Below, piece after piece: positions 1-64,000 of a DNA stretch of 64,000 bases. Numbering within the stretch: the stretch's first letter is position 1; the number at the start of each line of letters is the position of its first letter. Both the position numbers and the translations under genes were made by a program. The notes beneath the pieces are model-generated. The model searched no databases. It was not told the DNA's origin and worked only from the letters and a program-made list of their open reading frames with translations. Source of the DNA: Alphaproteobacteria bacterium (GTDB lineage: Bacteria > Pseudomonadota > Alphaproteobacteria > Rs-D84); the NCBI GenBank assembly GCA_017409215.1, contig JAFQTD010000036.1, forward strand, positions 14,038 to 78,037, given 5' to 3'.

Positions 1-215
1 ACTAAATAATCAACAGATACACCTTCATAAGAACCGCGCATTTCCATCAATATTTTTGTGTTTTCCGCGATTTGGCGCAATTCTGAATCTGCAATGGTGC
101 GCGTCTGATTATCGCGAATGGTATTAAAGACCCCCAGTGCAGCGATTGTCATAAAACCACTGATGGCCAAAACACCTAAGATTTCAATCAAAGACCGTCC
201 TGATTCTTCTCTCAT
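1..215 (-). CDS. type IV pilin / pseudopilin-like protein, N-terminal part (gene continues past window start)
   Basis: Minus-strand ATG at 215-213, 9 nt after a GGGGGTGA RBS and 2 nt after the dnaX stop. Translation MREESGRSLIEILGVLAISGFMTIAALGVFNTIRDNQ... has a short polar leader ending in Gly, then a hydrophobic helix with Glu at +5 (prepilin peptidase motif). No stop codon before position 1. Absent from the ORF track because it is partial. Confidence 0.55.
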   Translation of the reverse strand, partial: MREESGRSLIEILGVLAISGFMTIAALGVFNTIRDNQTRTIADSELRQIAENTKILMEMRGSYEGVSVDYL

Positions 216-217
216 TT

Positions 218-1777
218 TTATTTCACCCCCACTATTTCTGCATCCGCGAACAGGTCCATTGCGCTTGCGACCAACGGGTCTGCGACCAGTTCTTCTTGTT
301 TTTGTTCTGACATTGTGTGCGTATGTACAGATTCCATTACGCGTTCTAATGCCCACTGGCGACCGGTTTTATCAAACAGCCACGATGACAGTTTATGTGT
401 AAAATCTGCATCACCCTTGCGGTCAAAGAATCTGATTTTACCATCAGAAAACTCTGCGATTTCTATATTAGAACTATAGTAAGAGTACAACAAAATCTCT
501 TTTGCGGATTGCAGTGCTTGCGCCAACTGAGCCGCATCAGATATCGTCAATTTTTCGGATGTTGCACTGGGTTGTGTTTGTTGTGCCATACGGTCTGCCA
601 AAATATTTTTCACATCGCGTACCCGCTTTTCTGATTCTTGCTGTTTAAGGATTTCTGGCACAGACGGCATATCTGCAATATGCATCATTCGTATTATCAG
701 CATATCAAAGCATTGTTTCTGATTGCCTGCAGCCTGCATTTCTGGTACTGCAGCCACCATAACCTGCCATATTCTGGACAAAGTGTTTAGTGAAGTTTTT
801 GTACAAATATCCTTTATTTGTTCGCGTTGTTCAGCAGTGTATGGTGCGTTTGATGCATCCCCTGCATGCAGGGCAGGGTGCATACGCGTTGCCCAATGTG
901 TCCATTCCATCATATCGATTAACAGCATTGACAGGTCTGCGCCATTGTTATATATAGAATCAACTGTGTTCAGTGCAGCTGCCGTATCACCAGACAACAG
1001 TGTCTTCATAAGGTCCATAACCACACCGCGGTCAGCACGTTTCAACATATCCAAAACGGCTTTTTCATCGACCTTGCCACCGGTTTGTGCGATTGCCTGG
1101 TCCAGCAAGGACAGTCCGTCGCGCACAGACCCGTCTGCGGCAGATGCCAATAATTCGTTTGCGCCATCTGACAGTTCAACATTTTCCTGCTGTGCAATCC
1201 ATGCAAAGTGCCGTTTTAGTGTTTCGACAGGGACACGCACCAAATCAAATCGTTGGCATCTGGACAAGATTGTCACAGGCACTTTCCGAATTTCTGTTGT
1301 TGCCAGAATGAATATAACGTGTGCAGGCGGTTCTTCCAGTGTTTTCAGCAGTGCATTAAAAGCCGACACAGACAGCATATGCACTTCGTCAATAATATAT
1401 ACACGATATCTGCCATTTGTTGGTCTGTATTGTGCGCCATCCAGTATATCGCGCATATTATCGACACCTGTATGTGATGCGGCATCGATTTCCATAACGT
1501 CGATATGTTGTCCTGCGGCGATTGCGCGACAATTTTCGCATGTTCCACATGGTGTTGCTGTTGCCCCATCGGCAGACAGGCAGTTTAATGCCTTGGCCAA
1601 GATACGTGCAGTACTTGTCTTTCCGGTTCCGCGAATGCCTGTGAAAATATAGGCATGTGCAATACGTCCTGTTTTGATTGCTGTGGTCAGTGTTTTTACC
1701 AAAACATCCTGTCCGATAAGGGATGCAAAATCCTGACTGCGATATTTACGTGCTAATACAGTATAATTACCATTCAT
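218..1777 (-). CDS. dnaX: DNA polymerase III subunit gamma/tau
   Basis: 519 aa. AAA+ Walker A GIRGTGKTSTARILAKALNC, a clamp-loader zinc module CxxC, and length and architecture typical of DnaX. Confidence 0.95.
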   Translation of the reverse strand: MNGNYTVLARKYRSQDFASLIGQDVLVKTLTTAIKTGRIAHAYIFTGIRGTGKTSTARILAKALNCLSADGATATPCGTCENCRAIAAGQHIDVMEIDAASHTGVDNMRDILDGAQYRPTNGRYRVYIIDEVHMLSVSAFNALLKTLEEPPAHVIFILATTEIRKVPVTILSRCQRFDLVRVPVETLKRHFAWIAQQENVELSDGANELLASAADGSVRDGLSLLDQAIAQTGGKVDEKAVLDMLKRADRGVVMDLMKTLLSGDTAAALNTVDSIYNNGADLSMLLIDMMEWTHWATRMHPALHAGDASNAPYTAEQREQIKDICTKTSLNTLSRIWQVMVAAVPEMQAAGNQKQCFDMLIIRMMHIADMPSVPEILKQQESEKRVRDVKNILADRMAQQTQPSATSEKLTISDAAQLAQALQSAKEILLYSYYSSNIEIAEFSDGKIRFFDRKGDADFTHKLSSWLFDKTGRQWALERVMESVHTHTMSEQKQEELVADPLVASAMDLFADAEIVGVK

Positions 1778-1862
1778 AACTAAAACTTCCTTTTAAGGTT
1801 AAGGATAACAAAACATTGTCAAAATTCAACAAATAAAAAGCGCCATAACTGGCGCAGACAAG

Positions 1863-2189
1863 TTAATTTAAATTCGTAATAAATTCTGGCAGAATTATAT
1901 CTTCGTCATCAGATGATTCTGTTGAATCTGTGGTGTTATCTGTGGCGTCAATGCTTGCGATTTCTTTTTCTGCAGCTGCCTTTTCCTTTGGGTCACGTGT
2001 AGAATCGATTTTACCTTGTTCTGCATTAACGATGCGCCCATAATGCTCTGCTGTTTGCAACAATCTTTCGCGTTCGACTTCATCAGTTGTTTGACGTGCC
2101 AAATCAATATATTGTTTTCTTTTTTGGCGCCATTTATGACAGCGTTGAATCATCTGTCCCACATTGGATTGATTTTTTTTGTTTTGCAT
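1863..2189 (-). CDS. DUF4167-like small basic/acidic protein
   Basis: 108 aa. A QTAEHYGR motif resembles the QHAEHY signature of DUF4167. The tail is acidic and Ser/Asp-rich. A minus-strand rho-independent hairpin (GCGCCAGTTATGGCGC+T5) follows at 1835-1855. Confidence 0.5.
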   Translation of the reverse strand: MQNKKNQSNVGQMIQRCHKWRQKRKQYIDLARQTTDEVERERLLQTAEHYGRIVNAEQGKIDSTRDPKEKAAAEKEIASIDATDNTTDSTESSDDEDIILPEFITNLN

Positions 2190-2345
2190 ATCTTATCTTT
2201 TTAACAGGAAATAATCTTATACAACAGCAGTTTTTTTAAACCGCCATTATGGTTAACGGATTTGATACTAGAACATCTTAAAAGCAATTGCAATAATTTT
2301 TTTCTGTTGCTATGCTATGAACAGGACCAAGGGGGGAATTTAAGT

Positions 2346-3701
2346 TTGAATCAACAACGTGGAAATTTCTTGATGCAGGCATTATTAGCTGTCGGGCTAA
2401 TATTTGCACTTGTGCCCTTTATGGTTCGACGTGTTGCAGACAGAACCGTTGACAGCAAGATGTCAACTGCTGTTCAACAGATAGAAACCGCCCAAACGGC
2501 GGCCAAGATTTTTATTCGTGAAAATGCAAAAAACATAAATTACAACACCACAATTGTTTCTGGGAATGATTTTGCAGATATACTTGAACCGTATGGTTTG
2601 CCACTTGGTTTTGTTCCCAAAACCCCATTGGGACAGGATATTGCGCTGGTTATACAAAAATCGCCCAGTGATATTACGGCATATTTAGAAATAAGTGGTG
2701 GCAGGTTAAATATGCTTGAACGCGCAGAATTGGCGCGTCGTATTGGTTTTTATGCGGTTTCAACAGACGGTGGTATAAATGTTGGTATTGAACTGGGGGA
2801 TATGTATTCTGACGTTGTTCGCAGGAATGAACCAAATATAGACAACAGTGGATTTTTGGCAGACCTTGATATGGGTGGTTTTGAATTAGAAAATGGTGGC
2901 AGTTTATTTTCAATAAATGGGGTGTTTGACAGCGCTGGGTTTAATACGCTTAGTATAACAGGCACAGAATCTGGACGCAAGGCACGAAACAAAATTGGGC
3001 AAATTGTCACAAATAAATCAGTTTTTCAAAGCATAACGGGTGAATCAGCGCTTAGTATAAATCGTGGAACGTTATTTGCAAATTCTCTTAATACAAAAAC
3101 TATATCAATGTACGGTGATACGGGAAATTTAACAGCCGAAGATGTATCGATATATGAACTTTCTATGACGGCGGGGCACACCAGTTTTTCTGGTCCGTCC
3201 GATTGGTTGGTGCATGGAAATGTCAAGACAACAAACATAAATCTTAGTATGGAACGATTGGATATTTCGTCTTTTTTGAATGCGACACGTGGTCAAGAGG
3301 TTTATATTGACGACCAAGCGCTGACTTATAACTCAAAGTCTGGCATAGAAACAAATATAATTTACACGTCAAATATAACAGTGCGCGACCAGACGTCAAA
3401 CGCGCTGTCCGGTGGTAAATCTGGTGCGATAATATTGGACATTCGTCCTGCTGGAACGACTATGTTGCCGGATGCGTATGTATCAGACATAAACAACGAA
3501 GGATTTCAGATTTTGGAAAAGCCTTTGGACGATACAACAAGGTTTGTTGGGTGTAAAGAAATCATAGACGGATACGAAGGTGTATATAACAAATCATCTT
3601 TGTCGCAATACTTGATTTGTCAGTATGTTTACTGGCAACGTCTTGAAAAAAGAATCGATGCAATGAAATGTTTAAAGTCGGGAAAAGATGGCTGTATATA
3701 A
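2346..3701 (+). CDS. large pseudopilin-like protein (GspK-like: prepilin-type N-terminus without Glu+5)
   Basis: Probable TTG start at 2346, 9 nt after an AGGGGGG SD, giving MNQQRG|NFLMQALLAVGLIFALVPF. The leader ends in RG and is followed by a hydrophobic helix. The rest is polar and Ser/Thr/Asn-rich, as in pilus-tip pseudopilins. The track ORF runs 2262-3701 and an ATG alternative lies at 2373. Confidence 0.55.
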   Translation: MNQQRGNFLMQALLAVGLIFALVPFMVRRVADRTVDSKMSTAVQQIETAQTAAKIFIRENAKNINYNTTIVSGNDFADILEPYGLPLGFVPKTPLGQDIALVIQKSPSDITAYLEISGGRLNMLERAELARRIGFYAVSTDGGINVGIELGDMYSDVVRRNEPNIDNSGFLADLDMGGFELENGGSLFSINGVFDSAGFNTLSITGTESGRKARNKIGQIVTNKSVFQSITGESALSINRGTLFANSLNTKTISMYGDTGNLTAEDVSIYELSMTAGHTSFSGPSDWLVHGNVKTTNINLSMERLDISSFLNATRGQEVYIDDQALTYNSKSGIETNIIYTSNITVRDQTSNALSGGKSGAIILDIRPAGTTMLPDAYVSDINNEGFQILEKPLDDTTRFVGCKEIIDGYEGVYNKSSLSQYLICQYVYWQRLEKRIDAMKCLKSGKDGCI

Positions 3702-4902
3702 AAACGAACATATTATAAATGAAAATCGTGGCGCAAGTATTATCGAAGTTGTACTTGCAATGGCTATCGTTGCGATGGCATCGCCGTTTGTGTATAATCA
3801 AATTAATCAAACAAACAAGACACTAAAAAATGTTGCGACCGCCAAAAAGATAATATCTGTACGTGATGCCGCACTAAACTTTGTTCGTGTTAATCAAGAC
3901 AAGTGGCCTGATGTTGCACAGATAAAATTGTCTGATGAAGAATTGGCGCTAATATCACCGACTGCTGTTGCAGGTTTTATCGATAAATATGCGCTTACTG
4001 GTATGACAACAACAGATATATATTTAGCATTTGATTTACAAGAATCGCAATTACAGACAAACAATGTTGCAAAGTATATTGGTTCAGACGCAGCGGTTGT
4101 TGGTGGTGATGGTGTTGCGTACAGTGATACATGGGCGGTGTCTGCGCCTGATTTTGCTGTTGGTGATTTGATATACAGGATTTCGCGTGATGTTGTTGGT
4201 GAAGATACAGAAAAATACTTGCATCGTGCGACATCAGGCGAAGATGAATTAAACAAGATGCAACGTGATTTAGATATGGCATCGCATAATATTTATAACA
4301 TTGCAAACCTGTCTGGTAAATCGATTGATGCCAGAAATGCCAGTGCGACCTTTGTTGAAACACCGTTGGTTTCTGCAAACGAAGTCTATTTTTCTGGTGG
4401 TGCAAACGTCGAAGGCCAAAATGTAGAACTGGGTAATGTGCGTGTTTCTGGTGATGTTTCAGGGTTCAGGAATATATATGCAAAAAATTTGAATGGTGAC
4501 AAATATACAACGCGTGGCCATATTATAACCGACCGCGCAGCAATATACGAAAAAGTAAACGTATCACGCGATTTGATACTAAAGTCTGACACAATCAGAA
4601 CAATTAGTGGCTTTACGGGTGTGTCTGTAAATTCTGTATTTACATCCTATGTATCGACCGAAGAAATAATGTTTTACGATAATTTTGGCTTAACTGTATC
4701 TGGCGAGTTGTTAATGTCCACCGTATCGCCAATAAAGATTGGTAATTGGTTGTTTCCATCAACTCGTCCGCCCGAATTTAGTGTGCTTAACCTATCGCGT
4801 GCATCAACACCATCGATGCCAAACAACAATGCATTTTCCGATATATTGCGTGATGGTTGGCAAAAGTCTATAACAATAACAAATGAATTTAACAAACAAT
4901 GA
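3688..4902 (+). CDS. large pseudopilin / minor pilin-like protein
   Basis: 404 aa. N-terminus MAVYKNEHIINENRG|ASIIEVVLAMAIVAMA has a leader ending in Gly, Glu at +5 and a hydrophobic helix. The start overlaps the upstream gene's end by 14 nt, suggesting an operon. Confidence 0.65.
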   Translation: MAVYKNEHIINENRGASIIEVVLAMAIVAMASPFVYNQINQTNKTLKNVATAKKIISVRDAALNFVRVNQDKWPDVAQIKLSDEELALISPTAVAGFIDKYALTGMTTTDIYLAFDLQESQLQTNNVAKYIGSDAAVVGGDGVAYSDTWAVSAPDFAVGDLIYRISRDVVGEDTEKYLHRATSGEDELNKMQRDLDMASHNIYNIANLSGKSIDARNASATFVETPLVSANEVYFSGGANVEGQNVELGNVRVSGDVSGFRNIYAKNLNGDKYTTRGHIITDRAAIYEKVNVSRDLILKSDTIRTISGFTGVSVNSVFTSYVSTEEIMFYDNFGLTVSGELLMSTVSPIKIGNWLFPSTRPPEFSVLNLSRASTPSMPNNNAFSDILRDGWQKSITITNEFNKQ

Positions 4903-6212
4903 TATGTAAAAGAAAAAAATTTTTATTACACAACAGTTCGCGTGGCAGTATGCTGGTTGAATTACTGTTAAGTGTTGCGCTGTGCGCGGTTATAGTTCCA
5001 TTTATCTTTAAATATCAACAAAGTTCTGTTCAGCGTGCGCAAAATTTAAAACTAAGAAATCAAATGACGGAAATTCAAGTTGCGCTGGAACGTTATATCA
5101 TAGAAAACAGGGCGCAACTATTAAACACAATTGGGCGCAATATAACACGTGTAGAACTTAGTGATTTAAGTGAATTTGGTTTACCTGATGCGATTATTGA
5201 AAATCAAGATTTATTTCAACTGCGTGTATTAAAATCCCAAGATTCAACAGGCAGTGCGACATTACAAGGTGTAATTGTTCGTAAATCGGATGAATTAACC
5301 CCATTACGTACACGTGAAATTGTTAATATGTCTGGTGGGACGATGGGGTTTGTTGATGGAACGCATGCGTACGGAACATTTGGTGCCTGGCACGCAGATA
5401 TGGTTGATTTAGGAATAAATCTTGAAAACGGTCTTATTGAATCGACTGCGGTAAATCGTGATAATGCGCTGTATTTATGGCGTGTTCCATCTGACAATAT
5501 ATACGATGCCCAGATGATGTCGCCATTGAATCTTGGTGGGCACGATTTAAAGAACGCAAGTTTTGTAAATGCAAACTTTGTCGAATTTGCTGATTTATTG
5601 ACTTCAGAAAACATAAACACCAACAGTTTTATATTCAAAAACAGAACAACAATAGACAGCGAATACAAGTCAGACATAACAACTGTTTCTGGTACATTGT
5701 CTGCAGACGGAAAAAATATGGAAATAAACGGGTCTTTGTTATTGGACAATTTGGGCAAGTTTTCATCATTAAATGCTAATAATTTATGGGTGACTAATAT
5801 GACCTTGGGTGGCTTGTCTATTAACGACGAAGATTCGCTGGCATTATTGAAAATTAATCAATATCTGGATATGACATCTGGTCACATCAATGCAATGTTT
5901 GTGACGGTTGGCTTTTCTGGTTCGATGACCCCACGTTTGGTTGTATATGACAGGATTGAAGATTCAACAAATTCTGACTACTATTGGGATGCGTCTAACA
6001 GACGGGCTAACTTTATGGACGCCAGCTTTATAGAATTAAATCGTATGGCAGAATTAGCTATGCATTACGAAGGTGACAAAGCGACCGCATCTGGCCGAAT
6101 TTTTGGCGCGGTATCTGCGAACAAGAATGCAACAGTTTCGGATTTTATGAACGCAATCAATAAAATTCAAAAACAAGTACAGGAAAAATATCAGGATTTG
6201 ATTTCGCAATAA
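4899..6212 (+). CDS. large pseudopilin / minor pilin-like protein
   Basis: 437 aa. N-terminus ...SSRG|SMLVELLLSVALCAVIVPF has a leader ending in Gly, Glu at +5 and a hydrophobic helix. It overlaps the upstream gene by 4 nt (ATGA). Confidence 0.65.
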   Translation: MICKRKKFLLHNSSRGSMLVELLLSVALCAVIVPFIFKYQQSSVQRAQNLKLRNQMTEIQVALERYIIENRAQLLNTIGRNITRVELSDLSEFGLPDAIIENQDLFQLRVLKSQDSTGSATLQGVIVRKSDELTPLRTREIVNMSGGTMGFVDGTHAYGTFGAWHADMVDLGINLENGLIESTAVNRDNALYLWRVPSDNIYDAQMMSPLNLGGHDLKNASFVNANFVEFADLLTSENINTNSFIFKNRTTIDSEYKSDITTVSGTLSADGKNMEINGSLLLDNLGKFSSLNANNLWVTNMTLGGLSINDEDSLALLKINQYLDMTSGHINAMFVTVGFSGSMTPRLVVYDRIEDSTNSDYYWDASNRRANFMDASFIELNRMAELAMHYEGDKATASGRIFGAVSANKNATVSDFMNAINKIQKQVQEKYQDLISQ

Positions 6213-6232
6213 TTTATGCTATAAGGATAAGT

Positions 6233-6757
6233 ATGAAAGTAAAATGTGAATTTTGTAAGACCGAGTATAATTTGGATAAATTGCCCGCCACACAGGTCAG
6301 GTGTGCGATATGTGGTCACAGTTGGGCGCCAACTATGCCCCCGCGCAAGAATACGTGGTTGATATTTATTGCCTCATTGTGTGCATTATTATCTGCAATC
6401 GTGTTTACCATCGCGGTAATTACCCAACACCACGCAAAAAATGCAAATCGTGGTCCGCTGATTGTTGGTATAGAAAATATAGACACCATGACAGATGAGA
6501 ATGGCAAACCTCATATTGTTGTGAATGGTAATGTGTCAAATATATCAGAATATCCGTATGCTGTTCCTGATTTAATAATTGTATCCAGCGATGATGACGG
6601 CAACGTATTGGCGCAACAGCGGTTTATGCCATCTGCTGCGATACTGGATTCTGGCAAATCGGTAAAATTCACACATGTGCTGGGTGGCCAGCCGACAGGG
6701 GTAAAGAAAATATCTGCCAAACTTGCAGATTTGGAAGTTTTACAAAAGGATAAATAG
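6233..6757 (+). CDS. zinc-ribbon domain membrane protein (DUF3426-like)
   Basis: N-terminal CxxC...CxxC zinc ribbon (MKVKCEFCKTEYNLDKLPATQVRCAICGHSW), then a single TM helix and a C-terminal beta-rich domain. RBS AAGGATAAG precedes the ATG. Confidence 0.65.
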   Translation: MKVKCEFCKTEYNLDKLPATQVRCAICGHSWAPTMPPRKNTWLIFIASLCALLSAIVFTIAVITQHHAKNANRGPLIVGIENIDTMTDENGKPHIVVNGNVSNISEYPYAVPDLIIVSSDDDGNVLAQQRFMPSAAILDSGKSVKFTHVLGGQPTGVKKISAKLADLEVLQKDK

Positions 6758-6758
6758 T

Positions 6759-7217
6759 ATGCGATTTTTATTCTTGTTATTGATAAATGTATTTGTTGCT
6801 TCGAATTGTGTTGCCGCGGACAGTCAACCGTTGCCACGTGTAAGCATATTTTCAACCAGTACAGACTGGCAGGCTGTCACAGGTCTGCTGTTAAATGAAT
6901 ACAGGGGAACATTTATTCCCGACAAGAATTTGGTTAAACGTGGATTGGTATTATATTATCTGGACGGTTTTCCGTGTTATGGCTTGGGCGAAGGCGTGCG
7001 TGTTTGGGTTGGGCCAGACTGGAATCACCAGCATTTACGCATTGCGTGTGTTGCTGCCCCAACAGAAATAAAGTTCGCGTATCGTAATGCCGTACGCGAT
7101 GCAGACGAAGCGACAACAACAGGTATCTTGACCTGTCCGGTAAAATCTGATGGACGCGAAATGACAATCAGATTATCTGACTGTACAGTTGGCCCAGATT
7201 GGAAAGAATATGAATAG
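6759..7217 (+). CDS. secreted hypothetical protein
   Basis: ATG at 6759 gives the signal peptide MRFLFLLLINVFVASNCVAA. The mature part has 4 Cys and no recognisable family. Confidence 0.5.
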   Translation: MRFLFLLLINVFVASNCVAADSQPLPRVSIFSTSTDWQAVTGLLLNEYRGTFIPDKNLVKRGLVLYYLDGFPCYGLGEGVRVWVGPDWNHQHLRIACVAAPTEIKFAYRNAVRDADEATTTGILTCPVKSDGREMTIRLSDCTVGPDWKEYE

Positions 7218-8184
7218 GTTTGATATGACGGATATTCGTGAATTGACTGTTTCTGACACAGATGAAGTGACACGCATTGATAAATTTTTGGCAACAAAAA
7301 TGCCAGAATTTTCACGCAGTGAAATCCAAAAGTTTGTAATAACCCGTCCTGATAACACGACACCAAAGATGTCAGAAAAGGTCAAATCGGGCGATGTTTT
7401 TTTGATACAGATTCCGCACCAAGAAACAACGGTTGCAACAGATAATGTATCATCTGATTTTGAATTGGATATATTATACGAAGACGATGATATAATTGTT
7501 ATTAACAAACCGCGTGGGGTTGTTATGTATCCGTCTGCGGGCAACAAGACAGGAACATTGGTACAAAATATATTGGCGCACACGCATTTGTCTGCGCTGG
7601 GTGGTGAAACCAGACCTGGGGTTGTGCATCGTCTGGACAAAGATACCAGTGGTGTTATGGTTTTTGCAAAATCTGATTCTGCGTTCAGGAATTTGGTTCA
7701 GACTTTTTCAAATCACGACCTGACACGAAAATATGTTGCATTTATTTGGGGGGTGCCAAATTGGGAAGAAGCGGAAATAACCGGTAATATTGCACGTTCT
7801 TCGCGCAACAGGCAAAAGATGTCAATGGTCAAGACAGGCGGCAAGCCATCACACACAGATGTTGCGGTAATAAACACATGGCCGCGTGAAAAAATATCAC
7901 AGGTTCGTTGTACATTGTTTACTGGGCGCACCCATCAAATCAGACTTCATTTATCTGCGCATGGATTTCCTGTATTGTGCGACCCGCTATATGGTCGTGG
8001 TGTTGCCAGATTGGGGTCTGTACGCGATGAATATTTGTTGGATTTTCTGCGCAGTCATGATGGTCAAATGTTGCATGCTGAACTGCTGGAATTCAGGCAT
8101 CCAACGACCGGTGAAACAATGCGTTTTAAATCGCGTTTGCCAGACGATATGTTGGAATTAAAAGAAATATTAGAAAACGCATAA
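7210..8184 (+). CDS. rluD: 23S rRNA pseudouridine synthase, RluD/RluA family
   Basis: N-terminal S4-like region and catalytic HRLDKDTSGVMVFAKSD motif. Start chosen at the ATG at 7210 (GGAAAG SD). The track offers a TTG at 7189. Confidence 0.85.
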   Translation: MNRFDMTDIRELTVSDTDEVTRIDKFLATKMPEFSRSEIQKFVITRPDNTTPKMSEKVKSGDVFLIQIPHQETTVATDNVSSDFELDILYEDDDIIVINKPRGVVMYPSAGNKTGTLVQNILAHTHLSALGGETRPGVVHRLDKDTSGVMVFAKSDSAFRNLVQTFSNHDLTRKYVAFIWGVPNWEEAEITGNIARSSRNRQKMSMVKTGGKPSHTDVAVINTWPREKISQVRCTLFTGRTHQIRLHLSAHGFPVLCDPLYGRGVARLGSVRDEYLLDFLRSHDGQMLHAELLEFRHPTTGETMRFKSRLPDDMLELKEILENA

Positions 8185-8190
8185 TAAATA

Positions 8191-8484
8191 TTATGCGTTT
8201 TTCTTTTTAGTTTTCTTTTTGTTTGTATTTTTGTTTTTATTTGTATCTGGATTTTCGCCCAAGATTTGCATTTGCATTTGTAAAATCAAGTTTTCTTTAT
8301 CTTGGATTTGCTTTAACAAAGATTGGTTTTCCAGTTTTATTTTATCCAATGTTTCGCGATTAACGATTAACTTCGTCGCCAAAGATTTATTGCGCTTATG
8401 GTTTAAATAGAACGCAAACACAGCCCCCATTATCGCACCGATTGATGCGCTAAGTACGTCAAAAAGGGTTTCTAGTATCATCAT
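8191..8484 (-). CDS. small membrane protein with coiled coil and Lys-rich tail
   Basis: 97 aa with an N-terminal TM helix, a coiled-coil segment and a KKKTKKKNA tail encoded by a low-complexity T-rich region. Family unknown. Confidence 0.35.
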   Translation of the reverse strand: MMILETLFDVLSASIGAIMGAVFAFYLNHKRNKSLATKLIVNRETLDKIKLENQSLLKQIQDKENLILQMQMQILGENPDTNKNKNTNKKKTKKKNA

Positions 8485-8524
8485 AATTGAATGATACCAT
8501 CCACGCGGATAACAATCACTGGGT

Positions 8525-9121
8525 TTATTTTCTTAAACCTGTTTTTTTATCTATCCAAACCTGTTCATCTGCGATTTCCATCATTGGCATATCAGATTTG
8601 CTGTCAGAATATGCGCGAACGACACGCGGTATATAGTTATTTTTGCGCGCCCATTCATCCATGGCATAAACTTTATTTTTTCCATAGCACAGAAATTCAT
8701 ACTTCCATGGTTTTTTCTTGTTTGTAATGCTACAAAAAACCGCATCAAACTTCATATCACGCACCAGTTGGGGTAATAAATAGTCAGGGCTGGCAGAAAC
8801 CATAATAACCTTGTTTCCTGCATCACGTTCGGCCTGAACACGTTCGCGTGCCCATCCAAAACGTTCACGACGGTGTTGTTTGATAAAACTTGGGGCGAAT
8901 TTTTTTATAAGTTTTGGTGAAACAAAGCGTCTAATATTTTCGCGCCACCATACCCCGTCGGGGTTAAAGACTCTTACAATGGCGCAAATACCAATCAGTG
9001 GCATATACAACCATGGTCTGATGCTATGGCGCATACAATATCTTGCAAATTGCACGTTGGAATCGAAACCAGAGAGTGTGCCATCAAAGTCAAACAAAAC
9101 AACATTTACTTTTTGAAACAT
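8525..9121 (-). CDS. HAD-superfamily hydrolase (HAD-IB-like)
   Basis: The N-terminal DxD motif VVLFDFDGTL is characteristic of the HAD phosphatase fold. Confidence 0.65.
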   Translation of the reverse strand: MFQKVNVVLFDFDGTLSGFDSNVQFARYCMRHSIRPWLYMPLIGICAIVRVFNPDGVWWRENIRRFVSPKLIKKFAPSFIKQHRRERFGWARERVQAERDAGNKVIMVSASPDYLLPQLVRDMKFDAVFCSITNKKKPWKYEFLCYGKNKVYAMDEWARKNNYIPRVVRAYSDSKSDMPMMEIADEQVWIDKKTGLRK

Positions 9122-9215
9122 ATAATAAATCCTTTTATATGATTACATAAGATTATAACTATCATACAAATTTCTGCAAGGGCTAAAAAAATCCCCCGCA
9201 TATCGGGGGAATTTA

Positions 9216-12200
9216 TTATTTTCTGAAACGTGGTTTCCACTTGCGTGCGCGTTCAATTAAAAAGAACAGGGCAGGTGTCAAAGTGAATGTCCACACCAAG
9301 CTGGCCAACATACCGCCAATCATAACTGCGCCCATTGCGACCTTCATACCGTCTGCAGACCACAACTGCGGTACCATACCAGCGATAACCGCAATAGAAG
9401 TCATTAACACCATATTCTTTTTTTCTTTTAATTCGTGCCACAATGCACTGTGTGCATCTTCGCCATTATTGATACGATTGATTGCAGGTTCCAACACCAA
9501 GATATTATTATTCACAACCAATCCGACCAACATAACAAAGGCCAACATCGCCCCAACGTTCATTGTTGCACCTGACAAGAACATCAGTACAAATACACCT
9601 GCGAAACTGGTCAATATTGATGTTGCAATTGTTAATGGGTGTGCCAAGGAATTTAATATAGCAGCCAACAACATATAAGTTAAAATTGTTGCCAACAAGA
9701 ATGCTGTACCAATTTCCTGTGTGCTTTCGCCCTGAACTTCTGACATACCGCCGAATGTTGCGTAATATCCTGCTTCCCATTCCATTGCGTTAATCTCAGA
9801 TTGGACTTTTGCCTGTACCGGTCCCATCGTAGATTTACCGATATTGATATCAATTTCTGTTAATCTATTTTTGTCTTTACGTCGAATGTCAGACGTTGCG
9901 CGATCCAGTTTTACTTCGCCCAATGCAGACATTGGTACCATACCCTTCTGAGAATTAATATACACATTATCAAACAAAGTTGCATTTTTAAATGGTTTTG
10001 CAAATTCCAAAATGATTGGGTATTCTTCACCATTTTCTTTGTACTTATATGTATCATTTCCAAACAGTGCGGTACGCAAAGTTGTTCCAGCATAAGAATT
10101 TTGTACCCCCCAGAAATTCATTTTTTCTTGGTCTGGGATAAATTGAGTTTCCATTGGTGGCACTTGTTGTGCGCGCACTGCTGATTGTACTTCTGGGATT
10201 TGGTTTATTGCATTGATTAATCTGTCTGCATAATCTTCACGCAATGCATCATTTTCGCCAAATACATTCAGCACCAAGTCAGCAGTTGCCCCCGATGACA
10301 ATGCTTCACCTGCCTTGATTTGTATTTCAACATCTGCGATATCTGCCAAAGTCGGCAATATTTTTTGTGCCAGCTTTTTATCAGAAATACCGCGTTCAGA
10401 AACATCGACTAATTCAATGGTCACATCAATGTTTTGCAATCCCTGGTCACCGATTTTAACGGTTGTTGCCTTGATCTCAGGGAATTGCGCCAGACGCTTT
10501 TCAATTTCGATTGCGATATTTTCAGACTTATCAAATGTTGCCCCCATTGGTGCGCGCGCTGTGATTGAAATTTCGTTTGCATCGGTTGATGGTGAAAACT
10601 CATTCCCCACAAAGCGCATTAACATAACCGAACCGATAAATATCATCACCACCAGTCCAATTACGCGCCAAGGGTGTGCGATTTGAAAATCGTACCAGCG
10701 ACGCAACCAACTGGTTTTATCGTTTTTCTGTTCGACCTTTTTTACTTGTTGTTTTTTACCGGTCAAACGCAAGAATTTTGCAATCATCATTGGTGTCAAC
10801 GTGAACGAGAACATCAACGACAGCAACGTCAAATACACAACAGTCAAACCGAATTGCACCATAAATTGACCGACGATACCCCCCATAAACGCCAATGGCA
10901 AGAACACCACTACATTCGTTCCGACACCTGCCAACACCGAAACTGCCACCTTTTTTGTTCCATCAATTGCGGCATCTTCTGGATTTTTTCCTGCACGCAT
11001 TTCCAATAATGCTGCTTCTATCAAAATAATCGCGTTTGACACCAGTGTCCCCAATGCGGACGAATATGCCAACAGTGTCATCGCATTAACGGTAAATCCA
11101 GACCCGTCCATAAAGAAGAACCCAGCAACCAAGGATGCAGGAATCACGACACCTGCAATAACCGTTGAACGCCAATTTCGTGTAAATACCAATAACACCA
11201 AGACGGTCAATATAACACCCAAAATAATACCATTAATTGTGCTGTCTGTTTCGTCTGAAATTGATATCGAAGAATCAGAAGTAATCATCATTTCAGCATT
11301 TGGAAAACGACGTGTTAAATCTGCTTGGAATTCAGGTAATTTATTATGCAACGCCTGTGAAATTTTAATTGCATTACCATCCGATGACTTTACAACAGAT
11401 GCGATAACAACAGGCTTTCCATTATAACGTGCCCCATTTTCAACATCGCGTGCTGCATCTGTAATTGTTGCGATATCTGATAATACGAAATTATTACCTT
11501 CTGCAGTTGTTAGGTGCAGATTTTCTATATCTGCCACAGATGCAAATTCACCAATAAATCGAACGTTTGAAGAATTACGACTGGTTTCGATTTTTCCCCC
11601 TGGAACATTCAAGTTATGCGCCCCCAGTGCAGACACAACGTCCATAACGGTTATACCATTTGCCGCCATAGTATCTGGGTTCATTGCGATACGTATTGCG
11701 CGTTCACGACCGCCGAAAACAGATACACTCGCGACCCCTTTTACCGCGGTAATTTTTGTAGACAAAACATCGTCTACGTATTCTTCCAAATCACGTGCAT
11801 CAGCGCCTGTTAGAACGATATCCACCACAGATTCTTCCAGTGGATTTAATTTTTCAACCATCGGTTGTTCCATATCGGATGGAAATTCCATACGCAAAGA
11901 ATCCAGCTTATTTTTAATCTCGGTTGACTTATCATTAACATTTGCCCCCAGATTAAATTCTGCCATTACCATACCGCTGTTTTCGAAAACGTATGAAGTA
12001 ATTGACTTTAATTCAGAAACTTCTGATATTGCATCTTCTGCACGTTTTATAACCTGTGATTCCAGTTCTTCTGGTGATGCCCCAGGGTACACAAACGTTG
12101 CTGTGACCATTGGAAAGTCAACAGATGGTGCGCGTTCGATATTCATTTTTGGGAATGATACCAACCCCAGAACGACCCAAACCAGAACAAACATCAGTGT

Positions 12201-12233
12201 GGTAATTGGTCTGCGAACAAAGAATTTTAACAT
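9216..12233 (-). CDS. RND efflux transporter permease (AcrB/AcrD family)
   Basis: 1005 aa with a 12-TM architecture, two large periplasmic loops and typical AcrB N-terminal sequence (MLKFFVRRPITTLMFVLVWVVLG). Confidence 0.9.
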   Translation of the reverse strand: MLKFFVRRPITTLMFVLVWVVLGLVSFPKMNIERAPSVDFPMVTATFVYPGASPEELESQVIKRAEDAISEVSELKSITSYVFENSGMVMAEFNLGANVNDKSTEIKNKLDSLRMEFPSDMEQPMVEKLNPLEESVVDIVLTGADARDLEEYVDDVLSTKITAVKGVASVSVFGGRERAIRIAMNPDTMAANGITVMDVVSALGAHNLNVPGGKIETSRNSSNVRFIGEFASVADIENLHLTTAEGNNFVLSDIATITDAARDVENGARYNGKPVVIASVVKSSDGNAIKISQALHNKLPEFQADLTRRFPNAEMMITSDSSISISDETDSTINGIILGVILTVLVLLVFTRNWRSTVIAGVVIPASLVAGFFFMDGSGFTVNAMTLLAYSSALGTLVSNAIILIEAALLEMRAGKNPEDAAIDGTKKVAVSVLAGVGTNVVVFLPLAFMGGIVGQFMVQFGLTVVYLTLLSLMFSFTLTPMMIAKFLRLTGKKQQVKKVEQKNDKTSWLRRWYDFQIAHPWRVIGLVVMIFIGSVMLMRFVGNEFSPSTDANEISITARAPMGATFDKSENIAIEIEKRLAQFPEIKATTVKIGDQGLQNIDVTIELVDVSERGISDKKLAQKILPTLADIADVEIQIKAGEALSSGATADLVLNVFGENDALREDYADRLINAINQIPEVQSAVRAQQVPPMETQFIPDQEKMNFWGVQNSYAGTTLRTALFGNDTYKYKENGEEYPIILEFAKPFKNATLFDNVYINSQKGMVPMSALGEVKLDRATSDIRRKDKNRLTEIDINIGKSTMGPVQAKVQSEINAMEWEAGYYATFGGMSEVQGESTQEIGTAFLLATILTYMLLAAILNSLAHPLTIATSILTSFAGVFVLMFLSGATMNVGAMLAFVMLVGLVVNNNILVLEPAINRINNGEDAHSALWHELKEKKNMVLMTSIAVIAGMVPQLWSADGMKVAMGAVMIGGMLASLVWTFTLTPALFFLIERARKWKPRFRK

Positions 12234-12251
12234 AACATACCTCTTGTAATA

Positions 12252-12860
12252 TTAATTATTTAATTGAACTTTTTCACCGGCATTGATGGATGACAATATA
12301 ACAATATCGCCATTGTTTAATCCGTCTGAAACCAAAGCATTTTCTGCATCCTGATACGCAATAACGACATCGTGTGCTGTTGCGACACCGTTTTCTACAA
12401 CAAAGACTTGGTTGTTTTTGATTGCATACAAAGGCACAAAAATCCCATCTGCTGTAAATTCTGCAAATTGCAACCCGTCCTCTACATCAGCTGTTTTAAC
12501 GATATACATACCAGTGTTCAGGTCAACCCCACGTGAAACAGATTTTATTGTACCACTACCAACAGGTTGTCCCACCTTCAGTGTCTTTGCGCGTGATTTT
12601 GAAACATATGCGCGATTGTTTTTTACAGACAGTGGCTCGTACAAAGTCCCTGTTTTTGATTCTGCAATCATTGTTTCAACTGTTGTGCCATTTGTGTTAT
12701 ATACACGTGCGATATTAAACACTTCGCGTGCGTTTTCGGATGCGATTGTTGCGAATCTAAAAGTTGCCCATGCAGTCATTGCGACAATAAACGCAACGAA
12801 AAATCCATGTTTAAATTTCTTTGAATGAATTATCTGTTCAATTTTTTCCATCTTATTCAC
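12252..12860 (-). CDS. minimal RND periplasmic adaptor (membrane fusion protein, beta-barrel/MP domains only)
   Basis: 202 aa. An N-terminal TM anchor is followed by sequence resembling only the beta-barrel and membrane-proximal domains of HlyD/AcrA-type adaptors. It sits tightly between tolC and the RND pump gene. Confidence 0.65.
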   Translation of the reverse strand: MNKMEKIEQIIHSKKFKHGFFVAFIVAMTAWATFRFATIASENAREVFNIARVYNTNGTTVETMIAESKTGTLYEPLSVKNNRAYVSKSRAKTLKVGQPVGSGTIKSVSRGVDLNTGMYIVKTADVEDGLQFAEFTADGIFVPLYAIKNNQVFVVENGVATAHDVVIAYQDAENALVSDGLNNGDIVILSSINAGEKVQLNN

Positions 12861-14184
12861 CTAACTTTTTAATAGATTCTGCCGACATTAAAATGTTGTA
12901 TTTTGTATTCAGCAAAGCCAAATCCAATTGATACAGCCCTGCGGAAACATCTGCTAATTCAACGGCGGATGTTTGCCCAGATGCAAAGCGGTTTTGTGAC
13001 AGGGTATATGTTTGTGCGGCTAAATCACGTGCCTTGGTCAAGGTCGACAAGTTATCGCGCAAACGATTATATTGTGTAATTGTGTTTTCGTATTTTTCTG
13101 TGGTTAATTTTTTTGCTTTATCTAAATCTTCGCGTGCTGCGATTGCGTTCATTGCTTCAACGGTTGCGTTTGCTTTATTTAATCCGCCGTTAAAGATTGG
13201 AACTTGCAACGCAATCCCCCAGTATGCAGATTGGCTGCCTTTTTTATCGAACATATGTCCAACATCACCCGCCATTGACATATAACTATAAGACGCGGTT
13301 GCTGCCAGTGTTGGGTATGCGTTTGCTTTCTTAGATCGCGCCAAATCCTCATACATTTTTACTTGTTGGTCTAAAATATCCCATTCTGGTGTGTTTTGCA
13401 GTTTTTTTGCATTTAATTCTTTAAATTCAGATGGAAATTCATCTGTCAGATTTAATTCTTCGTTAACATCAATACCCGCCATAATTTTCAGCATTCTGTG
13501 CGCAGTATCACGATTGAATTTTGCATCAGAAACATTGATTTCCTTGGTTGCAATATCTGATTCAATTTTCAGCAGATTGCTGCGATGTGCGCGTCCTGCA
13601 TTTGTTAAACTTTTCTTGGCATTTCGTGCATTTTTTAAATCGCGTTCAGACAGCTTTACTATTTCATCTGTCATTTTTGCAGTCCAATATAAATTCGCTG
13701 CTGCATAAACGACTTCGCGTCTGGTTAATTCCTTGGCTGATTCCGACATTTTTATTGCGGATTTAACAGACTTGACTGCGTTTCCAATTTTTCCAAAAGT
13801 ATAGATGGGCTGGGTCAAAGATAAGCCTGCCTGAAAGATATTATCAGGGATTTCAATATCAGCAACATTCATATCAAACGCATCTGACAAAATCCCCCCC
13901 AGTTCTGGTGGTAAATTCACAGAACTGCTTTCAAAGGGTTTTTCAACATTAACCATACTCATATAAGATACTGTTCCGTCCAGCTTAAACCAACGATTGG
14001 CATTTGCGGAATCCAACGATGCTTCGGCTTTTTTCAGGTTTGCCTCTGCCTTTTTCAAGTCATTTGATTCTGCTGTGATTTTTTTTACCGCATCATTCAG
14101 TGATAAATCCAACGCGTTTGCAGGCACACCAAACATTACGATACACAGTGCGCCCAGCAAAGGCACGACATATTTCTTAGTCAT
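12853..14184 (-). CDS. tolC: TolC-family outer membrane efflux protein
   Basis: 443 aa with signal peptide MTKKYVVPLLGALCIVMFGVPANA. It has a two-repeat coiled-coil/beta architecture and is first in the efflux operon. Confidence 0.85.
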   Translation of the reverse strand: MTKKYVVPLLGALCIVMFGVPANALDLSLNDAVKKITAESNDLKKAEANLKKAEASLDSANANRWFKLDGTVSYMSMVNVEKPFESSSVNLPPELGGILSDAFDMNVADIEIPDNIFQAGLSLTQPIYTFGKIGNAVKSVKSAIKMSESAKELTRREVVYAAANLYWTAKMTDEIVKLSERDLKNARNAKKSLTNAGRAHRSNLLKIESDIATKEINVSDAKFNRDTAHRMLKIMAGIDVNEELNLTDEFPSEFKELNAKKLQNTPEWDILDQQVKMYEDLARSKKANAYPTLAATASYSYMSMAGDVGHMFDKKGSQSAYWGIALQVPIFNGGLNKANATVEAMNAIAAREDLDKAKKLTTEKYENTITQYNRLRDNLSTLTKARDLAAQTYTLSQNRFASGQTSAVELADVSAGLYQLDLALLNTKYNILMSAESIKKLGE

Positions 14185-14626
14185 TATCCAACTCCATATT
14201 ATTCAAGACTTCCTTCATAGTACGTAATGCATCAGTCAGTCGTTTTTCATCATCTGGTGATATTGCGGAAAACATTTTTTCAACCCCCATTCTGAACAAA
14301 TCCATTGCATGCAATGCCAATTCAGCCCCTGATGGCGACACGCAATACCAAGTGTTTCGACGGTCGTTTTCATCAATTGTTCTGACGACATAACCATCTT
14401 GTTCCAGTTTTCGAAATGCAGCGCATAAATTTGGGGCAGACACATGTTCGCGTCTTGCGATATCTTTCAGACGTGCTGCGCCCCCCTGGTGCAGGCGTAC
14501 CAGAATATAAGTCAATTGACGTGGATATCCGGTGATTTCACTGCGTTCCAGTCGAATTTTGTCGGCCAATCTGTCAAAAGTCCAAATATTAGACTCTAAC
14601 AAACGAACAAATTCCTTGCGTGCCAT
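14177..14626 (-). CDS. MarR-family transcriptional regulator
   Basis: 149 aa with a winged-helix region (ILVRLHQGGAARLKDIARREHVSAPNLCAAFRKLEQDGYVVR). It heads the tolC-MFP-RND operon. Confidence 0.8.
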   Translation of the reverse strand: MARKEFVRLLESNIWTFDRLADKIRLERSEITGYPRQLTYILVRLHQGGAARLKDIARREHVSAPNLCAAFRKLEQDGYVVRTIDENDRRNTWYCVSPSGAELALHAMDLFRMGVEKMFSAISPDDEKRLTDALRTMKEVLNNMELDND

Positions 14627-14747
14627 AAAAAACTCCTATATAATGCATTAGTGACTTAAATTGTTAAAAAACTTAATAATTATATATTTTAATGAATTTA
14701 ATGCAAGAACTTTTTTATAAAAAATAAAAATAATGGACTAAAAAGAC

Positions 14748-14775
14748 TTGCAAAGGTCACAAAAATAATTATAAT
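14748..14775 (+). promoter_or_regulatory. sigma70-like promoter for tRNA-Gln
   Basis: TTGCAA (14748-14753), a 16-nt spacer, then TATAAT (14770-14775). The tRNA 5' end lies 13 nt downstream. Confidence 0.4.
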
Positions 14776-14787
14776 CGACTAAGTCAT

Positions 14788-14861
14788 TGGGGTGTCGTCT
14801 AATGGTAGGACAAGAGATTTTGGTTCTCTTTATCATGGTTCGAATCCGTGCGCCCCAACCA
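14788..14861 (+). tRNA. tRNA-Gln (anticodon TTG)
   Basis: A full cloverleaf was folded by hand. Acceptor UGGGGUG/CGCCCCA carries the U1-A72 pair typical of bacterial tRNA-Gln. D stem is GUCU/GGAC, anticodon stem AGAGA/UCUCU, loop UUUUGGU. T arm is CAUGG-UUCGAAU-CCGUG. Discriminator A and CCA are encoded. Confidence 0.85.
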
Positions 14862-14898
14862 ATATTCAAACGCCCCTGATGGGGCGTTTTAATATTGG
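14857..14898 (+). repeat. 42-bp direct repeat copy 1 (tRNA-Gln 3' end / att-like core plus terminator hairpin)
   Basis: AACCAATATTCAAACGCCCCTGATGGGGCGTTTTAATATTGG is identical to 16085-16126. Confidence 0.8.
14868..14890 (+). terminator. rho-independent terminator after tRNA-Gln
   Basis: AAACGCCCC-TGAT-GGGGCGTTTT. The same hairpin recurs inside the 42-bp direct repeat at 16096-16118. Confidence 0.6.
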
Positions 14899-15054
14899 CT
14901 TTGTTGCGCCCGTTTGATTTGAAACATCGTCCGCCTTTGGCGTGACAGGTTCGACTATGAGTAAGCGAAAACAAGCCTTGCGTAGTTTGAGCGCTAACGA
15001 ATGCGGCGCAGTGTCGGCACTGCCGACCGAGCCAATCCGTGCGCAATTTTTACA

Positions 15055-15214
15055 GTCCGAAAGTCAAATTTCGATTTTTTTCTTTCTAAATATACTTTCG
15101 AACCGCGTATAACACTCTAAAAACATTCGAACAAAGCATAATATTACAAAACCAACATAAAACCGCTCTAACCAGCATGTCTGTTCAATATGGTTGTGGG
15201 GTGCTGGCAAAACT
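15055..15214 (+). repeat. 165-bp cassette-boundary repeat, copy 1 (hairpin TTCGAAAGT...ACTTTCGAA plus inverted att-like arm)
   Basis: Roughly 75% identical to 18097-18262. It ends in TGTTCAATATGGTTGTGGGGTGCTGGCAAAAC (15183-15214), the reverse complement of the right-hand arm at 16067-16099. Confidence 0.7.
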
Positions 15215-15222
15215 AATAGATT

Positions 15223-16020
15223 TTATTTTACTTTTCTACAGATATATAACAAATGATTACTGTATCCTTGTTGATCTAATCTTTCACAGGTCCTAAAATG
15301 CCACTCTAAAAAAGCCTGATAATCTTTCTTTGGTAAATCCTCAATCAACTCACGCAAAACAGGTCCAATTCCATCGGCACTAACATTTGTTATATATTTC
15401 GTATTCGTTTTTGCAAATAACTTCTTGAAATCTTCAACATAAAAAGCAGCAAAGATTTCTTCTGGAATATCTGCTACTCTACCTTCTTTATCCATGCATC
15501 TGGTAAGCAAATCATAACATTTATGATGTCTTAAACCATATGTGGTCATTATCGTTGCACTTGATATGTATGCAAACATACAAACGCCGTTTTTCTTGGC
15601 CACACGAATTGTTTCTTTGATTGCTTGATTTTTATCTTTTTTATTAAACAAATGATACATTGGTCCTAAATTCAAAACCATATCAAAAGAATTATCTTTG
15701 AACATGCTTAAATCCAGCGCATCGCCAACCATACATTGAAAATTTTTCAACTTACGAGATTTGCGTTTCATTATTTCAACGTATTTAGGGGTTAAATCCA
15801 CAGCCGTAACATCGTAACCCATCTTTGCCAAAGCAATCGAATACCGCCCAGTTGCGGCACCAATTTCAAGTATCTTTGCACCTGGTTTCAAAAATTTTTG
15901 AATATACCGCATAGTCGTCAAATATTCCATGTTATGCGCCCGGTCTTTGATTAACCGAGAATCTTCATCATAGTCAGTATAATTGTTTATAATGATATCT
16001 TTATGTTTATTTAGTGTCAT
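15223..16020 (-). CDS. class I SAM-dependent methyltransferase
   Basis: 265 aa with methyltransferase motif I ILEIGAATGRYSIALAKMGYDVTAVDL. An extended -10 promoter TGGTATAAT lies at 16047-16055 (minus strand) and inverted att-like repeats flank the gene. Confidence 0.8.
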   Translation of the reverse strand: MTLNKHKDIIINNYTDYDEDSRLIKDRAHNMEYLTTMRYIQKFLKPGAKILEIGAATGRYSIALAKMGYDVTAVDLTPKYVEIMKRKSRKLKNFQCMVGDALDLSMFKDNSFDMVLNLGPMYHLFNKKDKNQAIKETIRVAKKNGVCMFAYISSATIMTTYGLRHHKCYDLLTRCMDKEGRVADIPEEIFAAFYVEDFKKLFAKTNTKYITNVSADGIGPVLRELIEDLPKKDYQAFLEWHFRTCERLDQQGYSNHLLYICRKVK

Positions 16021-16084
16021 ATTATAACCTTTATTTAATCATGACAATTATACCATATCAACTCGCGTTTTGCCAGCACCCCAC

Positions 16085-16126
16085 AACCAATATTCAAACG
16101 CCCCTGATGGGGCGTTTTAATATTGG
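16085..16126 (+). repeat. 42-bp direct repeat copy 2
   Basis: Identical to 14857-14898. It is preceded by CACCCCACAACC (a degenerate tRNA acceptor 3' strand). A further tRNA 3'-end copy GTGCGCCCCAACCA at 16246-16259 and a terminator at 16269-16294 follow. Confidence 0.8.
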
Positions 16127-16401
16127 ACGGGGCCAAGGTTCGTAATCTGCAACGTTAGTTGCCGGTTCGACAATGAGTAGATTTGAGAAGCGCAGCGCCA
16201 TCAAATCGTCAGGAATGCCCCGCAGGCGAAAGCCGAGGGAATTGAGTGCGCCCCAACCAAGATGTGCAACCGCCCGTTTCTGGGCGGTTTTTTGTTTGTT
16301 TTCTATTATTTTCACTGAGTTCGAAAGTTGGAGTTAAAAAATAGTGAATTTTTGATACTTTCGAACTTTTGTGGTATAATCTCAGAAAAGGATGAATTTT
16401 A

Positions 16402-16947
16402 ATGCAACCGTTATCAAATTTTCCGCAAACAATCAAAACTCCACGATTGGTGTTGCGGGTGTTGGCGCCAACAAAAGAAAACGCAGCAAAGATTTTGAAT
16501 ATTATTGAACAAAATCGTGATTATCTTATGGAGTGGCAAGGTCATTTTGGCGAATTAAAAACCATTGATGATGTGGTGGCATATTTAACAAAACGTGCTA
16601 ATCAAATTAAAACTAATCAAGGAGTCTGTTTTTATATTTACAATAACGATAATATTATTGGTCGAATTCGTTTTTTTAATATTCAAGACAATGGATGTGA
16701 AATAGGATATTGGTTGATAAAATCTGTAAATGGCAACGGATTTATGAGTGAAGCACTGCAAGCATTAGAAACAGAATTATTCAAATTTGGTTTCAGCAAA
16801 ATTACATTGGATATAGACAATGGAAATATTCATTCAGAAAATTTAGCGATACGCAACGGGTATAAATTGGAAAAACGCTTGCCAAATGCTTCATGGGCAA
16901 AATGTGTTGGTAAATGCGATTCATTGATTTATGTAAAAGAAAGATAA
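16402..16947 (+). CDS. GNAT-family N-acetyltransferase (RimJ/RimL-like)
   Basis: 181 aa with a GNAT fold (YWLIKSVNGNGFMSEALQALETELFKFGFSKITLDID). TGGTATAAT at 16372-16380 and RBS AAAGGA upstream. Confidence 0.8.
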   Translation: MQPLSNFPQTIKTPRLVLRVLAPTKENAAKILNIIEQNRDYLMEWQGHFGELKTIDDVVAYLTKRANQIKTNQGVCFYIYNNDNIIGRIRFFNIQDNGCEIGYWLIKSVNGNGFMSEALQALETELFKFGFSKITLDIDNGNIHSENLAIRNGYKLEKRLPNASWAKCVGKCDSLIYVKER

Positions 16948-17086
16948 TATTTTAATAAAATTTCTTTTTCATCCCATCAAGCTCTCGCCCAATCTCCGCC
17001 AATTCAGTTCGCGAACTGCACAGACACCCCAACCAAAATAAAACAATGCCCACCAGGGGGCAAGTCTTTGTTCGGAATACAAGTTT

Positions 17087-17836
17087 CTATTCGTGGGTTG
17101 ATTGGTTCTGTTTTTGCAAAATAATTTCATTAACAATTTGTTTAATGCGTGATGGGGCCATAAATAAATTTGGCGCATAATCCAGCACAGTATAAAAAAG
17201 TTTTTGGTCTTGGTGTATCTTGTTCCACCAACCAAGCCCTTTATTACATTGTGTTATAAAATACTTAATGTCTTTGGGGTGAAATCTGGATGTGACCCCA
17301 ATCAACAAATCATACGCATTTGTATGATTGTTAACCGGGATATCTTGCAATACAGGGTTTAACATTTTTATTTCGTTAACCATGTTTTCCATATTCATCA
17401 ATGCAACATTCTGATTTTTGTTGCTTGTAAAATGCGCTATTATTTTTCTTTTTTCTTCGTCATTCAATTCGCCCGTTACACTGTTCAAAAAGTCTAAATA
17501 TTGCTGTTTCTCTTTGGCTGTTGCATCTGGGGCGCCTTGGAATATATAATCGACATACAGTTCTGGATTTTCAATACGCAGTGGTTCAAACAAACCCAGA
17601 TAATACATATTGTTCATTACTTTTTTTTCATAGTCGGCTTCAGTAATACCATCAGGAAACTTATATTGGTGTGAAATCGGACATGCAGTAATAAAGCCAT
17701 CATCGGCCAGTCGACGTTCAAAATTCACCGCAGATGACCAATGCCCATTTTTAAACACAGCTTCCTTATCAAGGATATTGCTTATCACCTTTTGTATTTT
17801 TTTTGCATTTGAAAAATTTGAATTAGTTATTTGCAT
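17087..17836 (-). CDS. hypothetical protein (orphan, island-encoded)
   Basis: 249-aa ORF with a GGGGAA RBS and no recognisable domain. A degenerate direct att-like copy lies downstream at 17024-17066. Confidence 0.5.
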   Translation of the reverse strand: MQITNSNFSNAKKIQKVISNILDKEAVFKNGHWSSAVNFERRLADDGFITACPISHQYKFPDGITEADYEKKVMNNMYYLGLFEPLRIENPELYVDYIFQGAPDATAKEKQQYLDFLNSVTGELNDEEKRKIIAHFTSNKNQNVALMNMENMVNEIKMLNPVLQDIPVNNHTNAYDLLIGVTSRFHPKDIKYFITQCNKGLGWWNKIHQDQKLFYTVLDYAPNLFMAPSRIKQIVNEIILQKQNQSTHE

Positions 17837-18096
17837 ACGTTCCCCTGATTCATGCTGTTTATTGTATAGTATCGTCTTGTGTTTTGCAAATTTATAAACA
17901 ATTATTGATATTCTTTCCGAATATAAACCGTGGGAATTGGTAAATTATTTTGCGTTTAGTTCCAAAGATGCTGCATTGGAATTTGAACAATATCTTAAAA
18001 CAGGTTCTGGACACGCATTCGCAAAAAGACATTTTTGGAAGTAATTTATCAAGGGGCCGTAGCGCATTCCAGAGAGCAAAACAAATACCCTTTGAC

Positions 18097-18262
18097 GAGT
18101 TCGAAAGTCAAATTTCGATTTTTTATCTTTTCAAACACACTTTCGAATCCCTTATAACACTCTAAAAACATTCGAACCAACGACAATATCATAAAACTAA
18201 TGAAAATCTGCTCTAACAGGTCTTTTTATTCAAAGTGGTTGTGGTCGGTGGGCGGCCGTCAA
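18097..18262 (+). repeat. 165-bp cassette-boundary repeat, copy 2
   Basis: GAGTTCGAAAGTCAAATTTCGATTTTTTATC...GGTTGTGGTCGGTGGGCGG aligns along its full length with 15055-15214. Confidence 0.7.
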
Positions 18263-18294
18263 GGATTTTATATGCTTTTAAAACGATTTAAAAG

Positions 18295-19578
18295 CTATTG
18301 ATTACCTAAATTTCTGCGTTGTTGCATCTCCATATAATACAAATCATTAAATCGATTTTGTTTCTTTTGTTTGTTCATTAAAATTTGCTGACCTTTTTCA
18401 AACGCCTCTATTTTTGCTTTTGATTCTTCTTTTTTAGGTTCTTTGATTGCTGTTTGTTGTCCATATATTATCCTGTTTTTATGCATATCAGATATTTTGA
18501 TTAATTCATCTGTCGCCTGTTTTTGTACTTTTTCATCGTTGCGCAAATAAGCCTGTTTAATTATACGTCTATAATCGTTTGCTATCCCGTTTGAAATAAG
18601 TCCTTCGCGTGCAGAGCTGCCTATATACCTACTTAGCTTTTCCAGTTCGTATTGAGCAGACCCAAAATCACCATTTGTATTAAATTCATTATAAGCCGCC
18701 ACAAAATCTTTCGCTTTATTAATAACATCTAGAGATTTATATTGAGATTGTACCAACGAAGTTTTATCTAATACATCTAATTGATCGAGCAGTATTTTCT
18801 TTAATCTTTGTGTAGCATCTGTTTTTGATATGCCGCCATCTTTTGCCCAAGACAATATATCTCTGTATTCTTGTTTCATTTGTTCGGAAAGCAAACCTTT
18901 GTCGTTAGCTTCTCTTAGTCCAGCCCACATATTGTCGAAAGAATTAGGATCAAAATCGTTCCCTTTCTTTAAAACATCCGTCAATGCAAATACCGTTTCT
19001 GCCCCCATCTGTTTATCTTGATTCATTTGAGAGGAATTTATCGGTTTTTGCTCTTCTTTTTTAGGTTCCTTGATTGCTGTTTGTTCGATATTAGATAAGG
19101 GCGGTTGTTTGTTTTGATTTTCTTGGTGTTCTTTAATTATATTTTTTTCAACATCAGACATGGGCATCTGCTGTTCTGGAACATGTTGTGTTTTACTTTT
19201 ATGCAGCTCTTGTGTTTCTTTCAAAAAATCAGTTATACCAACATCTAATTTACGCATCGGATCCCACGTATATTCATCGTGCGCATACTCGCCAAGTGCC
19301 GACGATTTTATGTGAGACAAATCATTAGTCATATTGTTATATAATTCATTAAATTTTTCTAATTGAGAATAATCAACCCCGCGTTTAAAGTCTAATTCTT
19401 CATATATAAATTTTGTCAAAGGGTTAAAAGAATTTGCTATAAACTCGTATGCTGTTGCAGCATATGGTTGACCCGATCTTTGCATATGCCCAATCATTTG
19501 TTCTGCTTTTTGTTGTACGCTTAATAGATTCTTAACTATATCATAAAATTTTTCTGCTTGTTCTTGTGATAGTTGCAT
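18295..19578 (-). CDS. hypothetical Lys/Glu/Gln-rich protein with internal tandem duplication
   Basis: Start moved to the ATG at 19578 (RBS GAGAGGAATAAT), because the track start at 19659 lies inside the att-like repeat at 19633-19657. Motif QTAIKEPKKEE occurs twice. The DNA repeat TTTAGGTTC(T/C)TTGATTGCTGTTTGTT sits at 18421 and 19061. Confidence 0.5.
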   Translation of the reverse strand: MQLSQEQAEKFYDIVKNLLSVQQKAEQMIGHMQRSGQPYAATAYEFIANSFNPLTKFIYEELDFKRGVDYSQLEKFNELYNNMTNDLSHIKSSALGEYAHDEYTWDPMRKLDVGITDFLKETQELHKSKTQHVPEQQMPMSDVEKNIIKEHQENQNKQPPLSNIEQTAIKEPKKEEQKPINSSQMNQDKQMGAETVFALTDVLKKGNDFDPNSFDNMWAGLREANDKGLLSEQMKQEYRDILSWAKDGGISKTDATQRLKKILLDQLDVLDKTSLVQSQYKSLDVINKAKDFVAAYNEFNTNGDFGSAQYELEKLSRYIGSSAREGLISNGIANDYRRIIKQAYLRNDEKVQKQATDELIKISDMHKNRIIYGQQTAIKEPKKEESKAKIEAFEKGQQILMNKQKKQNRFNDLYYMEMQQRRNLGNQ

Positions 19579-19684
19579 ATTATTCCTCTCTATCGGTAAT
19601 AATATACCATAAAAAACATAAGTTTTCAAATCGCGCTCCGCCCACTGGCCACAACCCAAAAAAAACCAGTCATACGGCTGGTTT

Positions 19685-20467
19685 TTACTTTACTTTTTGC
19701 GATATGCCTTGCCACATAACTTTCTGTTTCTCGTTTTCAAAAATTGCGATTGGTATTTCATATACGTGGCTTTCAACACCGTTATAAAGTTCTTTGGTTA
19801 GTGCGACGTGCTTTGATGCCGCATTGTGCAATTCTTCAATACGCTTTAGGATATATGTATCGCCTATGTATTCTGGGTATCGTAAATATTCATATTCAAA
19901 TACGGGACTGCCAGTAACGATTTTGTATATCTTGGATATGTCTGTAAAATCAATTTCATCATCACTGTTACGGTTATACCATTGGTAATGTTTGTGGTTA
20001 ATACCTGGGATAGAGTTGATTCTTATATCGTCCAATCGGTCCAAGAATCTTTGTGGATTGATATATTCCAAGTTTGCACGTTTCCCATCAATAGATATGA
20101 CCTTGGTTTGCAAATCCTCAGGCTTGATATAAGTGGGACGATTTGGATTATAAAACATTTTTAAGGTTTCCAGTGTACAGTCTGGCACTTCCAGAATTGT
20201 GTCTTTATTAGTTAATTTATAAGGCACAGATTGCAGATTGATTGTCAGTGGGTGCGGCAAGTTAAAATCCACAGTGTTATAACTTTGAATTACATATTGT
20301 GGCGTACATGTTGTATATGTTAATTTATCCCCAGATTGTGTCAGGAAAACACATTCTGCCCATCTGTATCTGTTGCGGTCGTATTGTGTCCTGTATTCTA
20401 CATTCACAGGACGCGCCATACTTTTATGTTTTTCTAATACATTCGCGTTTAATGGAACGGTTAGCAT
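19685..20467 (-). CDS. hypothetical protein (orphan)
   Basis: 260-aa ORF with no recognisable motif. A terminator-like hairpin AACCAGTCATACGGCTGGTTTTT lies near 19667-19689, close to the stop. Confidence 0.45.
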   Translation of the reverse strand: MLTVPLNANVLEKHKSMARPVNVEYRTQYDRNRYRWAECVFLTQSGDKLTYTTCTPQYVIQSYNTVDFNLPHPLTINLQSVPYKLTNKDTILEVPDCTLETLKMFYNPNRPTYIKPEDLQTKVISIDGKRANLEYINPQRFLDRLDDIRINSIPGINHKHYQWYNRNSDDEIDFTDISKIYKIVTGSPVFEYEYLRYPEYIGDTYILKRIEELHNAASKHVALTKELYNGVESHVYEIPIAIFENEKQKVMWQGISQKVK

Positions 20468-20654
20468 TTTTTTCTCTTATTTCTTTATTCTCTGCCAGTT
20501 CCCCCTGTATGTCGGCATTATAAACAAGGCTGTGCTTATCGCGCAAGTAAAAACACAGTGAAACTTATATTATAAAAATATCAAGACAACATATTACGGA
20601 CTATGCAGAACATTAAACGAAAAAAAGAAGGGCGGTCCCTTCTTTTTCTTCAGC

Positions 20655-21767
20655 CTATACCTTAAAATCTTTGCGTTTACGATTACATTTAGGGTCGGTC
20701 ACACTGGGTGCATTCAGAATAGGCAGATTTTTGGGATTTTGATATTGGCAACCGTGCTCTAAAACAGTCATATCTTGAACGGCCCAACCTCTTCCAAAAT
20801 TATCAAACCCTTTGGCGCTTTTATGCAAGGCCCAACGCTTTGCGGTAATTTGTTGACGTAAATCCGGTCCCTTATAATCCTTGATTGCCTGAAATGTTTT
20901 GGGACCCAAATAGCCGTCTGCGTCTGTTCCGACAATTGATTGCAGTGTTTTTACTAAAACTTTGGCTGTGCCGTTGCCTTGATTAAAGGCAGTTGAAAAG
21001 AAATCGCCACGTAGTGCATCAGGCAGTTGGTTGAATTTATAGTTTTTATAAAAGTGACCATACGCAATATCTTGTGCGTCATGAATAGAAAATTCTGGAT
21101 TGTTTACAGAGTCTGCAAAGTATCTTTCTGTCACACCAAAACAAGTTATTCCCGCCCCATCACCAACATCAGAGCATACAGGTGCTTCGATTCTAAGTTG
21201 TGTAGCCCACGCCTTTTGGAAAGCGGGGTCGTTATGATATTTGTTGTTTGGTGGACAGTACAAATTTGCCACACGACCATCGGTATATTTAATTGCAGGT
21301 GTGCATGACTGATTAAATCTGTTAAAATCTGCCAAGCCAATAGTGTATGCAGGTTGTGCATCCCTGGTGTATTCAATCATATCTTTTATAAAATTATTTT
21401 TGCACGATAAAAAGGTGCTTGTAGTGAACGAGCTATGTCCTGCAAGACAAATTTTCATCAGGTTTCGCGCAGACAAATATCCCTGGTTTTTTGATGCTAA
21501 TTCTTCATACTGCGCAATGGCGTTATTTAAATTCTGTCCTTCGAAATGTTGTGCCAGCGCTACTTCTGCGATGCTTGGGTCGAATAAAATTGCGTTTTCT
21601 CCATCTTTATTAACACCGATATTGTTATCTGGCTGTGGCACGTTTTGCGTCAGTGACAAATCGCCAAGTGAATCCAGTTCGTTTATGATTTCGTTGTGAT
21701 AGGCCAAGGCATTTTGAATCAACAATCCAGACATTGGAATAAAGAGTATTGTAAATATCTTTCTCAT
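20655..21767 (-). CDS. secreted GH108-family muramidase with PG_binding_3 domain and unknown N-terminal extension
   Basis: Start at the ATG at 21767 (AGGAG RBS) gives signal peptide MRKIFTILFIPMSGLLIQNALA. The C-terminal half has the GH108-like block IEAPVCSDVGDGAGITCFGVT and the peptidoglycan-binding block DADGYLGPKTFQAI. The N-terminal ~190 aa are Cys-containing and of unknown fold. Confidence 0.65.
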   Translation of the reverse strand: MRKIFTILFIPMSGLLIQNALAYHNEIINELDSLGDLSLTQNVPQPDNNIGVNKDGENAILFDPSIAEVALAQHFEGQNLNNAIAQYEELASKNQGYLSARNLMKICLAGHSSFTTSTFLSCKNNFIKDMIEYTRDAQPAYTIGLADFNRFNQSCTPAIKYTDGRVANLYCPPNNKYHNDPAFQKAWATQLRIEAPVCSDVGDGAGITCFGVTERYFADSVNNPEFSIHDAQDIAYGHFYKNYKFNQLPDALRGDFFSTAFNQGNGTAKVLVKTLQSIVGTDADGYLGPKTFQAIKDYKGPDLRQQITAKRWALHKSAKGFDNFGRGWAVQDMTVLEHGCQYQNPKNLPILNAPSVTDPKCNRKRKDFKV

Positions 21768-21786
21768 AAAAAAACTCCTGCTTTTT

Positions 21787-22812
21787 TTACAACGCATCAG
21801 AACAATTTTCTGCAACTTCGATTAATTTCTTAATTACACTGATTTGCGATGCGTTAAATGCAGTTGCAACCGCGCTAGAAACAGTTGCGCCTGCAGCCAA
21901 AACATTTGCGGTGGTATTTAAGTTTTTTTCTTTTTGTTCTGCGCCTGTGGTACTATCATTTCGAATGTTTTTGCTGTTTGCAAGTGCGCTGACAATGGTT
22001 CCTGCGCCACCTGTGGTTGCGGTTGCTATTGATGATATTTTTGCACCTGTTGCGCGTTTATCGATTTTCGATAAGTCTATATAGTCATAACCCTCACACG
22101 CTGTGATTACATCAGCGGCATCAAATGTAGGTTCGCCTGAGATTTGTGCTGCCTTATATGATAATCTTAAATCAGACATTGCGTTGATGCAATTTTCAAC
22201 TTGGTCTTTTAATGATTGGTCTGTTTTATTTTTGTCTGCGATAATTGCCCCTGCAACACCTGTCACAGTGGTACCTGCCAACAATCCTGTTCTTAAATTG
22301 CCCAGATTTTTTGATTTTTTCTGCAGTTCATCCGTATTGTCTGTTGCCTCAGCCTGCTTTTCTTCTGAGGTACCAAAATCTTCAAAGTTAAGATTTTCTA
22401 CGTCATTGGAAAGCTGATCCAAAGCACTTTCTGTTGCTTTACCAGCTGTTTGTGTACCTTTAAGTGTTTCTCTGGTTTTCTCCAGTCGTACAGATAATGC
22501 TTTGTCTATACCTGCTTTTTTTATCCCGGCAACTGTTGCGCCGACCCCTAAACCCGTTCCGACACCAGTTATCGCGGTGTTTATTCCGGCCATTTTTTTT
22601 AATTCATCCAGACTATCTTCTATTCCATTGCATTCCCTATAAACAGCGCCCAGCGCTTCGTCCAATGGTAAAGGTTCCGCATCGGCAAAACCAGGGCACA
22701 ACATAACCATAACAACAAAGTGCTTGTAAATTTTCACTGTATTCTCCTTTGCCAAGAATTGTATCATAAATACCAACTTGAAACAAGTGTGAATCTTGTT
22801 TTTTTTTCCCAA
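21787..22812 (-). CDS. secreted Ala/Gly/Thr-rich protein, paralog of 57789-58727
   Basis: Signal peptide ...HFVVMVMLCPGFADA. Shared blocks with the paralog: YxxCxGIxDxLxxLKKMAGINTAIT.VGT..G.GATV.GI.K and KEKNLNT..NVLA......ATA..FNA.QIS.IKK..EVA..C. The true start may be an internal Met near 22767. Confidence 0.55.
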   Translation of the reverse strand: MGKKNKIHTCFKLVFMIQFLAKENTVKIYKHFVVMVMLCPGFADAEPLPLDEALGAVYRECNGIEDSLDELKKMAGINTAITGVGTGLGVGATVAGIKKAGIDKALSVRLEKTRETLKGTQTAGKATESALDQLSNDVENLNFEDFGTSEEKQAEATDNTDELQKKSKNLGNLRTGLLAGTTVTGVAGAIIADKNKTDQSLKDQVENCINAMSDLRLSYKAAQISGEPTFDAADVITACEGYDYIDLSKIDKRATGAKISSIATATTGGAGTIVSALANSKNIRNDSTTGAEQKEKNLNTTANVLAAGATVSSAVATAFNASQISVIKKLIEVAENCSDAL

Positions 22813-22982
22813 GGTGGCGGATAGATATTTTTTGAAAGATGTTAAAAAAATAAAAGGTTTAAATATGATTGTTCGGTCGTCAGATACGGAACAGATAAAA
22901 AAACACGAAAAAGCAAAAATTATATTAAACTTGTGTTGAAATGCATAAATTTTAAGTGTATGATGGTTGCGTTCTAAAACTT

Positions 22983-23057
22983 GCTCCCATCGTCTAGCGG
23001 TTAGGACACCAGATTCTCATTCTGGTAACACGGGTTCGATTCCCGTTGGGAGTGCCA
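22983..23057 (+). tRNA. tRNA-Glu (anticodon CTC as read)
   Basis: Cloverleaf folded by hand. Acceptor GCUCCCA/UGGGAGU, D stem GUCU/GGAC, anticodon stem CCAGA/UCUGG, loop UUCUCAU, T arm ACGGG-UUCGAUU-CCCGU. CCA is encoded. Confidence 0.8.
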
Positions 23058-23217
23058 AGTTTAAAAATATTCTACAAACATATTGACTTTTCTGATTTTT
23101 GTACTATGTTTTGTGTAAAGTAAAACTTTTATACAAAGGTGTAGTACCATGGAAAAAAAGAAAAAAAGTAATTTTAAGGAAAATTTAAACCTGTAGGCGC
23201 TTTCTGTTGCGATATTA

Positions 23218-23592
23218 GTGTCTGGTGGCGCGATGTTTTATCATATTGTTGCGGACCGCTATATTCCGAAGGTATCTGATAAAGAAATTGAAGCAAAAGA
23301 GTTAGAGTTTGCAAGCGACAGTACATTGTACGAAAATTTATTGTACCTTAATCTTCGTCAGCCAGAACAGTATGACAGCATAGATGGATATAGCTATATT
23401 GAAAAAAGCAAAGAAACACTAGACGCACAACGTGCAATGCTAAGGACAAGGGCAGAATTAGAAAAATTAAAGGCAGATAAAAAGATTGCGGATTCTATGT
23501 TAATGGTTCCAAAATATGAACGGTTCAAAAAAAATTGGAAAGAAATTCGTATCGCATATCATACCAATCGTCTAAAGTCATTATCACGCTAA
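23218..23592 (+). CDS. hypothetical protein
   Basis: 124-aa ORF, coiled-coil rich. GTG start in the track, with an ATG alternative at 23233. A bidirectional terminator lies at 23599-23621. Confidence 0.4.
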   Translation: MSGGAMFYHIVADRYIPKVSDKEIEAKELEFASDSTLYENLLYLNLRQPEQYDSIDGYSYIEKSKETLDAQRAMLRTRAELEKLKADKKIADSMLMVPKYERFKKNWKEIRIAYHTNRLKSLSR

Positions 23593-23598
23593 ATAAAA

Positions 23599-23621
23599 CA
23601 AACCGCCATTTGGCGGTTTTT
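23599..23621. terminator. bidirectional terminator
   Basis: AAACCGCCATTTGGCGGTTTTTG between convergent genes. Confidence 0.5.
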
Positions 23622-23623
23622 GT

Positions 23624-24694
23624 TTAACCTAAGGCAGCAGTTATTTGGTCTTGCATTTGAAAAGTTCCCAAAACAACCCATGCAATAATTGCTGAAACTA
23701 TTAATATGCCAATACTGTTTAGAATATTTGAAACGCGCTCCATTTTTCTGACGGATTCTTCCAGATAATCGTTTGCAATTTTATTCAAATTTTCATCAAA
23801 CCCATTCATATCTGCATAAATAATCAAGTCGCCAATAATTTCATCATCTGGGAAATTGCGCCCTGTATTTGTCAGCGCAACCCCCAGGTTATCACCATTT
23901 GCGATATAATGAAGCGTGTTGTCCAAAATGCTACGCAGATATCTGTTTGCATTATCTGCCAACAGTCTAAGTGCATCTGGAATTGTTCCGCCGGCCTTAA
24001 CAATTGCCGCCAAAGACATCAGCCAACTAACAGAAACCTGAATTTTATAAACGTTCCAAGGTGGCAGTTTATCAAAAAGTACACGCAATTTGCCAGACCA
24101 GTTTGCCAGACTTAACCAAACCAAGGAAATCACAAGCGCAAAAACAATAAAAAACACATACCAATAATTAATTGATATTTCGGACAGCACAACCAATGAA
24201 CGCGCCATGCCGCGCCAAACAATGGTGTTGCCTGCAACATCGGCCAACGGTGGCACCAGATAAATTCCAACCATAATAATGATACCAAATGTCAGTGCCA
24301 ACAAAAACAGTGGGTATGCGATTGCGCTGGTCATTGCGCGTCTAATCCGACCTGTTCCTTCTACTACGCGCCCAACATTTTCTAGTGCAACTGCCAGGTC
24401 AGATAAATTCCCAGAAGAAACCAACAGTGTTTCATCGGGTGGCACCCATCCACGTGTGACCTCTGAAAAAGTCATACCGCGCTCCAGACCATATTGCCAC
24501 TGTCGCATAACAATTGCGAATGGTTCGCGTGGCTTTGTGCCATTTTTTGATTCGATTGCTTCCAATCGTTCAAGCGCATTAATCAACGTAAAATCATTTC
24601 GCAATAACGAAGCCAACTTGCGACACAGCGCCATACGTTTTTCCGTACTGGTGCGAAAAACCCATTTTGCATACAGTAATTCTAGTTTATTCAT
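23624..24694 (-). CDS. type II secretion / type IV pilus platform protein GspF/PilC family
   Basis: 356 aa with three TM segments and paired cytoplasmic domains typical of GspF. Confidence 0.85.
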   Translation of the reverse strand: MNKLELLYAKWVFRTSTEKRMALCRKLASLLRNDFTLINALERLEAIESKNGTKPREPFAIVMRQWQYGLERGMTFSEVTRGWVPPDETLLVSSGNLSDLAVALENVGRVVEGTGRIRRAMTSAIAYPLFLLALTFGIIIMVGIYLVPPLADVAGNTIVWRGMARSLVVLSEISINYWYVFFIVFALVISLVWLSLANWSGKLRVLFDKLPPWNVYKIQVSVSWLMSLAAIVKAGGTIPDALRLLADNANRYLRSILDNTLHYIANGDNLGVALTNTGRNFPDDEIIGDLIIYADMNGFDENLNKIANDYLEESVRKMERVSNILNSIGILIVSAIIAWVVLGTFQMQDQITAALG

Positions 24695-24695
24695 A

Positions 24696-26330
24696 TTAAT
24701 ATGCCCCAGGTTCGTTTACATATCCGACCCATCGTTCCAGTTCATCTATGCTAATAATTCCCTGCAACATCAATGCTGATGCGGCTTCCTTTAATGTTCG
24801 TCCATTCATATTTTCCAACCAATATCGAAATGCATCGTCGGTTTTGCCTGACAGCGCCAGTCCCAAGAATTCGCTATTTGTAATGATAATTTCACCTGCC
24901 TTAACGCGTCCCAGTGTGCCTGACCCGTTGCAGTGTGGGCAACCTGCGCCACGCAAATATGCCTGACGTACCCCCAGTTCACCATACATTTCCATTATTC
25001 GTTTATATGCGCCGCGTTCTGGATGGTTTTCCAGTGGTTCGCGACAATGCGGGCAAACCTTTTTGAACAGTCGCATAGAAACAAGTCCGCGCATCAAAGT
25101 TTCTTCTTTTAATTTAAATGGCTCTATTCCCAAGTCTAACAAACGCGTCAACGCAGCCATTGCAGAATTTGCGTGCAATGTTGTCCAAACGTTATGCCCA
25201 GACAATGCGCCACGTACGGTCAGTTGTGCCGCGGCCAAGGTGCGAATTTCCCCGACCATCAGTGTATCTGGGTCGCTTCGCAATGCAGCAGCCAATGCTT
25301 CGACATATTTTTCTTCGCGTTGTTCTTCGTTTGTTGTGTTTACCACAGGCATCTGACGTGCGCCAAAAATTTTCTGTTCAACAGGATTTTCGACGGTAAT
25401 CAAATTAATTTCGTAATTTCTCTCTTTTAACATCAAGGACATATTGCGAACAAGTGTTGTTGATTTACCAGAGCTGGTTGGTCCCGCAACAATTACCAAT
25501 CCTGTTGGGAAAGAGCGCATACGTGCCAACAATCTTTGTTCATATGGGCCAAATTCTTGTTCTGTCTTTATGCCCTGTGATGGGTTGTCGTACAGCAGTC
25601 GCATAACGACATATCGGCTGCCAAAAGCGATTGGGTTAAATTGCATACGCACACCCAGCACCCCAGACGGCAGATACAAATCCTTTGTTCCGCGCAATGG
25701 TGTTCGCCCGTCTTTTTGTGCAGATTGATACTCGTTTTGTGCATAGTTTGCATTTGACATATCGGACGAAGCGAATGCAGCACGCACAAAAGATTCACCC
25801 CATTGTGAATTGTATTCCATTACTGGTTGCATACTGCCGTCTATGCGGAAATAGATTGTTGTCTGGTCTGCGACTTCGATATGTACGTCAGAAACCTTTT
25901 GTGATGCAGCCTTGGCGATAATATCGACAAAATCCTTTTGCATCTGATTATCAAAGTCCACACGTGAACGCCCAGTTCCGCCAATGCGCATTTCCTGTGT
26001 TTTGTATATATTAGAAATCAGGCTTAAATCAGAATAAAAAGGTGTGTTAACAACGCGCCCACGTCGTTTTAACAGGTCCAAAAAAGACAAAACACGTCCA
26101 TCATAACGGTGGGTTCGCGATATGATAATTTCACCACCTGTAAAGTACGCAACCAGTCCCTGCGTATCGTGTGGTAATTCAAACGCGGCACCTGTTGCGG
26201 TCAGCAAACGATTTCCATTGGAAAACAGATAATCAATAATGTCTTTGGATTCTGCGTTTTCCAACCCCAACGGTATCGAAGGTTTTTCTGTTGCGTCTAT
26301 GATATCAAGATTTTTGGTTTTTTTTACCAT
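24696..26330 (-). CDS. GspE/PilB-family secretion ATPase
   Basis: 544 aa with Walker A GPTSSGKSTTL and the tetracysteine CPHC...CPHC zinc motif typical of GspE/PilB. An N-terminal domain is present. Confidence 0.9.
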   Translation of the reverse strand: MVKKTKNLDIIDATEKPSIPLGLENAESKDIIDYLFSNGNRLLTATGAAFELPHDTQGLVAYFTGGEIIISRTHRYDGRVLSFLDLLKRRGRVVNTPFYSDLSLISNIYKTQEMRIGGTGRSRVDFDNQMQKDFVDIIAKAASQKVSDVHIEVADQTTIYFRIDGSMQPVMEYNSQWGESFVRAAFASSDMSNANYAQNEYQSAQKDGRTPLRGTKDLYLPSGVLGVRMQFNPIAFGSRYVVMRLLYDNPSQGIKTEQEFGPYEQRLLARMRSFPTGLVIVAGPTSSGKSTTLVRNMSLMLKERNYEINLITVENPVEQKIFGARQMPVVNTTNEEQREEKYVEALAAALRSDPDTLMVGEIRTLAAAQLTVRGALSGHNVWTTLHANSAMAALTRLLDLGIEPFKLKEETLMRGLVSMRLFKKVCPHCREPLENHPERGAYKRIMEMYGELGVRQAYLRGAGCPHCNGSGTLGRVKAGEIIITNSEFLGLALSGKTDDAFRYWLENMNGRTLKEAASALMLQGIISIDELERWVGYVNEPGAY

Positions 26331-26339
26331 AATATACTC

Positions 26340-27053
26340 TTAGTTCCCGTTGCTGACGTTCAATGTCTGTGTTGTACCGTTATCATCGCTAAAGACAACC
26401 CCATCATAGACAGAGATTGATTTTACAGTCAAACCATCCAGCGCTTTTCCAACGGTGATGCGTTTTGTTTGTCCTGACGTCAGGTCTTCTACAGTGGCTT
26501 GTAATTGTCCCCCTGCGCCGACAACATTTACCAATCTGTACTTCTGGCTGATGTCTACACTTGGGGTTTCTGTGTCGGCAACAACTGCCACAGGTCGTGT
26601 GGCATTTTTTTCTGTCTCTGCCAGCCAAGATTCTTTTTCGCGTTCGATACGTGCGGCCTCGGCTTCCAGTTTTGCCTTTTGTGTTTCAATTTCTTGTTGT
26701 TGTTGTTCTGCGCGTCCAGACAGTGTGTCAATTTCCATATGCAGTTTTATTTTTTCTGCTGCAAGTCTGTCTAATTCCAAATCCAACTGTGCGCGTTCTT
26801 TTTCCAATTGCATCAAGATTTTTTCTTGTTCCAAATCTGTGATTTGTTGAAACAACGAACCATCAGGTGAATAGTTTTCGATTGCGTCCATTGCAACTTC
26901 GTCCATTAAATTTTCTTCGACAAAATCACCGTCGCTATCTTCGACGAAAACATCAGCAGATTCAACATAGACATCATCTGCCAGTGCTGGTTGAAGTCCC
27001 CCCAGCAGAACAATCAGTAAAAAACCAAATGACACAATCTTTTTATTTTGCAT
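26340..27053 (-). CDS. secreted coiled-coil protein with PilP/GspC-like C-terminal beta domain
   Basis: Signal peptide, an acidic stretch, a long coiled coil and a C-terminal ~70-aa beta domain (YRLVNVVGAGGQLQATVEDLTSGQTKRITVGKALDGLTVKSISVYDGVV). The start overlaps the GspL-like gene's stop by 11 nt. Confidence 0.45.
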   Translation of the reverse strand: MQNKKIVSFGFLLIVLLGGLQPALADDVYVESADVFVEDSDGDFVEENLMDEVAMDAIENYSPDGSLFQQITDLEQEKILMQLEKERAQLDLELDRLAAEKIKLHMEIDTLSGRAEQQQQEIETQKAKLEAEAARIEREKESWLAETEKNATRPVAVVADTETPSVDISQKYRLVNVVGAGGQLQATVEDLTSGQTKRITVGKALDGLTVKSISVYDGVVFSDDNGTTQTLNVSNGN

Positions 27054-28305
27054 AGATAATCACCTCATAGTTCCAAGTACGGGACACCGCGTCCCAAGAA
27101 GCGCGCATTAAATACACACCACCAAAGTTTTCAAAAGCCTTCATAAATTGCATTGGCACTAATTTTGTTTCTGCGCCAACTTCTACCACATTCACAGTTG
27201 CTGTTTCGACCCCGTTTGTAATTGTATCGACAACAATCTGTGTGTTTAAATCTGTATCAATTCCTTGAAATTGACTGGTTATATCGCGTACAACTGTATC
27301 TGGGTCACGTTCATCTTGCGATGAATACGCATTCAGTGTTGGCAATTTTGCGGACACGCGCAATGTATCTTCGTTGATTTCTTCTACGAATCCGCCCGGC
27401 ATTAATTCTGATGCGATGTTATAAAATTCGACCAATGTTCCAAAAGTACGCCTAAATTCAACAACCGCCTTGTCTTCTTCGCAAGAAACGTAAACTTGAT
27501 TCCATCCAACAACAGGTTGCATCAAAAAAGCCATTGCACGATAGCATATTTCAGCGCGTTCATCTGGCGCAGGTATATTTTCGAACGGCATAACCAGTGG
27601 TGGTGGCGGTGTTTGTTTTTCGATTTCAAATTGTTTATCCAGTTCTTTATTTTTTTCTTCGATTTGTCGTTTGTATTCTGCAACTAGTTCTGGATTAAGT
27701 TCGTGTACCTGTGGACGTGGCATCATCGTTTGTACAATTGAATCACGAAAAATTCCTGTGGCCAACAAGACAAAGCCCCCCAGCAAAATCAATGAAAACA
27801 AACCCGCTCTAAAATGACTAATGGGGCGCAAAAATATACGTGAACGTCCCCCTAATAAGGCGGTCAAATCGCGTTCAATGGCGCGTGGCATCCCCCAAGA
27901 ATCTGGCGCAAAGAATGCCCCCCAATCTGGAATTTCGGTCAGTTTTACATATTCTTCGCGTGCTTCATTCTCTTTATCAAACAGTTTATCTTGCAAGATA
28001 ATGCCATTTCGCGCTGCAACCAAATAAAATCCAGCAGGCACTCTAAAAACAGCAATAAATGATGTGTATTCTGAAAATGCCTCCATAACCTCGGCTGCGG
28101 CGCTGTTCATCCCGACCCGCATTCCTGTTCGGCTGGCCCCCAGACCTACCATCGCGCGGTATTCAACAAACAAATTAAAATGTCGATTAATTCCACGTGC
28201 CAACGAATGCGCATAATTGCGCGCATTAAAAGCAGCGCCAATTGGTTGCCACATCAATCCAACTGCGTATTTTCTGCGATTAATAGTTATTACCTGTCGT
28301 GCCAA
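27043..28305 (-). CDS. GspL-like / PilM-PilN-like bitopic assembly protein
   Basis: 420 aa with a ~170-aa cytoplasmic domain, a single TM (LFSLILLGGFVLLATGIF) and a ~220-aa periplasmic domain. It is first in the operon with the GspE and GspF homologs. Confidence 0.45.
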   Translation of the reverse strand: MARQVITINRRKYAVGLMWQPIGAAFNARNYAHSLARGINRHFNLFVEYRAMVGLGASRTGMRVGMNSAAAEVMEAFSEYTSFIAVFRVPAGFYLVAARNGIILQDKLFDKENEAREEYVKLTEIPDWGAFFAPDSWGMPRAIERDLTALLGGRSRIFLRPISHFRAGLFSLILLGGFVLLATGIFRDSIVQTMMPRPQVHELNPELVAEYKRQIEEKNKELDKQFEIEKQTPPPPLVMPFENIPAPDERAEICYRAMAFLMQPVVGWNQVYVSCEEDKAVVEFRRTFGTLVEFYNIASELMPGGFVEEINEDTLRVSAKLPTLNAYSSQDERDPDTVVRDITSQFQGIDTDLNTQIVVDTITNGVETATVNVVEVGAETKLVPMQFMKAFENFGGVYLMRASWDAVSRTWNYEVIIYAK

Positions 28306-28392
28306 AAAACTCTCTCTCTTGATATCTTTGTGTAATTATAACACAAAAACTAAAACCAAGGCAAACATTTATAATCGTAAATTTAATATTTT

Positions 28393-29727
28393 TTAATCAA
28401 ATGGATTTTCTGATTTTTGATATTCGATTACAACGGGCAGGTGTTCCCACTGCAGTGCAGTTGCGATACCGCGTCGCAAGTATCGTGTATATGATTCTGG
28501 GATATCCGATGCGCCACCAACATTAATGGTTATTCGCATTGGGAAACGGCCTGTTTGTCGTGCGAATTTTATTTTCATTGGCCGTTTCAGACGTGACAAA
28601 GGCGGTTGGCGTTCTGCGACCAATCGTTCAATTATGCGATTAATCAGGCTGGTTGGTGCCTGTGTTGTCGACAGGTCATACTGTTGATATATGCGCTTAA
28701 ACATATTTTGCACACCCGTACCTGTTTCTGCAGACACAGCCAATATCAAAGGTTTTACGATTTGATGAAATGAATTGGCGAATTGATGTTTTAATTTCAG
28801 TAATTTTTCATCACGTAATTGCGGTTCAATCAAATCCCATTTGTTCAGTGCAACGCACAAGATTTTTCCAGCATTATAAACACGTCCAGCGATTGACAAT
28901 GCTTGGTTTTCAATATTTTTTGTCGCATCAACCATCAAGATAACAACATCAGACTTTTCGATTGCGTCCAAAGACTTCAATGCGGACAGTGTTTCAACAT
29001 CGTCTGTCACACCTGCCTTGCGACGCAGACCGGCTGTATCCATCAATACAATATCGCGACCATAAAAATTTGTTGGGATTTTTACAGTATCACGTGTCAC
29101 CCCCGGGGCATCCATCACAATTTGTCTGGTCTGTCCCAAAACCCTGTTAACAAAAGTTGATTTCCCGACATTTGGCTGACCAAGTATTGCGATTTTTATG
29201 CTATTATTAGTCTGTTGTTCTGCTGTTTGTGTCTTTGTGCCAATTTTAGTTGCGATATCGTCAAGAAACGCAAATATTTCATCAAAACCTAATTTGTGTT
29301 CTGCAGAAATCATCACTGGCGCCCCGAACCCCAGTTTATAGAAATCGTGTATATCAGTCAGTTTTTTTTCAGATTCGCTTTTGTTAATCAGCAGCAATAC
29401 AGGCGCACGTGTTTTTCTGCGTACCAGTTTTGCCCATTCGATATCTTCACCGGTCAGTCCAACGCGCCCATCTACAACAAACAGGACTGCGTTTGCATCT
29501 GTTATGGCATCCAGTGCCATATTTGTTGAATCTTGTGCGATTCCAGAATTTGCGCGTTCCAGTCCTGCTGTATCATACAGACTGTACGGGCGTAATTTAA
29601 AATTCCCAGAAATTGTATCGCGTGTCACCCCTGGTCTGTCATGAACCAGTGCATCACGCGTTCCAGTCAGCGCATTAAATAAAGTTGATTTGCCTGTATT
29701 AGGGCGACCTGTTATTACTACTTTCAT
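28393..29727 (-). CDS. der: ribosome biogenesis GTPase Der (EngA)
   Basis: Two tandem GTPase domains (GRPNTGKSTLFNAL and GQPNVGKSTFVNRVLG) plus a KH-like C-terminus. Confidence 0.9.
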   Translation of the reverse strand: MKVVITGRPNTGKSTLFNALTGTRDALVHDRPGVTRDTISGNFKLRPYSLYDTAGLERANSGIAQDSTNMALDAITDANAVLFVVDGRVGLTGEDIEWAKLVRRKTRAPVLLLINKSESEKKLTDIHDFYKLGFGAPVMISAEHKLGFDEIFAFLDDIATKIGTKTQTAEQQTNNSIKIAILGQPNVGKSTFVNRVLGQTRQIVMDAPGVTRDTVKIPTNFYGRDIVLMDTAGLRRKAGVTDDVETLSALKSLDAIEKSDVVILMVDATKNIENQALSIAGRVYNAGKILCVALNKWDLIEPQLRDEKLLKLKHQFANSFHQIVKPLILAVSAETGTGVQNMFKRIYQQYDLSTTQAPTSLINRIIERLVAERQPPLSRLKRPMKIKFARQTGRFPMRITINVGGASDIPESYTRYLRRGIATALQWEHLPVVIEYQKSENPFD

Positions 29728-29797
29728 TGTTATTTTTCCATTGATTTTTTCTAATTATAAAGCAAAAATATAAATAATCAAATCAGAGGATGTGATT

Positions 29798-30394
29798 ATG
29801 AAGAAAAAAATTAAAGGTGCATTAAAGCGTGTGAAAAACATAATAACGAATCCAAAACGTTATTTTACCAAAATTGTTGCAGATGGTAATATGGAAGAAT
29901 CTATGTTGCGTGCATTTTTATATGGTCTGCTTGGCGGATGTTTGGTTTTACTTATTCGTTTAATTGGTGGCGCGACGATTACTGTTGGGGCAATATTTAC
30001 TGCGATTGTTGTCGTGCCTGTCTTGGCGGTTGCATTATTGTTTGTTTTTGGTGGTCTAATGATGCTTATATCTGAAATAACAGGTGGCGAACGCGACTGG
30101 GAAATTGCGATTAAGGGTCTGGCATCGATATTTTTCATTTATCCCTTAATTTTAGTTTTAAATGCATTGGCATTTAATTGCACGTCTATGTGGGTTATCA
30201 GCATAATGGTCGACTTGTATGTATTGTTTTTGTTTTACAATATTGCGGTTTACTGTATGCGTGGCAAGAAAAGCAACGTGATAATAGTAATATCTGTGTT
30301 GTTATTATTTATGTTTACAGTATATGCGACAGATTATCGTATCGGATGGTTTATGTTAAAGAATACTGGCGCGACACTTGCGTGTTTGGTCTAA
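29798..30394 (+). CDS. Yip1-like multi-pass membrane protein
   Basis: About 198 aa with 4-5 TM helices after a basic N-terminus. RBS AGAGGA. Family assignment is tentative. Confidence 0.45.
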   Translation: MKKKIKGALKRVKNIITNPKRYFTKIVADGNMEESMLRAFLYGLLGGCLVLLIRLIGGATITVGAIFTAIVVVPVLAVALLFVFGGLMMLISEITGGERDWEIAIKGLASIFFIYPLILVLNALAFNCTSMWVISIMVDLYVLFLFYNIAVYCMRGKKSNVIIVISVLLLFMFTVYATDYRIGWFMLKNTGATLACLV

Positions 30395-30501
30395 GGATAT
30401 CGCCCCGTTCTGGGGTGATTTTTTTTGAAAACATTCTGTTGTACTTTTGTTGCTACGCGCGATATATATATGATATAATAACATCGTTATTAACCAAGAG
30501 A

Positions 30502-31230
30502 ATGTATATGCCAAAAACGAAAGAAAACATTATATCAATGAAGCATATAAACAAGAGTTTTCCGCTAGAACTTGGCGGTGAACAACAGGTGTTATTTGAT
30601 ATCAATTTTACAATAAAATCGGGCGAATTTGTTGCAATTATGGGGCCATCTGGTTCTGGTAAATCAACTTGTATGAACATAATTGGTGCGTTGGATACAC
30701 CGACCTCTGGTGTGTACGAACTTTATAATAGTGATGTCACAGGTCTGACAACGGATGAACTTGCGATATTTAGAAATGAATACATTGGCTTTGTTTTTCA
30801 GCAGTTTAATTTATTGCCAAAGCGCAGTGTTCTGGACAATGTAATGTTGCCATTGATGTATCGTGGGTTGCCCATGCATGAACGTGTTCAACGTGCGCGC
30901 GAAATGCTAAGGCGCGTTGGATTGGAAAATTTTGAATCGTATTTGCCGACACAATTATCCGGTGGTATGAAACAGCGTGTTGCGATTGCGCGTGCGCTGG
31001 CGGGTAATCCAAAGTTGATATTGGCGGACGAACCGACTGGTGCCTTGGACAGTAAAATGGGGAATGAAATTTTAAAATTCTTTAAACAATTAAACAAGGA
31101 TATGGGTATAACGATTGTTATGATTACGCACGAATTTGATATTGCAAAGTATGCAGACAGACTGATTCACATTCGCGACGGTCGAATAAACTATGATGGC
31201 CCTGTGCCACGTAATGATAACAACTTATAA
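30502..31230 (+). CDS. ABC transporter ATP-binding protein (MacB/LolD-like)
   Basis: Start at MYMPKTK. Walker A GPSGSGKST, ABC signature LSGGMKQRVAIARA and Walker B ILADEPTGALD. The track ORF starting at 30178 is an upstream in-frame extension that I reject. Confidence 0.85.
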   Translation: MYMPKTKENIISMKHINKSFPLELGGEQQVLFDINFTIKSGEFVAIMGPSGSGKSTCMNIIGALDTPTSGVYELYNSDVTGLTTDELAIFRNEYIGFVFQQFNLLPKRSVLDNVMLPLMYRGLPMHERVQRAREMLRRVGLENFESYLPTQLSGGMKQRVAIARALAGNPKLILADEPTGALDSKMGNEILKFFKQLNKDMGITIVMITHEFDIAKYADRLIHIRDGRINYDGPVPRNDNNL

Positions 31231-31243
31231 CAAAGGAACAAAA

Positions 31244-32461
31244 ATGACGTTTAATGATATTTTGAAAGAATCCTGGTTATCGATAAGCGGCAACAAAATC
31301 CGTTCATTTTTAACGGTGCTGGGGATTATTATTGGTGTTATGGCGGTTGTTATAATGGTTGCGGTTGGCGAAACTGTGCAAAAGTCGATTACAGACCAGT
31401 TTTCATCATTGGGAACCAACACTATAATGATACGTGCGGGCGCTGCGCAACAGGCAGGTGTCAGAACAGGCAATCGTCATACATTGACCATACAGGATGC
31501 AGAATTTATTGGTAAATTGCCGGATGTGATGGCGGTCACTCCTGTTCAAAATGGTGCTGCTCAGGCGATTTATGGTAATAAGAACTGGGGTACAGCAATG
31601 GTTGGTGTTTATCCGGATTATTCCATTGTTCAAAATATAGAAATAGAACATGGTACATTTTTTGATATGTCTGCAGTTCGTAATGCATCGACGCACGCGG
31701 TAATTGGGCCAGAAACAGCCGAAGAGCTGGGGTTGCCAAAGAATCCTGTTGGTGAAGTTATCAGGATACAAAATACACCATTTGTAATCGTTGGTATCAC
31801 CAAGGCCAAAGGCGACAGTGCAATGGGCAGTCAAGATGATATGATAATTATTCCAATAACAACATTAAAAAAGCGTTTACAAGGTTCACGTTTCCCAAAT
31901 TCTGTTGGTATGATTGCGATAAAGTTATTACCTGATTCTGATAATAATCTGGCCATAGAACAGATGACGGCCCTTTTGCGTCAGCGTCACAGACTAAAAG
32001 AAGATGCGGTCGATGATTTTCAGATTATGGATATGAAGCAAATTATGGAAACGATGACCACTGTGACAGGGTACTTAAAATTGTTGTTGATTGCGATTGC
32101 TGCGGTGTCACTGTTGGTTGGCGCGATTGGCATTATGAATATGATGCTGGTATCTGTGGCAGAACGCACGCGTGAAATCGGCATACGCAAGGCGATTGGT
32201 GCGCAAGAAAAAATGATAATCATTCAATTCTTATCAGAATCTGTATTAATTTCATTTATTGGTTCTATGATTGGTCTGGTAATTGGTGTTGGGCTGTCAC
32301 AGGGTGTCGGTCGTTTTGTATTGGGGTATAATGTTCCATTCAGTATGTGGCCGGTTGTATTATCAGTATCTGTAGCGGTAATTGTTGGATTGTCATCTGG
32401 TGTGATGCCTGCGATGAAGGCGGCAAAACTAAATCCGATTGACAGTCTGCGATATGAATAA
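31244..32461 (+). CDS. ABC transporter permease, FtsX/MacB family
   Basis: MacB-type topology: one TM, a large periplasmic domain and three C-terminal TMs. ATG at 31244 after RBS AAAGGAAC. Confidence 0.85.
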   Translation: MTFNDILKESWLSISGNKIRSFLTVLGIIIGVMAVVIMVAVGETVQKSITDQFSSLGTNTIMIRAGAAQQAGVRTGNRHTLTIQDAEFIGKLPDVMAVTPVQNGAAQAIYGNKNWGTAMVGVYPDYSIVQNIEIEHGTFFDMSAVRNASTHAVIGPETAEELGLPKNPVGEVIRIQNTPFVIVGITKAKGDSAMGSQDDMIIIPITTLKKRLQGSRFPNSVGMIAIKLLPDSDNNLAIEQMTALLRQRHRLKEDAVDDFQIMDMKQIMETMTTVTGYLKLLLIAIAAVSLLVGAIGIMNMMLVSVAERTREIGIRKAIGAQEKMIIIQFLSESVLISFIGSMIGLVIGVGLSQGVGRFVLGYNVPFSMWPVVLSVSVAVIVGLSSGVMPAMKAAKLNPIDSLRYE

Positions 32462-32479
32462 TAAATATGAATAACAAAT

Positions 32480-32510
32480 CACCCCAAGGAAATTTCTTGG
32501 GGTGTTTTTT
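32480..32510. terminator. bidirectional terminator between the ABC permease and virD4-like gene
   Basis: CACCCCAAGGAAATTTCTTGGGGTG followed by T6. Confidence 0.55.
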
Positions 32511-32539
32511 ATCTGTCTCAATTGTGTACGGTTGTTTAT

Positions 32540-34798
32540 CTATTTGATAACCAATTCCTTTACAGTTTTTGTTTTTGCATCATATACCTTTGGTTTCCCA
32601 GCATATCGCAATGCATAATGATGTTTTGGAATCATATATTCTGGAATTGGTGATGCTGCACCCATATCAACCTTTGCGGCCAGTGCCTTTTGCACCGCTG
32701 TTTCGCGATAGAAGTACCATTCACCATCCGCTTCAATCGGCAGGTTATAAAATCCTTGGAACAACACCAGCTGTTTTGCTTTTTTCAACGTCATCAAATC
32801 CATTGGACTGAACAAGTCTTCTTCTTTTTCAACTTCGACATCCTTGCCGTCCGGACCTTTTTCTTTCTTTTTAACCTTCTTTTTACCAATCATACGTGTA
32901 AATCTTTCTGCGGTTGCTGGGTCATTCACACGCAATATAACCTTGGCGGCTGTATTTGCGATGATTGTATCTGCGGCCTTGTCGCCATATTTTTCTTGAA
33001 TCTGACTGATGTCCTGACCTACAATCAGATAAGACACTTTTTGTCCACGACCAACAGCTGGCCCACGAATGATTGCTTCCAGCTTATTCATTGTTGGCAT
33101 TTCGTCCAATACGAACAGGGCAGGGTATGGTCCTAATTTTTGTCCGTTATTAATTGCCTCTGGCTTATTTGCAATCAGGTAATTAGACAGCAGTTCAATA
33201 AACATACTGGTTATCGCTGCAAATGCAGGTGCGTCTGCTACATTCATTGCCAGATATATTGTAATCGGCTTCATTTTGCCATCTGTTGGGTCAACCATAC
33301 CGCGCATATCACCAAAGTGTAAATCAGAATGTCTGGTGTGTTTATTAACAGCCGGATGTCTAAAAATATTCAATCCTGCATTCATTGTTGACATAACGGA
33401 CCCACGTTCTTTATCTGGTGTATTCGCAAGGTTAATCAGCGCGGATACAGAATCACTATCGTATGCATACAATTGTGCTTCTTTGATTGCCTCGTTTAAA
33501 AAGTCCTTCATTGGGTCTGCCATCATAACCATCTGGTCGCCTTGGTTTTTGCGTTCCTCTAAATCTTGTGCGACCTTGATTTGTCCTTCGACATACCATG
33601 CCAAGAACATTGGTATTGATGCTTCGGCCCCATGCCATTCCTTGGGCAATCCACCCCATGTACCAACGTGGACATAGTTATTTATATTCAGCTGTTTATT
33701 TTGCAACAGTGCCATTGCCGCATATGCATTTGGATCAGTGTTCATTGTCATATAATAGTCCATCAGGACAGCTGCATCTTGTTCATCAAATGTTCCGGTT
33801 GCCAGCCTGTTATAGAAATAATCATTCGCCTTGGCGCGTTCTACCTTGGAAATAATAAAGTTAATAAATCCTGTCAATGCGGCACGTGCGGTATTTGACC
33901 AGTGTGGGTCTTTGGCGTTTTCTTCAACAATAGAATTAACAACGACCTGAATATATGTACTGCGCCCCTCTGGATTCGGTGGCAGATTTTCAGGTGACAA
34001 CGGATTCCACGCAGGATAATAGATTCCTTTTTCTGGTTCGTCCGGTGCGGCCCAGTTCATAATAAACACCGGTCCAACTGTTGAACGATAACCAGATGTT
34101 TGGTAAATCAATTCTGGTTTTGGGTCGTTTACAATCATTGACACCGTATCGCATTCCAAGATTGTTGGGATAACGACCCCTTGTGTTTTACCAGTACCTG
34201 CGGGCGCCAACAGCAATGCAGACATACATTCGTCCATTTTAAGTGGTGTTTGCTTGCCTTTGTATTTGAAATACCCCAGCACCATCATAAAACCACTGAA
34301 CAGTCCCAATTTATTCTTGTGGTCTTGTGCCATTTTCATAATATCTTTTTCATTTGCCTTGCGTGATGTTTTTTCATCAAACTTGTCCTTGCTGTGTGGG
34401 TTAAATTCATCTGTCATTGTCGCATCAGATAAAAAGAAATACCCAATAATCGGCAACAGCGGTGTTATGCACGCGATATCAGGGCGCATCAGACAACGTA
34501 TCAGCCAAGACGGGATTTCTGCCAACACAGACAATCCGCCACTGGACAACACATTTTCAAAATATAACAAGAACCACTTGTTTGTTGCGGGACCCCAACC
34601 GTACCGCCACAAGTGTTCTATTGGGAACGCGCACGCAAACATAAATGCCGCGATAATCCATATTAACAAGGCCCATCTGATGTTCCAGAATTCACGTGCC
34701 TGTGGGGTTTGTTCGTGTTCTTTATATTTCTTAGAACTAAAAATCCCCAGTCCTTTTCCCTTGCCCGATGCTGATAAAAAGTTGAATTTTACTGCCAT
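32540..34798 (-). CDS. type IV secretion system coupling protein (VirD4/TraG family)
   Basis: 752 aa. An N-terminal TM anchor and the TraG/VirD4 P-loop region (LLAPAGTGKTQGVVIPTILE). The C-terminal region is conserved (YLIVGQDISQIQEKYGDKAADTIIANTAAKVIL). Confidence 0.8.
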   Translation of the reverse strand: MAVKFNFLSASGKGKGLGIFSSKKYKEHEQTPQAREFWNIRWALLIWIIAAFMFACAFPIEHLWRYGWGPATNKWFLLYFENVLSSGGLSVLAEIPSWLIRCLMRPDIACITPLLPIIGYFFLSDATMTDEFNPHSKDKFDEKTSRKANEKDIMKMAQDHKNKLGLFSGFMMVLGYFKYKGKQTPLKMDECMSALLLAPAGTGKTQGVVIPTILECDTVSMIVNDPKPELIYQTSGYRSTVGPVFIMNWAAPDEPEKGIYYPAWNPLSPENLPPNPEGRSTYIQVVVNSIVEENAKDPHWSNTARAALTGFINFIISKVERAKANDYFYNRLATGTFDEQDAAVLMDYYMTMNTDPNAYAAMALLQNKQLNINNYVHVGTWGGLPKEWHGAEASIPMFLAWYVEGQIKVAQDLEERKNQGDQMVMMADPMKDFLNEAIKEAQLYAYDSDSVSALINLANTPDKERGSVMSTMNAGLNIFRHPAVNKHTRHSDLHFGDMRGMVDPTDGKMKPITIYLAMNVADAPAFAAITSMFIELLSNYLIANKPEAINNGQKLGPYPALFVLDEMPTMNKLEAIIRGPAVGRGQKVSYLIVGQDISQIQEKYGDKAADTIIANTAAKVILRVNDPATAERFTRMIGKKKVKKKEKGPDGKDVEVEKEEDLFSPMDLMTLKKAKQLVLFQGFYNLPIEADGEWYFYRETAVQKALAAKVDMGAASPIPEYMIPKHHYALRYAGKPKVYDAKTKTVKELVIK

Positions 34799-34853
34799 AA
34801 TGTTTAATATTATAACAGAAAAATAATTAATAAGAAAACAGGAAATATAAAAA

Positions 34854-35510
34854 ATGAAAAATATTCCGCGAATTTATATAGACTTGCCAATCAAGGTCGG
34901 AACATATATTCCGGTTGAACGTGATGTTTTGCATTACTTGACGCGTGTAATGCGAACTAAACAGTGTCTGATATTTGGTGATGGTAATGAATACGTGGCT
35001 GAATTATCATCAGATAATGCGTGTCTGTTTGTGTCGGAACAGACTGCACATACCGACCCATCAAATGATTTGATATTATTTTTTTCCCCGATTAAGCGAA
35101 TAGATGATTTACTGAATATGGCGACGCAAATGGGTGTTGCTGCGTTTCAGCCTGTTATTATGTCGCGGACAGTTGCGCATCATATAAATTGGCAACGTAT
35201 GCGCAGGATAGTTATCGAAGCGGCCGAACAATCAAATCGCAACAGTGTGCCAAATATATTGCCGGTAAAAAAATTTCAAGAACTTGATTTGTCCGGTATT
35301 GTTTTTGCGGACGAACGGTATGCTTACTCTCAGCAGTCGTCGGAAAAAAACTTTAAGTCCAAGTTGGTTATGATTGGGCCCGAAGGTGGTTTTTCAGAAT
35401 CTGAATTTTCTGCGCTTGATGCGGCTGGCGCGCACAGTTTGTCGTTGGGGAAAACAATTTTGCGTGCCGAAGTTGCCGCCGTTGTCGCTGTGTCCAAGGT
35501 GCTAGAATAA
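34854..35510 (+). CDS. rsmE: 16S rRNA (uracil1498-N3)-methyltransferase
   Basis: 218 aa with an RsmE-family PUA-like N-terminus and SPOUT C-terminus. Confidence 0.8.
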   Translation: MKNIPRIYIDLPIKVGTYIPVERDVLHYLTRVMRTKQCLIFGDGNEYVAELSSDNACLFVSEQTAHTDPSNDLILFFSPIKRIDDLLNMATQMGVAAFQPVIMSRTVAHHINWQRMRRIVIEAAEQSNRNSVPNILPVKKFQELDLSGIVFADERYAYSQQSSEKNFKSKLVMIGPEGGFSESEFSALDAAGAHSLSLGKTILRAEVAAVVAVSKVLE

Positions 35511-35511
35511 A

Positions 35512-36225
35512 ATGACAACAAGAATTGCAAAATATCTTTCAGAGTGTGGTATTGCGTCCCGTCGTGATGCAGAAAAAATGATTGCGGACGGACGTGTAAG
35601 TGTTAATGGTGTTGTTATTGATACACCTGTTTATTTTGTCGCCCAAGGCGACAGGGTTTGTGTTGACGGTAATGTTGTTCATGCGCGTGAACAGACTGTT
35701 GTGTATATGTTTCATAAACCAATAAATTGTCTGACGACGCAACGTGATGACAGCGGTCGAAAAACGATATATGATTTTTTGCCACCAGAATACAGGAATC
35801 TAAAATATATTGGTCGTCTTGATTACAAGACAACAGGTCTGTTGTTATTAACAAATGATGGTGAATTGGCGCGAAAATTAACGTTGCCATCATCGGGGAT
35901 TCCACGTACATATATTGCGACAATATCGGGCAAAGATTCGCATTCTGGTTTGGAACGTGCGCGACGTGGAATAACGGTTGACGGCATAAAATATCAACCA
36001 ATGCAGATAGAAGAATTGTCTGATACTAAATTGCGTATAACAATAAGCGAGGGCAAAAAAAATGAAATCCGTATCGTATTGCGTGCCTGTGGTTGTCCGG
36101 TACGTCGTCTGCACAGGATTTCTTATGGTAATATTCAGATGGGAAAATTGCCCGTTGGAAAAATTGAAAAAATTATGCAGAAAACAATTGACGAAATGAT
36201 AAAAACCAATTATCATTCTAATTGA
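35512..36225 (+). CDS. rRNA pseudouridine synthase, RsuA/RluB family
   Basis: S4 domain (IAKYLSECGIASRRDAEKMIADGRVSVNG) and catalytic GRLDYKTTGLLLLTNDG motif. Confidence 0.8.
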   Translation: MTTRIAKYLSECGIASRRDAEKMIADGRVSVNGVVIDTPVYFVAQGDRVCVDGNVVHAREQTVVYMFHKPINCLTTQRDDSGRKTIYDFLPPEYRNLKYIGRLDYKTTGLLLLTNDGELARKLTLPSSGIPRTYIATISGKDSHSGLERARRGITVDGIKYQPMQIEELSDTKLRITISEGKKNEIRIVLRACGCPVRRLHRISYGNIQMGKLPVGKIEKIMQKTIDEMIKTNYHSN

Positions 36226-36246
36226 CAAAAGGAAGGGAGTATAATA

Positions 36247-37251
36247 ATGAAAAAAACACCTGCAAAAAAAACTAAACAACAAGCCAATGTTCGTCCTGTT
36301 GTATCCAAGGCAACAATCAAGGATACAAACAAAAGACAGGCAAAACCATGTTTTAATCCATGGTCATTGTCTATCTATGTATATTGGTTTATAATTTTGT
36401 TCTTTATCGCTGCGACGTTTTATATTCTGGGCCGCAGCCATAACAGCGCAAATATGAACAATGTCCGCATTACAGAAGAGATATTATTACAGGCAAATGA
36501 TTATTACGAAAGTGGAAAAACAAAATTATTAGCTGGTAATATAGAAGAAGCTATTACAGATTTGACTGCATCTATTGATGCGGGTGTCGCAAGTGTTGAA
36601 TCATATATCTTGCGTGGCGAAGCATATTTGCAATCTGGTGATTACCGCAATGCAATGGAAGATTTTAATACGGCATTAAGCAAAGACCCTGCAAACGCAG
36701 TTGCATATTATGATCGTTCATTGTTGAATACACGTCTGGAAGATTATGCTGCGGCGATGAATGACATCAATAATGCAATGGCTGCAAATGTCACACACCC
36801 CAGTCAGTTCTTGCAGATGCGCGATTTATATGCGAAACGCGGTCAGTTGAATTTGTGGATGAAGAATTGGGAAGGTGCAATTGCTGATTATACAAATTCA
36901 TTGGCGCGCCCAGAAGGTTCTGTTAATCCATCCGTTTATGCCGAACGTGCCGAGGCTTATACGGCAATTGGTGATTTGTCTGCGGCTGTAAACGATTATG
37001 GTTCAGCTGTTCGTGTTATTTCAGAACAAATACAAGGCGCCCCATCGGTCGAGGAACGCGAATCCTTGTCAAACAGGGCTATGGGTTACTTTGAAAAATC
37101 GGCTGCTTTGAATTTGAAACTCGGAAATACCGAGATGGCACGTGTCGATTTAGAATCTGCATATACAATTGCGGTTGCGCTAAACGATGCGGAAACAACT
37201 GCCAGATTGCAGGAATTAATTAATGGTATCAACGAAACCGTTGAACAATAG
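36247..37251 (+). CDS. membrane-anchored TPR-repeat protein
   Basis: Basic N-terminus, one TM and several TPR-like repeats. A rho-independent terminator lies at 37265-37292. Confidence 0.55.
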   Translation: MKKTPAKKTKQQANVRPVVSKATIKDTNKRQAKPCFNPWSLSIYVYWFIILFFIAATFYILGRSHNSANMNNVRITEEILLQANDYYESGKTKLLAGNIEEAITDLTASIDAGVASVESYILRGEAYLQSGDYRNAMEDFNTALSKDPANAVAYYDRSLLNTRLEDYAAAMNDINNAMAANVTHPSQFLQMRDLYAKRGQLNLWMKNWEGAIADYTNSLARPEGSVNPSVYAERAEAYTAIGDLSAAVNDYGSAVRVISEQIQGAPSVEERESLSNRAMGYFEKSAALNLKLGNTEMARVDLESAYTIAVALNDAETTARLQELINGINETVEQ

Positions 37252-37378
37252 TCTGAATGACAAAGAAAAAAATCCGCAAATGCGGATTTTTTCTTTGCTT
37301 TTGTGATAAAAGTTTTGCGTTGAAAATAAAAAAAATATTGTTATAGTGATTGTACGACAAAAATAAAAAGGATGGAAA

Positions 37379-38032
37379 ATGGCAAAAAATACAAATGTAA
37401 AATCTTATGTTAAATCTGGCATAGTTGCGGCGGTTGTTATTGCTGTTGCGGCGCTTGGTGTTTGGGGCGTATCGGCCCTTCGTCAAAACAGTGGTGCGCC
37501 TGTGGCGGATGCAATTGCGGGGGTCAGTGGTCAGGCAGCAAATGCCAGTGATTTGCGTTTGGCGGTGATTCGTATGGACGCAATTTTGGCGGATGCGTCT
37601 GCGTTAAAAGATTTGCGCGCACAGAAAGAAAAATATGAAAACGAATTGCGTGACGAATTAACCAAGGACCAAAAAGAACTTGAAAAAGAAAAGAAAGAAA
37701 TCGAAGAATCGCAAGACATTCTTTCGCGTGAGGCATTACAACGTCGTGTTGTAGAATACCAAGAAAAAGTCACAAAATTACAACGTGAATTGACGGAACG
37801 TGCACAATCGGTTGAACAGTCTTATCAGAAAGCATTGGCTGAATTACAGGCCAAACATCTGGACCCGATTATAGAAGGGGTTATAAACAAAAAGAACCTG
37901 TCTTTGGTGATTGACGGACGTATGGCGCGCATCGGTACAGGTGTCGAAGGTTTGGATATAACAGATGAAGTTATCAAGGCTTTTGATAAAAAAATATCAA
38001 AAATGAAAATGGAAAAACCAAAAGGTTTCTAA
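37379..38032 (+). CDS. OmpH/Skp-like periplasmic chaperone
   Basis: Signal/anchor region followed by a long coiled coil and an OmpH-like C-terminus. It lies upstream of the lpt genes. Terminator at 38035-38062. Confidence 0.5.
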   Translation: MAKNTNVKSYVKSGIVAAVVIAVAALGVWGVSALRQNSGAPVADAIAGVSGQAANASDLRLAVIRMDAILADASALKDLRAQKEKYENELRDELTKDQKELEKEKKEIEESQDILSREALQRRVVEYQEKVTKLQRELTERAQSVEQSYQKALAELQAKHLDPIIEGVINKKNLSLVIDGRMARIGTGVEGLDITDEVIKAFDKKISKMKMEKPKGF

Positions 38033-38034
38033 AA

Positions 38035-38062
38035 AAAATCCCCGTTTGGGGATTTTTTTTTA
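38035..38062 (+). terminator. rho-independent terminator (palindromic A-run/hairpin/T-run)
   Basis: AAAAAAAATCCCCGTTTGGGGATTTTTTTTT. The identical core recurs at 51896-51922. Confidence 0.6.
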
Positions 38063-38129
38063 GAAAACACTTTTTTGCATTTATATCTATGCCTTGAAAA
38101 CTGCAAACTAATATTTTATACTGCGTAAT

Positions 38130-39188
38130 ATGAAGATTCTGAAAAAATATTTTTCAAGGCAATTAATTGCTATATTCATAATGTTATTCCTGATATTAAC
38201 GGGATTGGCATGGATGATGCAAATTATGTCAATGATGAAATTTTTGCTAAAATATGGCATAGACGTTGGTGATTTTATTGGCTTAACATCATTGATGATA
38301 CCGTTCATTGCATCGATAATTGTGCCGTTTGTGTGCTTTATTTCGATTATATTCGTATATAACAAGATGATTTCAGACAATGAAATCACTGTTATGGCTG
38401 CATCTGGCCTGTCGCCATGGCAGATTGCGCGTCCTGCATTACGTCTGGGGGTATTGCTAACATTTTTTAATTTGTTGCTTAATATATGGATTGTTCCGTA
38501 TACTCAGGCCAGATTTTATGATATGCAGTGGAATTTGCAGTATGGTATGGCGCACATGAAATTACAAGAAGGTGCATTTACTGAAATATCGAATGGTCTG
38601 GTTGTTTATGTTGAAAGTGTTTCCGGACATGATTTGGGGCAGGTTATGTTATCTGATATGCGTGATGCGGACAATACCAGTATGATATTTGCAGAAAAGG
38701 GCAAATTGATTTCTACGGTTCGTGGCTTGTCTTTGGCGATGTCGAATGGTGCGCTACAGTCATCGGGTTCTGCGATGGCATCTGGAACATTTGATACATT
38801 TGATATGGATTTGAATGTTGTGGACAGGGGGGGCAACAATTCGTTTCGTGTTCGTCGGTTGCCGACATTGTATTTGATGCGTATTGCATTTGATGCGGCG
38901 ACCCAGCGTCAGCATAAAATGGTTTTGACGGAATTGTCCAATCGTTTTATCAGTCCTGTTATGAACATATTGTTGGCTGCATTATGTGCGACGATATTAT
39001 TACGTTCATCGTTATTACGTCGTCGTACCAGTTATGCGCCAATGGTCGCGGTTGCGTCTATGGCTGGGGTAATGGCATTATATATGTCTGCGACGAATAT
39101 GGTTGACACACTAACGCAATTGGCATTGTTGGCATTTGCTGTTGTTGCTTTGTTGGTTATAATATTGATGGTATTGGCAAAGAAATGA
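38130..39188 (+). CDS. LPS export ABC transporter permease LptF/LptG family
   Basis: N-terminus MKILKKYFSRQLIAIFIMLFLILTG is typical of YjgP/YjgQ. Six TMs and a periplasmic beta-jellyroll region. Confidence 0.8.
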   Translation: MKILKKYFSRQLIAIFIMLFLILTGLAWMMQIMSMMKFLLKYGIDVGDFIGLTSLMIPFIASIIVPFVCFISIIFVYNKMISDNEITVMAASGLSPWQIARPALRLGVLLTFFNLLLNIWIVPYTQARFYDMQWNLQYGMAHMKLQEGAFTEISNGLVVYVESVSGHDLGQVMLSDMRDADNTSMIFAEKGKLISTVRGLSLAMSNGALQSSGSAMASGTFDTFDMDLNVVDRGGNNSFRVRRLPTLYLMRIAFDAATQRQHKMVLTELSNRFISPVMNILLAALCATILLRSSLLRRRTSYAPMVAVASMAGVMALYMSATNMVDTLTQLALLAFAVVALLVIILMVLAKK

Positions 39189-41194
39189 AAAAAGTATTAG
39201 GTTTGTTTGTATTATTTTATTGTACAAATGCGCATTCGCTATCAGTTGACCTGAACGAAGCGCGCACTATTGTTGCGCCACGCATTGAATACGACGTTAA
39301 ACAAGACACGATAAAAACCGTTGGTGCGACCGAGATAACTAATACATCTGGCCAACGTTTAACACTGATTGATTCGTATATTTCAGAACGTGGGGAAGAA
39401 ATTGCCGGCGCTGATGTAAAATTATGGCTGGGCGACCATGTTTATATTGAATCTGATAATATTGTCCGCGAAGGCGATATAACCATTGCGCGTCACGCGA
39501 CATTTACTGCGTGTGATGATTGTGATTCATTTGGCAATGCCTGGCAGATATCTACGTACAAGATTATACACAATGACGACACACGAATGTTAAAATTTTT
39601 CAGTCCTGTTTTACGTGTATATGATGTACCTGCGTTATGGTGGCCTTATTTCGAGATGCCCGACCCGAGTGTAAAATACAAGACAGGTTTTTTAATGCCT
39701 GATTTAGAATCAACCAATAAAATGGGTACTCAGGTAAATATTCCGTTTTACATATCATTATCTGACACACATGATATGACATTTACGTTATCGTATTTGA
39801 CCCAAGAAAATCCATTATTTCAATTGCAACATCGCTTGAACGCGCCACATTCAGAATACAGAACCCAAGGTTCGTTTACGCACAACCAAGCGGGCGAAAA
39901 TCGTTGGCATATATTCAATGACGATATAATCGAACTTGGTGAAAATGCGCGCGCAACGATATTTTTGGAACGCACATCTGACAAAACGTATTTACAGAAA
40001 TATGGTTTTTACTCGGACCAGCCGTATTTAGATTCTGGGGCAAAATTAGAATTGTTTGGGCAAAGCAGTTATGTTGTTGCGGACGCGCATATATTCCAAG
40101 AATTGCGTAACAGCAGTGGCACCTGGGCGGCGCCTGATGGTAATATATTGCCTAATATACGTGCTGTTTATCAGACTGCGCCAATATTTCAAGAAACATA
40201 TGCGACATTTGCGACAGATATATTGGGTATATCTGGTGATGGGACATCGACACAACGTGTAATCGGTGATGTTCGGCTGACAACGCCATGGACGTTATGG
40301 GGTGGGAATCGTTTAACGGCCAGTTTATCTGCGCGCTATGATTTGTATCACTTTAACAATACACAAATGGTTAATGGCGATTTATTTTCTGGCTTCAAGA
40401 ATCGTTTCTTGCCCAGTGGTTATTTAGAATGGGGATTGCCAATGTATCGCGCGGCCAGCAAATGGACACAGATATTGGAACCACGCGCGCGAATAACAAT
40501 GATGCGCCATATGGACGAAGAAGAACTGGCATTAAATAATGATTCTGCTGGAACGATATTAACAGACAGCACTCTATTTTCAACCAATCGCCTGTCAGGA
40601 CTGGATTTATGGGAAAACGGAACGTATGCTGATTATGGTATGCGCTGGGCGGCATTCAGTCCCAAGGGTGATAATATCGAAGTTTTTCTGGGTCAATCAT
40701 ACGATTTCACAGACCGTCCATCGATTGATATGAACAGTGGTTTTCACAATGGCTTATCAGATTATGTCGGTCGTATCAGTTATAACAATATGCGTGGAAT
40801 AAACCTTGCGACACGTTTTCGTTTAAGCCAAGATGACTTGTCATTGAATCACATGGAAACCAGTGCCAGACTGGGCAAGGGCAAAAACTTTCTTAACATA
40901 GGACACATCTGGTCACAGAACCTGAATACAGAATTAGTTGATGTAATAGATGTTAACGAAGCGATTGTTGGTGCTGGTATTCAATTAACTGACCGCTGGT
41001 CGATGCGTTGGAATGCGGTATATAGTATGGCATATGACCAGTTTATGCGTCATGGTGGTGGTCTGTTCTATAGTCATCCTTGTTATTATTTATCTATTGA
41101 ATATCGTCACGATAACACGATAAAGGATGATTATATCGGAAACACAACGTTTCAATTCAAGTTTGGTATGGCCATAAACGGTCAACAATATTGA
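39185..41194 (+). CDS. lptD: LPS-assembly protein LptD (OstA)
   Basis: 669 aa with a signal peptide, an OstA-like N-terminal domain and a large C-terminal barrel. The lptD-surA-rlmN order is conserved. Confidence 0.65.
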   Translation: MKKVLGLFVLFYCTNAHSLSVDLNEARTIVAPRIEYDVKQDTIKTVGATEITNTSGQRLTLIDSYISERGEEIAGADVKLWLGDHVYIESDNIVREGDITIARHATFTACDDCDSFGNAWQISTYKIIHNDDTRMLKFFSPVLRVYDVPALWWPYFEMPDPSVKYKTGFLMPDLESTNKMGTQVNIPFYISLSDTHDMTFTLSYLTQENPLFQLQHRLNAPHSEYRTQGSFTHNQAGENRWHIFNDDIIELGENARATIFLERTSDKTYLQKYGFYSDQPYLDSGAKLELFGQSSYVVADAHIFQELRNSSGTWAAPDGNILPNIRAVYQTAPIFQETYATFATDILGISGDGTSTQRVIGDVRLTTPWTLWGGNRLTASLSARYDLYHFNNTQMVNGDLFSGFKNRFLPSGYLEWGLPMYRAASKWTQILEPRARITMMRHMDEEELALNNDSAGTILTDSTLFSTNRLSGLDLWENGTYADYGMRWAAFSPKGDNIEVFLGQSYDFTDRPSIDMNSGFHNGLSDYVGRISYNNMRGINLATRFRLSQDDLSLNHMETSARLGKGKNFLNIGHIWSQNLNTELVDVIDVNEAIVGAGIQLTDRWSMRWNAVYSMAYDQFMRHGGGLFYSHPCYYLSIEYRHDNTIKDDYIGNTTFQFKFGMAINGQQY

Positions 41195-41212
41195 TTACCC
41201 AAGGAAAGAAAG

Positions 41213-42040
41213 ATGAGAATAATAAATTACAGCATAGTTTTACTTTCGTTTATATTTGCGTTGCCCGCGCAAGGCGCAACGATTGTTGCCAGTATAAATG
41301 GCACACCGATAACAGATACAGATATAACTGCACGCACGAAATTGATGGCGCGCCAAGGGCAAACATCAACAGACAATCGTCGTGTTGCATTACAAAATAT
41401 CATCGATGATAATATCAAAATAGAATACGCCAAGAATTTTAATGCGATACCTGACGACAAAACGATTGATGCCGAATTAAAGAAGTTAAATTTGTCTGAT
41501 ATGACGGTCTCAGAACGTGAAATGGCGCGTAATGCATTGCGGTCCGAGATTGCATGGCAAATCATTGTTGGTCGTACAGTTTTACCAACGGTCAGCATTT
41601 CTGCCGAAGATATCGCGGCCGAACGTGCCGGTCTTGCGCGGGAACATGGACTGCCGATAGAGATGACCTTGATACGTCTAACAGATATTCCATCGGACAT
41701 AGCGTCAAAATTAACTGCGCCAAAATCGTGTGATGATGCGCTGGAAATGGCGCGTGCGCTTGGTGGTGTGCCGCAAAAATTCACCGCTGTTCAATATGAA
41801 TTATCGCCTGAAATCCGCGAACGTGTTGCGACACTGCCCCTGATGCGCTGGTCATCACATATGGATGATTCTGTATTATTAGTATGCAGTACCCGGAAAA
41901 CAAGCGAATACAAAAACCTTGACGATATTATTCGCCAAAACGCGACGTACAAACATGCGATGATGTTGGCGAATCAACAGCTAAAACAACTAAGGCGCAA
42001 GGCTGTAATCGTAATAAATGACGACAGGTATAAATTATGA
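41213..42040 (+). CDS. SurA N-terminal-domain chaperone (short SurA-like)
   Basis: Signal peptide MRIINYSIVLLSFIFALPAQG followed by a SurA_N-like sequence. At 275 aa it probably lacks one PPIase domain. Confidence 0.6.
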   Translation: MRIINYSIVLLSFIFALPAQGATIVASINGTPITDTDITARTKLMARQGQTSTDNRRVALQNIIDDNIKIEYAKNFNAIPDDKTIDAELKKLNLSDMTVSEREMARNALRSEIAWQIIVGRTVLPTVSISAEDIAAERAGLAREHGLPIEMTLIRLTDIPSDIASKLTAPKSCDDALEMARALGGVPQKFTAVQYELSPEIRERVATLPLMRWSSHMDDSVLLVCSTRKTSEYKNLDDIIRQNATYKHAMMLANQQLKQLRRKAVIVINDDRYKL

Positions 42041-43134
42041 AACCGATATTATTTAACTTCACAGATTCAGAACTAGAAGATTTTATTACCAAAATGGGAC
42101 AGCCAAAGTTTCGTGCGCGTCAGTTGCGCGAATGGTTAATGCGTGGTGCGCCTAATTTTTCTGTTATGAAGAACATCCCAGAAACTCTGCGCAATGATTT
42201 AGATGCGATTGCCCAGACTTTGCCAACCAAGATTGTAAAAAAACTTGAATCATCTGATGGCGAAACGACCAAGTTTTTATTGGAATTATCTGATGGCGAA
42301 CAGATTGAATCTGTATTGATGCGCACGACATACGGCAACAGTGTTTGTGTCAGTTCCCAGGCCGGTTGTGCAATGGGGTGTAAATTTTGTGCCAGTACAT
42401 TACTTGGGCTAAAGCGCAATTTATCATCGAACGAAATCTTGTCCCAGGTTTTAACCGCCCAGTGGGAATTGCGCAGCGCCAGAAATTCTGAAAGCAACAT
42501 CCGCCCAAATGGCGACGCAAACAATGGTGACGTATCGCATATTGTTATAATGGGAACGGGCGAACCCTTACAAAACACCGAAAACGTAATTGATTTTATA
42601 GAGCGTGCAAATTCCACCCTGGGCATATCGTGGCGACGTATAACATTGTCCACATGTGGGATTGTTGATGGCATAGACCGTTTGATTGAATGGGGTCGCC
42701 CGATAAATCTTGCGATAACCTTGCATGCACCAACTGATGAATTACGTTCCCAGATAATGCCAATAAACAATCGTTATCGCCTGTCAGATGTATTATCTGC
42801 CGCGTGGCGTTTTACGGACCTGCACAATCGTCAATTGATGATAGAGTATATTTTACTGGGGCGCAAAGACGAAAACGGTGAAACATACTTGTATAATGCC
42901 ACCCCAGAGTATGCAGAAAAGTTATCTAAATTATTAGCGGGAAAAAATTGTATGGTCAATTTGATTCCATGGAATGCTGTTGATGAACGCGATTTTGCAT
43001 CATTATCGGGCAATGCCGTTCACAGATTTCAAGATATCTTGATACAGAACGGCATTCATACCCGAATTCGTCGTGAACGTGGTACAGACATTGGTTCTGC
43101 CTGTGGTCAGCTGCGCCTGAACAATGCAAAATAA
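42037..43134 (+). CDS. rlmN: 23S rRNA/tRNA (adenine-C2)-methyltransferase, radical SAM
   Basis: Radical-SAM CxxxCxxC motif CAMGCKFCAS. Confidence 0.9.
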   Translation: MKPILFNFTDSELEDFITKMGQPKFRARQLREWLMRGAPNFSVMKNIPETLRNDLDAIAQTLPTKIVKKLESSDGETTKFLLELSDGEQIESVLMRTTYGNSVCVSSQAGCAMGCKFCASTLLGLKRNLSSNEILSQVLTAQWELRSARNSESNIRPNGDANNGDVSHIVIMGTGEPLQNTENVIDFIERANSTLGISWRRITLSTCGIVDGIDRLIEWGRPINLAITLHAPTDELRSQIMPINNRYRLSDVLSAAWRFTDLHNRQLMIEYILLGRKDENGETYLYNATPEYAEKLSKLLAGKNCMVNLIPWNAVDERDFASLSGNAVHRFQDILIQNGIHTRIRRERGTDIGSACGQLRLNNAK

Positions 43135-43166
43135 AGTCATGAAATAATTGTGCCAAGAATTTTTGA

Positions 43167-44195
43167 TTAAAATATCAAACGCATACCCGCTGATATAAAC
43201 GGTGCCTTTGATGTGATTCCCCCTGAAATCCATCCATCAACAAATTCGCTGTATTTATATCTGAACGAAGCGATTGCCATATTATCAGCAAAGTCATCAA
43301 CATTTTTTTGCCAAACACCAGTATCTGAAAACATATATGTCAACGATATACTGTATTTCAGTAAATCATAGCTAATCCCTGTACCAACAACAAATCCATC
43401 AGATACCGGCCCAATTGGATTTTTATCATAAATCACGCGTGCTGTTGTACCCCAAATCCAGCTGTTATATTGCATATTCATCCCCAGCGATACCTGTGCG
43501 CGCCAATCGGCTGTCACCCCTGGGGTATAAACTTCGTTATCAAAATCGTCGGGATTTTTCATAAAAGACGCGCCAACAGAATATGCTGTTTTTACTTTAC
43601 CACTGGAATTTTTTATTTTGATTCCGCCATCAATTGCCCAGTCATAGTTATCTGTTATTCCTGCAACAGATATTCCGTATTGTACACCGGTGGCTGGTGC
43701 AGACGCGATATTCAGCCGCAAAGAATTACTGCGCCCAGATGTAAGTGTTGTGTCTGCAATAACTGGACCGTCTGGGATAATCTTTTCATTGAACAGTGGT
43801 CTGTCATTAATACGTAATCCGCCAACATCCGGCAACCCCAGCCCCAGTTTACGTGCGATTGAATCGGTAAATCCCACCTCAATCCGGCCCAAAGATTTTG
43901 ATTCGACAAATGCAAATGTTTCGCGTGAAAAGTTTCCTTTGTCCAGTGCCGCCTGATCCATTGCATACACCAGACCAAATTTATATTCCTGACTTGCGGT
44001 ATATGTTATTTGTCCCCGCGCGCGCCAATCGCCAATGAACAGTGGTGATTTAAAATCTGGTTCAATCATTCCCACCGTTCCATATCCTGTCAATTTAACA
44101 GAAACCCTGTCATAATCGAATTGCAGTGCATTTGCGAATTGTGGCAGGGCTATAAAAAATAATGCATATAAAAGTGTTTTTTTTGCTGTATTCAT
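43167..44195 (-). CDS. outer-membrane beta-barrel protein (porin-like), hypothetical
   Basis: Start at the ATG at 44195 gives signal peptide MNTAKKTLLYALFFIALPQFANA. The sequence has alternating amphipathic beta strands and a C-terminal Phe (MRLIF). Confidence 0.5.
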   Translation of the reverse strand: MNTAKKTLLYALFFIALPQFANALQFDYDRVSVKLTGYGTVGMIEPDFKSPLFIGDWRARGQITYTASQEYKFGLVYAMDQAALDKGNFSRETFAFVESKSLGRIEVGFTDSIARKLGLGLPDVGGLRINDRPLFNEKIIPDGPVIADTTLTSGRSNSLRLNIASAPATGVQYGISVAGITDNYDWAIDGGIKIKNSSGKVKTAYSVGASFMKNPDDFDNEVYTPGVTADWRAQVSLGMNMQYNSWIWGTTARVIYDKNPIGPVSDGFVVGTGISYDLLKYSISLTYMFSDTGVWQKNVDDFADNMAIASFRYKYSEFVDGWISGGITSKAPFISAGMRLIF

Positions 44196-44196
44196 T

Positions 44197-45111
44197 TTAT
44201 TTGTTTCCATCTGCATCGCTAAGAATTGCGTCACGCAATTTTTTGTATGCGCGTTCTTCGATTTGTCTGACACGTTCGCGTGAAATTCCATATTTTTGCG
44301 ACAATGATTCCAATGTTGCGACGGGCTGTTTCAGTCTGCGCGCGACCAAGATTTCTCTATCCCGTTCGGACATTTTTGCCAGATTTTTTTTCAACAATTC
44401 GTATCCACGTCTTCTAAATTCCACCTGTTCCAGTGTTTCTTCGATTGTGTCGCAACCATCTGTCATATTAGACAGAATATCAGATGCCCCGTCATCTGTA
44501 TTCATTGGTGCATTCAACGACAAATCACGCGCGCCAATACGTGTTGCCATACGTGCGACATCTTTTTCTGGCACTTCCAGATAATTTGCGATTTGTTTTG
44601 TTTGTTCATCGCTAAGATTATTATCCATAATCCCCAGTGCGCGTTTTGCGCGTGCCAGATTAAAGAAAACTTTTTTTTGATTTGCGGACGTTCCGATTCG
44701 TACGATTGACCAATTGCTCAGGATTGTTTCGTATATTTCTGCCTTAATCCAGAACATTGCGTATGTTGAAAATCTGAAACCCTTTTCTGGGTCAAATTTT
44801 TGCACCGCCTGCATCAGTCCCATATTACCACTGGCAATTAAATCAGCGATTGGTATGCCATAGTTTTTATAATCGTATGCAACCGACACAACCAGTCGCA
44901 GATGGCTGACCACCAATTTTTCTGCGGCAAACGCGTCTTGATTTTTCACCCATTGCGTTGCGTATTCGTATTCCTGTTCTGCTGTCAGCACAGGTATTCG
45001 TTGCACAGATTGTATATATTGCGCCAGTCCACTTTCGTCACTGACCCCGCGTGCAGCAACAATAGAAGTGTTTTTTAATACTGGTATTGTGTTCTTGATT
45101 TCCTTTTTCAT
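44197..45111 (-). CDS. rpoH: RNA polymerase sigma-32 factor
   Basis: Sigma-70 regions 2 and 4 plus an RpoH box-like QKKVFFNLARAKR. The start at the internal ATG (45111) gives an N-terminal length matching RpoH. The track start is a TTG at 45147. Confidence 0.85.
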   Translation of the reverse strand: MKKEIKNTIPVLKNTSIVAARGVSDESGLAQYIQSVQRIPVLTAEQEYEYATQWVKNQDAFAAEKLVVSHLRLVVSVAYDYKNYGIPIADLIASGNMGLMQAVQKFDPEKGFRFSTYAMFWIKAEIYETILSNWSIVRIGTSANQKKVFFNLARAKRALGIMDNNLSDEQTKQIANYLEVPEKDVARMATRIGARDLSLNAPMNTDDGASDILSNMTDGCDTIEETLEQVEFRRRGYELLKKNLAKMSERDREILVARRLKQPVATLESLSQKYGISRERVRQIEERAYKKLRDAILSDADGNK

Positions 45112-45165
45112 AACTTTTATAGTATAACATAATTTAGTAATTATCAAGCCACAGGAGAATTTATT

Positions 45166-45816
45166 ATGGCAACAATCTTAGAAAGAAATAAAAACATCAA
45201 AACACCCAAGAAAACGTATGCAGAACATATGGAAGACGCCCTTTATCGCGAGGTATGGGAAGATGTTAATAATGAAAAAACAATGCGCTTTATCAAGAAA
45301 TATTCACGCCATATCATTTATGCTGTGATATTTATTCTGTTGGTTGCATCTGGTATTCAGATTGGTATGCGTGCGCACCAATCGAAAAAGGTTGCGACTG
45401 CGATTGCGTACGAAACAGCATTGTCAAATCTTGATTCAAATGCATTGGCGTCGTTGTCTGATAATTCGTCTGGCGCAACTGCAGATTTGGCATTGTTTCA
45501 ATCTTATTTGCTGGACAAGGATGAAAAGAAACTAGAAAAACTGGCTGAAAATGGACACAGTCGTGATTTTCGTGATTTGGCACGCATTCACCTTGTTGCG
45601 GTACGTGGTAATGCGATGTCTGCCCCCCAGGTCGAAGAATATTTGTCTGAATTAACAACCAAAGATTCGCCATATTATTACAATGCGATGTTGTTGATTG
45701 CGCAAAAGTATTTGTCAGTTGGCGAACAGGACGTCGCAAACAAATGGCTGGACCGTATTATCAATGATGAATCTGCACCTGCATCTATCACTGGTGTCGC
45801 ACAAACATTACGTTAA
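45166..45816 (+). CDS. YfgM-like membrane-anchored TPR-like protein
   Basis: Cytoplasmic N-terminus, one TM, a helical periplasmic domain. It sits directly upstream of a BamB-like gene, as yfgM-bamB do in enterobacteria. Confidence 0.4.
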   Translation: MATILERNKNIKTPKKTYAEHMEDALYREVWEDVNNEKTMRFIKKYSRHIIYAVIFILLVASGIQIGMRAHQSKKVATAIAYETALSNLDSNALASLSDNSSGATADLALFQSYLLDKDEKKLEKLAENGHSRDFRDLARIHLVAVRGNAMSAPQVEEYLSELTTKDSPYYYNAMLLIAQKYLSVGEQDVANKWLDRIINDESAPASITGVAQTLR

Positions 45817-45833
45817 TATTTCCTGGGGGCAAA

Positions 45834-46562
45834 ATGCGCAAGATTTACTTTATAGTATGTTGTATAACTTTATTATCTGCGTGTGACAAGCACGACCCGA
45901 TTTTGACTGGCATTCGAACCCCGATATTTGACGGTGGTCAGATACGTGTTTTAAATCAGACGATAACAGACGTGCCACCAGACGTGCATACGTATGATAA
46001 TTCTGCATGTAAATATACCCAGGATTCAAAAAACATTGTTTGGGATGGCGCGCGCAGGGTTTTTTCCGGCTTTGCAACAAATAATACAGTGTCTGGCACG
46101 CGCACCCCAATATGCAGTGGCAAATATTTATACGCAGGTCTGTCAACAGGCGAAGTTGTAAAACTAAATCCAAAAAGTCGTTCTGTCTTGTGGATTGCGG
46201 ACGTATATCGTACCAGTAATCTAACAGGTGGCGCGTCAATGGTTGATATTGTTGCGCCGATTGTACCGTATGGCGATTCGATTTATGCAGGTGGTCTGGG
46301 GGATGCGTTTTGTCGTATAAACGCAATCAGTGGCGCAAAGCATTGGTGTGTTGATTTGTCTGTTGGTATTCCTTTTATTTTGGCGGGCAATTATGCCTTT
46401 GTTGTATCATCAGATGGTAATCTGAATGCAGTGTCATTGAAAAAAGGCGATGTTTTCTGGCGCACACCGGTGACTGCACAATCTGCGCCGATTTATTCGG
46501 ACGGTGTAATAACGGTTGGCAAAGAACGCATAAATGTTGCGGATGGTAAAAAAATAAAATAA
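45834..46562 (+). CDS. PQQ-like beta-propeller lipoprotein (short BamB-like)
   Basis: Lipoprotein signal MRKIYFIVCCITLLSAC plus PQQ-like repeats. At 242 aa it is shorter than canonical BamB. Terminator at 46561-46587. Confidence 0.5.
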   Translation: MRKIYFIVCCITLLSACDKHDPILTGIRTPIFDGGQIRVLNQTITDVPPDVHTYDNSACKYTQDSKNIVWDGARRVFSGFATNNTVSGTRTPICSGKYLYAGLSTGEVVKLNPKSRSVLWIADVYRTSNLTGGASMVDIVAPIVPYGDSIYAGGLGDAFCRINAISGAKHWCVDLSVGIPFILAGNYAFVVSSDGNLNAVSLKKGDVFWRTPVTAQSAPIYSDGVITVGKERINVADGKKIK

Positions 46563-46592
46563 AAAAGTGCCGAATGGCACTTTTTTTAATTC

Positions 46593-46669
46593 TGGTGGGT
46601 GTTGAGGGACTCAAACCCCCGACCCTCTCGGTGTAAACGAGATGCTCTAATCAACTGAGCTAAACACCC
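46593..46669 (-). tRNA. tRNA-Val (anticodon TAC)
   Basis: The reverse complement folds as a cloverleaf: acceptor GGGUGUU/AACACCC, anticodon stem UCUCG/CGAGA with loop UUUACAC, T loop UUUGAGU, and CCA encoded. Confidence 0.85.
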
Positions 46670-46784
46670 GACAAAGCAAGCAAGATAATATAATATATTT
46701 TTTTACTTGTCTAGTATTTTTTTTGCGTTTTGTGTTTTTTTAGTTTAGAATACTTTTTGCAATAACGTACAAAGGAGAAAATAT

Positions 46785-47423
46785 ATGAAAAAAATCGTAT
46801 CTGTACTTGTTTTAACTGCATTGGTATCGGGTTGTACAACTGTAAATCCATATACGGGTCAAACACAAACAGCAAAATCTACTTGGGGAACTGCGATTGG
46901 CGCAACTGCAGGCGCATTATTGGGCAGCACGAAAAGCAGCGAAGCCGCATTGTTGGGTGGTTTGGCAGGCGCAGCCGTTGGTGGTGGTGTTGGCTATTAT
47001 CTGGATGTTCAGGCGGCTGAATTGCGTTCTGAATTGGTGTCAACAGGTGTTCAGGTTATTGAATCTGATGACAGTATTCGTTTGGTTATGCCTGGCAACA
47101 TCACGTTCAAGACGGATTCTGCGGATATAAATTCATCATTTTATCCAGTGTTAAATTCTGTGGCGCGCGTATTAAAGAAATATGATAATTCAACAGTATT
47201 GGTTTCTGGACATACAGACAGCACCGGTTCTGCGGATTATAATCTAAATCTGTCGCGCAATCGTGCACAATCTGTCGCGGCATATTTACAAGGGCAAGGG
47301 ATTAAGGCATCGCGATTTGAAGTAATGGGATTAGGTTCATCGAATCCAATTGCATCAAATGAAACCGCATCTGGACGTGAACAAAATCGTCGTGTGGAAA
47401 TCAAGATTATCCCAAACAAATAA
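46785..47423 (+). CDS. OmpA-family lipoprotein with glycine-zipper region
   Basis: Lipobox LVSGC, then a Gly-zipper (GTAIGATAGALLG...GGLAGAAVGGGVGYY) and a C-terminal OmpA domain (NLNLSRNRAQSVAAYL). Strong RBS AAAGGAGAA. Confidence 0.75.
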   Translation: MKKIVSVLVLTALVSGCTTVNPYTGQTQTAKSTWGTAIGATAGALLGSTKSSEAALLGGLAGAAVGGGVGYYLDVQAAELRSELVSTGVQVIESDDSIRLVMPGNITFKTDSADINSSFYPVLNSVARVLKKYDNSTVLVSGHTDSTGSADYNLNLSRNRAQSVAAYLQGQGIKASRFEVMGLGSSNPIASNETASGREQNRRVEIKIIPNK

Positions 47424-47506
47424 TAAAAGTCGCCCATTCGGGCGATTTTTTATTGCAAGTTTATTATTCTTTTTGTATCTTCAACAGGTGCACAAAAGGA
47501 ATAAAA

Positions 47507-47701
47507 ATGGAAGAAAACAAACTAACATTCGAAGAGGCTTACAAACAGTTAATGGAACTGGTGAAAAAGATGGAATCTGGTGAATTACCATTGGCTGATT
47601 CTGTTGCTGCCTACGAACAGGGAATTAAACTAAAGGCATACTGCGAACAGTTGCTAAAAGAAGCAGAATTAAAAATAGAAACATTAAAAATTAACGCTTA
47701 A
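47507..47701 (+). CDS. xseB: exodeoxyribonuclease VII small subunit
   Basis: 64 aa, MEENKLTFEEAYKQLMELVKKMESGELPLADSVAAYEQGIKLKAYCEQLL, matching the XseB family. Confidence 0.8.
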   Translation: MEENKLTFEEAYKQLMELVKKMESGELPLADSVAAYEQGIKLKAYCEQLLKEAELKIETLKINA

Positions 47702-47732
47702 TTGTATTAGTTTTAACCATTGGGATATTATC

Positions 47733-50264
47733 GTGGCAGAAAAAAGTAAGCTGACACCTGTTATGCAACAGTATGTCGATATGAAATCAGAAAATCCAGA
47801 TGCATTGCTAATGTTTCGTCTGGGTGATTTTTATGAATCGTTTTTTGATGACGCAAAAACAATCAGTTCTGCACTTGGGTTGGTTTTAACTGCGCGTGGT
47901 ACAGATGGCGATGGGGTCAGCATACCGATGTGCGGAATACCATGGCATGCATCTGATAATTATTTTGGTCGTCTTGTTCGTGCTGGATACAAGGTCGCGT
48001 TGGTTGAACAGATGGAAACCCCCGCCCAGGCCAAGGAACGTGGACATAAATATATTGACCGTCAGGTTGTGCGTGTTTTGACACCTGGGACATTAACGGA
48101 TGATAATTTGTTGACACCAAAGAATTCAAATTTTTTGGTTGCGATAACACCGATGGGTGGTGGTCGTTTTGATGTTGCAGGTTGCGATATATCGACTGGT
48201 GAATTTTTTGTCGGACAAACTGCGGATGCGATTGACGATATGACACGCCTAAATCCCGCAGAAATTATATTCCCGTTTGGCAGCGCCGAAGAAAAAACGA
48301 TTATGAAACTGCGCGAACAGTTCAAGACGACACCTGTTTACGAAAAATTGTATCATCGCGCAGATATTGATATGGTTGTGTCGCGCGTTTTTGGTGGTGC
48401 GGTTGACGGAAATACTGTGGCAAAAAATTTGGACAGTGCGATATGTTTATTGGCGGGGTATTTGTTTAATACACAGCGTGGCAGTTCGATAACATTTCGT
48501 GCGCCATACACATTTAAGTCTGGTCGTCAGTTGTTAATAGATTCTGCAACTTGGAAAAGTTTAGAAATAGACGCACCTATCAATGATGGTGGCGCGTGTC
48601 TGATTGATGTTTTAGACGAAACGATAACATCGGCTGGTGCGCGCAAACTGCGTGCATATTTACGAAATTTATCATCAGATTTATCAGAAATTACATTACG
48701 TCAAAGTCATATATCACACTTTTCGTTAAATCCAGATGTTTTGGCGATAATGCGTGATGTTTTGTCGTCTATTCCTGATGTTGGTCGTTCGCTATCGCGT
48801 TTATTGTCTGGTCGTGGCACGCCGCGTGATATGCGCAATGTTTCGGAATTTATTGCTGCATTACCACGTGCGCAATTATTGTCATCACGCCTAGATTCTG
48901 ATTTGTCTGCGCGCTTTGCAGGAATTGATACACACAGCACATTTGGCGTAAAGTTGCGTAATGCATTATCTGATGATTTGCCGACATTTTTTCGCGATGG
49001 CAATGTAATACGTGATGGTTTTGATGTTGCGCTGGATAATATGCGTGGGCTGTCCAGTGGTGGTCGCGAAACAATTGCTGCGCTTCAGGCTGAATACATC
49101 GCGCAAACTGGTATAAATACACTAAAGATAAAATACAATAACATTCTGGGGTATTTTATAGAGGTTCCATCATCGCGTGCAGAAGCGATGATGCAACCAG
49201 AATCCGGGTTTATACATCGTCAAACGATGGCTGGCAATATGCGCTTTACAACATCACGTCTGATTGATTTAGATAACGATGTTCGCAGTGCCGCTGAAAA
49301 GTCTGCCGCGATAGAGGCGCAAATAATATCTGACTTTATCGAAGAAATCCGTTCAATTGCGGATGATTTGCTGTCCAGTGCAGATTTATTAGCAGACGCA
49401 GATGTCTGGGTGTCATTGTCGATTGTTGCAGACCGTTATAATTGGGTGCGTCCAACAATTACTGACGATTGTGCATTTGATGTCGTTGGTGGTCGTCATC
49501 CTGTGATTGAATATGTCTTGCGTACACGCGGGGATAATTTCATCAAAAACGATTGTAATTTAAATGAATCTGCGATTGCGTTATTAACTGGTCCAAATAT
49601 GGCGGGTAAGTCAACGTATCTGCGTCAGAACGCAATAATTATTGTGTTGGCGCACCTTGGTTCTTTTGTACCTGCAACATCAGCGCGTATTGGTATTTGC
49701 GACCAGTTGTTTAGTCGTGTTGGTGCATCTGATAATCTGGCAGCGGGTCAATCCACATTTATGGTCGAGATGGCAGAAACCGCAAACATTTTAAATCGTG
49801 CAACCAATCGGTCTTTTATAATTTTTGACGAGATTGGTCGTGGCACAGCGACTTATGACGGTATGGCGATTGCTCAGGCGGTATTGGAATACCTGAATGA
49901 ACTGCAGCCCCGTACACTATTTGCGACACATTACCACGAATTGACGTCATTGGTTATAAGTGGTGAATTAAATCACGTGCATTGTCTGACCATTGACGTG
50001 CGCGAGCATAATGATGAGATAATATTTATGCATAGAATTATTTCTGGGGTTGCAAACCGTTCTTATGGTATTCACGTTGCGCGTATGGCAGGTATGCCAT
50101 CATCGGTGGTTGCGCGTGCAGAATGTGTGCTAAATGCATTGGAATCGCACACGTTGCCCACCCCTGCACCTGATTGCGCACCAAAACCAACACCACAAGC
50201 ATCCAAAGTAAATAAAAATTGCGTATCAGACGAAATATCAAAACCGCAATTAAGCTTATTTTAA
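47733..50264 (+). CDS. mutS: DNA mismatch repair protein MutS
   Basis: 843 aa with the N-terminal TPVMQQY mismatch-binding motif, Walker A GPNMAGKST and an HTH/dimerisation C-terminus. GTG start. Confidence 0.95.
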   Translation: MAEKSKLTPVMQQYVDMKSENPDALLMFRLGDFYESFFDDAKTISSALGLVLTARGTDGDGVSIPMCGIPWHASDNYFGRLVRAGYKVALVEQMETPAQAKERGHKYIDRQVVRVLTPGTLTDDNLLTPKNSNFLVAITPMGGGRFDVAGCDISTGEFFVGQTADAIDDMTRLNPAEIIFPFGSAEEKTIMKLREQFKTTPVYEKLYHRADIDMVVSRVFGGAVDGNTVAKNLDSAICLLAGYLFNTQRGSSITFRAPYTFKSGRQLLIDSATWKSLEIDAPINDGGACLIDVLDETITSAGARKLRAYLRNLSSDLSEITLRQSHISHFSLNPDVLAIMRDVLSSIPDVGRSLSRLLSGRGTPRDMRNVSEFIAALPRAQLLSSRLDSDLSARFAGIDTHSTFGVKLRNALSDDLPTFFRDGNVIRDGFDVALDNMRGLSSGGRETIAALQAEYIAQTGINTLKIKYNNILGYFIEVPSSRAEAMMQPESGFIHRQTMAGNMRFTTSRLIDLDNDVRSAAEKSAAIEAQIISDFIEEIRSIADDLLSSADLLADADVWVSLSIVADRYNWVRPTITDDCAFDVVGGRHPVIEYVLRTRGDNFIKNDCNLNESAIALLTGPNMAGKSTYLRQNAIIIVLAHLGSFVPATSARIGICDQLFSRVGASDNLAAGQSTFMVEMAETANILNRATNRSFIIFDEIGRGTATYDGMAIAQAVLEYLNELQPRTLFATHYHELTSLVISGELNHVHCLTIDVREHNDEIIFMHRIISGVANRSYGIHVARMAGMPSSVVARAECVLNALESHTLPTPAPDCAPKPTPQASKVNKNCVSDEISKPQLSLF

Positions 50265-50278
50265 AAAAGGATTAAGCG

Positions 50279-50728
50279 ATGAAAATGGAATTAAAAACAG
50301 TTATTTATATCGATATAAATACGCAAACAAAATTCACTATATCAGATGAAAAGACACTGCATCAGACTTTATCTGGTCTTTGGTCTCAGATATATAAATT
50401 AAGGCATTCACATCCGATTTTTTGTTTAGAACAACGGTTAGTTGGTACGATTGATGGTTGTCGTGTGCAATCTGTTCCAGATACAGGAAAGAAGTTACCA
50501 ATTTATGTTGCGGATAACTGCGAAATAAAAGATGGAAAAGTTTTTGTATCAAATGGTATTGATGGCAGAAAGGACATAAATATTTCAAATGGCTATACGG
50601 TTATAAATACTGCTGGCAAGCAGTTGTATCCACCGCTTGAAAAGAATCAAGAAACTGCTTTGGATAAATTTATTCGCGAAGCATATAACACAAAGTACAC
50701 GATTACTAAACAACAGAATACAAAATAA
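50279..50728 (+). CDS. hypothetical protein
   Basis: 149-aa ORF with RBS AAAAAAGGA and no recognisable motif. Confidence 0.4.
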   Translation: MKMELKTVIYIDINTQTKFTISDEKTLHQTLSGLWSQIYKLRHSHPIFCLEQRLVGTIDGCRVQSVPDTGKKLPIYVADNCEIKDGKVFVSNGIDGRKDINISNGYTVINTAGKQLYPPLEKNQETALDKFIREAYNTKYTITKQQNTK

Positions 50729-51600
50729 TGAAATCGGGTTGGATAATTTTAGACAAAGATTCTGGGCTGTTCTCGCGCACCGCGGGTGGTCGTGTGGCGC
50801 GAATGCTGGGGACAAAAAAATTTGGTCATATTGGCACACTTGACCCAATGGCGTCTGGCGTTTTGCCGATTGCGATTGGCGATGCGACCAAGATGATACC
50901 CTTTGTCGAAGAAGCAAATCCATCTGTCAAAGAATATTTATTCTCATTACAATTTGGTTTTGAAACAGATACACTTGATATAACAGGCATGGAAACGGCG
51001 CGCGATAATTTTGTGCCGCGTGAATCAGATGTTGTATCTGTGCTGCCAAAACTAACCGGTCACATTCAACAAATACCACCGCAATATTCTGCGGTGCATG
51101 TTAATGGTGCGCGCGCATACGATATGGCACGTCGTGGCATAAGTATTGAAATTCAGCCCCGCCTTGTTGATATTTTTGAACTGGAATTTCTGGGGATTCA
51201 TAACAACAGCTGGCATTTTCGCACGCGTTGCAGTCGTGGCACGTATGTTCGTTCAATTGCGCGTGATATTGCAAAAATGTGTGGTGCGTATGCGACGGTT
51301 GATATGATACGTCGCACACTAACGAACGGATTTTATATATCAAGTGCTGTAAAACTTGATTTTTTGGAAAATATATTTAATAATAGTGGCGCCTTGGGTG
51401 AAAACCTTAGGCCGATTGATTATGGGCTGGGGGACATTCCGGTTCTTAATCTATCGGATAAAGCGACTGCGTTTTATAAATCTGGTGGCTTTATTGAAAC
51501 GGATGCAGATGATGGTTTGGTACGTGTATACTGCGGTGATATATTCATTGGCATTGGTATTGTATCAGACTGTGTTTTACGTCCAAAACGAACAATATAA
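50728..51600 (+). CDS. truB: tRNA pseudouridine(55) synthase
   Basis: GHIGTLDPMASGVLPIAIG catalytic motif. The PUA domain is absent or short. Confidence 0.9.
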   Translation: MKSGWIILDKDSGLFSRTAGGRVARMLGTKKFGHIGTLDPMASGVLPIAIGDATKMIPFVEEANPSVKEYLFSLQFGFETDTLDITGMETARDNFVPRESDVVSVLPKLTGHIQQIPPQYSAVHVNGARAYDMARRGISIEIQPRLVDIFELEFLGIHNNSWHFRTRCSRGTYVRSIARDIAKMCGAYATVDMIRRTLTNGFYISSAVKLDFLENIFNNSGALGENLRPIDYGLGDIPVLNLSDKATAFYKSGGFIETDADDGLVRVYCGDIFIGIGIVSDCVLRPKRTI

Positions 51601-51621
51601 AAACAAAACAAAGGAAAAACA

Positions 51622-51894
51622 ATGTCCATAACAAAGACAAAAAAGTCTGAATTAATTCAGGAATATAAAGTATCTGAACAAGATAATGGTGGCTCTGTTG
51701 AATCTCAGGTTGCTGTTTTAACTGAACGCATTCGCAATTTGACAGAACATATGAAGGCTAATCACAAAGACAATCATTCAAAACGTGGTTTGTTATTGAT
51801 GGTTAACCGTCGCAAGAAATTATTGGCTTATATCAAGAAACGTAATTCCGAAGAATACGAAACATTGATTAAGAAACTTGGTTTGCGTAAATAA
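51622..51894 (+). CDS. rpsO: 30S ribosomal protein S15
   Basis: 90 aa with conserved S15 sequence (SVESQVAVLTERIRNLTEHMKANHKDNHSKRGLLLMVNRRKKLLAYIKK). A bidirectional terminator lies at 51896-51922. Confidence 0.95.
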   Translation: MSITKTKKSELIQEYKVSEQDNGGSVESQVAVLTERIRNLTEHMKANHKDNHSKRGLLLMVNRRKKLLAYIKKRNSEEYETLIKKLGLRK

Positions 51895-51895
51895 A

Positions 51896-51922
51896 AAAAT
51901 CCCCGTTTGGGGATTTTTTTTG
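51896..51922. terminator. bidirectional terminator between rpsO and rmuC
   Basis: AAAAAAATCCCCGTTTGGGGATTTTTTTT, identical to the hairpin at 38035-38062. Confidence 0.6.
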
Positions 51923-51974
51923 TATTCAGTAAATTTTATAGAATCTTAGAAAACATTACTTAAAACAAAGTCAT

Positions 51975-52853
51975 TTAATCTTCGCCAAAGTCCATATCGC
52001 GCAGTTTTTCTGCACGTGGTGCGATTTTTGCGATTGATGTTTGCAGTTGTTCAATATCGTTTTGTGCCTGTCCAAAGTGTCGCGCGACATTACCTGCGCG
52101 GTCAGACAGTCTGGTCAAATCGGTCAACAGATAATCCAGTTCTTTTTTTATCTGTGTTGCGACACGTTTGATTTTAATATCGGACAGCACTGCGCGAATC
52201 GTATTCAGTGTTGCCCACAGTGTGGCGGGTGATACAATAAATACTTTTTGTTTTGCAGCATATTCGATTGTATTTGGAAATTCGCGGTGCAGTGTTTCAA
52301 AGATAGATTCAGACGCAATAAACATCATTGCAGATTCTGCGGTCTGACCTGTGATTATGTATTTTTCACCAATTGCATCAATATGCTTGCGCACATCCAG
52401 TTCAAATTGTTTTCGTGCCATCCCATCGTTTGGTTCATTTATCATTTTGTTATAACTTTCCAGTGGGAATTTGCTGTCTATTATCATATCGCCTGGTGGG
52501 TATGGCAATCTGATGATACAGTCTGGTCGCACGCCTGTATCCATTACATGTTGAAACGCGTATGTTTCCGGTGGCATAATATCCATAACGATATCTTCCA
52601 GTTGTCTTTCGCCAAACGTACCGCGTGCCTGTTTATTTCCCATTAAAATATTTTTGAAATTTGCGATATCACTGCTGATATTCTTAAGTTCGATTGCATT
52701 CTGGCTAAGCGCCCCCAGTCGTTCAGCCAGTCTTTCACGCAGTCTGGCGTTGTCTTCACGCAGTGGCGAAATATCCAATGCTGGCTTTCGCATTAATATC
52801 GCGACCAATAAAACAATAATTATTCCTAACAATACAAAAATATAAGTTGTCAT
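51975..52853 (-). CDS. rmuC: DNA recombination protein RmuC
   Basis: N-terminal TM, a coiled coil and an RmuC-family nuclease-like C-terminus. Confidence 0.8.
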   Translation of the reverse strand: MTTYIFVLLGIIIVLLVAILMRKPALDISPLREDNARLRERLAERLGALSQNAIELKNISSDIANFKNILMGNKQARGTFGERQLEDIVMDIMPPETYAFQHVMDTGVRPDCIIRLPYPPGDMIIDSKFPLESYNKMINEPNDGMARKQFELDVRKHIDAIGEKYIITGQTAESAMMFIASESIFETLHREFPNTIEYAAKQKVFIVSPATLWATLNTIRAVLSDIKIKRVATQIKKELDYLLTDLTRLSDRAGNVARHFGQAQNDIEQLQTSIAKIAPRAEKLRDMDFGED

Positions 52854-52897
52854 TTCCTAATCCTTTGCTATTATTGCAATTATAAAAGGTTTTAAAT

Positions 52898-53398
52898 ATG
52901 TTGCAAATGAAACTTTGTGGTGATGTTGTTTTACGAACTGTATGTGCGCCCGTATCAAACATAGATAATGATTTACTGGCGACCATGGATGAAATGGTTG
53001 AAATGATGCGTGCCCAGAATGGTGTTGGCCTTGCCGCGCCTCAGGTTGGAATATTGTCGCGCTTTTTGGTTATGATGGACCCAGATTCTGAGGTTGTATA
53101 TCGTATGATAAATCCAAAAATTTTATCACACAGTGACGAACATTGTATGATGGAGGAAGGATGTCTATCCGTCCTTGGCAATGACAATTTGCCGATATTT
53201 GCAAATGTGTCGCGCCCACAATCTGTGATTGTTGAATGGACTGACGAAAACGGTGACAAAAAGACCGCCCAGATGTCTGGCACGCCCGCCCGAATTGTTC
53301 AGCATGAAACAGACCATTTGGATGGCAAGTTATTTATTGATTACCTGTCGCCTGTGCGTCGCGAAATGGTGACCCGAAAAATAAAAAAGCGTAAATAG
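52898..53398 (+). CDS. def: peptide deformylase
   Basis: Motifs GVGLAAPQVG, EGCLS and HETDHLDG. Confidence 0.9.
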   Translation: MLQMKLCGDVVLRTVCAPVSNIDNDLLATMDEMVEMMRAQNGVGLAAPQVGILSRFLVMMDPDSEVVYRMINPKILSHSDEHCMMEEGCLSVLGNDNLPIFANVSRPQSVIVEWTDENGDKKTAQMSGTPARIVQHETDHLDGKLFIDYLSPVRREMVTRKIKKRK

Positions 53399-53400
53399 AA

Positions 53401-54210
53401 ATGAAACTTGTTTTAATGGGAACAAATTCATTTGTTGTTCCGATTTTCGAAGCGATAAGAAATGCAGGTCATGAAATAATGGCTGTGTTTACGCGTGCGC
53501 CAAAACCGGTTGGACGCAAACAAATTTTAACCCCGTCGCCTGTGCACATTTGGGCGAATGAAAATAATTTACCTGTACACACGAATGTGTCTGAATATAA
53601 TTATGCACCTGATATGGTTGTGGTTATTTCTTATGGTGTTATATTGCGTGATAATGTTTTGGGGTCTGCGCCTTGTATAAATTTACACCCCAGTTTATTA
53701 CCAAAGTATCGTGGGCCGTCACCAATCAAGACTGCAATATACAATGGCGATAAAAAGTCTGCAGTATGTTTAATGCGTGTTGTGCATGAACTGGATGCCG
53801 GTGATATTTTAATGTGTCACGAATTCGATATTGATATTAACGATACGAATGACAGTATTGAAGACTTAGTTTCAAATATCGGTTCTGAAATGTTGGTTGA
53901 ATATTTGTCTGCACCTGATAGATACACTGCTGTACCACAAAATGGTGTACCGACATTCACCCACAAATGGACCAGTGCCGATATGAACATTGATTGGTCA
54001 CGCAATCCGATTGAAATACATAATCAGGTACGTGCGTTGGGGGCGGGGCGTACAGTGATAAATGGCACAGATGTAAAAATCCTGGAAACCAGAATTAATA
54101 ACGATGGCGAACTGGAAATTATAAGTCTGCAACCATCTGGAAAAAAACCGATGGATTGGAAAAGTTTTGTAAACGGTTTGCGTGGTGCAGAAATAAAATA
54201 TGGGGAATAA
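53401..54210 (+). CDS. fmt: methionyl-tRNA formyltransferase (short form)
   Basis: N-terminal formyltransferase fold. def-fmt linkage. At 269 aa it is shorter than typical Fmt. Confidence 0.85.
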   Translation: MKLVLMGTNSFVVPIFEAIRNAGHEIMAVFTRAPKPVGRKQILTPSPVHIWANENNLPVHTNVSEYNYAPDMVVVISYGVILRDNVLGSAPCINLHPSLLPKYRGPSPIKTAIYNGDKKSAVCLMRVVHELDAGDILMCHEFDIDINDTNDSIEDLVSNIGSEMLVEYLSAPDRYTAVPQNGVPTFTHKWTSADMNIDWSRNPIEIHNQVRALGAGRTVINGTDVKILETRINNDGELEIISLQPSGKKPMDWKSFVNGLRGAEIKYGE

Positions 54211-54212
54211 GA

Positions 54213-54380
54213 ATGAAACAAAAATGTAAATATTGCGAATATTACTACTTGCACAAGAATCAGCAATCATTGTGTTATTATGGTGATGAAATAAATATAT
54301 TTATGTTTGGTCCCAAGCGCACAAGTCCCAATGACTTTTGTAAAAATTTCACAGCAAAACAAGTACAAAATACCAGATAA
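54213..54380 (+). CDS. small Cys-containing protein (55 aa)
   Basis: ATG at 54213 after GGGGAATAAG. CKYC...C...C pattern. First of three tandem Cys-rich small ORFs. Confidence 0.3.
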   Translation: MKQKCKYCEYYYLHKNQQSLCYYGDEINIFMFGPKRTSPNDFCKNFTAKQVQNTR

Positions 54381-54398
54381 AACACAAAAGGAAAAATA

Positions 54399-54626
54399 AT
54401 GGCAATCAGATATTGCAAGAACAGAAACTGCACAGTTGTTTTAAATGAATATAATATGGATTGTGCGTGCATAAATTGTAGTAAAGAGATAAAACATTGC
54501 AACAGTCTTGATTGTGCGGACAAGGGGGTCAGGCTAAAATCAGATGATGTACGTGAGTTGTATATGCGCAAATGTCATGGATGTATAAACTTTTCTAAAG
54601 TTATAATATCTCAACGTAACAGATAA
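54399..54626 (+). CDS. small Cys-rich protein (75 aa, 9 Cys)
   Basis: RBS AAAGGAAAAATA. Cys spacing CxCxxC-x6-C-x4-C...CxxC, similar to the next ORF. Confidence 0.4.
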   Translation: MAIRYCKNRNCTVVLNEYNMDCACINCSKEIKHCNSLDCADKGVRLKSDDVRELYMRKCHGCINFSKVIISQRNR

Positions 54627-54634
54627 AGAAAAAA

Positions 54635-54865
54635 ATGTCACAGATAACCAAGAATAGTACAATGTGTGGTTTATGGGGGGTTGACGTTAATCTGTCAGAG
54701 CACAATCGTTTTGGCAAATGCGAATGTGTCGGGTGTATTGGCAATGCCTGTAATAATTGCGTAATATACCATGAATTGTGTACAGAAAGTGCAAATTCAA
54801 CTTTTAACAGGCTGGTGTCGCGGTGCAAAAAATGTCGAACAACGGAATTAATAAAACAAAGATAA
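54635..54865 (+). CDS. small Cys-rich protein (76 aa, 9 Cys), paralog-like to 54399-54626
   Basis: CxCxxC-x4-CxxC-x6-C...CxxC. No signal peptide. Confidence 0.4.
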   Translation: MSQITKNSTMCGLWGVDVNLSEHNRFGKCECVGCIGNACNNCVIYHELCTESANSTFNRLVSRCKKCRTTELIKQR

Positions 54866-54869
54866 AAAT

Positions 54870-55601
54870 ATGACACGATACAAAGTAATCTTGGAATATG
54901 ACGGTACGGATTTAATTGGCTGGCAGGAAAATCGCCAAGGTCCATCTGTACAATCGCTGGTCAAAGATGCGATTGAACAGTTTTGTGGTGCGCGTCCTGA
55001 TATTGTTGGGGCAGGGCGCACAGATTCTGGGGTTCACGCGGTTGCGATGACCGCGCACTTTGATATTGATGGCGACCATTCCCCCGAAACCGTTATGCGG
55101 GCATTAAATTTTTATTTAACGAATAAACCTGTATCGGTTCTGGGGTGCAGTGTTGTTCCTGATGAATTTAATGCGCGTTTTGATTGTGTTGCCCGTCATT
55201 ACAAGTACGTGGTGCTGAATCGTAGTGCTGCACCTGTATTGCAAAAAAATCGTGTATATTGGGTTCCGCGAAAACTGGACGTTGACGCAATGCGTGCTGC
55301 AGCAGAAAAATTAATTGGCAATCACGATTTTACCAGTTTTCGTGCATCAGAATGTCAGGCCAAATCCCCGATAAAGACACTGGATAAAATAGACATAACC
55401 ACAGACGGCGATTTAATAGTGTTTGAATTTTCTGCGCGTTCATTTTTGCATCATATGGTGCGCAATATTGTTGGAACATTGATTGAAATCGGTTTGGGTA
55501 AGCCGTACGATATTGATGAAATTTTTATTGCCCGCAATCGCAGTGCCGCCGGTCCAACTGCACCGGCAAGTGGTCTGTATTTTATTCGTGCAGATTATTA
55601 A
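54870..55601 (+). CDS. truA: tRNA pseudouridine(38-40) synthase
   Basis: Catalytic RTDSGVHA motif. Confidence 0.9.
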   Translation: MTRYKVILEYDGTDLIGWQENRQGPSVQSLVKDAIEQFCGARPDIVGAGRTDSGVHAVAMTAHFDIDGDHSPETVMRALNFYLTNKPVSVLGCSVVPDEFNARFDCVARHYKYVVLNRSAAPVLQKNRVYWVPRKLDVDAMRAAAEKLIGNHDFTSFRASECQAKSPIKTLDKIDITTDGDLIVFEFSARSFLHHMVRNIVGTLIEIGLGKPYDIDEIFIARNRSAAGPTAPASGLYFIRADY

Positions 55602-57553
55602 TTCCACCTGCGATTTGTTTGTGTGTATTTTATTTTGTTGTTTGGATAAATTACAAACCCACCGCTTAGTATTTTATGCTGACATCTTGGCGCATTAATT
55701 TTCAAATAAGACACAATAATTTTGACAGAATCATCTGCGCACAGTTTTTCAATGTTTTTCATCAGTGGAACAAACTTTTGAATATAAACAATATTACCAT
55801 TTCTGAAGATTCCATTGTTATGCGACTTACGTTTGTTTGGTGTATCGACTTTTTGTCCATTTACCTGTTTCCAGGTATCAAACGCGAATTTATGCCCGCT
55901 GGCGCGTGCCTTGTTAAATTCCAGAATTCCGTCATCATTCAAGAACGCAACCAGTTCATTATCGTATGAAGTGTAAAATATGGGCTTTGGGTTCAGATAA
56001 ACAGCACTTATCCCAGAAACAAAAAATATAATAAACAGGATATAATTAAACTTTATTTTAATTGGTTTAATAAAGACAAGTGACATAAATGCCAACACAA
56101 ATAACATCAGTGCAAAATTTGAAACGTGTGGCACTGTCAAATTCGCGTACGGCATATCAGAAATAATCTTGGCGATTTGAAACAACCAGTTATAAATATC
56201 GTGCGCCCATATTATTGGCGAAAACACACCGAATATAGCGCAGAAAACACCGATAAAAACCAGTGGCATAATTGCGACAGAAAACACAGGCAACAAAATT
56301 AGATTTCCTAACAAACTATAAACTGGTATCGCGCCAAAATGTGCGGCGACAAAGGGCGCGGTAAATATCGTCGCAACCACAGAAGTTAAGACACACGCAT
56401 AAACAATTTTTAATAATTTATTGTGTGGCATTCTGGGTTTTACGTCTTGGTATAACCAGACCAATCCAAAGACTGCAGAAAACGAAAGTTGAAATCCAGC
56501 CTGCATAACACTGTGCGGATTAAAAAGGAAAATTGTGCAGAATGCCAAGGCTACATTTCGCATAGAAATCGCGTTGCGCCCAAACACCAACGCGCCAAAT
56601 ACTAAACTGGTCATCAAAAACGCGCGCAAGGTTGCGATATCGATTCCAGACAAGAATAAATAAAACAGCAACCCAAACCATGCGCAAATTGTCGCGGGAA
56701 TCCTTGCGGGTATTCGTTTGGTTATTGGTGGAATTGTGCGAAAAATAAGATACATTACAACAAACAGCCACCCACCAACCAAAGTCATATGAAACCCGCT
56801 GATTGACCATATATGCCCGATACCAGTTGCGGTCCATATTTTATTATCATCATCTGGCACAGCGGATTTGTACCCCAACACCAAACTGTCCACCAAGAAA
56901 GATTTTGATTTTTTATGTAATGTATTGCGCAGTGAATTTGTGCCGATATCATTCCCTGATTCAATTACGGTCAATTCGTTTATATAACCTGTTGCAGAGA
57001 TATTGTTAAAATACGTCCATTTTGCAAAGTCAAATGTTTCAGGCGCGTATGCAGAATTAGGCTTGAAAATACCAGCATCAACACTAACTTTATCACCAAT
57101 ATTGGGTAAATTGGTTTCGTTTTTGATTGACAATCTCAGGTTTGCTGTGCCGTCGCCTGCATTAATATCATTTGCATTTACGGTTAAAACAATTCTTGCC
57201 TTGTCACTGGTGTAATCAACAGATTTAACAATCCCTGTCAGACTAAGGTTATGCATATCGCGTGAAATCTTTGGTGTATTTATGATATTGGTAAAACAGC
57301 ACGCATAGCAGAATCCAAATGCCACCACGCAAATCGCACGTATGAATATGGGGCATTTTCTACAGAATAAAATTGCGCCGCTTAAAATTGCAAAAATAAC
57401 AGCGTATGTAAAATCAGGTTCAAAACCTGCATTAAAATACATAATCGCCCCACCGGCCAACAGTAATGGCACATACAGGAACAGATTTTGATACTGATTA
57501 TCGAACCATTCTTTCATAAAAAAATTATAGGCGCGAAATCCCAAGTCCTGCAA
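55598..57553 (-). CDS. comEC: ComEC/Rec2-family DNA internalisation channel protein
   Basis: 651 aa, polytopic, with a ComEC competence-domain core. An internal Met at 57517 is an alternative start. Confidence 0.8.
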   Translation of the reverse strand: MQDLGFRAYNFFMKEWFDNQYQNLFLYVPLLLAGGAIMYFNAGFEPDFTYAVIFAILSGAILFCRKCPIFIRAICVVAFGFCYACCFTNIINTPKISRDMHNLSLTGIVKSVDYTSDKARIVLTVNANDINAGDGTANLRLSIKNETNLPNIGDKVSVDAGIFKPNSAYAPETFDFAKWTYFNNISATGYINELTVIESGNDIGTNSLRNTLHKKSKSFLVDSLVLGYKSAVPDDDNKIWTATGIGHIWSISGFHMTLVGGWLFVVMYLIFRTIPPITKRIPARIPATICAWFGLLFYLFLSGIDIATLRAFLMTSLVFGALVFGRNAISMRNVALAFCTIFLFNPHSVMQAGFQLSFSAVFGLVWLYQDVKPRMPHNKLLKIVYACVLTSVVATIFTAPFVAAHFGAIPVYSLLGNLILLPVFSVAIMPLVFIGVFCAIFGVFSPIIWAHDIYNWLFQIAKIISDMPYANLTVPHVSNFALMLFVLAFMSLVFIKPIKIKFNYILFIIFFVSGISAVYLNPKPIFYTSYDNELVAFLNDDGILEFNKARASGHKFAFDTWKQVNGQKVDTPNKRKSHNNGIFRNGNIVYIQKFVPLMKNIEKLCADDSVKIIVSYLKINAPRCQHKILSGGFVIYPNNKIKYTQTNRRWN

Positions 57554-57788
57554 TAAAAACTTTTTTTAGAAACAAAAAAATGATATAATTCCTTTTGACA
57601 ACAGTAAGTGTTGTTGGGTGTGGAAACCCAAATTCTAGGTTGTGCTGGTATTTACCGGCACAAAAAACTCCAATGCGCAAGTTGGAGGGCATTTGAATAT
57701 ATCGAATAGAATGCACTATTTTCCTAGAATAATAGTTTCCAACCTCCAACCACCTGTTGTTCAGGTGTTTTTTTGTATAGGAGAGATT

Positions 57789-58727
57789 ATGAGAAAAATA
57801 ATATCGCTATTGTCACTTATGGTTGTTATTCCTGCATATTCGAATGAAGTGTTATCATTGGATGACGCGTTGCGTGCGACATATACCGCCTGTGTTGGCA
57901 TTGATGATGCGTTGTACGATTTAAAAAAGATGGCTGGGATTAATACAGCGATAACTGCAGTTGGTACGGCTGCTGGCGCGGGCGCAACAGTTGTTGGCAT
58001 TGTGAAAAGTGGTAAAGATGCCAAGGCAGAGGCACTAGAGGCGATATTAAAAGAAATTGCAGAAATGTCCAAAAATCAATCGGCAATGACCGAAACAGAA
58101 ACCGCTACATTTATGTCTGAATTTAATTCTGCATACGAAACTGTACTAAAGAATGAACAAGAAGCGGAAACAGAATTGCAAAAAACAGTTCAGCAATCCA
58201 AGAAACTGGGTAATTGGCGCACTGGATTGATGGCAACTGGCGCGGCAACAAATCTGGCTGGTGCAATTATTGCGGGTACGAACAGGGTGGATGGTGATTT
58301 AGACACACAAATAACCGCATGCAAGAACTCGCTATCTGCATTAAGAACGTCGATTATGCAGGCGCGCATAAATGGCGAAGACGTGGCCGAGGCGCAATCT
58401 ATTGAATCTGCCTGCAGTGAATTTGAATATGTTGACCTGTCCAAGATTAACACGCGTGGCAAAGGTGCGATGATTTCATCTGGGCTTGGTGCGGCAACTG
58501 GTCTGGTTGGTACATTTACGTCTGCATCCGCCAACAGTCAGAAGGTTCGTGATGACAACAGCGATTCGGGTAAACAGAAAGAAAAGAACCTAAATACTGC
58601 ATCAAATGTCTTGGCGGGCGCATCGGCTGCTGCATCTGCCACTGCTACGGTATTTAACGCAACCCAGATATCTGCGATTAAGAAAGTTGCAGAAGTCGCA
58701 TCAAAATGTACGGGGGTATTGAAATGA
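57789..58727 (+). CDS. secreted Ala/Gly/Thr-rich protein, paralog of 21787-22812
   Basis: ATG at 57789 after AGGAGAG. Signal peptide MRKIISLLSLMVVIPAYS. It shares conserved blocks with 21787-22812 and its stop overlaps the next gene's start (ATGATAA). Confidence 0.6.
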   Translation: MRKIISLLSLMVVIPAYSNEVLSLDDALRATYTACVGIDDALYDLKKMAGINTAITAVGTAAGAGATVVGIVKSGKDAKAEALEAILKEIAEMSKNQSAMTETETATFMSEFNSAYETVLKNEQEAETELQKTVQQSKKLGNWRTGLMATGAATNLAGAIIAGTNRVDGDLDTQITACKNSLSALRTSIMQARINGEDVAEAQSIESACSEFEYVDLSKINTRGKGAMISSGLGAATGLVGTFTSASANSQKVRDDNSDSGKQKEKNLNTASNVLAGASAAASATATVFNATQISAIKKVAEVASKCTGVLK

Positions 58728-61700
58728 TAAAGAAAATATTAACCTTGATCGCGTGTATGTTTATTTCGGTCCCAACTAGTGCCGAAATATATCTTAGAAC
58801 TAGTTCGGAAAAACTTGAATCGGTTGTAAAAAAACATTTTGAAGCCAAATGGGCTCAGATAGGTGTTTTAGATGCATATCGTAATTATTTAAAACAAAAT
58901 TCTAATCAAGGAATTACAGCGAATCAATTGTGGTTTATATGCAAGGAAGGTGGGCTTTCGATTAGAAATACTGAACACAAAGAACGTTGTAGTGCGTTCG
59001 CAAATGATTTGATGGATAAATCTGGTGTCTATTATAATGTGTGCCGTTCGGACAAAGACAAAGAAGGCATAACAAAATATTGTATAGATAATGTTTTTGA
59101 TAGAAATTTTGGTGATAGTGATATTCAAGTTACCCCGCGTGAGGCTATTTTCTTGTCAAAAGCATATGCAAGAAAGCAGTATAAAGACGAAATAGAATGT
59201 TCAGATTTAATAGAAACAAGTGATAGTGATGATTTTGTTTCGTGTAAATCCATAGAAAAGGAAGATACTTATTATGAGTTTAGATTTTCTGATGCCAAAG
59301 AAACAAAAGATACAGCTGTTAACCATGGTGTAGAGGCTGGTATTTGTGCAATATATAATTTGCCTTATGTAAAGTCGGGTTCGACCGTCGCCCGAAGTAT
59401 GACAGCAATGGTTACATCGTGGCCATCAACATGTAAAACAGAAACATCATCTACTTGTGAAGAGATAAACAAAACAGCGGCTGATTTTGGGTACCAGATA
59501 TCGTATGAAAAAAATCATGGGGGATGTGCTTTTAAAAGCAATTGGATGTCGCCAGAAGACATAGTGAATGAATATGGTGAACAGATTGATAATACCATTT
59601 TCTCGGCAGACAATACTGCAATTCAAATCTATGCATCGGTATCATTAGACGAAACGATAAGACAATATGCAGTAATGGCGCTTGCACCAGCGCTGGTGAC
59701 AGACTTTAAATGTAACTCTTCGCATCGTCGTTTATCGCGTGGTATGTCAAATTCAGATGATGTCCTAACTTGTTATATCAATCAAAAGCGAGTTGATTTT
59801 ATTTTTGATGACATCACACAATCAAGGCACGCGCTGTTTGGAAAAAAGAAGATAAATGCTGGCACACAAGGTATGTCTTGTATTATTTCTGGTGGTACAT
59901 ATAACGGTAAGGCCTGCATGCATTTAAATCAAGAGCAATGTGAACTATTACGTGCTAAGAATCAAGAAGAATGCCCCAGTTGCAAGGCCGCAGAATGGGA
60001 CGGTGAAATGTGTATATTACCAGATGCAAAAGCCGCAACCAATATTCAAAAGGCTGGCGTTATAACATTAATCGTAGCAGGGACGGTTGTATCTGTTATG
60101 CTTAGCCCCGTAACTGCTGGCGGTTCTGCTACGGTCATGGCATACGTTACATTAGGCGCAGAAGTAGCAGGAGGCGCCATAGAGCTTGTTTCACAAATAA
60201 AAATTAATGCTATTATAGATGAATTTTTTGTTCAAAGCAATCAATGTCACCAAGCTGAATGTGCAGAAAGCTTAGTAAAAGAATTTATACAGCGTTTGGC
60301 AAATATACAAAATGATTTAAAATCAGAAGAAATAGATGCTGCAGATAAAGAACTGGCGCGATTAATAAAACTTATGCCAGAAGATTCTGATTTTATCGAA
60401 GATATTATTAACAATGGCACTACATTAGAACAAAGAAAGAAGGGGTTCTTTGATGCAGATGGCTGGGAACCAGAGCAAATATGGCGTGCAGTTGGTATAA
60501 TGTTACAGCTTACGGGGATTGTGTCAGGTCTTGTTGAAAAATTCACAACCAAAACCGTTACCCAAATGGACGAAAGCACAGATGCGTTGCAACACTTGAC
60601 ACGTTCACAAGCAAAACGTCTGGATGATGCAGCTACTCAGTTAAAAGCCATCGAGGAGCAACGAAATGTTGCAGGATTGACCAAAACACAAGCAGATGAT
60701 TTATGGCGTAGAGCAAAAGACATAAATCAATCAAAAAACACATTGCTTAAAGAACTTGGTTATAAGGAAGGGGATGAATTATTAGACTTGTTGAAACAAG
60801 AGGCTTACCAGCTGGATGATTTAGAAGTGCTTAAAACACAGCTGGATGATGTCGCAAAACAGCAAGATAACATGTATACAATCAGCAAAAGGGGCAACAA
60901 GGTTCTGAAACAAGGTAAATCGCCCAAAGATGTGGAGAAATTGACAAAACAAATCGATGAAATTTCGGCACAGATTAAGCAAACAACCACAAATATAGAG
61001 GACTTAACAAAACAAATAAACGATGTTTGGTCTGCCAGAAAAATCCAAAACGTAACAACCTCTACCACAAAGCTAGTTGAGACGGGGTTGACAAATACTG
61101 ATATAGTTGGGCGCGTTGTTGTTCTTGAGGCTAAAAATCAATCCAGAAAACAGTGGAATACAAACGATATGAAGGTGAATTTTTCTAATGCAGAGCCAAA
61201 TGATGAAACGGCCCCAGGGGCAGAGGAACCCATATCCTCTGACCCTGTGGTTGTGCCAGAACCTGAACCGGCTCCTGTGGTCACACCGACCCCTGTGGTT
61301 ACACCGACTCCAGATGGTCAAACAATCACACCGTATGATGTTAAAAAGCCAAAAACGGGTTTAATTGCGGGGGCAGCTGTATTGGGTACGGTTGGTACAG
61401 GTTTCTTGGTTGGTAAATTGTTGAATCGCAACCAAGACGACCCGTCAGCCCCACAAGATGTCATAACAGGGTCGACAGTTGACAATGAAATAAGAACAAT
61501 ATTAAACAATGCAAATGGCCTTATTGGTACAGTTAACAATAATCAAATAATCCTAGAAGCGATACCTACGTCTTTGGAAACAATGTCGCCAATAGTAAAC
61601 ATAAACAATAATGCAGTTGTTGTTGTTAATTACAAAGGTCATAATTTACCTTTCTATATTAACCGTACTGCGACTGCTTGGACACCATTGTTGGGAATCG

Positions 61701-61984
61701 GGCAAACCGGCGGTTGGTTAAACACGTATCAGGGCAAAGCCCAACCGACATATATAACCCAGATTCAAGCGTTATTAAACCAAAAACTTGCACCGGCAAT
61801 GGTTGCTAAATATATTGGCGTTAATTCCAGTGGCGTTCAGTTGCCGCTTGCTGGTGCTGGGGCGTATTCTGTAATTAATGCAGAATTTTCTGGTGGTGTT
61901 GTTCAGACATATAACGGCAAACTTAGTGGTGCGGATAAGAGCCTGCACGACAACAATTATAATAAAATACAAGCGATAAAATAA
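58724..61984 (+). CDS. large (1092 aa) secreted/membrane protein with two membrane-spanning regions, central coiled coil and Pro-rich linker
   Basis: ATG at 58724 after a GGGGG SD. Signal peptide MIKKILTLIACMFISVPTSA, then a Cys-rich ~420-aa N-terminal domain. Hydrophobic segments lie at about aa 450-500 and at aa ~890. Between them are a ~380-aa coiled coil and PEPEPAPVVTPTPVVTPTP. A bidirectional terminator lies at 61986-62022. Confidence 0.6.
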   Translation: MIKKILTLIACMFISVPTSAEIYLRTSSEKLESVVKKHFEAKWAQIGVLDAYRNYLKQNSNQGITANQLWFICKEGGLSIRNTEHKERCSAFANDLMDKSGVYYNVCRSDKDKEGITKYCIDNVFDRNFGDSDIQVTPREAIFLSKAYARKQYKDEIECSDLIETSDSDDFVSCKSIEKEDTYYEFRFSDAKETKDTAVNHGVEAGICAIYNLPYVKSGSTVARSMTAMVTSWPSTCKTETSSTCEEINKTAADFGYQISYEKNHGGCAFKSNWMSPEDIVNEYGEQIDNTIFSADNTAIQIYASVSLDETIRQYAVMALAPALVTDFKCNSSHRRLSRGMSNSDDVLTCYINQKRVDFIFDDITQSRHALFGKKKINAGTQGMSCIISGGTYNGKACMHLNQEQCELLRAKNQEECPSCKAAEWDGEMCILPDAKAATNIQKAGVITLIVAGTVVSVMLSPVTAGGSATVMAYVTLGAEVAGGAIELVSQIKINAIIDEFFVQSNQCHQAECAESLVKEFIQRLANIQNDLKSEEIDAADKELARLIKLMPEDSDFIEDIINNGTTLEQRKKGFFDADGWEPEQIWRAVGIMLQLTGIVSGLVEKFTTKTVTQMDESTDALQHLTRSQAKRLDDAATQLKAIEEQRNVAGLTKTQADDLWRRAKDINQSKNTLLKELGYKEGDELLDLLKQEAYQLDDLEVLKTQLDDVAKQQDNMYTISKRGNKVLKQGKSPKDVEKLTKQIDEISAQIKQTTTNIEDLTKQINDVWSARKIQNVTTSTTKLVETGLTNTDIVGRVVVLEAKNQSRKQWNTNDMKVNFSNAEPNDETAPGAEEPISSDPVVVPEPEPAPVVTPTPVVTPTPDGQTITPYDVKKPKTGLIAGAAVLGTVGTGFLVGKLLNRNQDDPSAPQDVITGSTVDNEIRTILNNANGLIGTVNNNQIILEAIPTSLETMSPIVNINNNAVVVVNYKGHNLPFYINRTATAWTPLLGIGQTGGWLNTYQGKAQPTYITQIQALLNQKLAPAMVAKYIGVNSSGVQLPLAGAGAYSVINAEFSGGVVQTYNGKLSGADKSLHDNNYNKIQAIK

Positions 61985-61985
61985 A

Positions 61986-62022
61986 ATCGACATAAAAAAT
62001 CCCCCAAATCGGGGGGATTTTT
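61986..62022. terminator. bidirectional terminator between the 1092-aa gene and glyQS
   Basis: AAAAAATCCCCCAAATCGGGGGGATTTTTTATTT. Confidence 0.55.
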
Positions 62023-63380
62023 TATTTCACAATTTCCAATAATTTTTCTTTTATCTGTGTGATTGGAACGCGTTCCTGTGCCATTGTATCGCGATGACGC
62101 AGTGTGACGGTATTATCCTCGATTGTTTGATGGTCAACGGTTATACAAACAGGTGTACCGATTTCATCGTGTCTGCGATAATTCTTGCCAATATTACCAG
62201 AATTTTCCAGTTCAATACGTCCGATTCCCAACCTGCGCAAATCACGCACAATTTCATTAGAAATATTTAACAGTTCTGGAATATTACGCGCCAAAGGAAT
62301 CACCGCTGCCTTAACTGGTGCCAATGCGGGTTTCAGTTTCAATACTGTACGTGACTTACCATCACCCAAATCTTCTTCGTTATACGCTTCTATCATCACT
62401 GCCAGCATTGCGCGATTAATCCCCATTGCTGTTTCGATAACGTATGGAACAAATGTTTTTCCGGTTTGTGGGTCACTGAACGCAAGTTTTGTGATACTGT
62501 CCTTGTTTTCGATAACATTTGCGTTAATTTCCAGTTCTTTTTGTCCTTTGGTATGTGATCCCAAATCAAAGTCTTGGCGATTATGTATACCTTCGACTTC
62601 ATCAAAACCATCTGGGAATTCATATTCGATATCAACTGCGGCCTTGGCATAGTGTGCCAACTTTTCGTGTGGTGCAAAGCGCAATTTTTCTGCAGGTATT
62701 CCCAAAACATTAATCCACCAAGCCAGTCTTTCGTCCATCCACATTTTATGGAATGCTTCATCATCGGCTGGATTGACAAAGTACTGCATTTCTGCCTGTT
62801 CAAATTCACGCATACGGAACACAAAGCCACGCGGTGAAATTTCATTACGGAACGCTTTACCAATTTGTGCGATACCGAACGGCAGTTTGTGTGGTTTTGC
62901 ATCCAATACGTTTTTAAAGTTGGTATATGTTGTTGTTGCGGTCTCTGGTCGCAGATATGCATTAATTGCGCCATCTGCAGTTGCGCCAATTGACAACCCC
63001 ATCATCAGTTGATATGCACGTGGCTCGGTTATTTCTGTACTGCCACAATTATCGCATTTTGATTGGTCTTTCATTTTGTCCTGACGCATACGTGCGCCAC
63101 ACTTTTTGCATTCAACCAATGGGTCTGAAAATCCAGCCTCGTGTCCGGAATATTTCCACATAAGGCGATTTGTAATCAAGGCCGCATCCAGTCCTTCGAT
63201 ATCATCACGCGAATAAATCATCGCGTTCCACCATGCGTCGCGAATATTTTTCATCAGTTCAACACCGTACGGGCCATAATCGTATGCCCCCCCCAGACCA
63301 CCATATATTTCCGAGCCTGTAAATATAAATCCACGACGTTTACAAAGTGCGACAATATCATTAACTGTTTTTGCTGCCAT
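62022..63380 (-). CDS. glyQS: glycine--tRNA ligase, dimeric alpha2 type
   Basis: 452 aa with a class II aaRS core and anticodon-binding domain. N-terminal sequence (MAAKTVNDIVALCKRRGFIFTGSEIYGGLGGAYDYGPYGVELMKN) is typical of alpha2 GlyRS. Confidence 0.9.
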   Translation of the reverse strand: MAAKTVNDIVALCKRRGFIFTGSEIYGGLGGAYDYGPYGVELMKNIRDAWWNAMIYSRDDIEGLDAALITNRLMWKYSGHEAGFSDPLVECKKCGARMRQDKMKDQSKCDNCGSTEITEPRAYQLMMGLSIGATADGAINAYLRPETATTTYTNFKNVLDAKPHKLPFGIAQIGKAFRNEISPRGFVFRMREFEQAEMQYFVNPADDEAFHKMWMDERLAWWINVLGIPAEKLRFAPHEKLAHYAKAAVDIEYEFPDGFDEVEGIHNRQDFDLGSHTKGQKELEINANVIENKDSITKLAFSDPQTGKTFVPYVIETAMGINRAMLAVMIEAYNEEDLGDGKSRTVLKLKPALAPVKAAVIPLARNIPELLNISNEIVRDLRRLGIGRIELENSGNIGKNYRRHDEIGTPVCITVDHQTIEDNTVTLRHRDTMAQERVPITQIKEKLLEIVK

Positions 63381-63480
63381 AATTTTTTTCCTTTATTAAA
63401 GTTTTGCTTTATATATTAAACGTATTTCAATTATCTGCAAGATTAAAGTTTATAAAAAAACCCGCTTTCGCGGGTTAAAT

Positions 63481-64000
63481 CTATGGACATTGTTCCAACT
63501 GTTTTAATACATTTTGTACATCGTTATTGATAGATACGGTTATTTCACGTTGCAGACCATCTTTATATGTATAACGGAACGGCGCGTTTTTAAATTCAGG
63601 CATAGCTTGATAAACCTGCTGGTATGGTGCCAACATTGCCTTGAACCATTGTCTGCCACGACACAGGCATCCGTTTCTGACGTCTGCGGCCACGACAGAT
63701 GTTGCGGTGTTTGGATATTTGGAATCCAAATCATAATCCGTCATCATCAAGCAACGCGCCCCAATACCATAGAAGTTCGCATCATCAACCAAGAATTTAT
63801 AGACTAAACCATCGCTTGCGCCTGCTTGTTTCAGTTTGTATGCCATACCATCTGTGCAACACGCATTTGCTGCCCGCATCAGCATTTTATATCTATCCAA
63901 CAGCGGTGTGGCCGCTGGGTGCGTTGCCTTGATATCGATATTGCAGTGTGCCACGTCCAGGAATTCTGCAATATTTGCATTGCGCAACTTGGAACTGCGT
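63481..64000 (-). CDS. hypothetical protein, C-terminal part (N-terminus beyond window end)
   Basis: The ORF runs to the window edge (173 sense codons upstream of the stop, 168-aa track ORF 63481-63987) and contains several Cys. A minus-strand terminator AAACCCGCTTTCGCGGGTT+T lies at 63453-63478. Family unknown. Confidence 0.35.
   Translation of the reverse strand, partial: RSSKLRNANIAEFLDVAHCNIDIKATHPAATPLLDRYKMLMRAANACCTDGMAYKLKQAGASDGLVYKFLVDDANFYGIGARCLMMTDYDLDSKYPNTATSVVAADVRNGCLCRGRQWFKAMLAPYQQVYQAMPEFKNAPFRYTYKDGLQREITVSINNDVQNVLKQLEQCP

Follow-up and report, generated by a model that had tools for sequence, protein, structure and literature searches.

Our analysis of a 64-kb stretch of DNA (the window) from an uncultured gut alphaproteobacterium suggests that positions 14788–19665 form an array of at least five recombinase-less units at tRNA-Gln(UUG), and that these units are non-autonomous derivatives of large serine recombinase (LSR) elements which are mobilised in trans (probability about 0.6, from sequence comparison). 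Judged from alignments of empty and occupied loci, units have inserted site-specifically at a core that is the tRNA's own 3′ tail. The comparison covered the tRNA-Gln/tRNA-Glu loci of 64 Candidatus Enterousia-like relatives (metagenome-assembled contigs). An extra 1226-bp unit distinguishes locus L062 from the empty locus L065, the methyltransferase unit of the window is missing from L041 and L001, and its GNAT unit is missing from L050 and L067. In all three comparisons the flanks are collinear and the duplication is limited to CC(C/A)CAACC, and the inserted units are single-gene, 0.8–1.2 kb in size and located exactly at the core CC(C/A)CAACC(A). These comparisons, and the integrases found at this position in relatives, support the proposal of a first-pass annotation of this DNA that elements integrated repeatedly and site-specifically at the tRNA-Gln 3′ end. 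The region is hypervariable among the 64 genomes, and strains of the same species differ: the spacer between the two tRNAs ranges from 405 nt to more than 8 kb, its 504 ORFs belong for the most part to clusters found in no more than five loci, and same-species contigs (93–97% nucleotide identity) contain additional units that separate the tRNA from the methyltransferase unit.

The array starts at tRNA-Gln (14788–14861, +), whose sequence is identical in 64 of 64 related loci. Its last bases, CCCCAACCA at 14853–14861, constitute the primary integration core, and 11 nt separate its T-loop motif GTTCGAA from the downstream CAACCA. On the right, the variable region is anchored by tRNA-Glu(CUC) (22983–23057, +); both tRNAs lie where they were first annotated. 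The gene content described earlier was likewise recovered: the assigned genes between the tRNAs encode a class-I SAM methyltransferase, an Acetyltransf_3 GNAT and a GH108+PG_binding_3 muramidase, while the proteins of 249, 427, 260 and 341 aa from this spacer gave no family hits. GC content is 31–37% across 15.1–20.5 kb compared with 40–45% in the flanks. Genes for ComEC and for type IV pili are also present in the window. Neither a tyrosine nor a serine recombinase was detected in the 64-kb window, in agreement with the first reading: five recombinases from relatives had no phmmer match in its six-frame translation, Pfam gave no recombinase among 30 window ORFs, and the remaining ORF translations read as recognisable housekeeping genes. 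The region between the tRNAs had been described as built from cassette-like units. This applies to 14788–19665, whereas no core or arm sites are recognisable in the right-hand third (19685–22982), which is variable accessory DNA. Its block of genes for the 260-aa orphan, the secreted GH108 muramidase and the Ala-rich 341-aa protein (19685–22812, −) is present in few relatives and, in L015, lies in the opposite orientation behind a second copy of tRNA-Gln.

The recombination sites were modelled with a position weight matrix trained solely on cassette sites from other genomes, and both strands were scored. The six best sites in the window (15183–15215(−), 16065–16097(+), 18228–18260(−), 14837–14869(+), 17011–17043(+) and 19633–19665(+)) scored 21.0–28.7 bits, compared with a maximum of 19.4 bits in 30 shuffles, and correspond to the six repeat copies of the first-pass annotation. 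Pairwise alignment also recovers the repeats: 14853–14898 matches 16081–16126 over 46 nt (98%, E 8e-12), 14848–14902 matches 16246–16302 (E 0.008), a perfect 23-bp inverted repeat (15191–15213/16067–16089) lies on both sides of the methyltransferase gene, and the 64 kb contain three exact copies of the 10-mer CCCCAACCAA, always on the + strand and inside the tRNA-Gln/tRNA-Glu region. The repeat family had been derived from the tRNA 3′ end together with its downstream terminator; of tRNA origin are only the 6–9-bp core CC(C/A)CAACCA and a loosely similar GC-rich arm, and the hairpin-terminator is shared by two copies only. Three features had been overlooked, namely a seventh, direct copy of the tRNA tail at 16246–16260, three copies of a TTCGAAAGT-N28-ACTTTCGAA module (five exact hits, all in the region, vs 0.56 expected), and the largest repeat of the region, 15048–15260 vs 18091–18305 (218 nt, 74%, E 2e-33). 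The inverted copies at 15183 and 18228 are merely the ends of this 218-nt repeat. Rather than reflecting later inversions or decay, they terminate a conserved module of about 190 nt (promoter-like Mod, Y and inverted site) which is found in at least 12 genomes and in which the inverted left site forms a pair with the right end of the same cassette, as in L003, L006, L024, L046, L056, L057 and L062.

The methyltransferase unit is unit 1 of the array. Its left end is the hairpin after the tRNA (14859–14898, +; 18-bp stem), a terminator that is duplicated at 16087–16126 (+), the latter copy being found directly 3′ of the tRNA in relatives. The hairpin is followed by element A (14899–15050, +), a diverged copy of element X without the CCCAACCA tail (nhmmer E 1.6e-4), which belongs to a conserved scaffold common to the window, L002, L007 and L013; positions 14788–15172 are 90–92% identical to these three loci, whose genes behind the inverted site differ. 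Next come the promoter-like Mod-1 (15054–15113, +), with the sequence (A)GTCCGAAAGT-N29-ACTTTCGAAC and then TATAAC, and the conserved AT-rich Y-1 (15114–15182, +), which lies between Mod and the inverted site (15183–15215, −; 28.7 bits) and contains a third TTCGAA motif. The cargo, a class-I SAM-dependent methyltransferase of 265 aa (15223–16020, −), has its own predicted promoter (16047–16076, −), and the unit ends with the arm ACTCGCG-N16-CAACCA and core CCACAACCA (16065–16097, +; 28.5 bits). Behind the second hairpin lies X itself (16127–16258, +), a conserved, covarying and RNA-like multi-hairpin element of about 130 nt which has no matching Rfam family and terminates in the tRNA tail GTGCGCCCCAACCA, where a secondary core is located (16246–16260).

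The GNAT unit starts with a terminator hairpin and T-run (16268–16299, +) and continues with Mod-2 (16318–16380, +), whose promoter match (TTGATA-17-TATAAT with TG) is the strongest in the region and which is predicted to drive the gene for the RimL-like GNAT acetyltransferase (Acetyltransf_3; 16402–16947, +). It closes with GTTCGCG-N16-CAACCA and core CCCCAACCA (17011–17043, +; 21.8 bits), and the terminator behind this core (17047–17062) has homologous counterparts directly after the core in L050, L067, L003, L012, L015 and L020. The third cargo is a lineage-restricted orphan of 249 aa (17087–17836, −) with a confidently predicted, all-alpha structure, for which no known fold relative was found. 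It is followed by the 3′ remnant of a GIY-YIG nuclease gene (17920–18046, +): a deletion with its junction at 17919/17920 removed the 5′ half of the GIY-YIG gene along with the right end of the 249-aa unit, so the array is also decaying. The GIY-Mod scaffold (17920–18147) recurs in 8–10 loci with other cargo. In the window it leads through Mod-3 (18098–18158, +) to the inverted site of the 427-aa cassette (18228–18260, −; 27.5 bits), which matches the inverse of 19633–19660 at 18 of 25 positions. The fourth cargo, a 427-aa orphan with an internal 48-nt repeat (18295–19578, −; predicted promoter 19601–19629, −), is bounded on the right by AATCGCG-N16-CAACCC (19633–19665, +; 21.0 bits), the last recognisable site of the array.

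Several observations connect the units with serine recombinase elements. LSR genes are located directly after tRNA-Gln in L059, L075, L022, L026, L078 and L102; at this tRNA they occur in only about 7 of the 64 related loci, and the complete 4.7-kb element of L022 is bounded by CAACCA alone. In relatives the gene reads antisense into the tRNA, in one subclade with perfect 130-bp inverted repeats on both sides, and the wider family always adjoins tRNA 3′ ends (Gln-CUG, Asn, Tyr, Glu-UUC and Thr). Moreover, the cassette Mod is homologous to a segment within the 3′ coding end of the LSR gene (nhmmer E 1e-8 to 3e-4). Identity as short as 6–9 bp is typical of serine, and not of tRNA-targeting tyrosine, integrases. 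TTCG and core are 11 nt apart in the tRNA (65 of 65) but 16–17 nt apart in about 16 cassette right ends, a difference that matches the 5 bp by which the zinc-ribbon-domain motif of serine integrases is shifted in attP relative to attB (PMC3783163). In their right halves, the putative attB and attP showed no convincing mirror-image motif, and the tails of X and Z lack the GTTCGAA-N11 motif, yet served as secondary targets in L062 and in the window. Among the contigs compared, neither excised circles nor restored empty sites within one population were seen.

The cores could also be fossil attL/attR scars of large integrase-bearing islands whittled by deletion, such that the small units were never mobile as such and genomes differ through differential deletion and through homologous exchange at the repeated cores, terminators and Mod modules. 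Decay is visible in the 17919/17920 junction, which truncates the GIY-YIG gene and a unit end, in the tail lost from A, in a 57-nt deletion between short repeats in L083 and in an LSR gene fragment in L051, and the loop variant TGAT, carried by both copies of the window's 46-bp duplicate and not found in relatives, fits homology-driven events. We consider this explanation unlikely, since in three independent comparisons intact 0.8–1.2-kb units with terminator, promoter, gene and arm are precisely core-bounded between collinear flanks, and since architecture and arm motif recur with unrelated cargo in at least 12 genomes, a regularity not expected from repeated deletion.

Tyrosine integrase genes lie immediately 3′ of tRNA-Gln in L036 (PF00589, 1.4e-12) and L039; no att repeat is definable for these elements within the available sequence. 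An enzyme of this type might have inserted the units as integrase-less satellites or elements resembling cis-mobilisable elements (CIMEs), in which case the likeness to serine recombinase elements would be incidental, both kinds of element happening to occupy one hotspot. The tails of X and Z copy 14–17 nt of the tRNA (GTGCGCCCCAACCA), a length typical of tyrosine-integrase att cores. In addition, tRNA islands with scattered partial tRNAs are well documented for tyrosine recombinases (10.1101/2020.12.28.424599). This origin appears rather improbable to us, as the cargo units have merely 6–9 bp in common with the tRNA, their left end carries the module homologous to the LSR gene end, and the N16 and N11 spacings are those expected of serine integrase attP and attB. 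It is very doubtful that homologous recombination, for instance with DNA taken up from outside, exchanged the cargo, with terminator, A or GIY, Mod and Y as left and core and terminator as right homology arms, and with the repeats acting as expression and insulation signals instead of recombination sites. Scaffolds are indeed 86–95% identical between genomes with different cargo, Mod is a good predicted promoter, a terminator opens each unit, and the ComEC and type IV pilus genes are at hand. However, the junctions fall at the 8–9-bp core and not at variable points within the homology, and an inverted left site that matches the unit's own right arm is not predicted by exchange between flanking homologies.

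Trans-mobilised LSR derivatives of this kind would share features with several known systems. Prochlorococcus tycheposon islands are also tRNA-anchored and built by successive integrations, with new elements inserting at the tRNA and displacing earlier ones inward, a hypervariable island strewn with degenerate elements and partial tRNA copies, and most genomes devoid of an active element (10.1101/2020.12.28.424599). In contrast, our units are far smaller (0.17–1.3 kb, usually one gene), lack any integrase or replication gene, have just 6–9 bp in common with the tRNA, follow a fixed plan in which a terminator and promoter module precede an inverted internal site and an arm, and are linked to a serine and not a tyrosine recombinase. 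Staphylococcal and enterococcal cassette chromosomes (SCCmec, psi-SCC and composite islands), which use Ccr large serine recombinases (PMC6222049), likewise insert at the 3′ end of one conserved gene, have short direct and terminal inverted repeats and form tandem arrays including recombinase-less cassettes that are presumably mobilised in trans. Here, the target is a tRNA 3′ end and not rlmH, the cassettes are about ten times smaller, and the recombinase of relatives shares no more than about 25% identity with characterised LSRs; its gene is directed into the target and, in one subclade, lies between the 130-bp repeats. Acinetobacter plasmid dif (pdif) modules, bounded by inversely oriented short recombination sites, are also small and recombinase-less, and they are exchanged among replicons, presumably through an enzyme whose gene lies elsewhere (PMC6449649, PMC13141974), but our sites lack the XerC/XerD dif layout, the array is chromosomal and at a tRNA, and inverted sites are confined to the Mod-Y module while direct repeats bound units too. 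Integron cassettes and CALINs resemble the array in their mostly single-gene units of diverse, often resistance-like function that are stacked at one site, here with no recombinase close by; they differ in that our region has no IntI, attI or attC structure, its sites mimic tRNA tails, each unit has its own promoter and terminator, and cargo orientation varies. Streptococcal CIMEs, which form by accretion of ICEs, are att-flanked, lack recombination genes and, at the 3′ end of a tRNA or other gene, lie in tandem with or replace an element that bears an integrase; they derive from tyrosine-integrase ICEs and comprise kilobases with many genes, and to our knowledge they have not been described with a conserved miniature architecture.

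Overall, the comparisons show that units entered by site-specific recombination at the 6–9-bp core CC(C/A)CAACC(A), each insertion adding one core copy which can itself be targeted next. The tRNA would represent attB (GTTCGAA-N11-CAACCA) and the joined unit ends attP (TTCGCG-N16-CAACCA), and the units probably retain both ends of an LSR element while an LSR encoded at another genomic location, or by a transient element, may move them in trans. A typical unit comprises core, terminator hairpin, an optional short element (X or A) or a GIY-YIG gene and Mod, often followed by Y and an inverted copy of its own right end, then one cargo gene with its own promoter, the right arm (TTCGCG/ACTCGCG-N16-CAACCA) and again a core. 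No cargo family was seen in both orientations among the compared loci. The inverted internal site would turn the cargo gene into a symmetrical-ended cassette behind a conserved scaffold, which would explain how the same scaffold carries different cargo across genomes.

The region between tRNA-Gln(UUG) (14788-14861) and tRNA-Glu(CUC) (22983-23057) contains an array of units bounded by copies of a short core, CC(C/A)CAACC(A), which corresponds to the 3′ tail of tRNA-Gln. Both tRNAs, and the gene content between them, are as described in the first-pass annotation: a generic class-I methyltransferase (gene 15223-16020), a RimL-like GNAT (16402-16947), orphan proteins of 249 aa (17087-17836) and 427 aa (18295-19578), and a block encoding the 260-aa orphan, a GH108 protein and a 341-aa protein (19685-22812). 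The repeats reported there are significant by BLAST (46 nt, 98%, E 8e-12), and all six copies were recovered by a site weight matrix trained exclusively on cassette sites from other genomes: scanned over the 64-kb window, it gave its six best scores to exactly these sites (21.0-28.7 bits vs. a shuffle maximum of 19.4). Likewise, no recombinase was found in the 64-kb window. Direct cores lie at 14853, 16081, 16251, 17027 and 19651, and the array starts at the last 9 nt of tRNA-Gln (57.7 bits), the sequence of which does not vary among the 64 related loci that contain this tRNA. The exact sequence CCCCAACCAA occurs three times in the window, always on the + strand and within this region, and the methyltransferase gene is enclosed by a perfect 23-bp inverted repeat. 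Three features had been overlooked: a seventh core copy (16246-16260), which forms the tail of the multi-hairpin element X (16127-16258); the largest repeat of the region (15048-15260 vs. 18091-18305, 218 nt, E 2e-33); and a TTCGAAAGT-N28-ACTTTCGAA module with three copies here and none elsewhere in the window.

Related loci were collected using the TolC-like gene of the window (12853-14184) as anchor. All 80 loci obtained from species-representative genomes belong to gut or rumen Alphaproteobacteria MAGs, many of them named Candidatus Enterousia, with 65-93% protein identity; every comparison between genomes uses metagenome-assembled contigs, and 64 kb of the genome of the window organism is covered. 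A 175-kb metagenomic contig (ERZ27256761 k141_725070) includes an identical copy of the window. A conserved MarR-TolC-MFP-RND operon lies to the left of the array, and to its right come tRNA-Glu and then type IV pilus genes. Two type IV pilus-like clusters flank the array (2205-6209 and 23624-28335), containing PilB, PilC, PilO-like and several large proteins without family match, and a ComEC gene is found at 55601-57565. The interval between the two tRNAs is variable: it measures 405, 427 or 465 nt up to 6.8 kb in relatives and 8.1 kb in the window. Its ORFs are extremely diverse (n=504, most clusters in at most five loci), and many contigs of relatives end within about 100 nt of tRNA-Gln. 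One relative (L015) carries two identical tRNA-Gln copies 1.7 kb apart (locus positions 7599-7672 and 9301-9374), the second of which precedes a 341-aa/GH108/260-aa block oriented opposite to that of the window.

Three clean comparisons of empty and occupied sites, with breakpoints at the cores, together with unit differences among strains, bear out the earlier model of repeated site-specific integration. At the empty site of locus L065, X...GTGCGCCCCAACC runs directly into AAAAATTAAATCGCCC, and in its close relative L062 this junction holds 1226 bp terminating in ...GCGTTTCGCCCGCCGCCCACAACC before the same AAAAATTAAATCGCCC. Loci L041 and L001 have the order tRNA-terminator-X, whereas in the window the same terminator-X is separated from the tRNA by the 1.2-kb methyltransferase unit. 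Similarly, L050 and L067 have the order X-core-terminator-249-aa gene, and in the window a 0.77-kb GNAT unit separates that terminator from the X core. The sole sequence duplicated in all three pairs is CC(C/A)CAACC(A), and the insertion points indicate that secondary cores, besides the tRNA itself, serve as targets. Among same-species contigs (93-97% nucleotide identity), additional units separate the tRNA from the methyltransferase unit, and one such contig has a 57-nt deletion between short repeats. The window array is also eroding: across a deletion junction at 17919/17920, the 249-aa unit now abuts the 3′ half (17920-18046) of a GIY-YIG nuclease gene broken in its middle, and eight relatives have this gene intact. 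The intact 81-aa copies (PF01541, 1.5e-16) lie right after tRNA-Gln in five loci (L028, L046, L064, L008, L043) and at other positions in three (L022, L009, L056). A motif, CCGTAGCGCATTCCAGAGAGCAAAA, is located between the GIY-YIG gene and the following module at 18057-18082; in L080 it occurs after X.

From an alignment of 40 module copies and a site catalogue, we derived a common unit design. The core is followed by a terminator hairpin, an optional X, A (a diverged X copy), Z (a second multi-hairpin element) or 81-aa GIY-YIG gene, and the promoter-like module Mod, which consists of AGTTCGAAAGT-N28-ACTTTCGAAC and a TATAAT-like box. Mod is often succeeded by Y, an AT-rich segment of about 90-120 nt present in many units, which carries a third TTCGAA and has an inverted site at its end; the unit is completed by one cargo gene, a GC-rich arm and the next core. 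The cargo gene occurs in either orientation among units and usually has its own promoter. Promoter and terminator scans fit this layout: the top promoter of the region is the second Mod, ahead of the GNAT gene, and at 16268 and 17047 there are terminators directly behind cores. The inverted site is a copy of the inner 16-25 nt of the right arm of the same unit, with a perfect match over 23 bp for the methyltransferase cassette and 18 of 25 positions matching for the 427-aa cassette, and comparable pairs are present in seven relatives (L003, L006, L024, L046, L056, L057, L062). The first-pass annotation had interpreted the inverted copies as later rearrangements, which is not borne out: since each matches its own right arm, and does so recurrently, they are a designed part of the unit. 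Furthermore, the left scaffold of the array (14788-15172) is 90-92% identical to those of L002, L007 and L013, with different genes behind the inverted site in each, and the scaffold of GIY-YIG gene and Mod (17920-18147) is found again in 8-10 loci with other cargo.

Recombinases occupy the same position in several relatives. Large serine recombinases (LSRs) lie immediately after tRNA-Gln in six loci; Resolvase, Recombinase and zinc-ribbon domains are all present in L059, L075, L022 and L026 and, by precomputed Pfam annotation, in L102, and the L078 protein has the Resolvase and Recombinase domains only. A database search returned 1177 relatives, and all those examined adjoin a tRNA 3′ end (Gln-CUG, Asn, Tyr, Glu-UUC, Thr), frequently with restriction-modification, retron-like or ATPase cargo; in phage and plasmid collections, LSR relatives reach at most 33% identity. 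One identical LSR (P0029) is found beside tRNA-Glu-UUC in L097, L098 and L099 downstream of a conserved 50-aa ORF, with three different cargo sets: AAA and S8 protease, AAA_13/SMC-like, and HTH with reverse transcriptase. The LSR gene is always antisense to the tRNA, and its last ~45 codons traverse Mod and the terminator hairpin up to the tRNA tail. Its 3′ end faces the tRNA throughout the L059-like subclade, whose members are at least 75% identical to L059 (12 of 12 loci), in L022 and L026, and in six loci of more distant relatives. By nucleotide profile, the Mod of the cassettes is homologous to a segment within the 3′ coding end of LSR genes from elements at three different tRNAs; the units thus keep the left end of the LSR element (core, terminator, Mod). 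Translated searches (tblastn) had also suggested LSR C-terminal remnants near many tRNAs. These were mostly antisense translations of the tRNA itself, and the matches in L046, L028 and L064 were rejected because they overlap the intact GIY-YIG gene on the other strand; such remnants were excluded from the evidence and the nucleotide profile test was used instead.

The identity between unit and target is limited to 6-9 bp: CC(C/A)CAACC(A) at unit junctions and, as the only terminal repeat of the complete 4.7-kb L022 element, CAACCA. Such short identity is as expected of attB and attP in LSR elements. In the tRNA, a TTCG-centred motif of the T-loop lies 11 nt from CAACCA (GTTCGAA-N11, 65/65), and in about 16 cassette right ends a TTCG-centred motif (TTCGCG/ACTCGCG) lies 16-17 nt from it. 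In serine integrases, the motif bound by the zinc-ribbon domain is 5 bp nearer the centre in attB than in attP (PMC3783163), a spacing rule that the left half-sites fit. Based on the Mod homology, the short identity and the two motif spacings, we infer that the tRNA represents attB and the joined unit ends attP for an LSR supplied in trans; the predicted circle junction of a unit would read ...ACTCGCGTTTTGCCAGCACCCCACAACCA joined to ATATTCAAACGCCCC...A-Mod. Several observations speak against this reading. No Resolvase/Recombinase/zinc-ribbon recombinase was found in the window, where all that is left of the gene end is Mod, a relic of ~60 nt; the tails of X and Z lack the N11 motif although they were used as targets; a search of the right half-sites gave no convincing mirror motif; and tyrosine integrases lie immediately after tRNA-Gln at the same hotspot in L036 and L039.

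In the L059-like subclade, the LSR gene is located between inverted repeats of 130-136 bp, which are perfect in ten loci (L059, L075, L089, L090, L091, L092, L093, L095, L103, L104) and 98.5% identical in L102; one further contig is too short for both arms. The proximal arm comprises the last 7-9 nt of the targeted tRNA, the terminator and part of Mod and encodes the LSR C-terminus. Upstream of the LSR start is the distal arm, at whose end the tail of the targeted tRNA recurs in inverted orientation; the inverted site of the cassettes resembles this arm in layout. The arms diverge between genomes and are identical or nearly so within each genome, and contigs often terminate just beyond the distal arm. 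Since no long inverted repeats were found around more distant LSR relatives or around L022, L026 and L078, the 130-bp repeat is confined to this subclade. A search for a third tRNA-Asn tail, in direct orientation, within 8 kb of the L091 element found none. Switching by inversion is not supported: simple switching is unlikely given the constant LSR orientation in 12 of 12 loci, and no flipped cargo was seen.

At least 14 relatives (e.g. L041:8501-8632 and L019:7249-7379) have element X behind the tRNA terminator; it terminates in GTGCGCCCCAACCA, the tRNA-Gln tail. An alignment of 18 sequences of this ~130-nt element supports a four-armed fold, with 11 pairs changed on both sides, a level reached in 0 of 500 shuffles, and 95% of cells paired vs. 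at most 40% for slid partners. Where a pair changed on one side only, the change is always of the G-U type, tolerated on the + strand only. In nine loci (L058, 110-254 nt after the tRNA-Gln start, as well as L015, L009, L012, L017, L019, L020, L068 and L074), X is replaced by Z, a distinct four-hairpin element of ~130 nt with the same tail (...CACACCCCTGTGTGCGCCCCAACCA) and, judged by eye, apparent compensatory changes. Neither element matched an Rfam family (for X, none at threshold with E up to 10). A tmRNA fragment or permuted tmRNA was rejected for X and A: ARAGORN finds none, and the Rfam tmRNA_permuted match scores 15.7 bits vs. a gathering score of 47 and falls on the tRNA itself. A conserved peptide in X was also rejected; the frame is broken by 2-nt indels and L071 has no ATG. 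X shows strong covariation and may represent a new small RNA or a tRNA-tail mimic. X and Z are the smallest core-bounded units and may act as sRNAs, tRNA-tail mimics or single-strand recombination accessories.

The array belongs to the same principle of tRNA-island accretion as tycheposon islands (10.1101/2020.12.28.424599): it starts at an intact tRNA 3′ end, carries direct copies of the tail and shows presence/absence polymorphism at these repeats, with integrases at the same site in relatives rather than in the window. Its resemblance to SCC-type arrays lies in the recombinase-less cassettes. Integron cassettes and dif modules are echoed by the one-gene units, but the array lacks the defining features of both. 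The RYYYAAC/GTTRRRY cores of attC are absent, the sites consist of a GC-rich arm and CCACAACCA, the hairpins are perfect-stem terminators, and no tyrosine recombinase was found in the window, so the IntI of an integron, with its adjacent attI and Pc, is absent there. A dif site has a 28-bp layout of XerC arm, 6-bp spacer and XerD arm, and dif modules alternate in orientation. By inspection, only a XerC-arm-like GTGCGC is present in the array and no XerD-arm-like TTATGTTAAAT, although the dif site of this lineage may differ. A transposase-dependent MITE or mobile insertion cassette was rejected: two cassettes do have inverted ends, but these lack a target-site duplication, and all copies occur at one locus and nowhere else in the window. 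Likewise, a shufflon or invertible segment was rejected, as no cargo family is found in both orientations between its sites.

The accretion principle is thus already known. To our knowledge, the miniature standardised unit with its inverted internal site, the link to a tRNA-targeting LSR family and the structured elements that accompany the units are undescribed. Going further, we give a chance of roughly one in four to the proposal that tRNA 3′ ends in these gut Alphaproteobacteria host a serine-recombinase-driven, integron-like gene-capture platform of three components. The first would be a recombinase “head”, in which the LSR C-terminus, tRNA terminator and tRNA tail share one arm of the perfect 130-bp inverted repeat. 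The second would be miniature non-autonomous cassettes, each holding a single gene between symmetrical (inverted) ends; their swapping in and out behind a conserved promoter scaffold would represent a natural form of recombinase-mediated cassette exchange. The third would be the small structured RNAs X and Z, whose tRNA tails would double as secondary landing pads.

The 249-, 427-, 260- and 341-aa proteins of the window had no match in Pfam, NCBIfam, PADLOC, PHROGs or PDB sequence searches. The 249-aa family is limited to 26 clusters from Alphaproteobacteria MAGs; its confident AlphaFold model (pLDDT 87) is all-alpha, and Foldseek found no match for it in the PDB. The 427-aa gene contains a 48-nt direct repeat (85%, 18411-18458 and 19038-19085) encoding a QTAIKEPKKEE-like stretch, and the Ala-rich, secreted 341-aa protein (21787-22812) has, from reading the translation, a paralogue 35 kb distant (57639-58724) without Pfam match. 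Relatives carry an ABC-F protein, APH-like kinases, proteases and Slam/lipoprotein pairs; the ABC-F gene (L025:3585-5012) is of the ribosomal-protection type (NF000355), its 381 bits being barely above the cut-off of 380.

LSR-class enzymes are sought as genome-engineering tools, and the array provides a compact unit architecture and, for a tRNA-targeting LSR family not yet characterised, candidate attB and attP sites. The mobilisation of recombinase-less cassettes in trans and the 11- vs. 16-nt motif spacing are predictions open to test. Moreover, two unannotated, covarying RNA-like elements are tied to tRNA-Gln. Overall, an uncultured small-genome gut lineage maintains a fast-turnover accessory-gene pocket at one tRNA, which in relatives includes ribosomal-protection-type ABC-F, kinase-like and acetyltransferase-like genes.

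Follow-up and report, generated by a model that had tools for sequence, protein, structure and literature searches.

The tRNA-Gln locus described here is probably a tandem array of small modules that follow one another head to tail, meet at repeats of the tRNA 3' end, and are shuffled by an integrase acting in trans. In the window (the whole 64,000-nucleotide stretch of DNA that was analysed), the joints of this modular layout lie at copies of the sequence ...C[C/T]CCAACCA. The native tRNA-Gln trailer of the clade consists of a long hairpin followed by a structured element with a repeat of the tRNA 3' end at its terminus. A tRNA-Gln-adjacent integrase, acting on a core of no more than 14 nt, would insert, excise and shuffle the modules; the process would be one of tandem accretion with cis-mobilizable islets, and deletion chimeras would arise by recombination between paralogous type A and type B trailer elements. 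The attachment-site reading of the initial annotation thus becomes a testable map, with a likely core in the last ≤14 nt of tRNA-Gln and a candidate integrase in other strains. The compact cassette array exposed in this way is a source of strain-level variation in gene content in an uncultured gut lineage.

Layout of the tRNA-Gln locus

The trailer hairpin is present twice because a 1,228-bp block with its own hairpin lies between the tRNA gene and the resident trailer. The block is made up of the hairpin, a type A trailer element, an R promoter/operator module, a methyltransferase gene between inverted arms of 23 bp, and a pseudo 3' end of the tRNA; in the resident trailer, the hairpin and a type B trailer element are followed by the tRNA 3' end, which is displaced here, and by a terminator. 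The following features were mapped:

14788–14861, + strand: tRNA-Gln gene, anticodon TTG (ARAGORN; Rfam tRNA, 57.7 bits)
14857–14898, + strand: 42-mer, copy 1, with an 18-bp stem (14859–14876 / 14881–14898) and the loop TGAT
14899–15047, + strand: type A trailer element (alignments; covariance-model match 14902–15050, E 0.003), with GGTTCGACTATGAGTA at 14948–14963 and the AATCCGTGCGC end at 15034–15044
15054–15199, + strand: R module, copy 1, AGTCCGAAAGT ... ACTTTCGAAC ... ACATTCGAAC ... TGGTTGTGG
15191–15213, no strand assigned: left arm of the inverted repeat, perfect over 23 bp (TGGTTGTGGGGTGCTGGCAAAAC), conserved in L001–L008
15223–16020, – strand: class I SAM-dependent methyltransferase gene, 265 aa, cargo of the block (Pfam Methyltransf_11/25)
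16067–16089, no strand assigned: right arm of the inverted repeat, the last 9 nt of which (16081–16089, CCACAACCA) form the pseudo tRNA 3' end
16085–16126, + strand: 42-mer, copy 2, the displaced native trailer hairpin
16127–16259, + strand: type B trailer element (covariance-model match 16126–16259, 147.9 bits, E 4e-31)
16268–16294, + strand: intrinsic terminator, class T3 (terminator scan: 16268–16289 and T-run)
16318–16380, + strand: R module, copy 2 (partial), with the inverted repeat AGTTCGAAAGT-N28-ACTTTCGAACT
16402–16947, + strand: GNAT acetyltransferase gene (RimL/RimJ-like), the next cassette (Pfam Acetyltransf_3; NCBIfam sub-threshold)
17025–17066, + strand: fourth tRNA-end fragment CACCCCAACCA and hairpin, class T4, a hairpin type found 3' of tRNA-Gln in L003
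17916–18041, + strand: 3' remnant of a GIY-YIG gene (tblastn, 95%)
18098–18244, + strand: R module, copy 3, ending in TGGTTGTGG

For the methyltransferase, 5819 homologues were found, and NCBIfam returned generic sub-threshold matches only. A survey of the cassette genes with PADLOC and NCBIfam revealed no specific function. The predicted methyltransferase promoter (minus strand, 16076–16047) has its –35 element inside the right arm. Comparable arms, each specific to its cassette, exist in L033, L038, and L051; the arm adjoining a 454-aa gene had no other inverted partners. These inverted arms are at odds with simple integration, which predicts direct flanks.

The perfect inverted repeat, the three operator-like R modules, and the fourth tRNA-end fragment (17025–17035, with its own hairpin) were absent from the initial annotation. 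Homologues of R module copy 1 were located at 16318–16367 and 18098–18244 and in many related loci; a scan of viral contigs with this module gave two unrelated matches only. Copy 2 overlaps the best promoter match, TTGATA-17-TATAAT, which is predicted to drive the GNAT gene. The succession of the GIY-YIG remnant and R module copy 3 (17916–18244) matches the arrangement in L014, and the class T3 terminator recurs in L027, L035, L046, and L047.

The 42-bp repeat and the trailer elements

The 42-mer is, as initially reported, identical at 14857–14898 and 16085–16126, and a search of the window that tolerated as many as 3 mismatches found no third site; none of 100 shuffled versions of the window matched it. 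The repeat can be extended to 46 nt (14853–14898 / 16081–16126) with one mismatch (CCCC vs CCAC) and a spacing of 1228. An assembly artefact is excluded because an independent assembly, L024, has the same two-copy arrangement.

The 42-mer joins the final 5 nt of tRNA-Gln to an 18-bp hairpin (copy 1: MFE –25.5 kcal/mol, z –8.2). This trailer hairpin was found once per genome in at least 27 related species (Candidatus Enterousia-type gut Alphaproteobacteria), always directly 3' of the ...CCAACCA end, and an intact 3' part of tRNA-Gln (T arm and acceptor end) precedes it in 23 of the 27 species. The alternative that had been named as fatal to the attachment-site reading, a terminator element dispersed at unrelated loci, is ruled out by this distribution. 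At least 11 distinct stem tops occur between identical hairpin flanks in the 27 species, an invariance of the flanks that is partly a product of the search pattern used; divergent hairpin sequences are present in other relatives, for example in L003 and in the second copy of L043. A scan of viral contigs with the hairpin yielded zero matches. With regard to transcription termination, the hairpin has a strong stem with a 9-bp GC core followed by TTTTAATATT; this tail pairs with an A/T run upstream, and a simple terminator scan made no call here.

The sequences flanking the 42-mer had been described as otherwise diverged. They are not decayed junk; both are paralogues, A and B, of a clade-conserved structured trailer element of ~135–150 nt, which has the tRNA 3' end repeated at its terminus and is represented by types A to D across the clade. 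Type A differs from its counterpart in L002 at 2 of 149 nt, while the flank differs by ~11%. The motif GGTTCGAC(T/A)ATGAGTA is indeed shared by the two flanks, at 14948–14963 and 16164–16179 rather than at about 14946 and 16168. The predicted fold of type B is cloverleaf-like, with a GGGGC/GCCCC closing and the end GTGCGCCCCAACCA (16246–16259).

In more than 25 loci, the covariance model located this element 3' of the hairpin. Between 84 and 90% of the cells were paired, vs at most 42% when the partners were slid, compensatory changes were recorded in 8–16 pairs, and the observed covariation score was reached by 0 of 500 shuffles. Thermodynamically, the signal from these elements is weak (z –1.5 to –1.7), and the excess of G-U over A-C is small (70 vs 38). 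Rfam 15, which includes tRNA-like RNAs, tmRNA, and RtT, gave a match to tRNA only, all others being far below their gathering scores; permissive small-window Rfam scans over the region also found the tRNA alone. What lies 3' of tRNA-Gln is a conserved, covarying, RNA-like element that is in no RNA family library. A different interpretation of the GGTTCGA...AATCCGTGCGC segment, as the T-loop of an intron-split tRNA or as a tmRNA-like domain, was rejected: the T-stem is unpaired, ARAGORN made no call, and GGTTCGA pairs inside hairpin P2 in the folds instead.

Several alleles of the locus were recognized. L030, from a sister species whose MarR is 95% identical, is collinear with the window once 14899–16126 is taken out, that is, it has the order tRNA-hairpin-B; the empty-site configuration expected from the initial annotation therefore exists. 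Two loci belong to the same species as the window (MarR 100% identical in both). Namely, L014 lacks the methyltransferase and carries a chimera, A at its 5' and B at its 3' part, joined at GGTTCGAC, while L020 has an integrase remnant after the tRNA CCA. A further chimera, in L038, is joined at GAATGC. In L001 and L002, the methyltransferase is present and the second hairpin is absent. The type B remnant directly follows the right arm in L003, whose methyltransferase is 86% identical, and L043 displays the order A ... cassette ... hairpin'-B with a different cassette and diverged hairpins. L003 and L043 show that the two-trailer layout is old.

The methyltransferase was rejected as recent cargo since it adjoins tRNA-Gln in species at 86–90% protein identity; its gene differs from that of L002 at 20 positions, all synonymous. 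A recent arrival of the unit is also contradicted by the same layout around another cassette in L043, and the idea that perfect identity of the 42-mers signals recency is not borne out, given that the methyltransferase-hairpin-B layout is shared with the species at 86% methyltransferase identity. The hairpin top in the window and in L014 is GCCCCTGATGGGGC, resembling the B-type GCCCCTTTTGGGGC; in L001 and L002 it is GCACCCTTGTGGTGC, the usual A-type. Identity over 42–46 nt would then reflect strong constraint on the flanks plus homogenisation of the 10-nt top, with the B-side hairpin copy as the presumed donor in gene conversion. We prefer this combination over recency because the methyltransferase layout is old. 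A perfect repeat beside a tRNA gene can thus be a conserved trailer under constraint and gene conversion and not a sign of recent integration.

Probable crossover at the tRNA 3' end and alternative explanations

The tRNA-Gln gene at the proximal boundary of the array is intact, and direct repeats of its 3' end mark the distal segment boundaries (16081–16089, 16246–16259, and 17025–17035), with similar arrangements in related loci. The fragments listed in the initial annotation were all recovered. These include the 14-nt end GTGCGCCCCAACCA (14848–14861), which recurs 14/14 at 16246–16259 and is followed by a terminator; the 11-nt fragment AATCCGTGCGC, with its second occurrence at 15034–15044; and the decayed acceptor 3' strand before the second 42-mer (16081–16089, CCACAACCA, one mismatch). 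In many genomes, differing left and right partners meet exactly at ...CCAACCA: the hairpin is preceded by 6 and the CACTTCG leader by 4 different left partners. There is also presence/absence polymorphism, with L014 and L020 diverging at or after the CCA.

Unrelated partners meet precisely at the CCA end, which points to the 3' end of tRNA-Gln (at most 14 nt, namely the last 9–14 nt, within 14848–14861) rather than the 42-mer as the most likely recombination core; the length of this core is deduced from junctions only. The proposal that the 42-mer itself is the att site is probably wrong: 37 of its 42 nt belong to the clade-wide trailer hairpin, and the junctions lie at the CCA end. The broader claim, that recombination at a tRNA-Gln attachment-type site left both the repeats and the tRNA-end fragments as scars, is supported by L030 and by the integrase at the junction.

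Searches with Pfam (30 proteins of the window) and a motif scan of ~300 kb of loci detected no recombinase in the 64-kb window or in the other array loci analysed. An N-terminal integrase remnant begins right after the tRNA CCA in L020, and a remnant at the tRNA-Gln junction also occurs in L056, as part of a ~7.5-kb island that ends in a decayed core and a displaced trailer hairpin. The protein P0122 is a longer homologue of the L020 remnant (75% identical to the L020 ORF). P0124 (586 aa) is 74% identical to P0122 over the first 80 residues and matches Pfam Phage_integrase with 30.4 bits (cut-off 27.1). In L059, 46 nt separate the tRNA-Gln CCA from the start of the P0124 gene, which codes for a full-length tyrosine integrase. 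In all three loci (L020, L056, and L059), the integrase-borne island diverges immediately after the CCA. A metagenome scan for the integrase junction produced chance matches in unrelated contigs only.

Three other explanations were weighed against the integrase-driven array. It is unlikely that no dedicated recombinase takes part and that the hairpin, the A and B elements, the R modules, and the terminators are anchors for homologous or microhomology-mediated exchange, duplication, and deletion of cassettes, e.g. following DNA uptake or through unequal crossing-over, with the 42-mer as the best-conserved stretch of a ~290-bp diverged direct repeat. Such a process would agree with a window without integrase, with the identical hairpin tops, which require gene conversion anyway, and with the A/B chimeras, whose junctions differ and lie at short conserved blocks (L014, GGTTCGAC; L038, GAATGC). 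These differing junctions imply that short-homology recombination acts too, and its share in the shuffling could exceed what the integrase model assumes. However, many unrelated partners are joined at one position, after ...CCAACCA, the 9–14 nt of identity shared there are a short substrate for RecA-type exchange, and the integrase gene and its remnant occupy that same junction. The second explanation treats the methyltransferase with its terminal 23-bp inverted repeats as a transposase-less mobile insertion cassette (MIC/MITE-like) that inserted at the start of the trailer hairpin, possibly with a 5-bp duplication (AATAT), the likeness of the cassette ends to the tRNA 3' end being secondary. 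This is improbable. The inverted repeat is perfect over 23 bp, AATAT stands beside both arms when these are read as GGTTGTGG...CCACAACC, and analogous arms are present on other single-gene cassettes; but no transposase was found, the other inverted-repeat cassettes lack a consistent target duplication, the inner 14 nt of the arms vary between cassettes, and the element has one copy in the window and the same tRNA-Gln-adjacent position in several species. As judged by the features of mobile insertion cassettes and MITEs, only the inverted repeats are in place. Least probable of all is the model of the initial annotation, with the 42-mers as attL and attR of a recently integrated methyltransferase islet and their identity due to recency or functional maintenance. 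The repeat does bracket the 1,228-bp block, it is not dispersed, and L030 resembles an empty site. Yet the 37 hairpin nucleotides are native trailer sequence found in insertion-free species, the same block occurs in L001 and L002 without a second hairpin, divergence in L020, L056, and L059 sets in immediately after the CCA, and the methyltransferase-plus-B layout is older than the species splits.

Beyond the integrase-driven array itself, a more far-reaching reading is put forward tentatively: the tRNA-Gln locus would be an integron-like cassette platform and, at the same time, its trailer would be both a tRNA-like RNA and a landing site. Single-gene cassettes with their own promoter and terminator parts and with cassette-specific inverted arms of 23–25 bp would be captured and shuffled in trans by a tRNA-Gln-specific tyrosine integrase at a 9–14-nt core. 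The trailer of 135–150 nt would represent a previously undescribed tRNA-like RNA with an acceptor-like closing stem ending in ACCA, which would have a cellular function and also supply the landing site of the array.

Comparison with known systems

Integrase-mobilised islands and CIMEs are known to accrete in tandem at tRNA and tmRNA genes, as in the ssrA islands of Dehalococcoides (PMC3146451) and in ICESt1/CIME (PMC5704250). The array resembles these systems in having an intact RNA gene at one end, copies of its 3' end between successive downstream islands, many islands without integration genes, strain-specific content, and an integrase beside attL in some strains. It differs from them in that the modules are tiny (170 bp to ~1.2 kb, usually one gene) and built with recurrent promoter and terminator parts, several of them with inverted arms. 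The core is apparently only the last 9–14 nt of the tRNA, and the array itself contains a duplicate of the native trailer, structured element included.

Tycheposon islands of Prochlorococcus are likewise tRNA-adjacent, with full-length and partial tRNAs flanking the cargo, older elements pushed inward by successive integrations, and integrase fragments and partial tRNAs left scattered as remnants. Tycheposons span several kb, encode a tyrosine recombinase of their own, and often carry replication genes (bioRxiv 10.1101/2020.12.28.424599), whereas the array described here is without element genes and its host is a gut alphaproteobacterium.

Chromosomal integrons share with the array mostly single-gene cassettes of miscellaneous functions, including GNAT and methyltransferase, related structured spacers between cassettes, and short complementary sequences that bracket each of them. 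Unlike in integrons, a tRNA gene anchors the array and each cassette has its own promoter; there is no IntI locally, and the CCACAAC/GTTGTGG cores do not fit RYYYAAC/GTTRRRY.

In E. coli, the tyrT operon trailer, from which rtT RNA derives, consists of ~178-bp units, each with the 3' end of tRNA-Tyr, and these repeated units yield a processed, structured RNA. Both loci thus have a tRNA gene followed by repeated units that hold copies of the tRNA 3' end. In contrast to tyrT/rtT, with which there is zero sequence or Rfam match, the units at tRNA-Gln are split by a gene cassette, and they are diverged paralogues, while those of tyrT are near-identical tandem repeats.

The native trailer of tRNA-Gln

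The 42-bp direct repeat claimed by the initial annotation, which comprises the last 5 nt of tRNA-Gln and a trailer hairpin, is present exactly at 14857-14898 and 16085-16126, and these are its only two copies in the window. A third copy with three or fewer mismatches was found neither in the window nor in shuffles. With one mismatch, the repeat extends to 46 nt at a spacing of 1228. The other listed items are also real in the sequence: the second copy of GTGCGCCCCAACCA at 16246-16259 is followed by a clean terminator (16268-16289), that of AATCCGTGCGC lies at 15034-15044, and GGTTCGAC(T/A)ATGAGTA occurs from 14948 and from 16164. The 42-mer folds into an 18-bp hairpin starting with the CCA of the tRNA (-25.5 kcal/mol, z -8.2).

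Features of the tRNA-Gln locus (new: absent from the initial annotation)
Left of tRNA-Gln: MarR gene and RND efflux operon
14788-14861: tRNA-Gln(TTG)
14899-15047: type A trailer element
15054-15199, 16318-16380, 18098-18244: three copies of the operator-like module R (new)
15191-15213 / 16067-16089: perfect 23-bp inverted repeat around the methyltransferase gene (new)
16127-16259: type B trailer element
17025-17035: fourth tRNA-end fragment, with its own hairpin attached (new)
20655-21815: GH108/peptidoglycan-binding muramidase-like protein
Right of tRNA-Gln: methyltransferase gene (minus strand), GNAT gene, several genes of unknown function in a low-G+C stretch, tRNA-Glu, type IV pilus genes

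A dispersed terminator had been named as the alternative to an att site. One genome per species was scanned, using the hairpin flanks with a free centre as the query. Exactly one match was obtained in each of 27 genomes, always directly preceded by C[C/T]CCAACCA (27/27) and, in 23 of the 27, by an intact 3' part of tRNA-Gln (T arm and acceptor end). These matches identify the hairpin as the native trailer of tRNA-Gln rather than a dispersed element, so the refuting condition set by the initial annotation did not overturn its reading. The same scan assigns 37 of the 42 nt to the ordinary trailer, which argues against the 42-mer as the att site itself. Identity of the 12-nt and 15-nt flanks across the 27 hairpins is imposed by the search design; the stem tops occur in at least 11 variants with complementarity kept. 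The top CCCTGATGGG, common to both window copies and loci L024 and L014, is not one of the tops in these 27 genomes.

Many short-read contigs of this species (L017, L019, L021, L022, L015, L025, and L026) end inside tRNA-Gln or the 42-mer, which fits both the presence of the repeat and a mixture of strains that differ at this locus in the communities sampled.

A conserved structured element behind the hairpin

The flanks of the 42-mer, described earlier as diverged, are a conserved structured element of types A and B. A related element of about 135-150 nt follows the hairpin in all these genomes, and types C and D also exist. The T-arm fragment at 15034 and the tRNA 3' end at 16246 are present as reported but represent the conserved 3' ends of types A and B.

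Types B and C fold into a cloverleaf-like shape. The closing stem, GGGGC/GCCCC extended by CAC/GUG, has the copy of the tRNA-Gln 3' end as its 3' strand, followed by ACCA. The fold further contains a long hairpin with an invariant GGUUCGA, an 8-bp stem whose loop is conserved, and a stem that alternates, on either side of a GCAG/CGAG internal loop, between CCC/GGG, GGC/GCC, and CGC/GCG. In a 10-sequence alignment, 90.5% of cells were paired versus 31-40% with slid partners, with compensatory changes in 8 pairs. With the covariance model built from it, more than 25 loci showed a full-length match behind the hairpin, and the window gave matches at the two expected places alone (147.9 and 24.4 bits). 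A 29-sequence alignment, which was fitted to the model and thus leans its way, had 84.5% of cells paired versus 42% or less, two-sided changes in 16 pairs (105 cells), and a covariation score matched by none of 500 shuffles. The excess of G-U over A-C (70 vs 38) leans towards a plus-strand RNA. Single-sequence folding energies were unremarkable, and no Rfam family matched the element. Between the window and locus L002, type A has 2 differing positions out of 149, against a divergence of 11% on the MarR side. The element is possibly a new tRNA-like RNA family.

Inverted arms, junctions and a candidate integrase

In the inverted arms, the outer 9 bp, TGGTTGTGG/CCACAACCA, correspond to the tRNA-Gln 3' core in inverted and in direct orientation, and the inner 14-16 bp vary by cassette. 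The predicted methyltransferase promoter has its -35 box inside the right arm. Related genomes have analogous arms around three cassettes, one of which carries an ankyrin gene. Such arms are not predicted by simple integration. Single-gene cassettes with perfect or near-perfect 23-25-bp inverted repeats were seen in the window, L051 (425-1628), L033 (3578-4421), and L038 (4292-4827).

Module R has the sequence AGTTCGAAAGT-N-ACTTTCGAAC...TGGTTGTGG and possibly serves as a promoter/operator or provides arm sites for an integrase. Its detailed layout is AGTTCGAAAGT-N28-ACTTTCGAACT, then ACATTCGAAC, with TGGTTGTGG at the end. Copy 2 overlaps the strongest promoter match of the region (TTGATA-17-TATAAT, with TG), upstream of the GNAT gene. 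Many related genomes carry further copies of the module behind pseudo tRNA ends.

Across the loci, modules are delimited by pseudo tRNA ends of the sequence C[C/T]CCAACCA or CCACAACCA.

Recurrent classes after pseudo tRNA ends
Hairpin
AGATGT-type terminator
AAATAAAACAATGCCC-type hairpin
CACTTCG leader of the GIY-YIG gene
Integrase leader

One right-hand class is joined to several left partners at the same exact base (six for the hairpin, four for CACTTCG). An identical stretch of 9-14 nt is little for homologous exchange to work on, and the pattern is indicative of site-specific recombination acting on the tRNA 3' end.

No recombinase was detected among 30 window proteins scanned. In L020, a locus with a MarR 100% identical to that of the window, CATATTTATG... 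and a short ORF stand immediately after the CCA of the tRNA. This ORF shows sub-threshold similarity to DUF6538, the N-terminal domain of an integrase, and is 75% identical to a longer homologue, P0122. An exhaustive search with P0122 found P0124 (586 aa), which is 74% identical over the first 80 residues and has a Pfam Phage_integrase domain above threshold. In L059, 46 nt separate the tRNA-Gln CCA from the start of the P0124 gene, which occupies the same junction and adjoins a resolvase gene. A decayed version of the integrase heads a roughly 7.5-kb island in L056, which ends in a degenerate core and a displaced trailer hairpin, an arrangement that parallels copy 2 of the window. An integrase for the tRNA-Gln site thus appears to exist in other contigs. 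Neither an excised circle nor an attP was observed, the attR of the intact element did not turn up, and metagenome and viral scans were uninformative.

Ahead of the GIY-YIG (81-aa) gene stands a conserved leader, about 110 nt long, in L014 (1860-1985, minus strand) and likewise in L030, L002, L040, and L041; it has several internal complementary stretches, CACTTCGCG...CGAAGTAGTGTCC...GGACAGGAATAAAAATC. Only the last ~130 nt of the gene are kept in the window (17916-18041).

Alleles of the locus and origin of the repeat

L030, from a sister species (MarR 95%, OEP 92% identical), reads tRNA-hairpin-type B-CCCCAACCA and is collinear with the window after removal of 14899-16126; it is the empty-site configuration for this 1,228-bp block. 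L014, from the same species (MarR 100% identical), lacks the methyltransferase and carries a single element, type A in its 5' part and type B in its 3' part, joined at GGTTCGAC. L001 and L002, of another lineage (flank about 89% identical, methyltransferase protein identical), have the order hairpin-A-R-methyltransferase, and the right arm is directly followed by the CACTTCG... sequence that comes after the type B end in L014 and L030. In L003 (methyltransferase 86% identical) the middle of a type B element directly follows the right arm. L043 reads hairpin-A ... cassette ... CCCCAACCA-hairpin'-B, its second hairpin being clearly diverged, and L038 has a cassette, then a hairpin and an A/B chimera whose junction differs from that of L014. 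From this allele comparison, the two-trailer layout is old and widespread. The identical pair of hairpins is confined to the lineage of the window.

The observation of the initial annotation is confirmed, and its interpretation as an att site is partly supported. The best-supported explanation is tandem accretion, at the tRNA-Gln 3' core, of small modules without integration genes, the integrase acting in trans. The 42-mer would be doubled because the inserted block brings a native trailer of its own at its start. The perfect identity of the 42-mer copies would reflect constraint on the hairpin flanks together with homogenisation of the hairpin top, the latter suggested by the B-like top of the A-side hairpin in the window versus the usual A-type top of the same block in L001/L002. 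Exchange between paralogous elements would yield deletion chimeras such as L014, and homology-driven exchange may account for a larger share of the shuffling than assumed.

Accretion of tRNA-anchored, integrase-mobilised islets is a known kind of process. Among systems already described, CIME/ICE accretion comes closest, together with the ssrA islands of Dehalococcoides, which have 20-bp repeats and in many cases lack integration modules (PMC3146451, PMC5704250); the Tycheposon-shaped islands (10.1101/2020.12.28.424599) are likewise similar. A further, more speculative reading is an integron-like cassette organisation.

The region 15000-24000, between tRNA-Gln and tRNA-Glu (22983-23057), is low in G+C (0.34-0.39 vs about 0.41 elsewhere), and most of its proteins are without any family match. 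It looks like a variable island supplied by the tRNA-Gln site. Beyond the methyltransferase, L002 (1572-3508) has genes for an AAA_15/AAA_21 ATPase and for a 247-aa product, which resemble a defence-type gene pair; the site thus hosts other cargo too. Downstream of the array, a gene for a 454-aa protein (18295-19659) has a homologue in L014 (150-700, minus strand) with a long internal tandem duplication (unit ...GGCTCCTTGATTGCTGTTTGTTCGATATTAGA...), which suggests that this protein is repeat-variable.

Follow-up and report, generated by a model that had tools for sequence, protein, structure and literature searches.

The roughly 165-bp repeat that recurs in the window (the whole 64-kb stretch of DNA that was analysed) is probably a composite junction module of a cassette island at tRNA-Gln, built on a site, here called S, that would be the cognate site of a family of large serine recombinases (LSR). 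The probability of this reading is put at about 0.55. The module has a defined anatomy and lies at cassette boundaries; its S dyad is under selection and is linked to LSR genes throughout the recombinase family. From the comparison of sequences, the long copies of the module are best read as recombinase-less LSR modules, either remnants or solo sites, which bound cassettes.

The window contains two long copies, copy A at ~15054-15214 and copy B at ~18097-18262. Their global alignment gave 74.1% identity over 166 columns, in agreement with the repeat of about 165 bp and 75% identity described in the original prediction, and a score of 76, compared with -17 ± 6 (maximum 4) for shuffled sequences. 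Two blocks are common to both copies without a difference, the hairpin 23-mer and the 25-mer TATAACACTCTAAAAACATTCGAAC, with none expected by chance. The hairpin arms TTCGAAAGT / ACTTTCGAA occur five times in the 64 kb versus 0.56 expected, and all five occurrences fall at 15.0-18.2 kb. The third, shortened hairpin copy that had been predicted was found at 16318-16367. The long copies abut the 3' ends of two minus-strand genes, a methyltransferase gene and a gene for a 427-aa protein, also as predicted. Two details of the earlier description have to be modified. The hairpin is real, but the left arm of copy A, AGTCCGAAAGT, departs from the consensus at one position. What was described as a terminal 'att-like arm' is likewise present, both long copies ending in TGGTTGTGG...GGC, but it is actually one half of a 23-nt inverted repeat.

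A long copy is made up of three parts. Part 1 is S, which consists of the 11-nt inverted arms AGTTCGAAAGT / ACTTTCGAACT with 29-30 nt between them and measures 50-52 bp. Part 2 is a stretch of about 20 nt with a defective -10-like box, TATAAC or TATAAA, in which the key T is missing. Part 3 is an inverted, degenerate copy of the series tRNA-Gln 3' end, terminator, spacer and S arm. In nhmmer searches the 3' 90 nt of a long copy, reversed, aligned to the standard junction, CCCCAACCA followed by terminator, spacer and arm; this reverse-orientation homology covers model positions 70-158, and positions 16249-16329 of the window are among the matches. The outermost 23 nt of part 3 form one half of an inverted repeat, the other half of which is found past the adjacent cargo gene.

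The island is anchored by the tRNA-Gln(TTG) gene (14788-14861) and its terminator hairpin (14859-14898; hairpin I9), both on the plus strand and identified with ARAGORN and Rfam; BLAST against related loci showed that the synteny of MarR and tRNA-Gln is kept in related species. The S site of copy A (15054-15104) is composed of AGTCCGAAAGT, a 29-nt loop and ACTTTCGAACC, with mismatches to the consensus at two of the 22 arm positions. In the remainder of copy A (15105-15213, plus strand) the -10 box reads TATAAC (15108-15113) and is defective. After it come a third arm, ACATTCGAAC (15123-15132), the inverted spacer, which includes a degenerate terminator (15133-15190), and, at 15191-15213, the 23-nt inverted repeat TGGTTGTGGGGTGCTGGCAAAAC (I3). 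Next to it lies the first cargo gene (15223-16020, minus strand), assigned by Pfam to the class I SAM methyltransferases and enclosed by the 23-nt inverted-repeat pair. It has a promoter of its own in the promoter scan (TGGTATAAT, 16047-16055). The partner of the copy A repeat, GTTTTGCCAGCACCCCACAACCA (16067-16089, plus strand), is 100% complementary, and a copy of the tRNA-Gln terminator with 98% identity comes after it (16081-16126, plus strand; repeat D2).

The block at 16246-16289 (plus strand) holds a displaced copy of the tRNA-Gln 3' end, GTGCGCCCCAACCA (16246-16263; repeat D5), followed by a strong terminator (16268-16289). It is the left part of the standard junction module, with many homologous junctions in related loci. 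The short copy of S (16318-16367, plus strand) has perfect arms and a 28-nt loop, and is overlapped by the GNAT promoter, with the -35 element TTGATA at 16352-16357 and the extended -10 element TGGTATAAT at 16372-16380 (plus strand). The GNAT gene itself occupies 16402-16947 (plus strand). Its cassette is closed at 17023-17062 (plus strand) by a tRNA-3'-end-like copy (..ACACCCCAACCA; 17023-17035) with a terminator, just before which lies the T-arm-like palindrome GCAGTTCGCGAACTGC. Pieces homologous to this junction are present in other loci. The S site of copy B (18098-18149) is composed of AGTTCGAAAGT, a 30-nt loop and ACTTTCGAATC. The remainder of copy B (18150-18258, plus strand), which includes an inverted spacer with a degenerate terminator, carries TATAAC (18153-18158), the third arm ACATTCGAAC (18168-18177) and the inverted repeat TGGTTGTGGTCGGTGGGCGGCCG (18236-18258). 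The 427-aa cargo ORF (18295-19578, minus strand) lies between this repeat and its imperfect partner GCCCACTGGCCACAACCC (19635-19657, plus strand; 3 mismatches in 18 at 19640-19657), which is followed by a bidirectional terminator (19661-19686). Each long copy in the window has two arm mismatches and is thus relatively decayed for an S site. A conserved small ORF was also looked for on either strand of the two copies; none exists, because the ATG of copy A is not kept in B and the alignment contains indels.

A pattern scan for S returned 70 loci; Ca. Enterousia and other Alphaproteobacteria of the gut or rumen account for about 45. Most of the related loci are the variable region just downstream of the orthologous tRNA-Gln, and full-length long copies were found in 13 other loci (E-values 1e-15 to 1e-40). 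Counted from tRNA-Gln, the first S belongs to a long copy in at least ten species. The original prediction that the repeat may be the boundary module of the cassettes is supported by these relatives, since the same module is found where cassettes meet, downstream of tRNA-Gln, in 12 or more related species. Their standard junction consists of a tRNA-end copy, terminator, spacer, S and promoter. Pairs of 23-nt inverted repeats around single-gene cassettes occur in the window and in about nine other cases (L003, L007, L015 with three, L021, L057 and L065); the central 7 nt are the same within a pair and differ between cassettes. The cargo genes seen were methyltransferases, acetyltransferases, phosphatases and HD hydrolases. 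The GNAT cassette is also present in a different genome with 87% identity, and two species representatives share a histidine-phosphatase cassette at ~100% identity. When viral contigs were scanned with the S pattern, only one chance match was obtained, in a coding region.

The island has features of a tRNA-targeted insertion, with an intact tRNA-Gln at its edge and GTGCGCCCCAACCA copies at 16246 and 17023. Its G+C content is 35.5%, compared with 40% in the flanks. In other samples of the same species (L076-L078) an extra island is present, with its junction 16 nt from the tRNA-Gln 3' end. In one further sample of the species the sequence left of S copy A has been replaced, and identity stops at 15054.

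A link to the recombinase comes from related genomes, in which a gene for an LSR of 522-537 aa is located between parts 1 and 3 of the module. As the gene lies exactly there, the long copies of the window would be recombinase-less versions of the LSR module. The protein encoded at L040:393-2006 has the domains Resolvase, Recombinase and Zn_ribbon_recom, and the LSR catalytic domain matches the TP901-1 integrase. At six loci the LSR gene stands between 100%-identical inverted repeats of 119-131 nt, which begin at the tRNA 3' end and extend across the S loop; these repeats of about 130 nt enclose a unit of 1.55 kb. Linkage of an LSR gene and S was seen at 15 related and unrelated loci (L040, L049, L054, L064, L066, L072, L073, L047 and L083-L089), and S is embedded in the coding sequence, at its 3' end, of LSRs that come from several phyla and are 28-51% identical. 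Homologues of the LSR numbered 1177 in the search. The LSR genes abut seven kinds of tRNA gene, among them those for Gln, Glu, Leu, Tyr, Thr and Asn. In the wider recombinase family the LSR stop codon is inside the tRNA gene, and the tRNA terminator hairpin is encoded within the C-terminal PFD motif of the LSR. The geometry is constant: 13 of 14 recombinase-linked S sites measure 52 nt, in seven of nine the distance to the tRNA end is 80 nt, and the spacing from arm to TATAA is 4 nt in long copies and LSR-type S alike. Scanning the metagenome with the recombinase gave two loci only, each of them informative, and the viral contigs gave no match. The literature search found no description of LSR genes that abut tRNA genes, of a covarying 52-bp dyad in the recombinase's own coding sequence or of a terminator-encoding PFD motif, and no account of this cassette and recombinase system.

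The dyad is maintained by selection. Compensatory changes were found at six of the 11 arm pairs, so that S changes in step with the recombinase lineage, and pairing is kept in 94.7% of cells. The observed arm covariation score was reached by none of 500 shuffles, and slid controls gave 17-46%. At L089 the tRNA has an unusual T-loop and the S arms match it, and at L047 the S arm is kept although the reading frame differs. Of 79 S sites in non-coding island remnants, 47 have arms that are perfect, and changes affect about 3% of arm positions, while the loops and flanks vary freely in sequence; the loop measures 29-30 nt in 74 of 75 sites. S thus has the properties expected of an LSR att-type site, for which a length of about 40-50 bp, a partial dyad and conserved outer motifs at fixed spacing are characteristic. 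Its size, outer inverted motifs and fixed spacing correspond to the usual layout of LSR attP sites, such as those of phiC31, Bxb1 and A118.

Covariation of the S stem across the recombinase family would also be explained by a hairpin acting in the recombinase mRNA, and a position at the 3' ends of convergent genes, as the long copies have, would fit an RNA. A functional RNA (a small RNA, a 3'-UTR element or an S hairpin that acts in RNA) is nevertheless very unlikely. Only one G.U pair occurs among 132 stem cells, and the loop stays at 29-30 nt even in non-coding remnants. S is itself unlikely to be transcribed, because in standard junctions it lies between the terminator and the promoter. No covariation was detected in the 3' ~110 nt of 14 long copies, for which RNAalifold predicted only the invariant S hairpin. 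Single-sequence folds of the 3' ~115 nt gave z-scores of -0.2 to +1.2 on either strand and were no better than shuffles. Rfam searches at gathering and permissive thresholds (E≤5) returned tRNA only and no match for the repeat. With these results, and with the defective -10 box, the earlier suggestion of a small structured RNA is not sustained.

S might instead be mainly a transcription module, i.e., a stereotyped promoter with a two-part operator, with the long copies as decayed promoters that stayed behind where cassettes end and the link to the recombinase incidental. TGnTATAAT is located 9-10 nt after 24 of the 61 S sites of the clade, with a ribosome-binding site and start codon in 21 of these 24. 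No other promoter-like site of the region matches as well as the GNAT copy (TTGATA-17-TATAAT with TG, 11 of 12 matches). The loop is AT-rich and resembles an UP element, and the -35 element overlaps arm 2. Yet S and its compensatory arm changes are kept inside the 3' coding ends of recombinase genes in several phyla, and at these sites TATAAT is absent or antisense. The long copies also retain S, whereas their -10 box is without the critical T. A centre-to-centre spacing of 40 bp is unusual for a simple operator and counts further against this explanation, which is considered unlikely. In the preferred reading, that of a recombinase site, S would in the short version also provide the UP and -35 region of an outward promoter, while in the long version the promoter would be dead and the module would serve as a boundary or recombination site only.

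The inverted repeats allow two further explanations. In the first, the repeat is a MITE-like or foldback element, the ends of which are the tRNA-like 23-nt repeats or inverted junction modules, and its transposase is encoded elsewhere. Such an origin would fit the single genes flanked by inverted-repeat pairs with a pair-specific core, the 1.55-kb unit between perfect 130-nt inverted repeats in the LSR loci, and the resemblance of a long copy to two inverted module ends with a short centre. It is, however, improbable: the inverted-repeat pairs enclose the cargo gene rather than the repeat, target-site duplications were looked for and none were seen, and the one enzyme with consistent linkage belongs to the serine recombinases and not to the DDE transposases. 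All copies found are in tRNA-linked islands, with none elsewhere in the 64 kb; every copy in the window is within 3.3 kb of the island, and those found at the loci of other genomes are at tRNA-linked islands as well.

In the second, an invertible, phase-variable cassette is marked by the module, and an invertase acting at the 23-nt inverted repeats flips the cargo gene. Across species, repeat-bracketed cassettes are indeed found either way round between the same outer flanks, and the identity of the central 7 nt within a pair is what crossover regions must have. Against this, the methyltransferase cassette has a single orientation on 13 of 13 contigs with the identical protein, which is not the pattern of an inverton, and the window has no adjacent invertase gene. 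Flipping would not switch expression in any case, because the cargo promoters lie inside the repeats. The orientation of the LSR relative to the tRNA is the same in seven of seven loci; together with the methyltransferase contigs this gives no sign of ongoing inversion, and phase variation of this kind is highly improbable.

In the recombinase-site reading, a clade-specific island of gene cassettes would grow at the 3' side of tRNA-Gln, and S would be the cognate cis-site of an LSR family whose genes end against tRNA genes. An LSR dimer would bind the S arms, and the S-bearing modules may be the places where cassettes are joined, exchanged or turned. The proposal that the repeat is a recombination module is plausible to this extent: S is a conserved cis-site of a tRNA-associated LSR family, but the 64-kb window has no recombinase gene in it or beside its island, where Pfam and PHROG scans of the surrounding genes gave neither an integrase nor a recombinase. 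Homology breakpoints among S copies, from which a crossover point was sought, are scattered over arm 1, the middle of the loop, arm 2 and TATAAT, and neither hybrid attL/attR sites nor a crossover dinucleotide was recognised among the copies. An intact, symmetric S stands beside the LSR gene in the integrated state, which a simple attP × attB reaction would not leave. With its position 80 nt within the element, S could have an accessory or regulatory function and need not be where crossover takes place. Models worked out by hand (S × S in parallel or antiparallel, and fold-back of the S hairpin) were rejected, as none yields the order S, 20 nt, inverted arm, spacer and inverted tRNA end.

Comparison with known systems gives a mixed picture. 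Like the attP and attB sites of the LSRs phiC31, Bxb1, TP901-1 and A118, S measures about 50 bp, has outer inverted motifs with fixed spacing, is located directly at the recombinase gene and changes in both arms together between lineages. Unlike them, it is part of the recombinase coding sequence, with 80 nt between it and the tRNA junction, is intact and symmetric when integrated, and survives within a single island in dozens of copies that lack a recombinase. The tycheposon islands of Prochlorococcus are an example of tRNA-anchored islands that form by tandem accretion, with integrase insertion at tRNA 3' ends. The present island is similar to such islands in that it starts at a tRNA 3' end, is punctuated by displaced 3'-end copies, and shows strain-specific insertion and recombinase-less remnants with cargo. 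It differs in its units, mostly single genes with a stereotyped junction, in the many inverted rather than direct tRNA-end copies, and in the serine recombinase. With the SCC elements of staphylococci (Ccr LSRs at rlmH) it shares LSR-associated cargo, tandem build-up at one chromosomal site and the persistence of recombinase-less pseudo-elements; however, it flanks a tRNA gene instead of rlmH, its units are far smaller, and the LSR has a dyad site within its own gene and perfect 130-nt inverted repeats around it.

Resemblance to integron attC arrays extends to single-gene cassettes, a recurrent site that is an imperfect palindrome, a fixed anchor and cassettes shared by different genomes. The island is nevertheless not an integron. 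No integrase, and thus no IntI tyrosine recombinase, is near it, the GTTRRRY/RYYYAAC cores are absent from the repeat, and the cassettes are neither promoterless nor one-way: they have extended -10 promoters and terminators of their own, occur in both orientations and carry the site 5' rather than 3' of the gene. It is conceivable, although doubtful, that the tRNA-Gln islands are an integron-like cassette platform run by an LSR in place of a tyrosine integrase, in which S, present on each cassette, takes the role of attC and attI and supplies the promoter, a tRNA 3'-end copy and a terminator insulate the units, and palindromic recombinase modules permit insertion in either orientation.

If the tRNA-Gln islands were such a platform, the wider recombinase family would represent a class of serine integrases targeting tRNA genes that has yet to be described. 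Because LSRs with defined sites are sought for genome engineering, a family whose cognate site is compact and predictable is of practical interest. The two recombinase-less copies in the window are a modest part of this wider LSR picture. If S works as a recombinase site, a little-studied group of gut Alphaproteobacteria with reduced genomes would keep a hotspot at which single accessory genes are swapped between species.

Two long intergenic repeats were confirmed in the window, copy A at 15055-15214 and copy B at 18097-18262, which are 74.1% identical over 166 aligned columns and score 76 in alignment, where shuffles score -17 ± 6 and at most 4. They have the 25-mer TATAACACTCTAAAAACATTCGAAC in common without a mismatch, where none is expected by chance. 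The repeat contains a palindromic hairpin site, here called S, of 50-52 nt with 11-nt inverted arms and a 29-30-nt loop. Five occurrences of the arm motif TTCGAAAGT / ACTTTCGAA are found in the 64 kb (0.56 expected), each of them within 15.0-18.2 kb, and the short third copy proposed upstream of the GNAT promoter is also real (16318-16367). Both long copies lie, as originally observed, on the 3' side of genes, adjoining the 3' ends of a minus-strand SAM methyltransferase gene (15223-16020, copy A) and a minus-strand 427-aa ORF without family matches (18295-19578, copy B).

The repeat-bearing stretch has a G+C content of 35.5% (vs 40% in its flanks) and starts at tRNA-Gln(TTG) (14788-14861), which is preceded by a MarR and RND-efflux operon. 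Partial copies of the tRNA-Gln 3' end, each followed by a terminator, are located at 16076-16126, 16246-16289 and 17023-17062. The 'att-like arm' ascribed to the repeat is present in copy A, where it proved to be the left half of a perfect 23-nt inverted repeat bracketing the methyltransferase gene (15191-15213 and 16067-16089); read directly, its reverse complement is a degenerate tRNA-Gln 3' end (GTTTTGCCAGCACCCCACAACCA vs GGTTCGAATCCGTGCGCCCCAACCA). An imperfect partner of the arm of copy B lies past the 427-aa gene (19640-19657). Such 23-mer pairs surround single-gene cassettes in the window and in related loci (L003, L007, L015 with three cassettes, L021, L057 and L065). Their central 7 nt are constant within a pair and differ between cassettes (e.g., GGTGCTG, TGTGTGG, CCGGCCA), and across species the bracketed gene is found in either direction relative to the same outer flanks.

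Further features were noted in this region. Two related non-coding pieces of ~140 nt (14899-15050 and 16127-16262), each after a tRNA-Gln terminator copy, begin with TTGCGCCCG...GGTTCGAC(T/A)ATGAGTA and finish with ...GTGCGC(CCCAACCA); in predicted folds the two ends of each piece pair with one another (z -1.3 and -1.7). The pieces are found again in other loci (85% identity to L039), and in L080, from the same species in another sample, the second type stands in place of the first. Either minimal insertions that lack a gene or a small tRNA-like RNA could account for them. The C-terminal remnant of a plus-strand GIY-YIG nuclease gene (PWELVNYFAFSSKDAALEFEQYLKTGSGHAFAKRHFWK and stop; 17920-18045, tail to 18076) is followed by GCGCATTCCAGAGAGC, which is located between tRNA-Gln and the long copy in at least eight other species. 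A minus-strand gene block between the island and tRNA-Glu (19685-22812 and 22983-23057, respectively) encodes an endolysin-like protein with GH108 and PG_binding_3 domains (PHROG endolysin, E=5e-21) and two proteins of 260 and 341 aa without family match; it is possibly a phage or island remnant.

A profile search showed homology between the 90 nt at the 3' side of the long copy, in reversed orientation, and the standard junction of CCCCAACCA, terminator, spacer and S arm, examples of which include 16249-16329 in the window. The order in the long copy is S, 4-5 nt, TATAAC or TATAAA, a third arm ACATTCGAAC, inverted spacer, inverted degenerate terminator and inverted tRNA-end-like 23-mer. The proposal that the repeat is a small structured RNA was not borne out by folding, Rfam or the -10-like box. 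RNAalifold on 14 long copies predicted nothing except the invariant stem of S, the 3' 115 nt of A or B folded no better than shuffles on either strand (z -0.2 to +1.2), an Rfam search of the repeat gave no match even at E≤5, and the -10-like box of the long copies lacks the final T.

A scan for the pattern CGAAAGT-N25-35-ACTTTCGAA-N3-12-TATAA in one genome per species yielded 70 loci, ~45 of which belong to Candidatus Enterousia and other Alphaproteobacteria of gut or rumen; most of these ~45 are directly downstream of an orthologous tRNA-Gln. S was found in three contexts, short, long and recombinase-abutting. The short type (24 of 61 sites, including the GNAT copy of the window) has a tRNA-end copy, a terminator and a ~30-nt spacer upstream, and TGnTATAAT 9-10 nt downstream, followed by a ribosome binding site and a gene; no other site in the region resembles a promoter as closely as the GNAT copy. 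The long type accounts for 15 sites, and a profile built from A and B detected full-length long copies in 13 other loci (E 1e-15 to 1e-40). Since the first S after tRNA-Gln is a long copy in at least ten species, A is taken as the orthologous copy and B as a second one. The long copies of the window are 73-84% identical to those of L005, L044 and L045, and the MarR and OEP coding DNA is 70-72% identical in the same comparison. A second island of the same kind is situated at tRNA-Gln(CTG), beside choloylglycine-hydrolase-family and DUF1015 genes (L072 6552-9197; also L036, L041, L043, L048, L053, L063 and L067), which accounts for the S-bearing loci without MarR.

In the loci L040, L049, L054 and L066 (L064 in part), S is followed by a gene for a 537-aa protein with Resolvase, Recombinase and Zn-ribbon domains. 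This protein is a large serine recombinase (LSR), whose catalytic domain is a distant relative of that of the TP901-1 integrase. The gene lies within a segment of 1542-1556 nt between 100% identical inverted repeats of 119-131 nt, which start with the final 6-7 nt of the tRNA, continue over a terminator-like linker and take in the left arm and the loop of S. This layout recurs at tRNA-Gln(CTG) and tRNA-Asn in two metagenome relatives (83% and 77% identical). Past the distal repeat follow an inverted pseudo-tRNA 3' half and an outward promoter, homologous to the 23-mer and promoter of the bracketed cassettes. The layout is thus tRNA end, linker, S, LSR gene, inverted S half, inverted linker, inverted tRNA end and cargo. 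The window's long copies keep this order, with ~20 nt where the LSR gene would be, and the spacing between arm 2 and TATAA is 4 nt in both; they are therefore read as recombinase-less LSR modules.

The first stop codon of the recombinase ORF lies beyond S and the linker, within the antisense tRNA gene (L040 1821-2006; L047, L072, L073, L083-L089). The conserved C-terminal motif K-PFD-x-L-x-K of the recombinase is coded by CCGTTCGA..., a sequence that doubles as one strand of the tRNA terminator hairpin. In the window, the tRNA-Gln T-loop GGTTCGAATCC and the sequence just 3' of the tRNA, ATATTCAAAC, form an S-like motif pair 35 nt apart (14837-14871). Its midpoint, between GCC and CCAACCA, is the exact start of the 130-nt repeats of the recombinase loci; the pair is, by eye only, a candidate attB.

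The arrangement extends to the wider recombinase family. L047 (Elusimicrobia), seemingly a chance pattern match, in fact contains tRNA-Gln, terminator, S and an LSR gene (28% identical) that reads through S and terminates inside the tRNA. Homologues with 32-51% identity, drawn from a faecal virome set and public assemblies, repeat it, the adjacent tRNAs being those for Glu, Leu, Tyr, Gln and Thr; in one relative of 34% identity the tRNA is missing, and so is S. S measures 52 nt in 13 of 14 cases and lies 80 nt from the tRNA 3' end in seven of nine. Its arms covary, with compensatory double changes in 6 of 11 pairs (e.g., AGTCCG...CGGACT and GTTCGCAAA...TTTGCGAAC); 94.7% of arm cells are paired (17-46% in slid controls), and none of 500 shuffles matched the observed covariation. 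Arm changes alter the protein (SSK...LSN to SP...LSD) and L047 retains one arm in a different reading frame, which places the selection on DNA or RNA and not on protein. G.U pairs make up one of 132 cells. In the islands the recombinase reading frame around S is decayed and S is retained; the arms are perfect in 47 of 79 sites, with ~3% of arm positions changed, and 74 of 75 loops are 29-30 nt long, although the sequences of loop and flanks vary freely. Given the fixed spacing, the exact complementarity and the survival outside a transcribed gene, S fits better as a symmetric protein-binding DNA site than as an RNA hairpin. Its size and outer-motif layout match those of LSR attP sites (phiC31, Bxb1). 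The tRNA-Thr beside the recombinase in L089 (4052-4126) has an unusual T-loop, AAGTCCGATTCTT, with C instead of the near-universal T55, matching the S arms of the same element, AAGTCCGAT; this suggests that the 3' half of the tRNA comes from the element and that the T-loop motif is what the recombinase recognises.

The region varies within and between species. The identical methyltransferase protein occurs on 13 contigs, some from the window's own genome. L076-L078, from other samples of the window's species, have another island at the 3' end of tRNA-Gln, whose insertion left the displaced copy CCGTGCGCCCCAACCA; in L076 (1172-7853) and L077 (4587-6602) it stands between tRNA-Gln and the methyltransferase cassette, and it contains genes for a Slam-like TPR protein and a 186-aa small serine recombinase besides several unknown genes. 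L077 and L078 lack 17894-18033, the stretch with the GIY-YIG remnant. In L080 the sequence on the left side of S copy A is another ~140-nt piece plus terminator and spacer, and identity to the window stops exactly at 15054. A histidine-phosphatase cassette is ~100% identical between species from TATAAT to ~35 nt before CAACCA, and its S loop and flanks differ; the GNAT cassette is common to the window and L041 from S onward (87% identity). Homology breakpoints are scattered, without a single position, and no inversion polymorphism was seen, with one orientation in 7/7 LSR loci and 13/13 methyltransferase contigs.

No recombinase gene is present in the 64-kb window. Beside the recombinase, S is intact and symmetric in the integrated state, which is not what attP x attB recombination leaves. 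As it also lies 80 nt inside the element, S may have a second or accessory role, with the crossover at the tRNA made elsewhere. Of the simple recombination schemes considered, none yields the perfect 130-nt repeats or the cassette-specific 23-nt pairs. In the literature searched, the repeat/recombinase system is nowhere described, and no title among papers naming Enterousia points to it. The original prediction of a recombination or boundary module is carried forward in the reading, given a confidence of roughly 0.55, that the repeat is a junction module without recombinase in a cassette island anchored at tRNA-Gln, and that the core of the module is the cognate site of a tRNA-associated LSR family. 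On this reading it would be a variant of the known serine-recombinase sites and tRNA-anchored islands.
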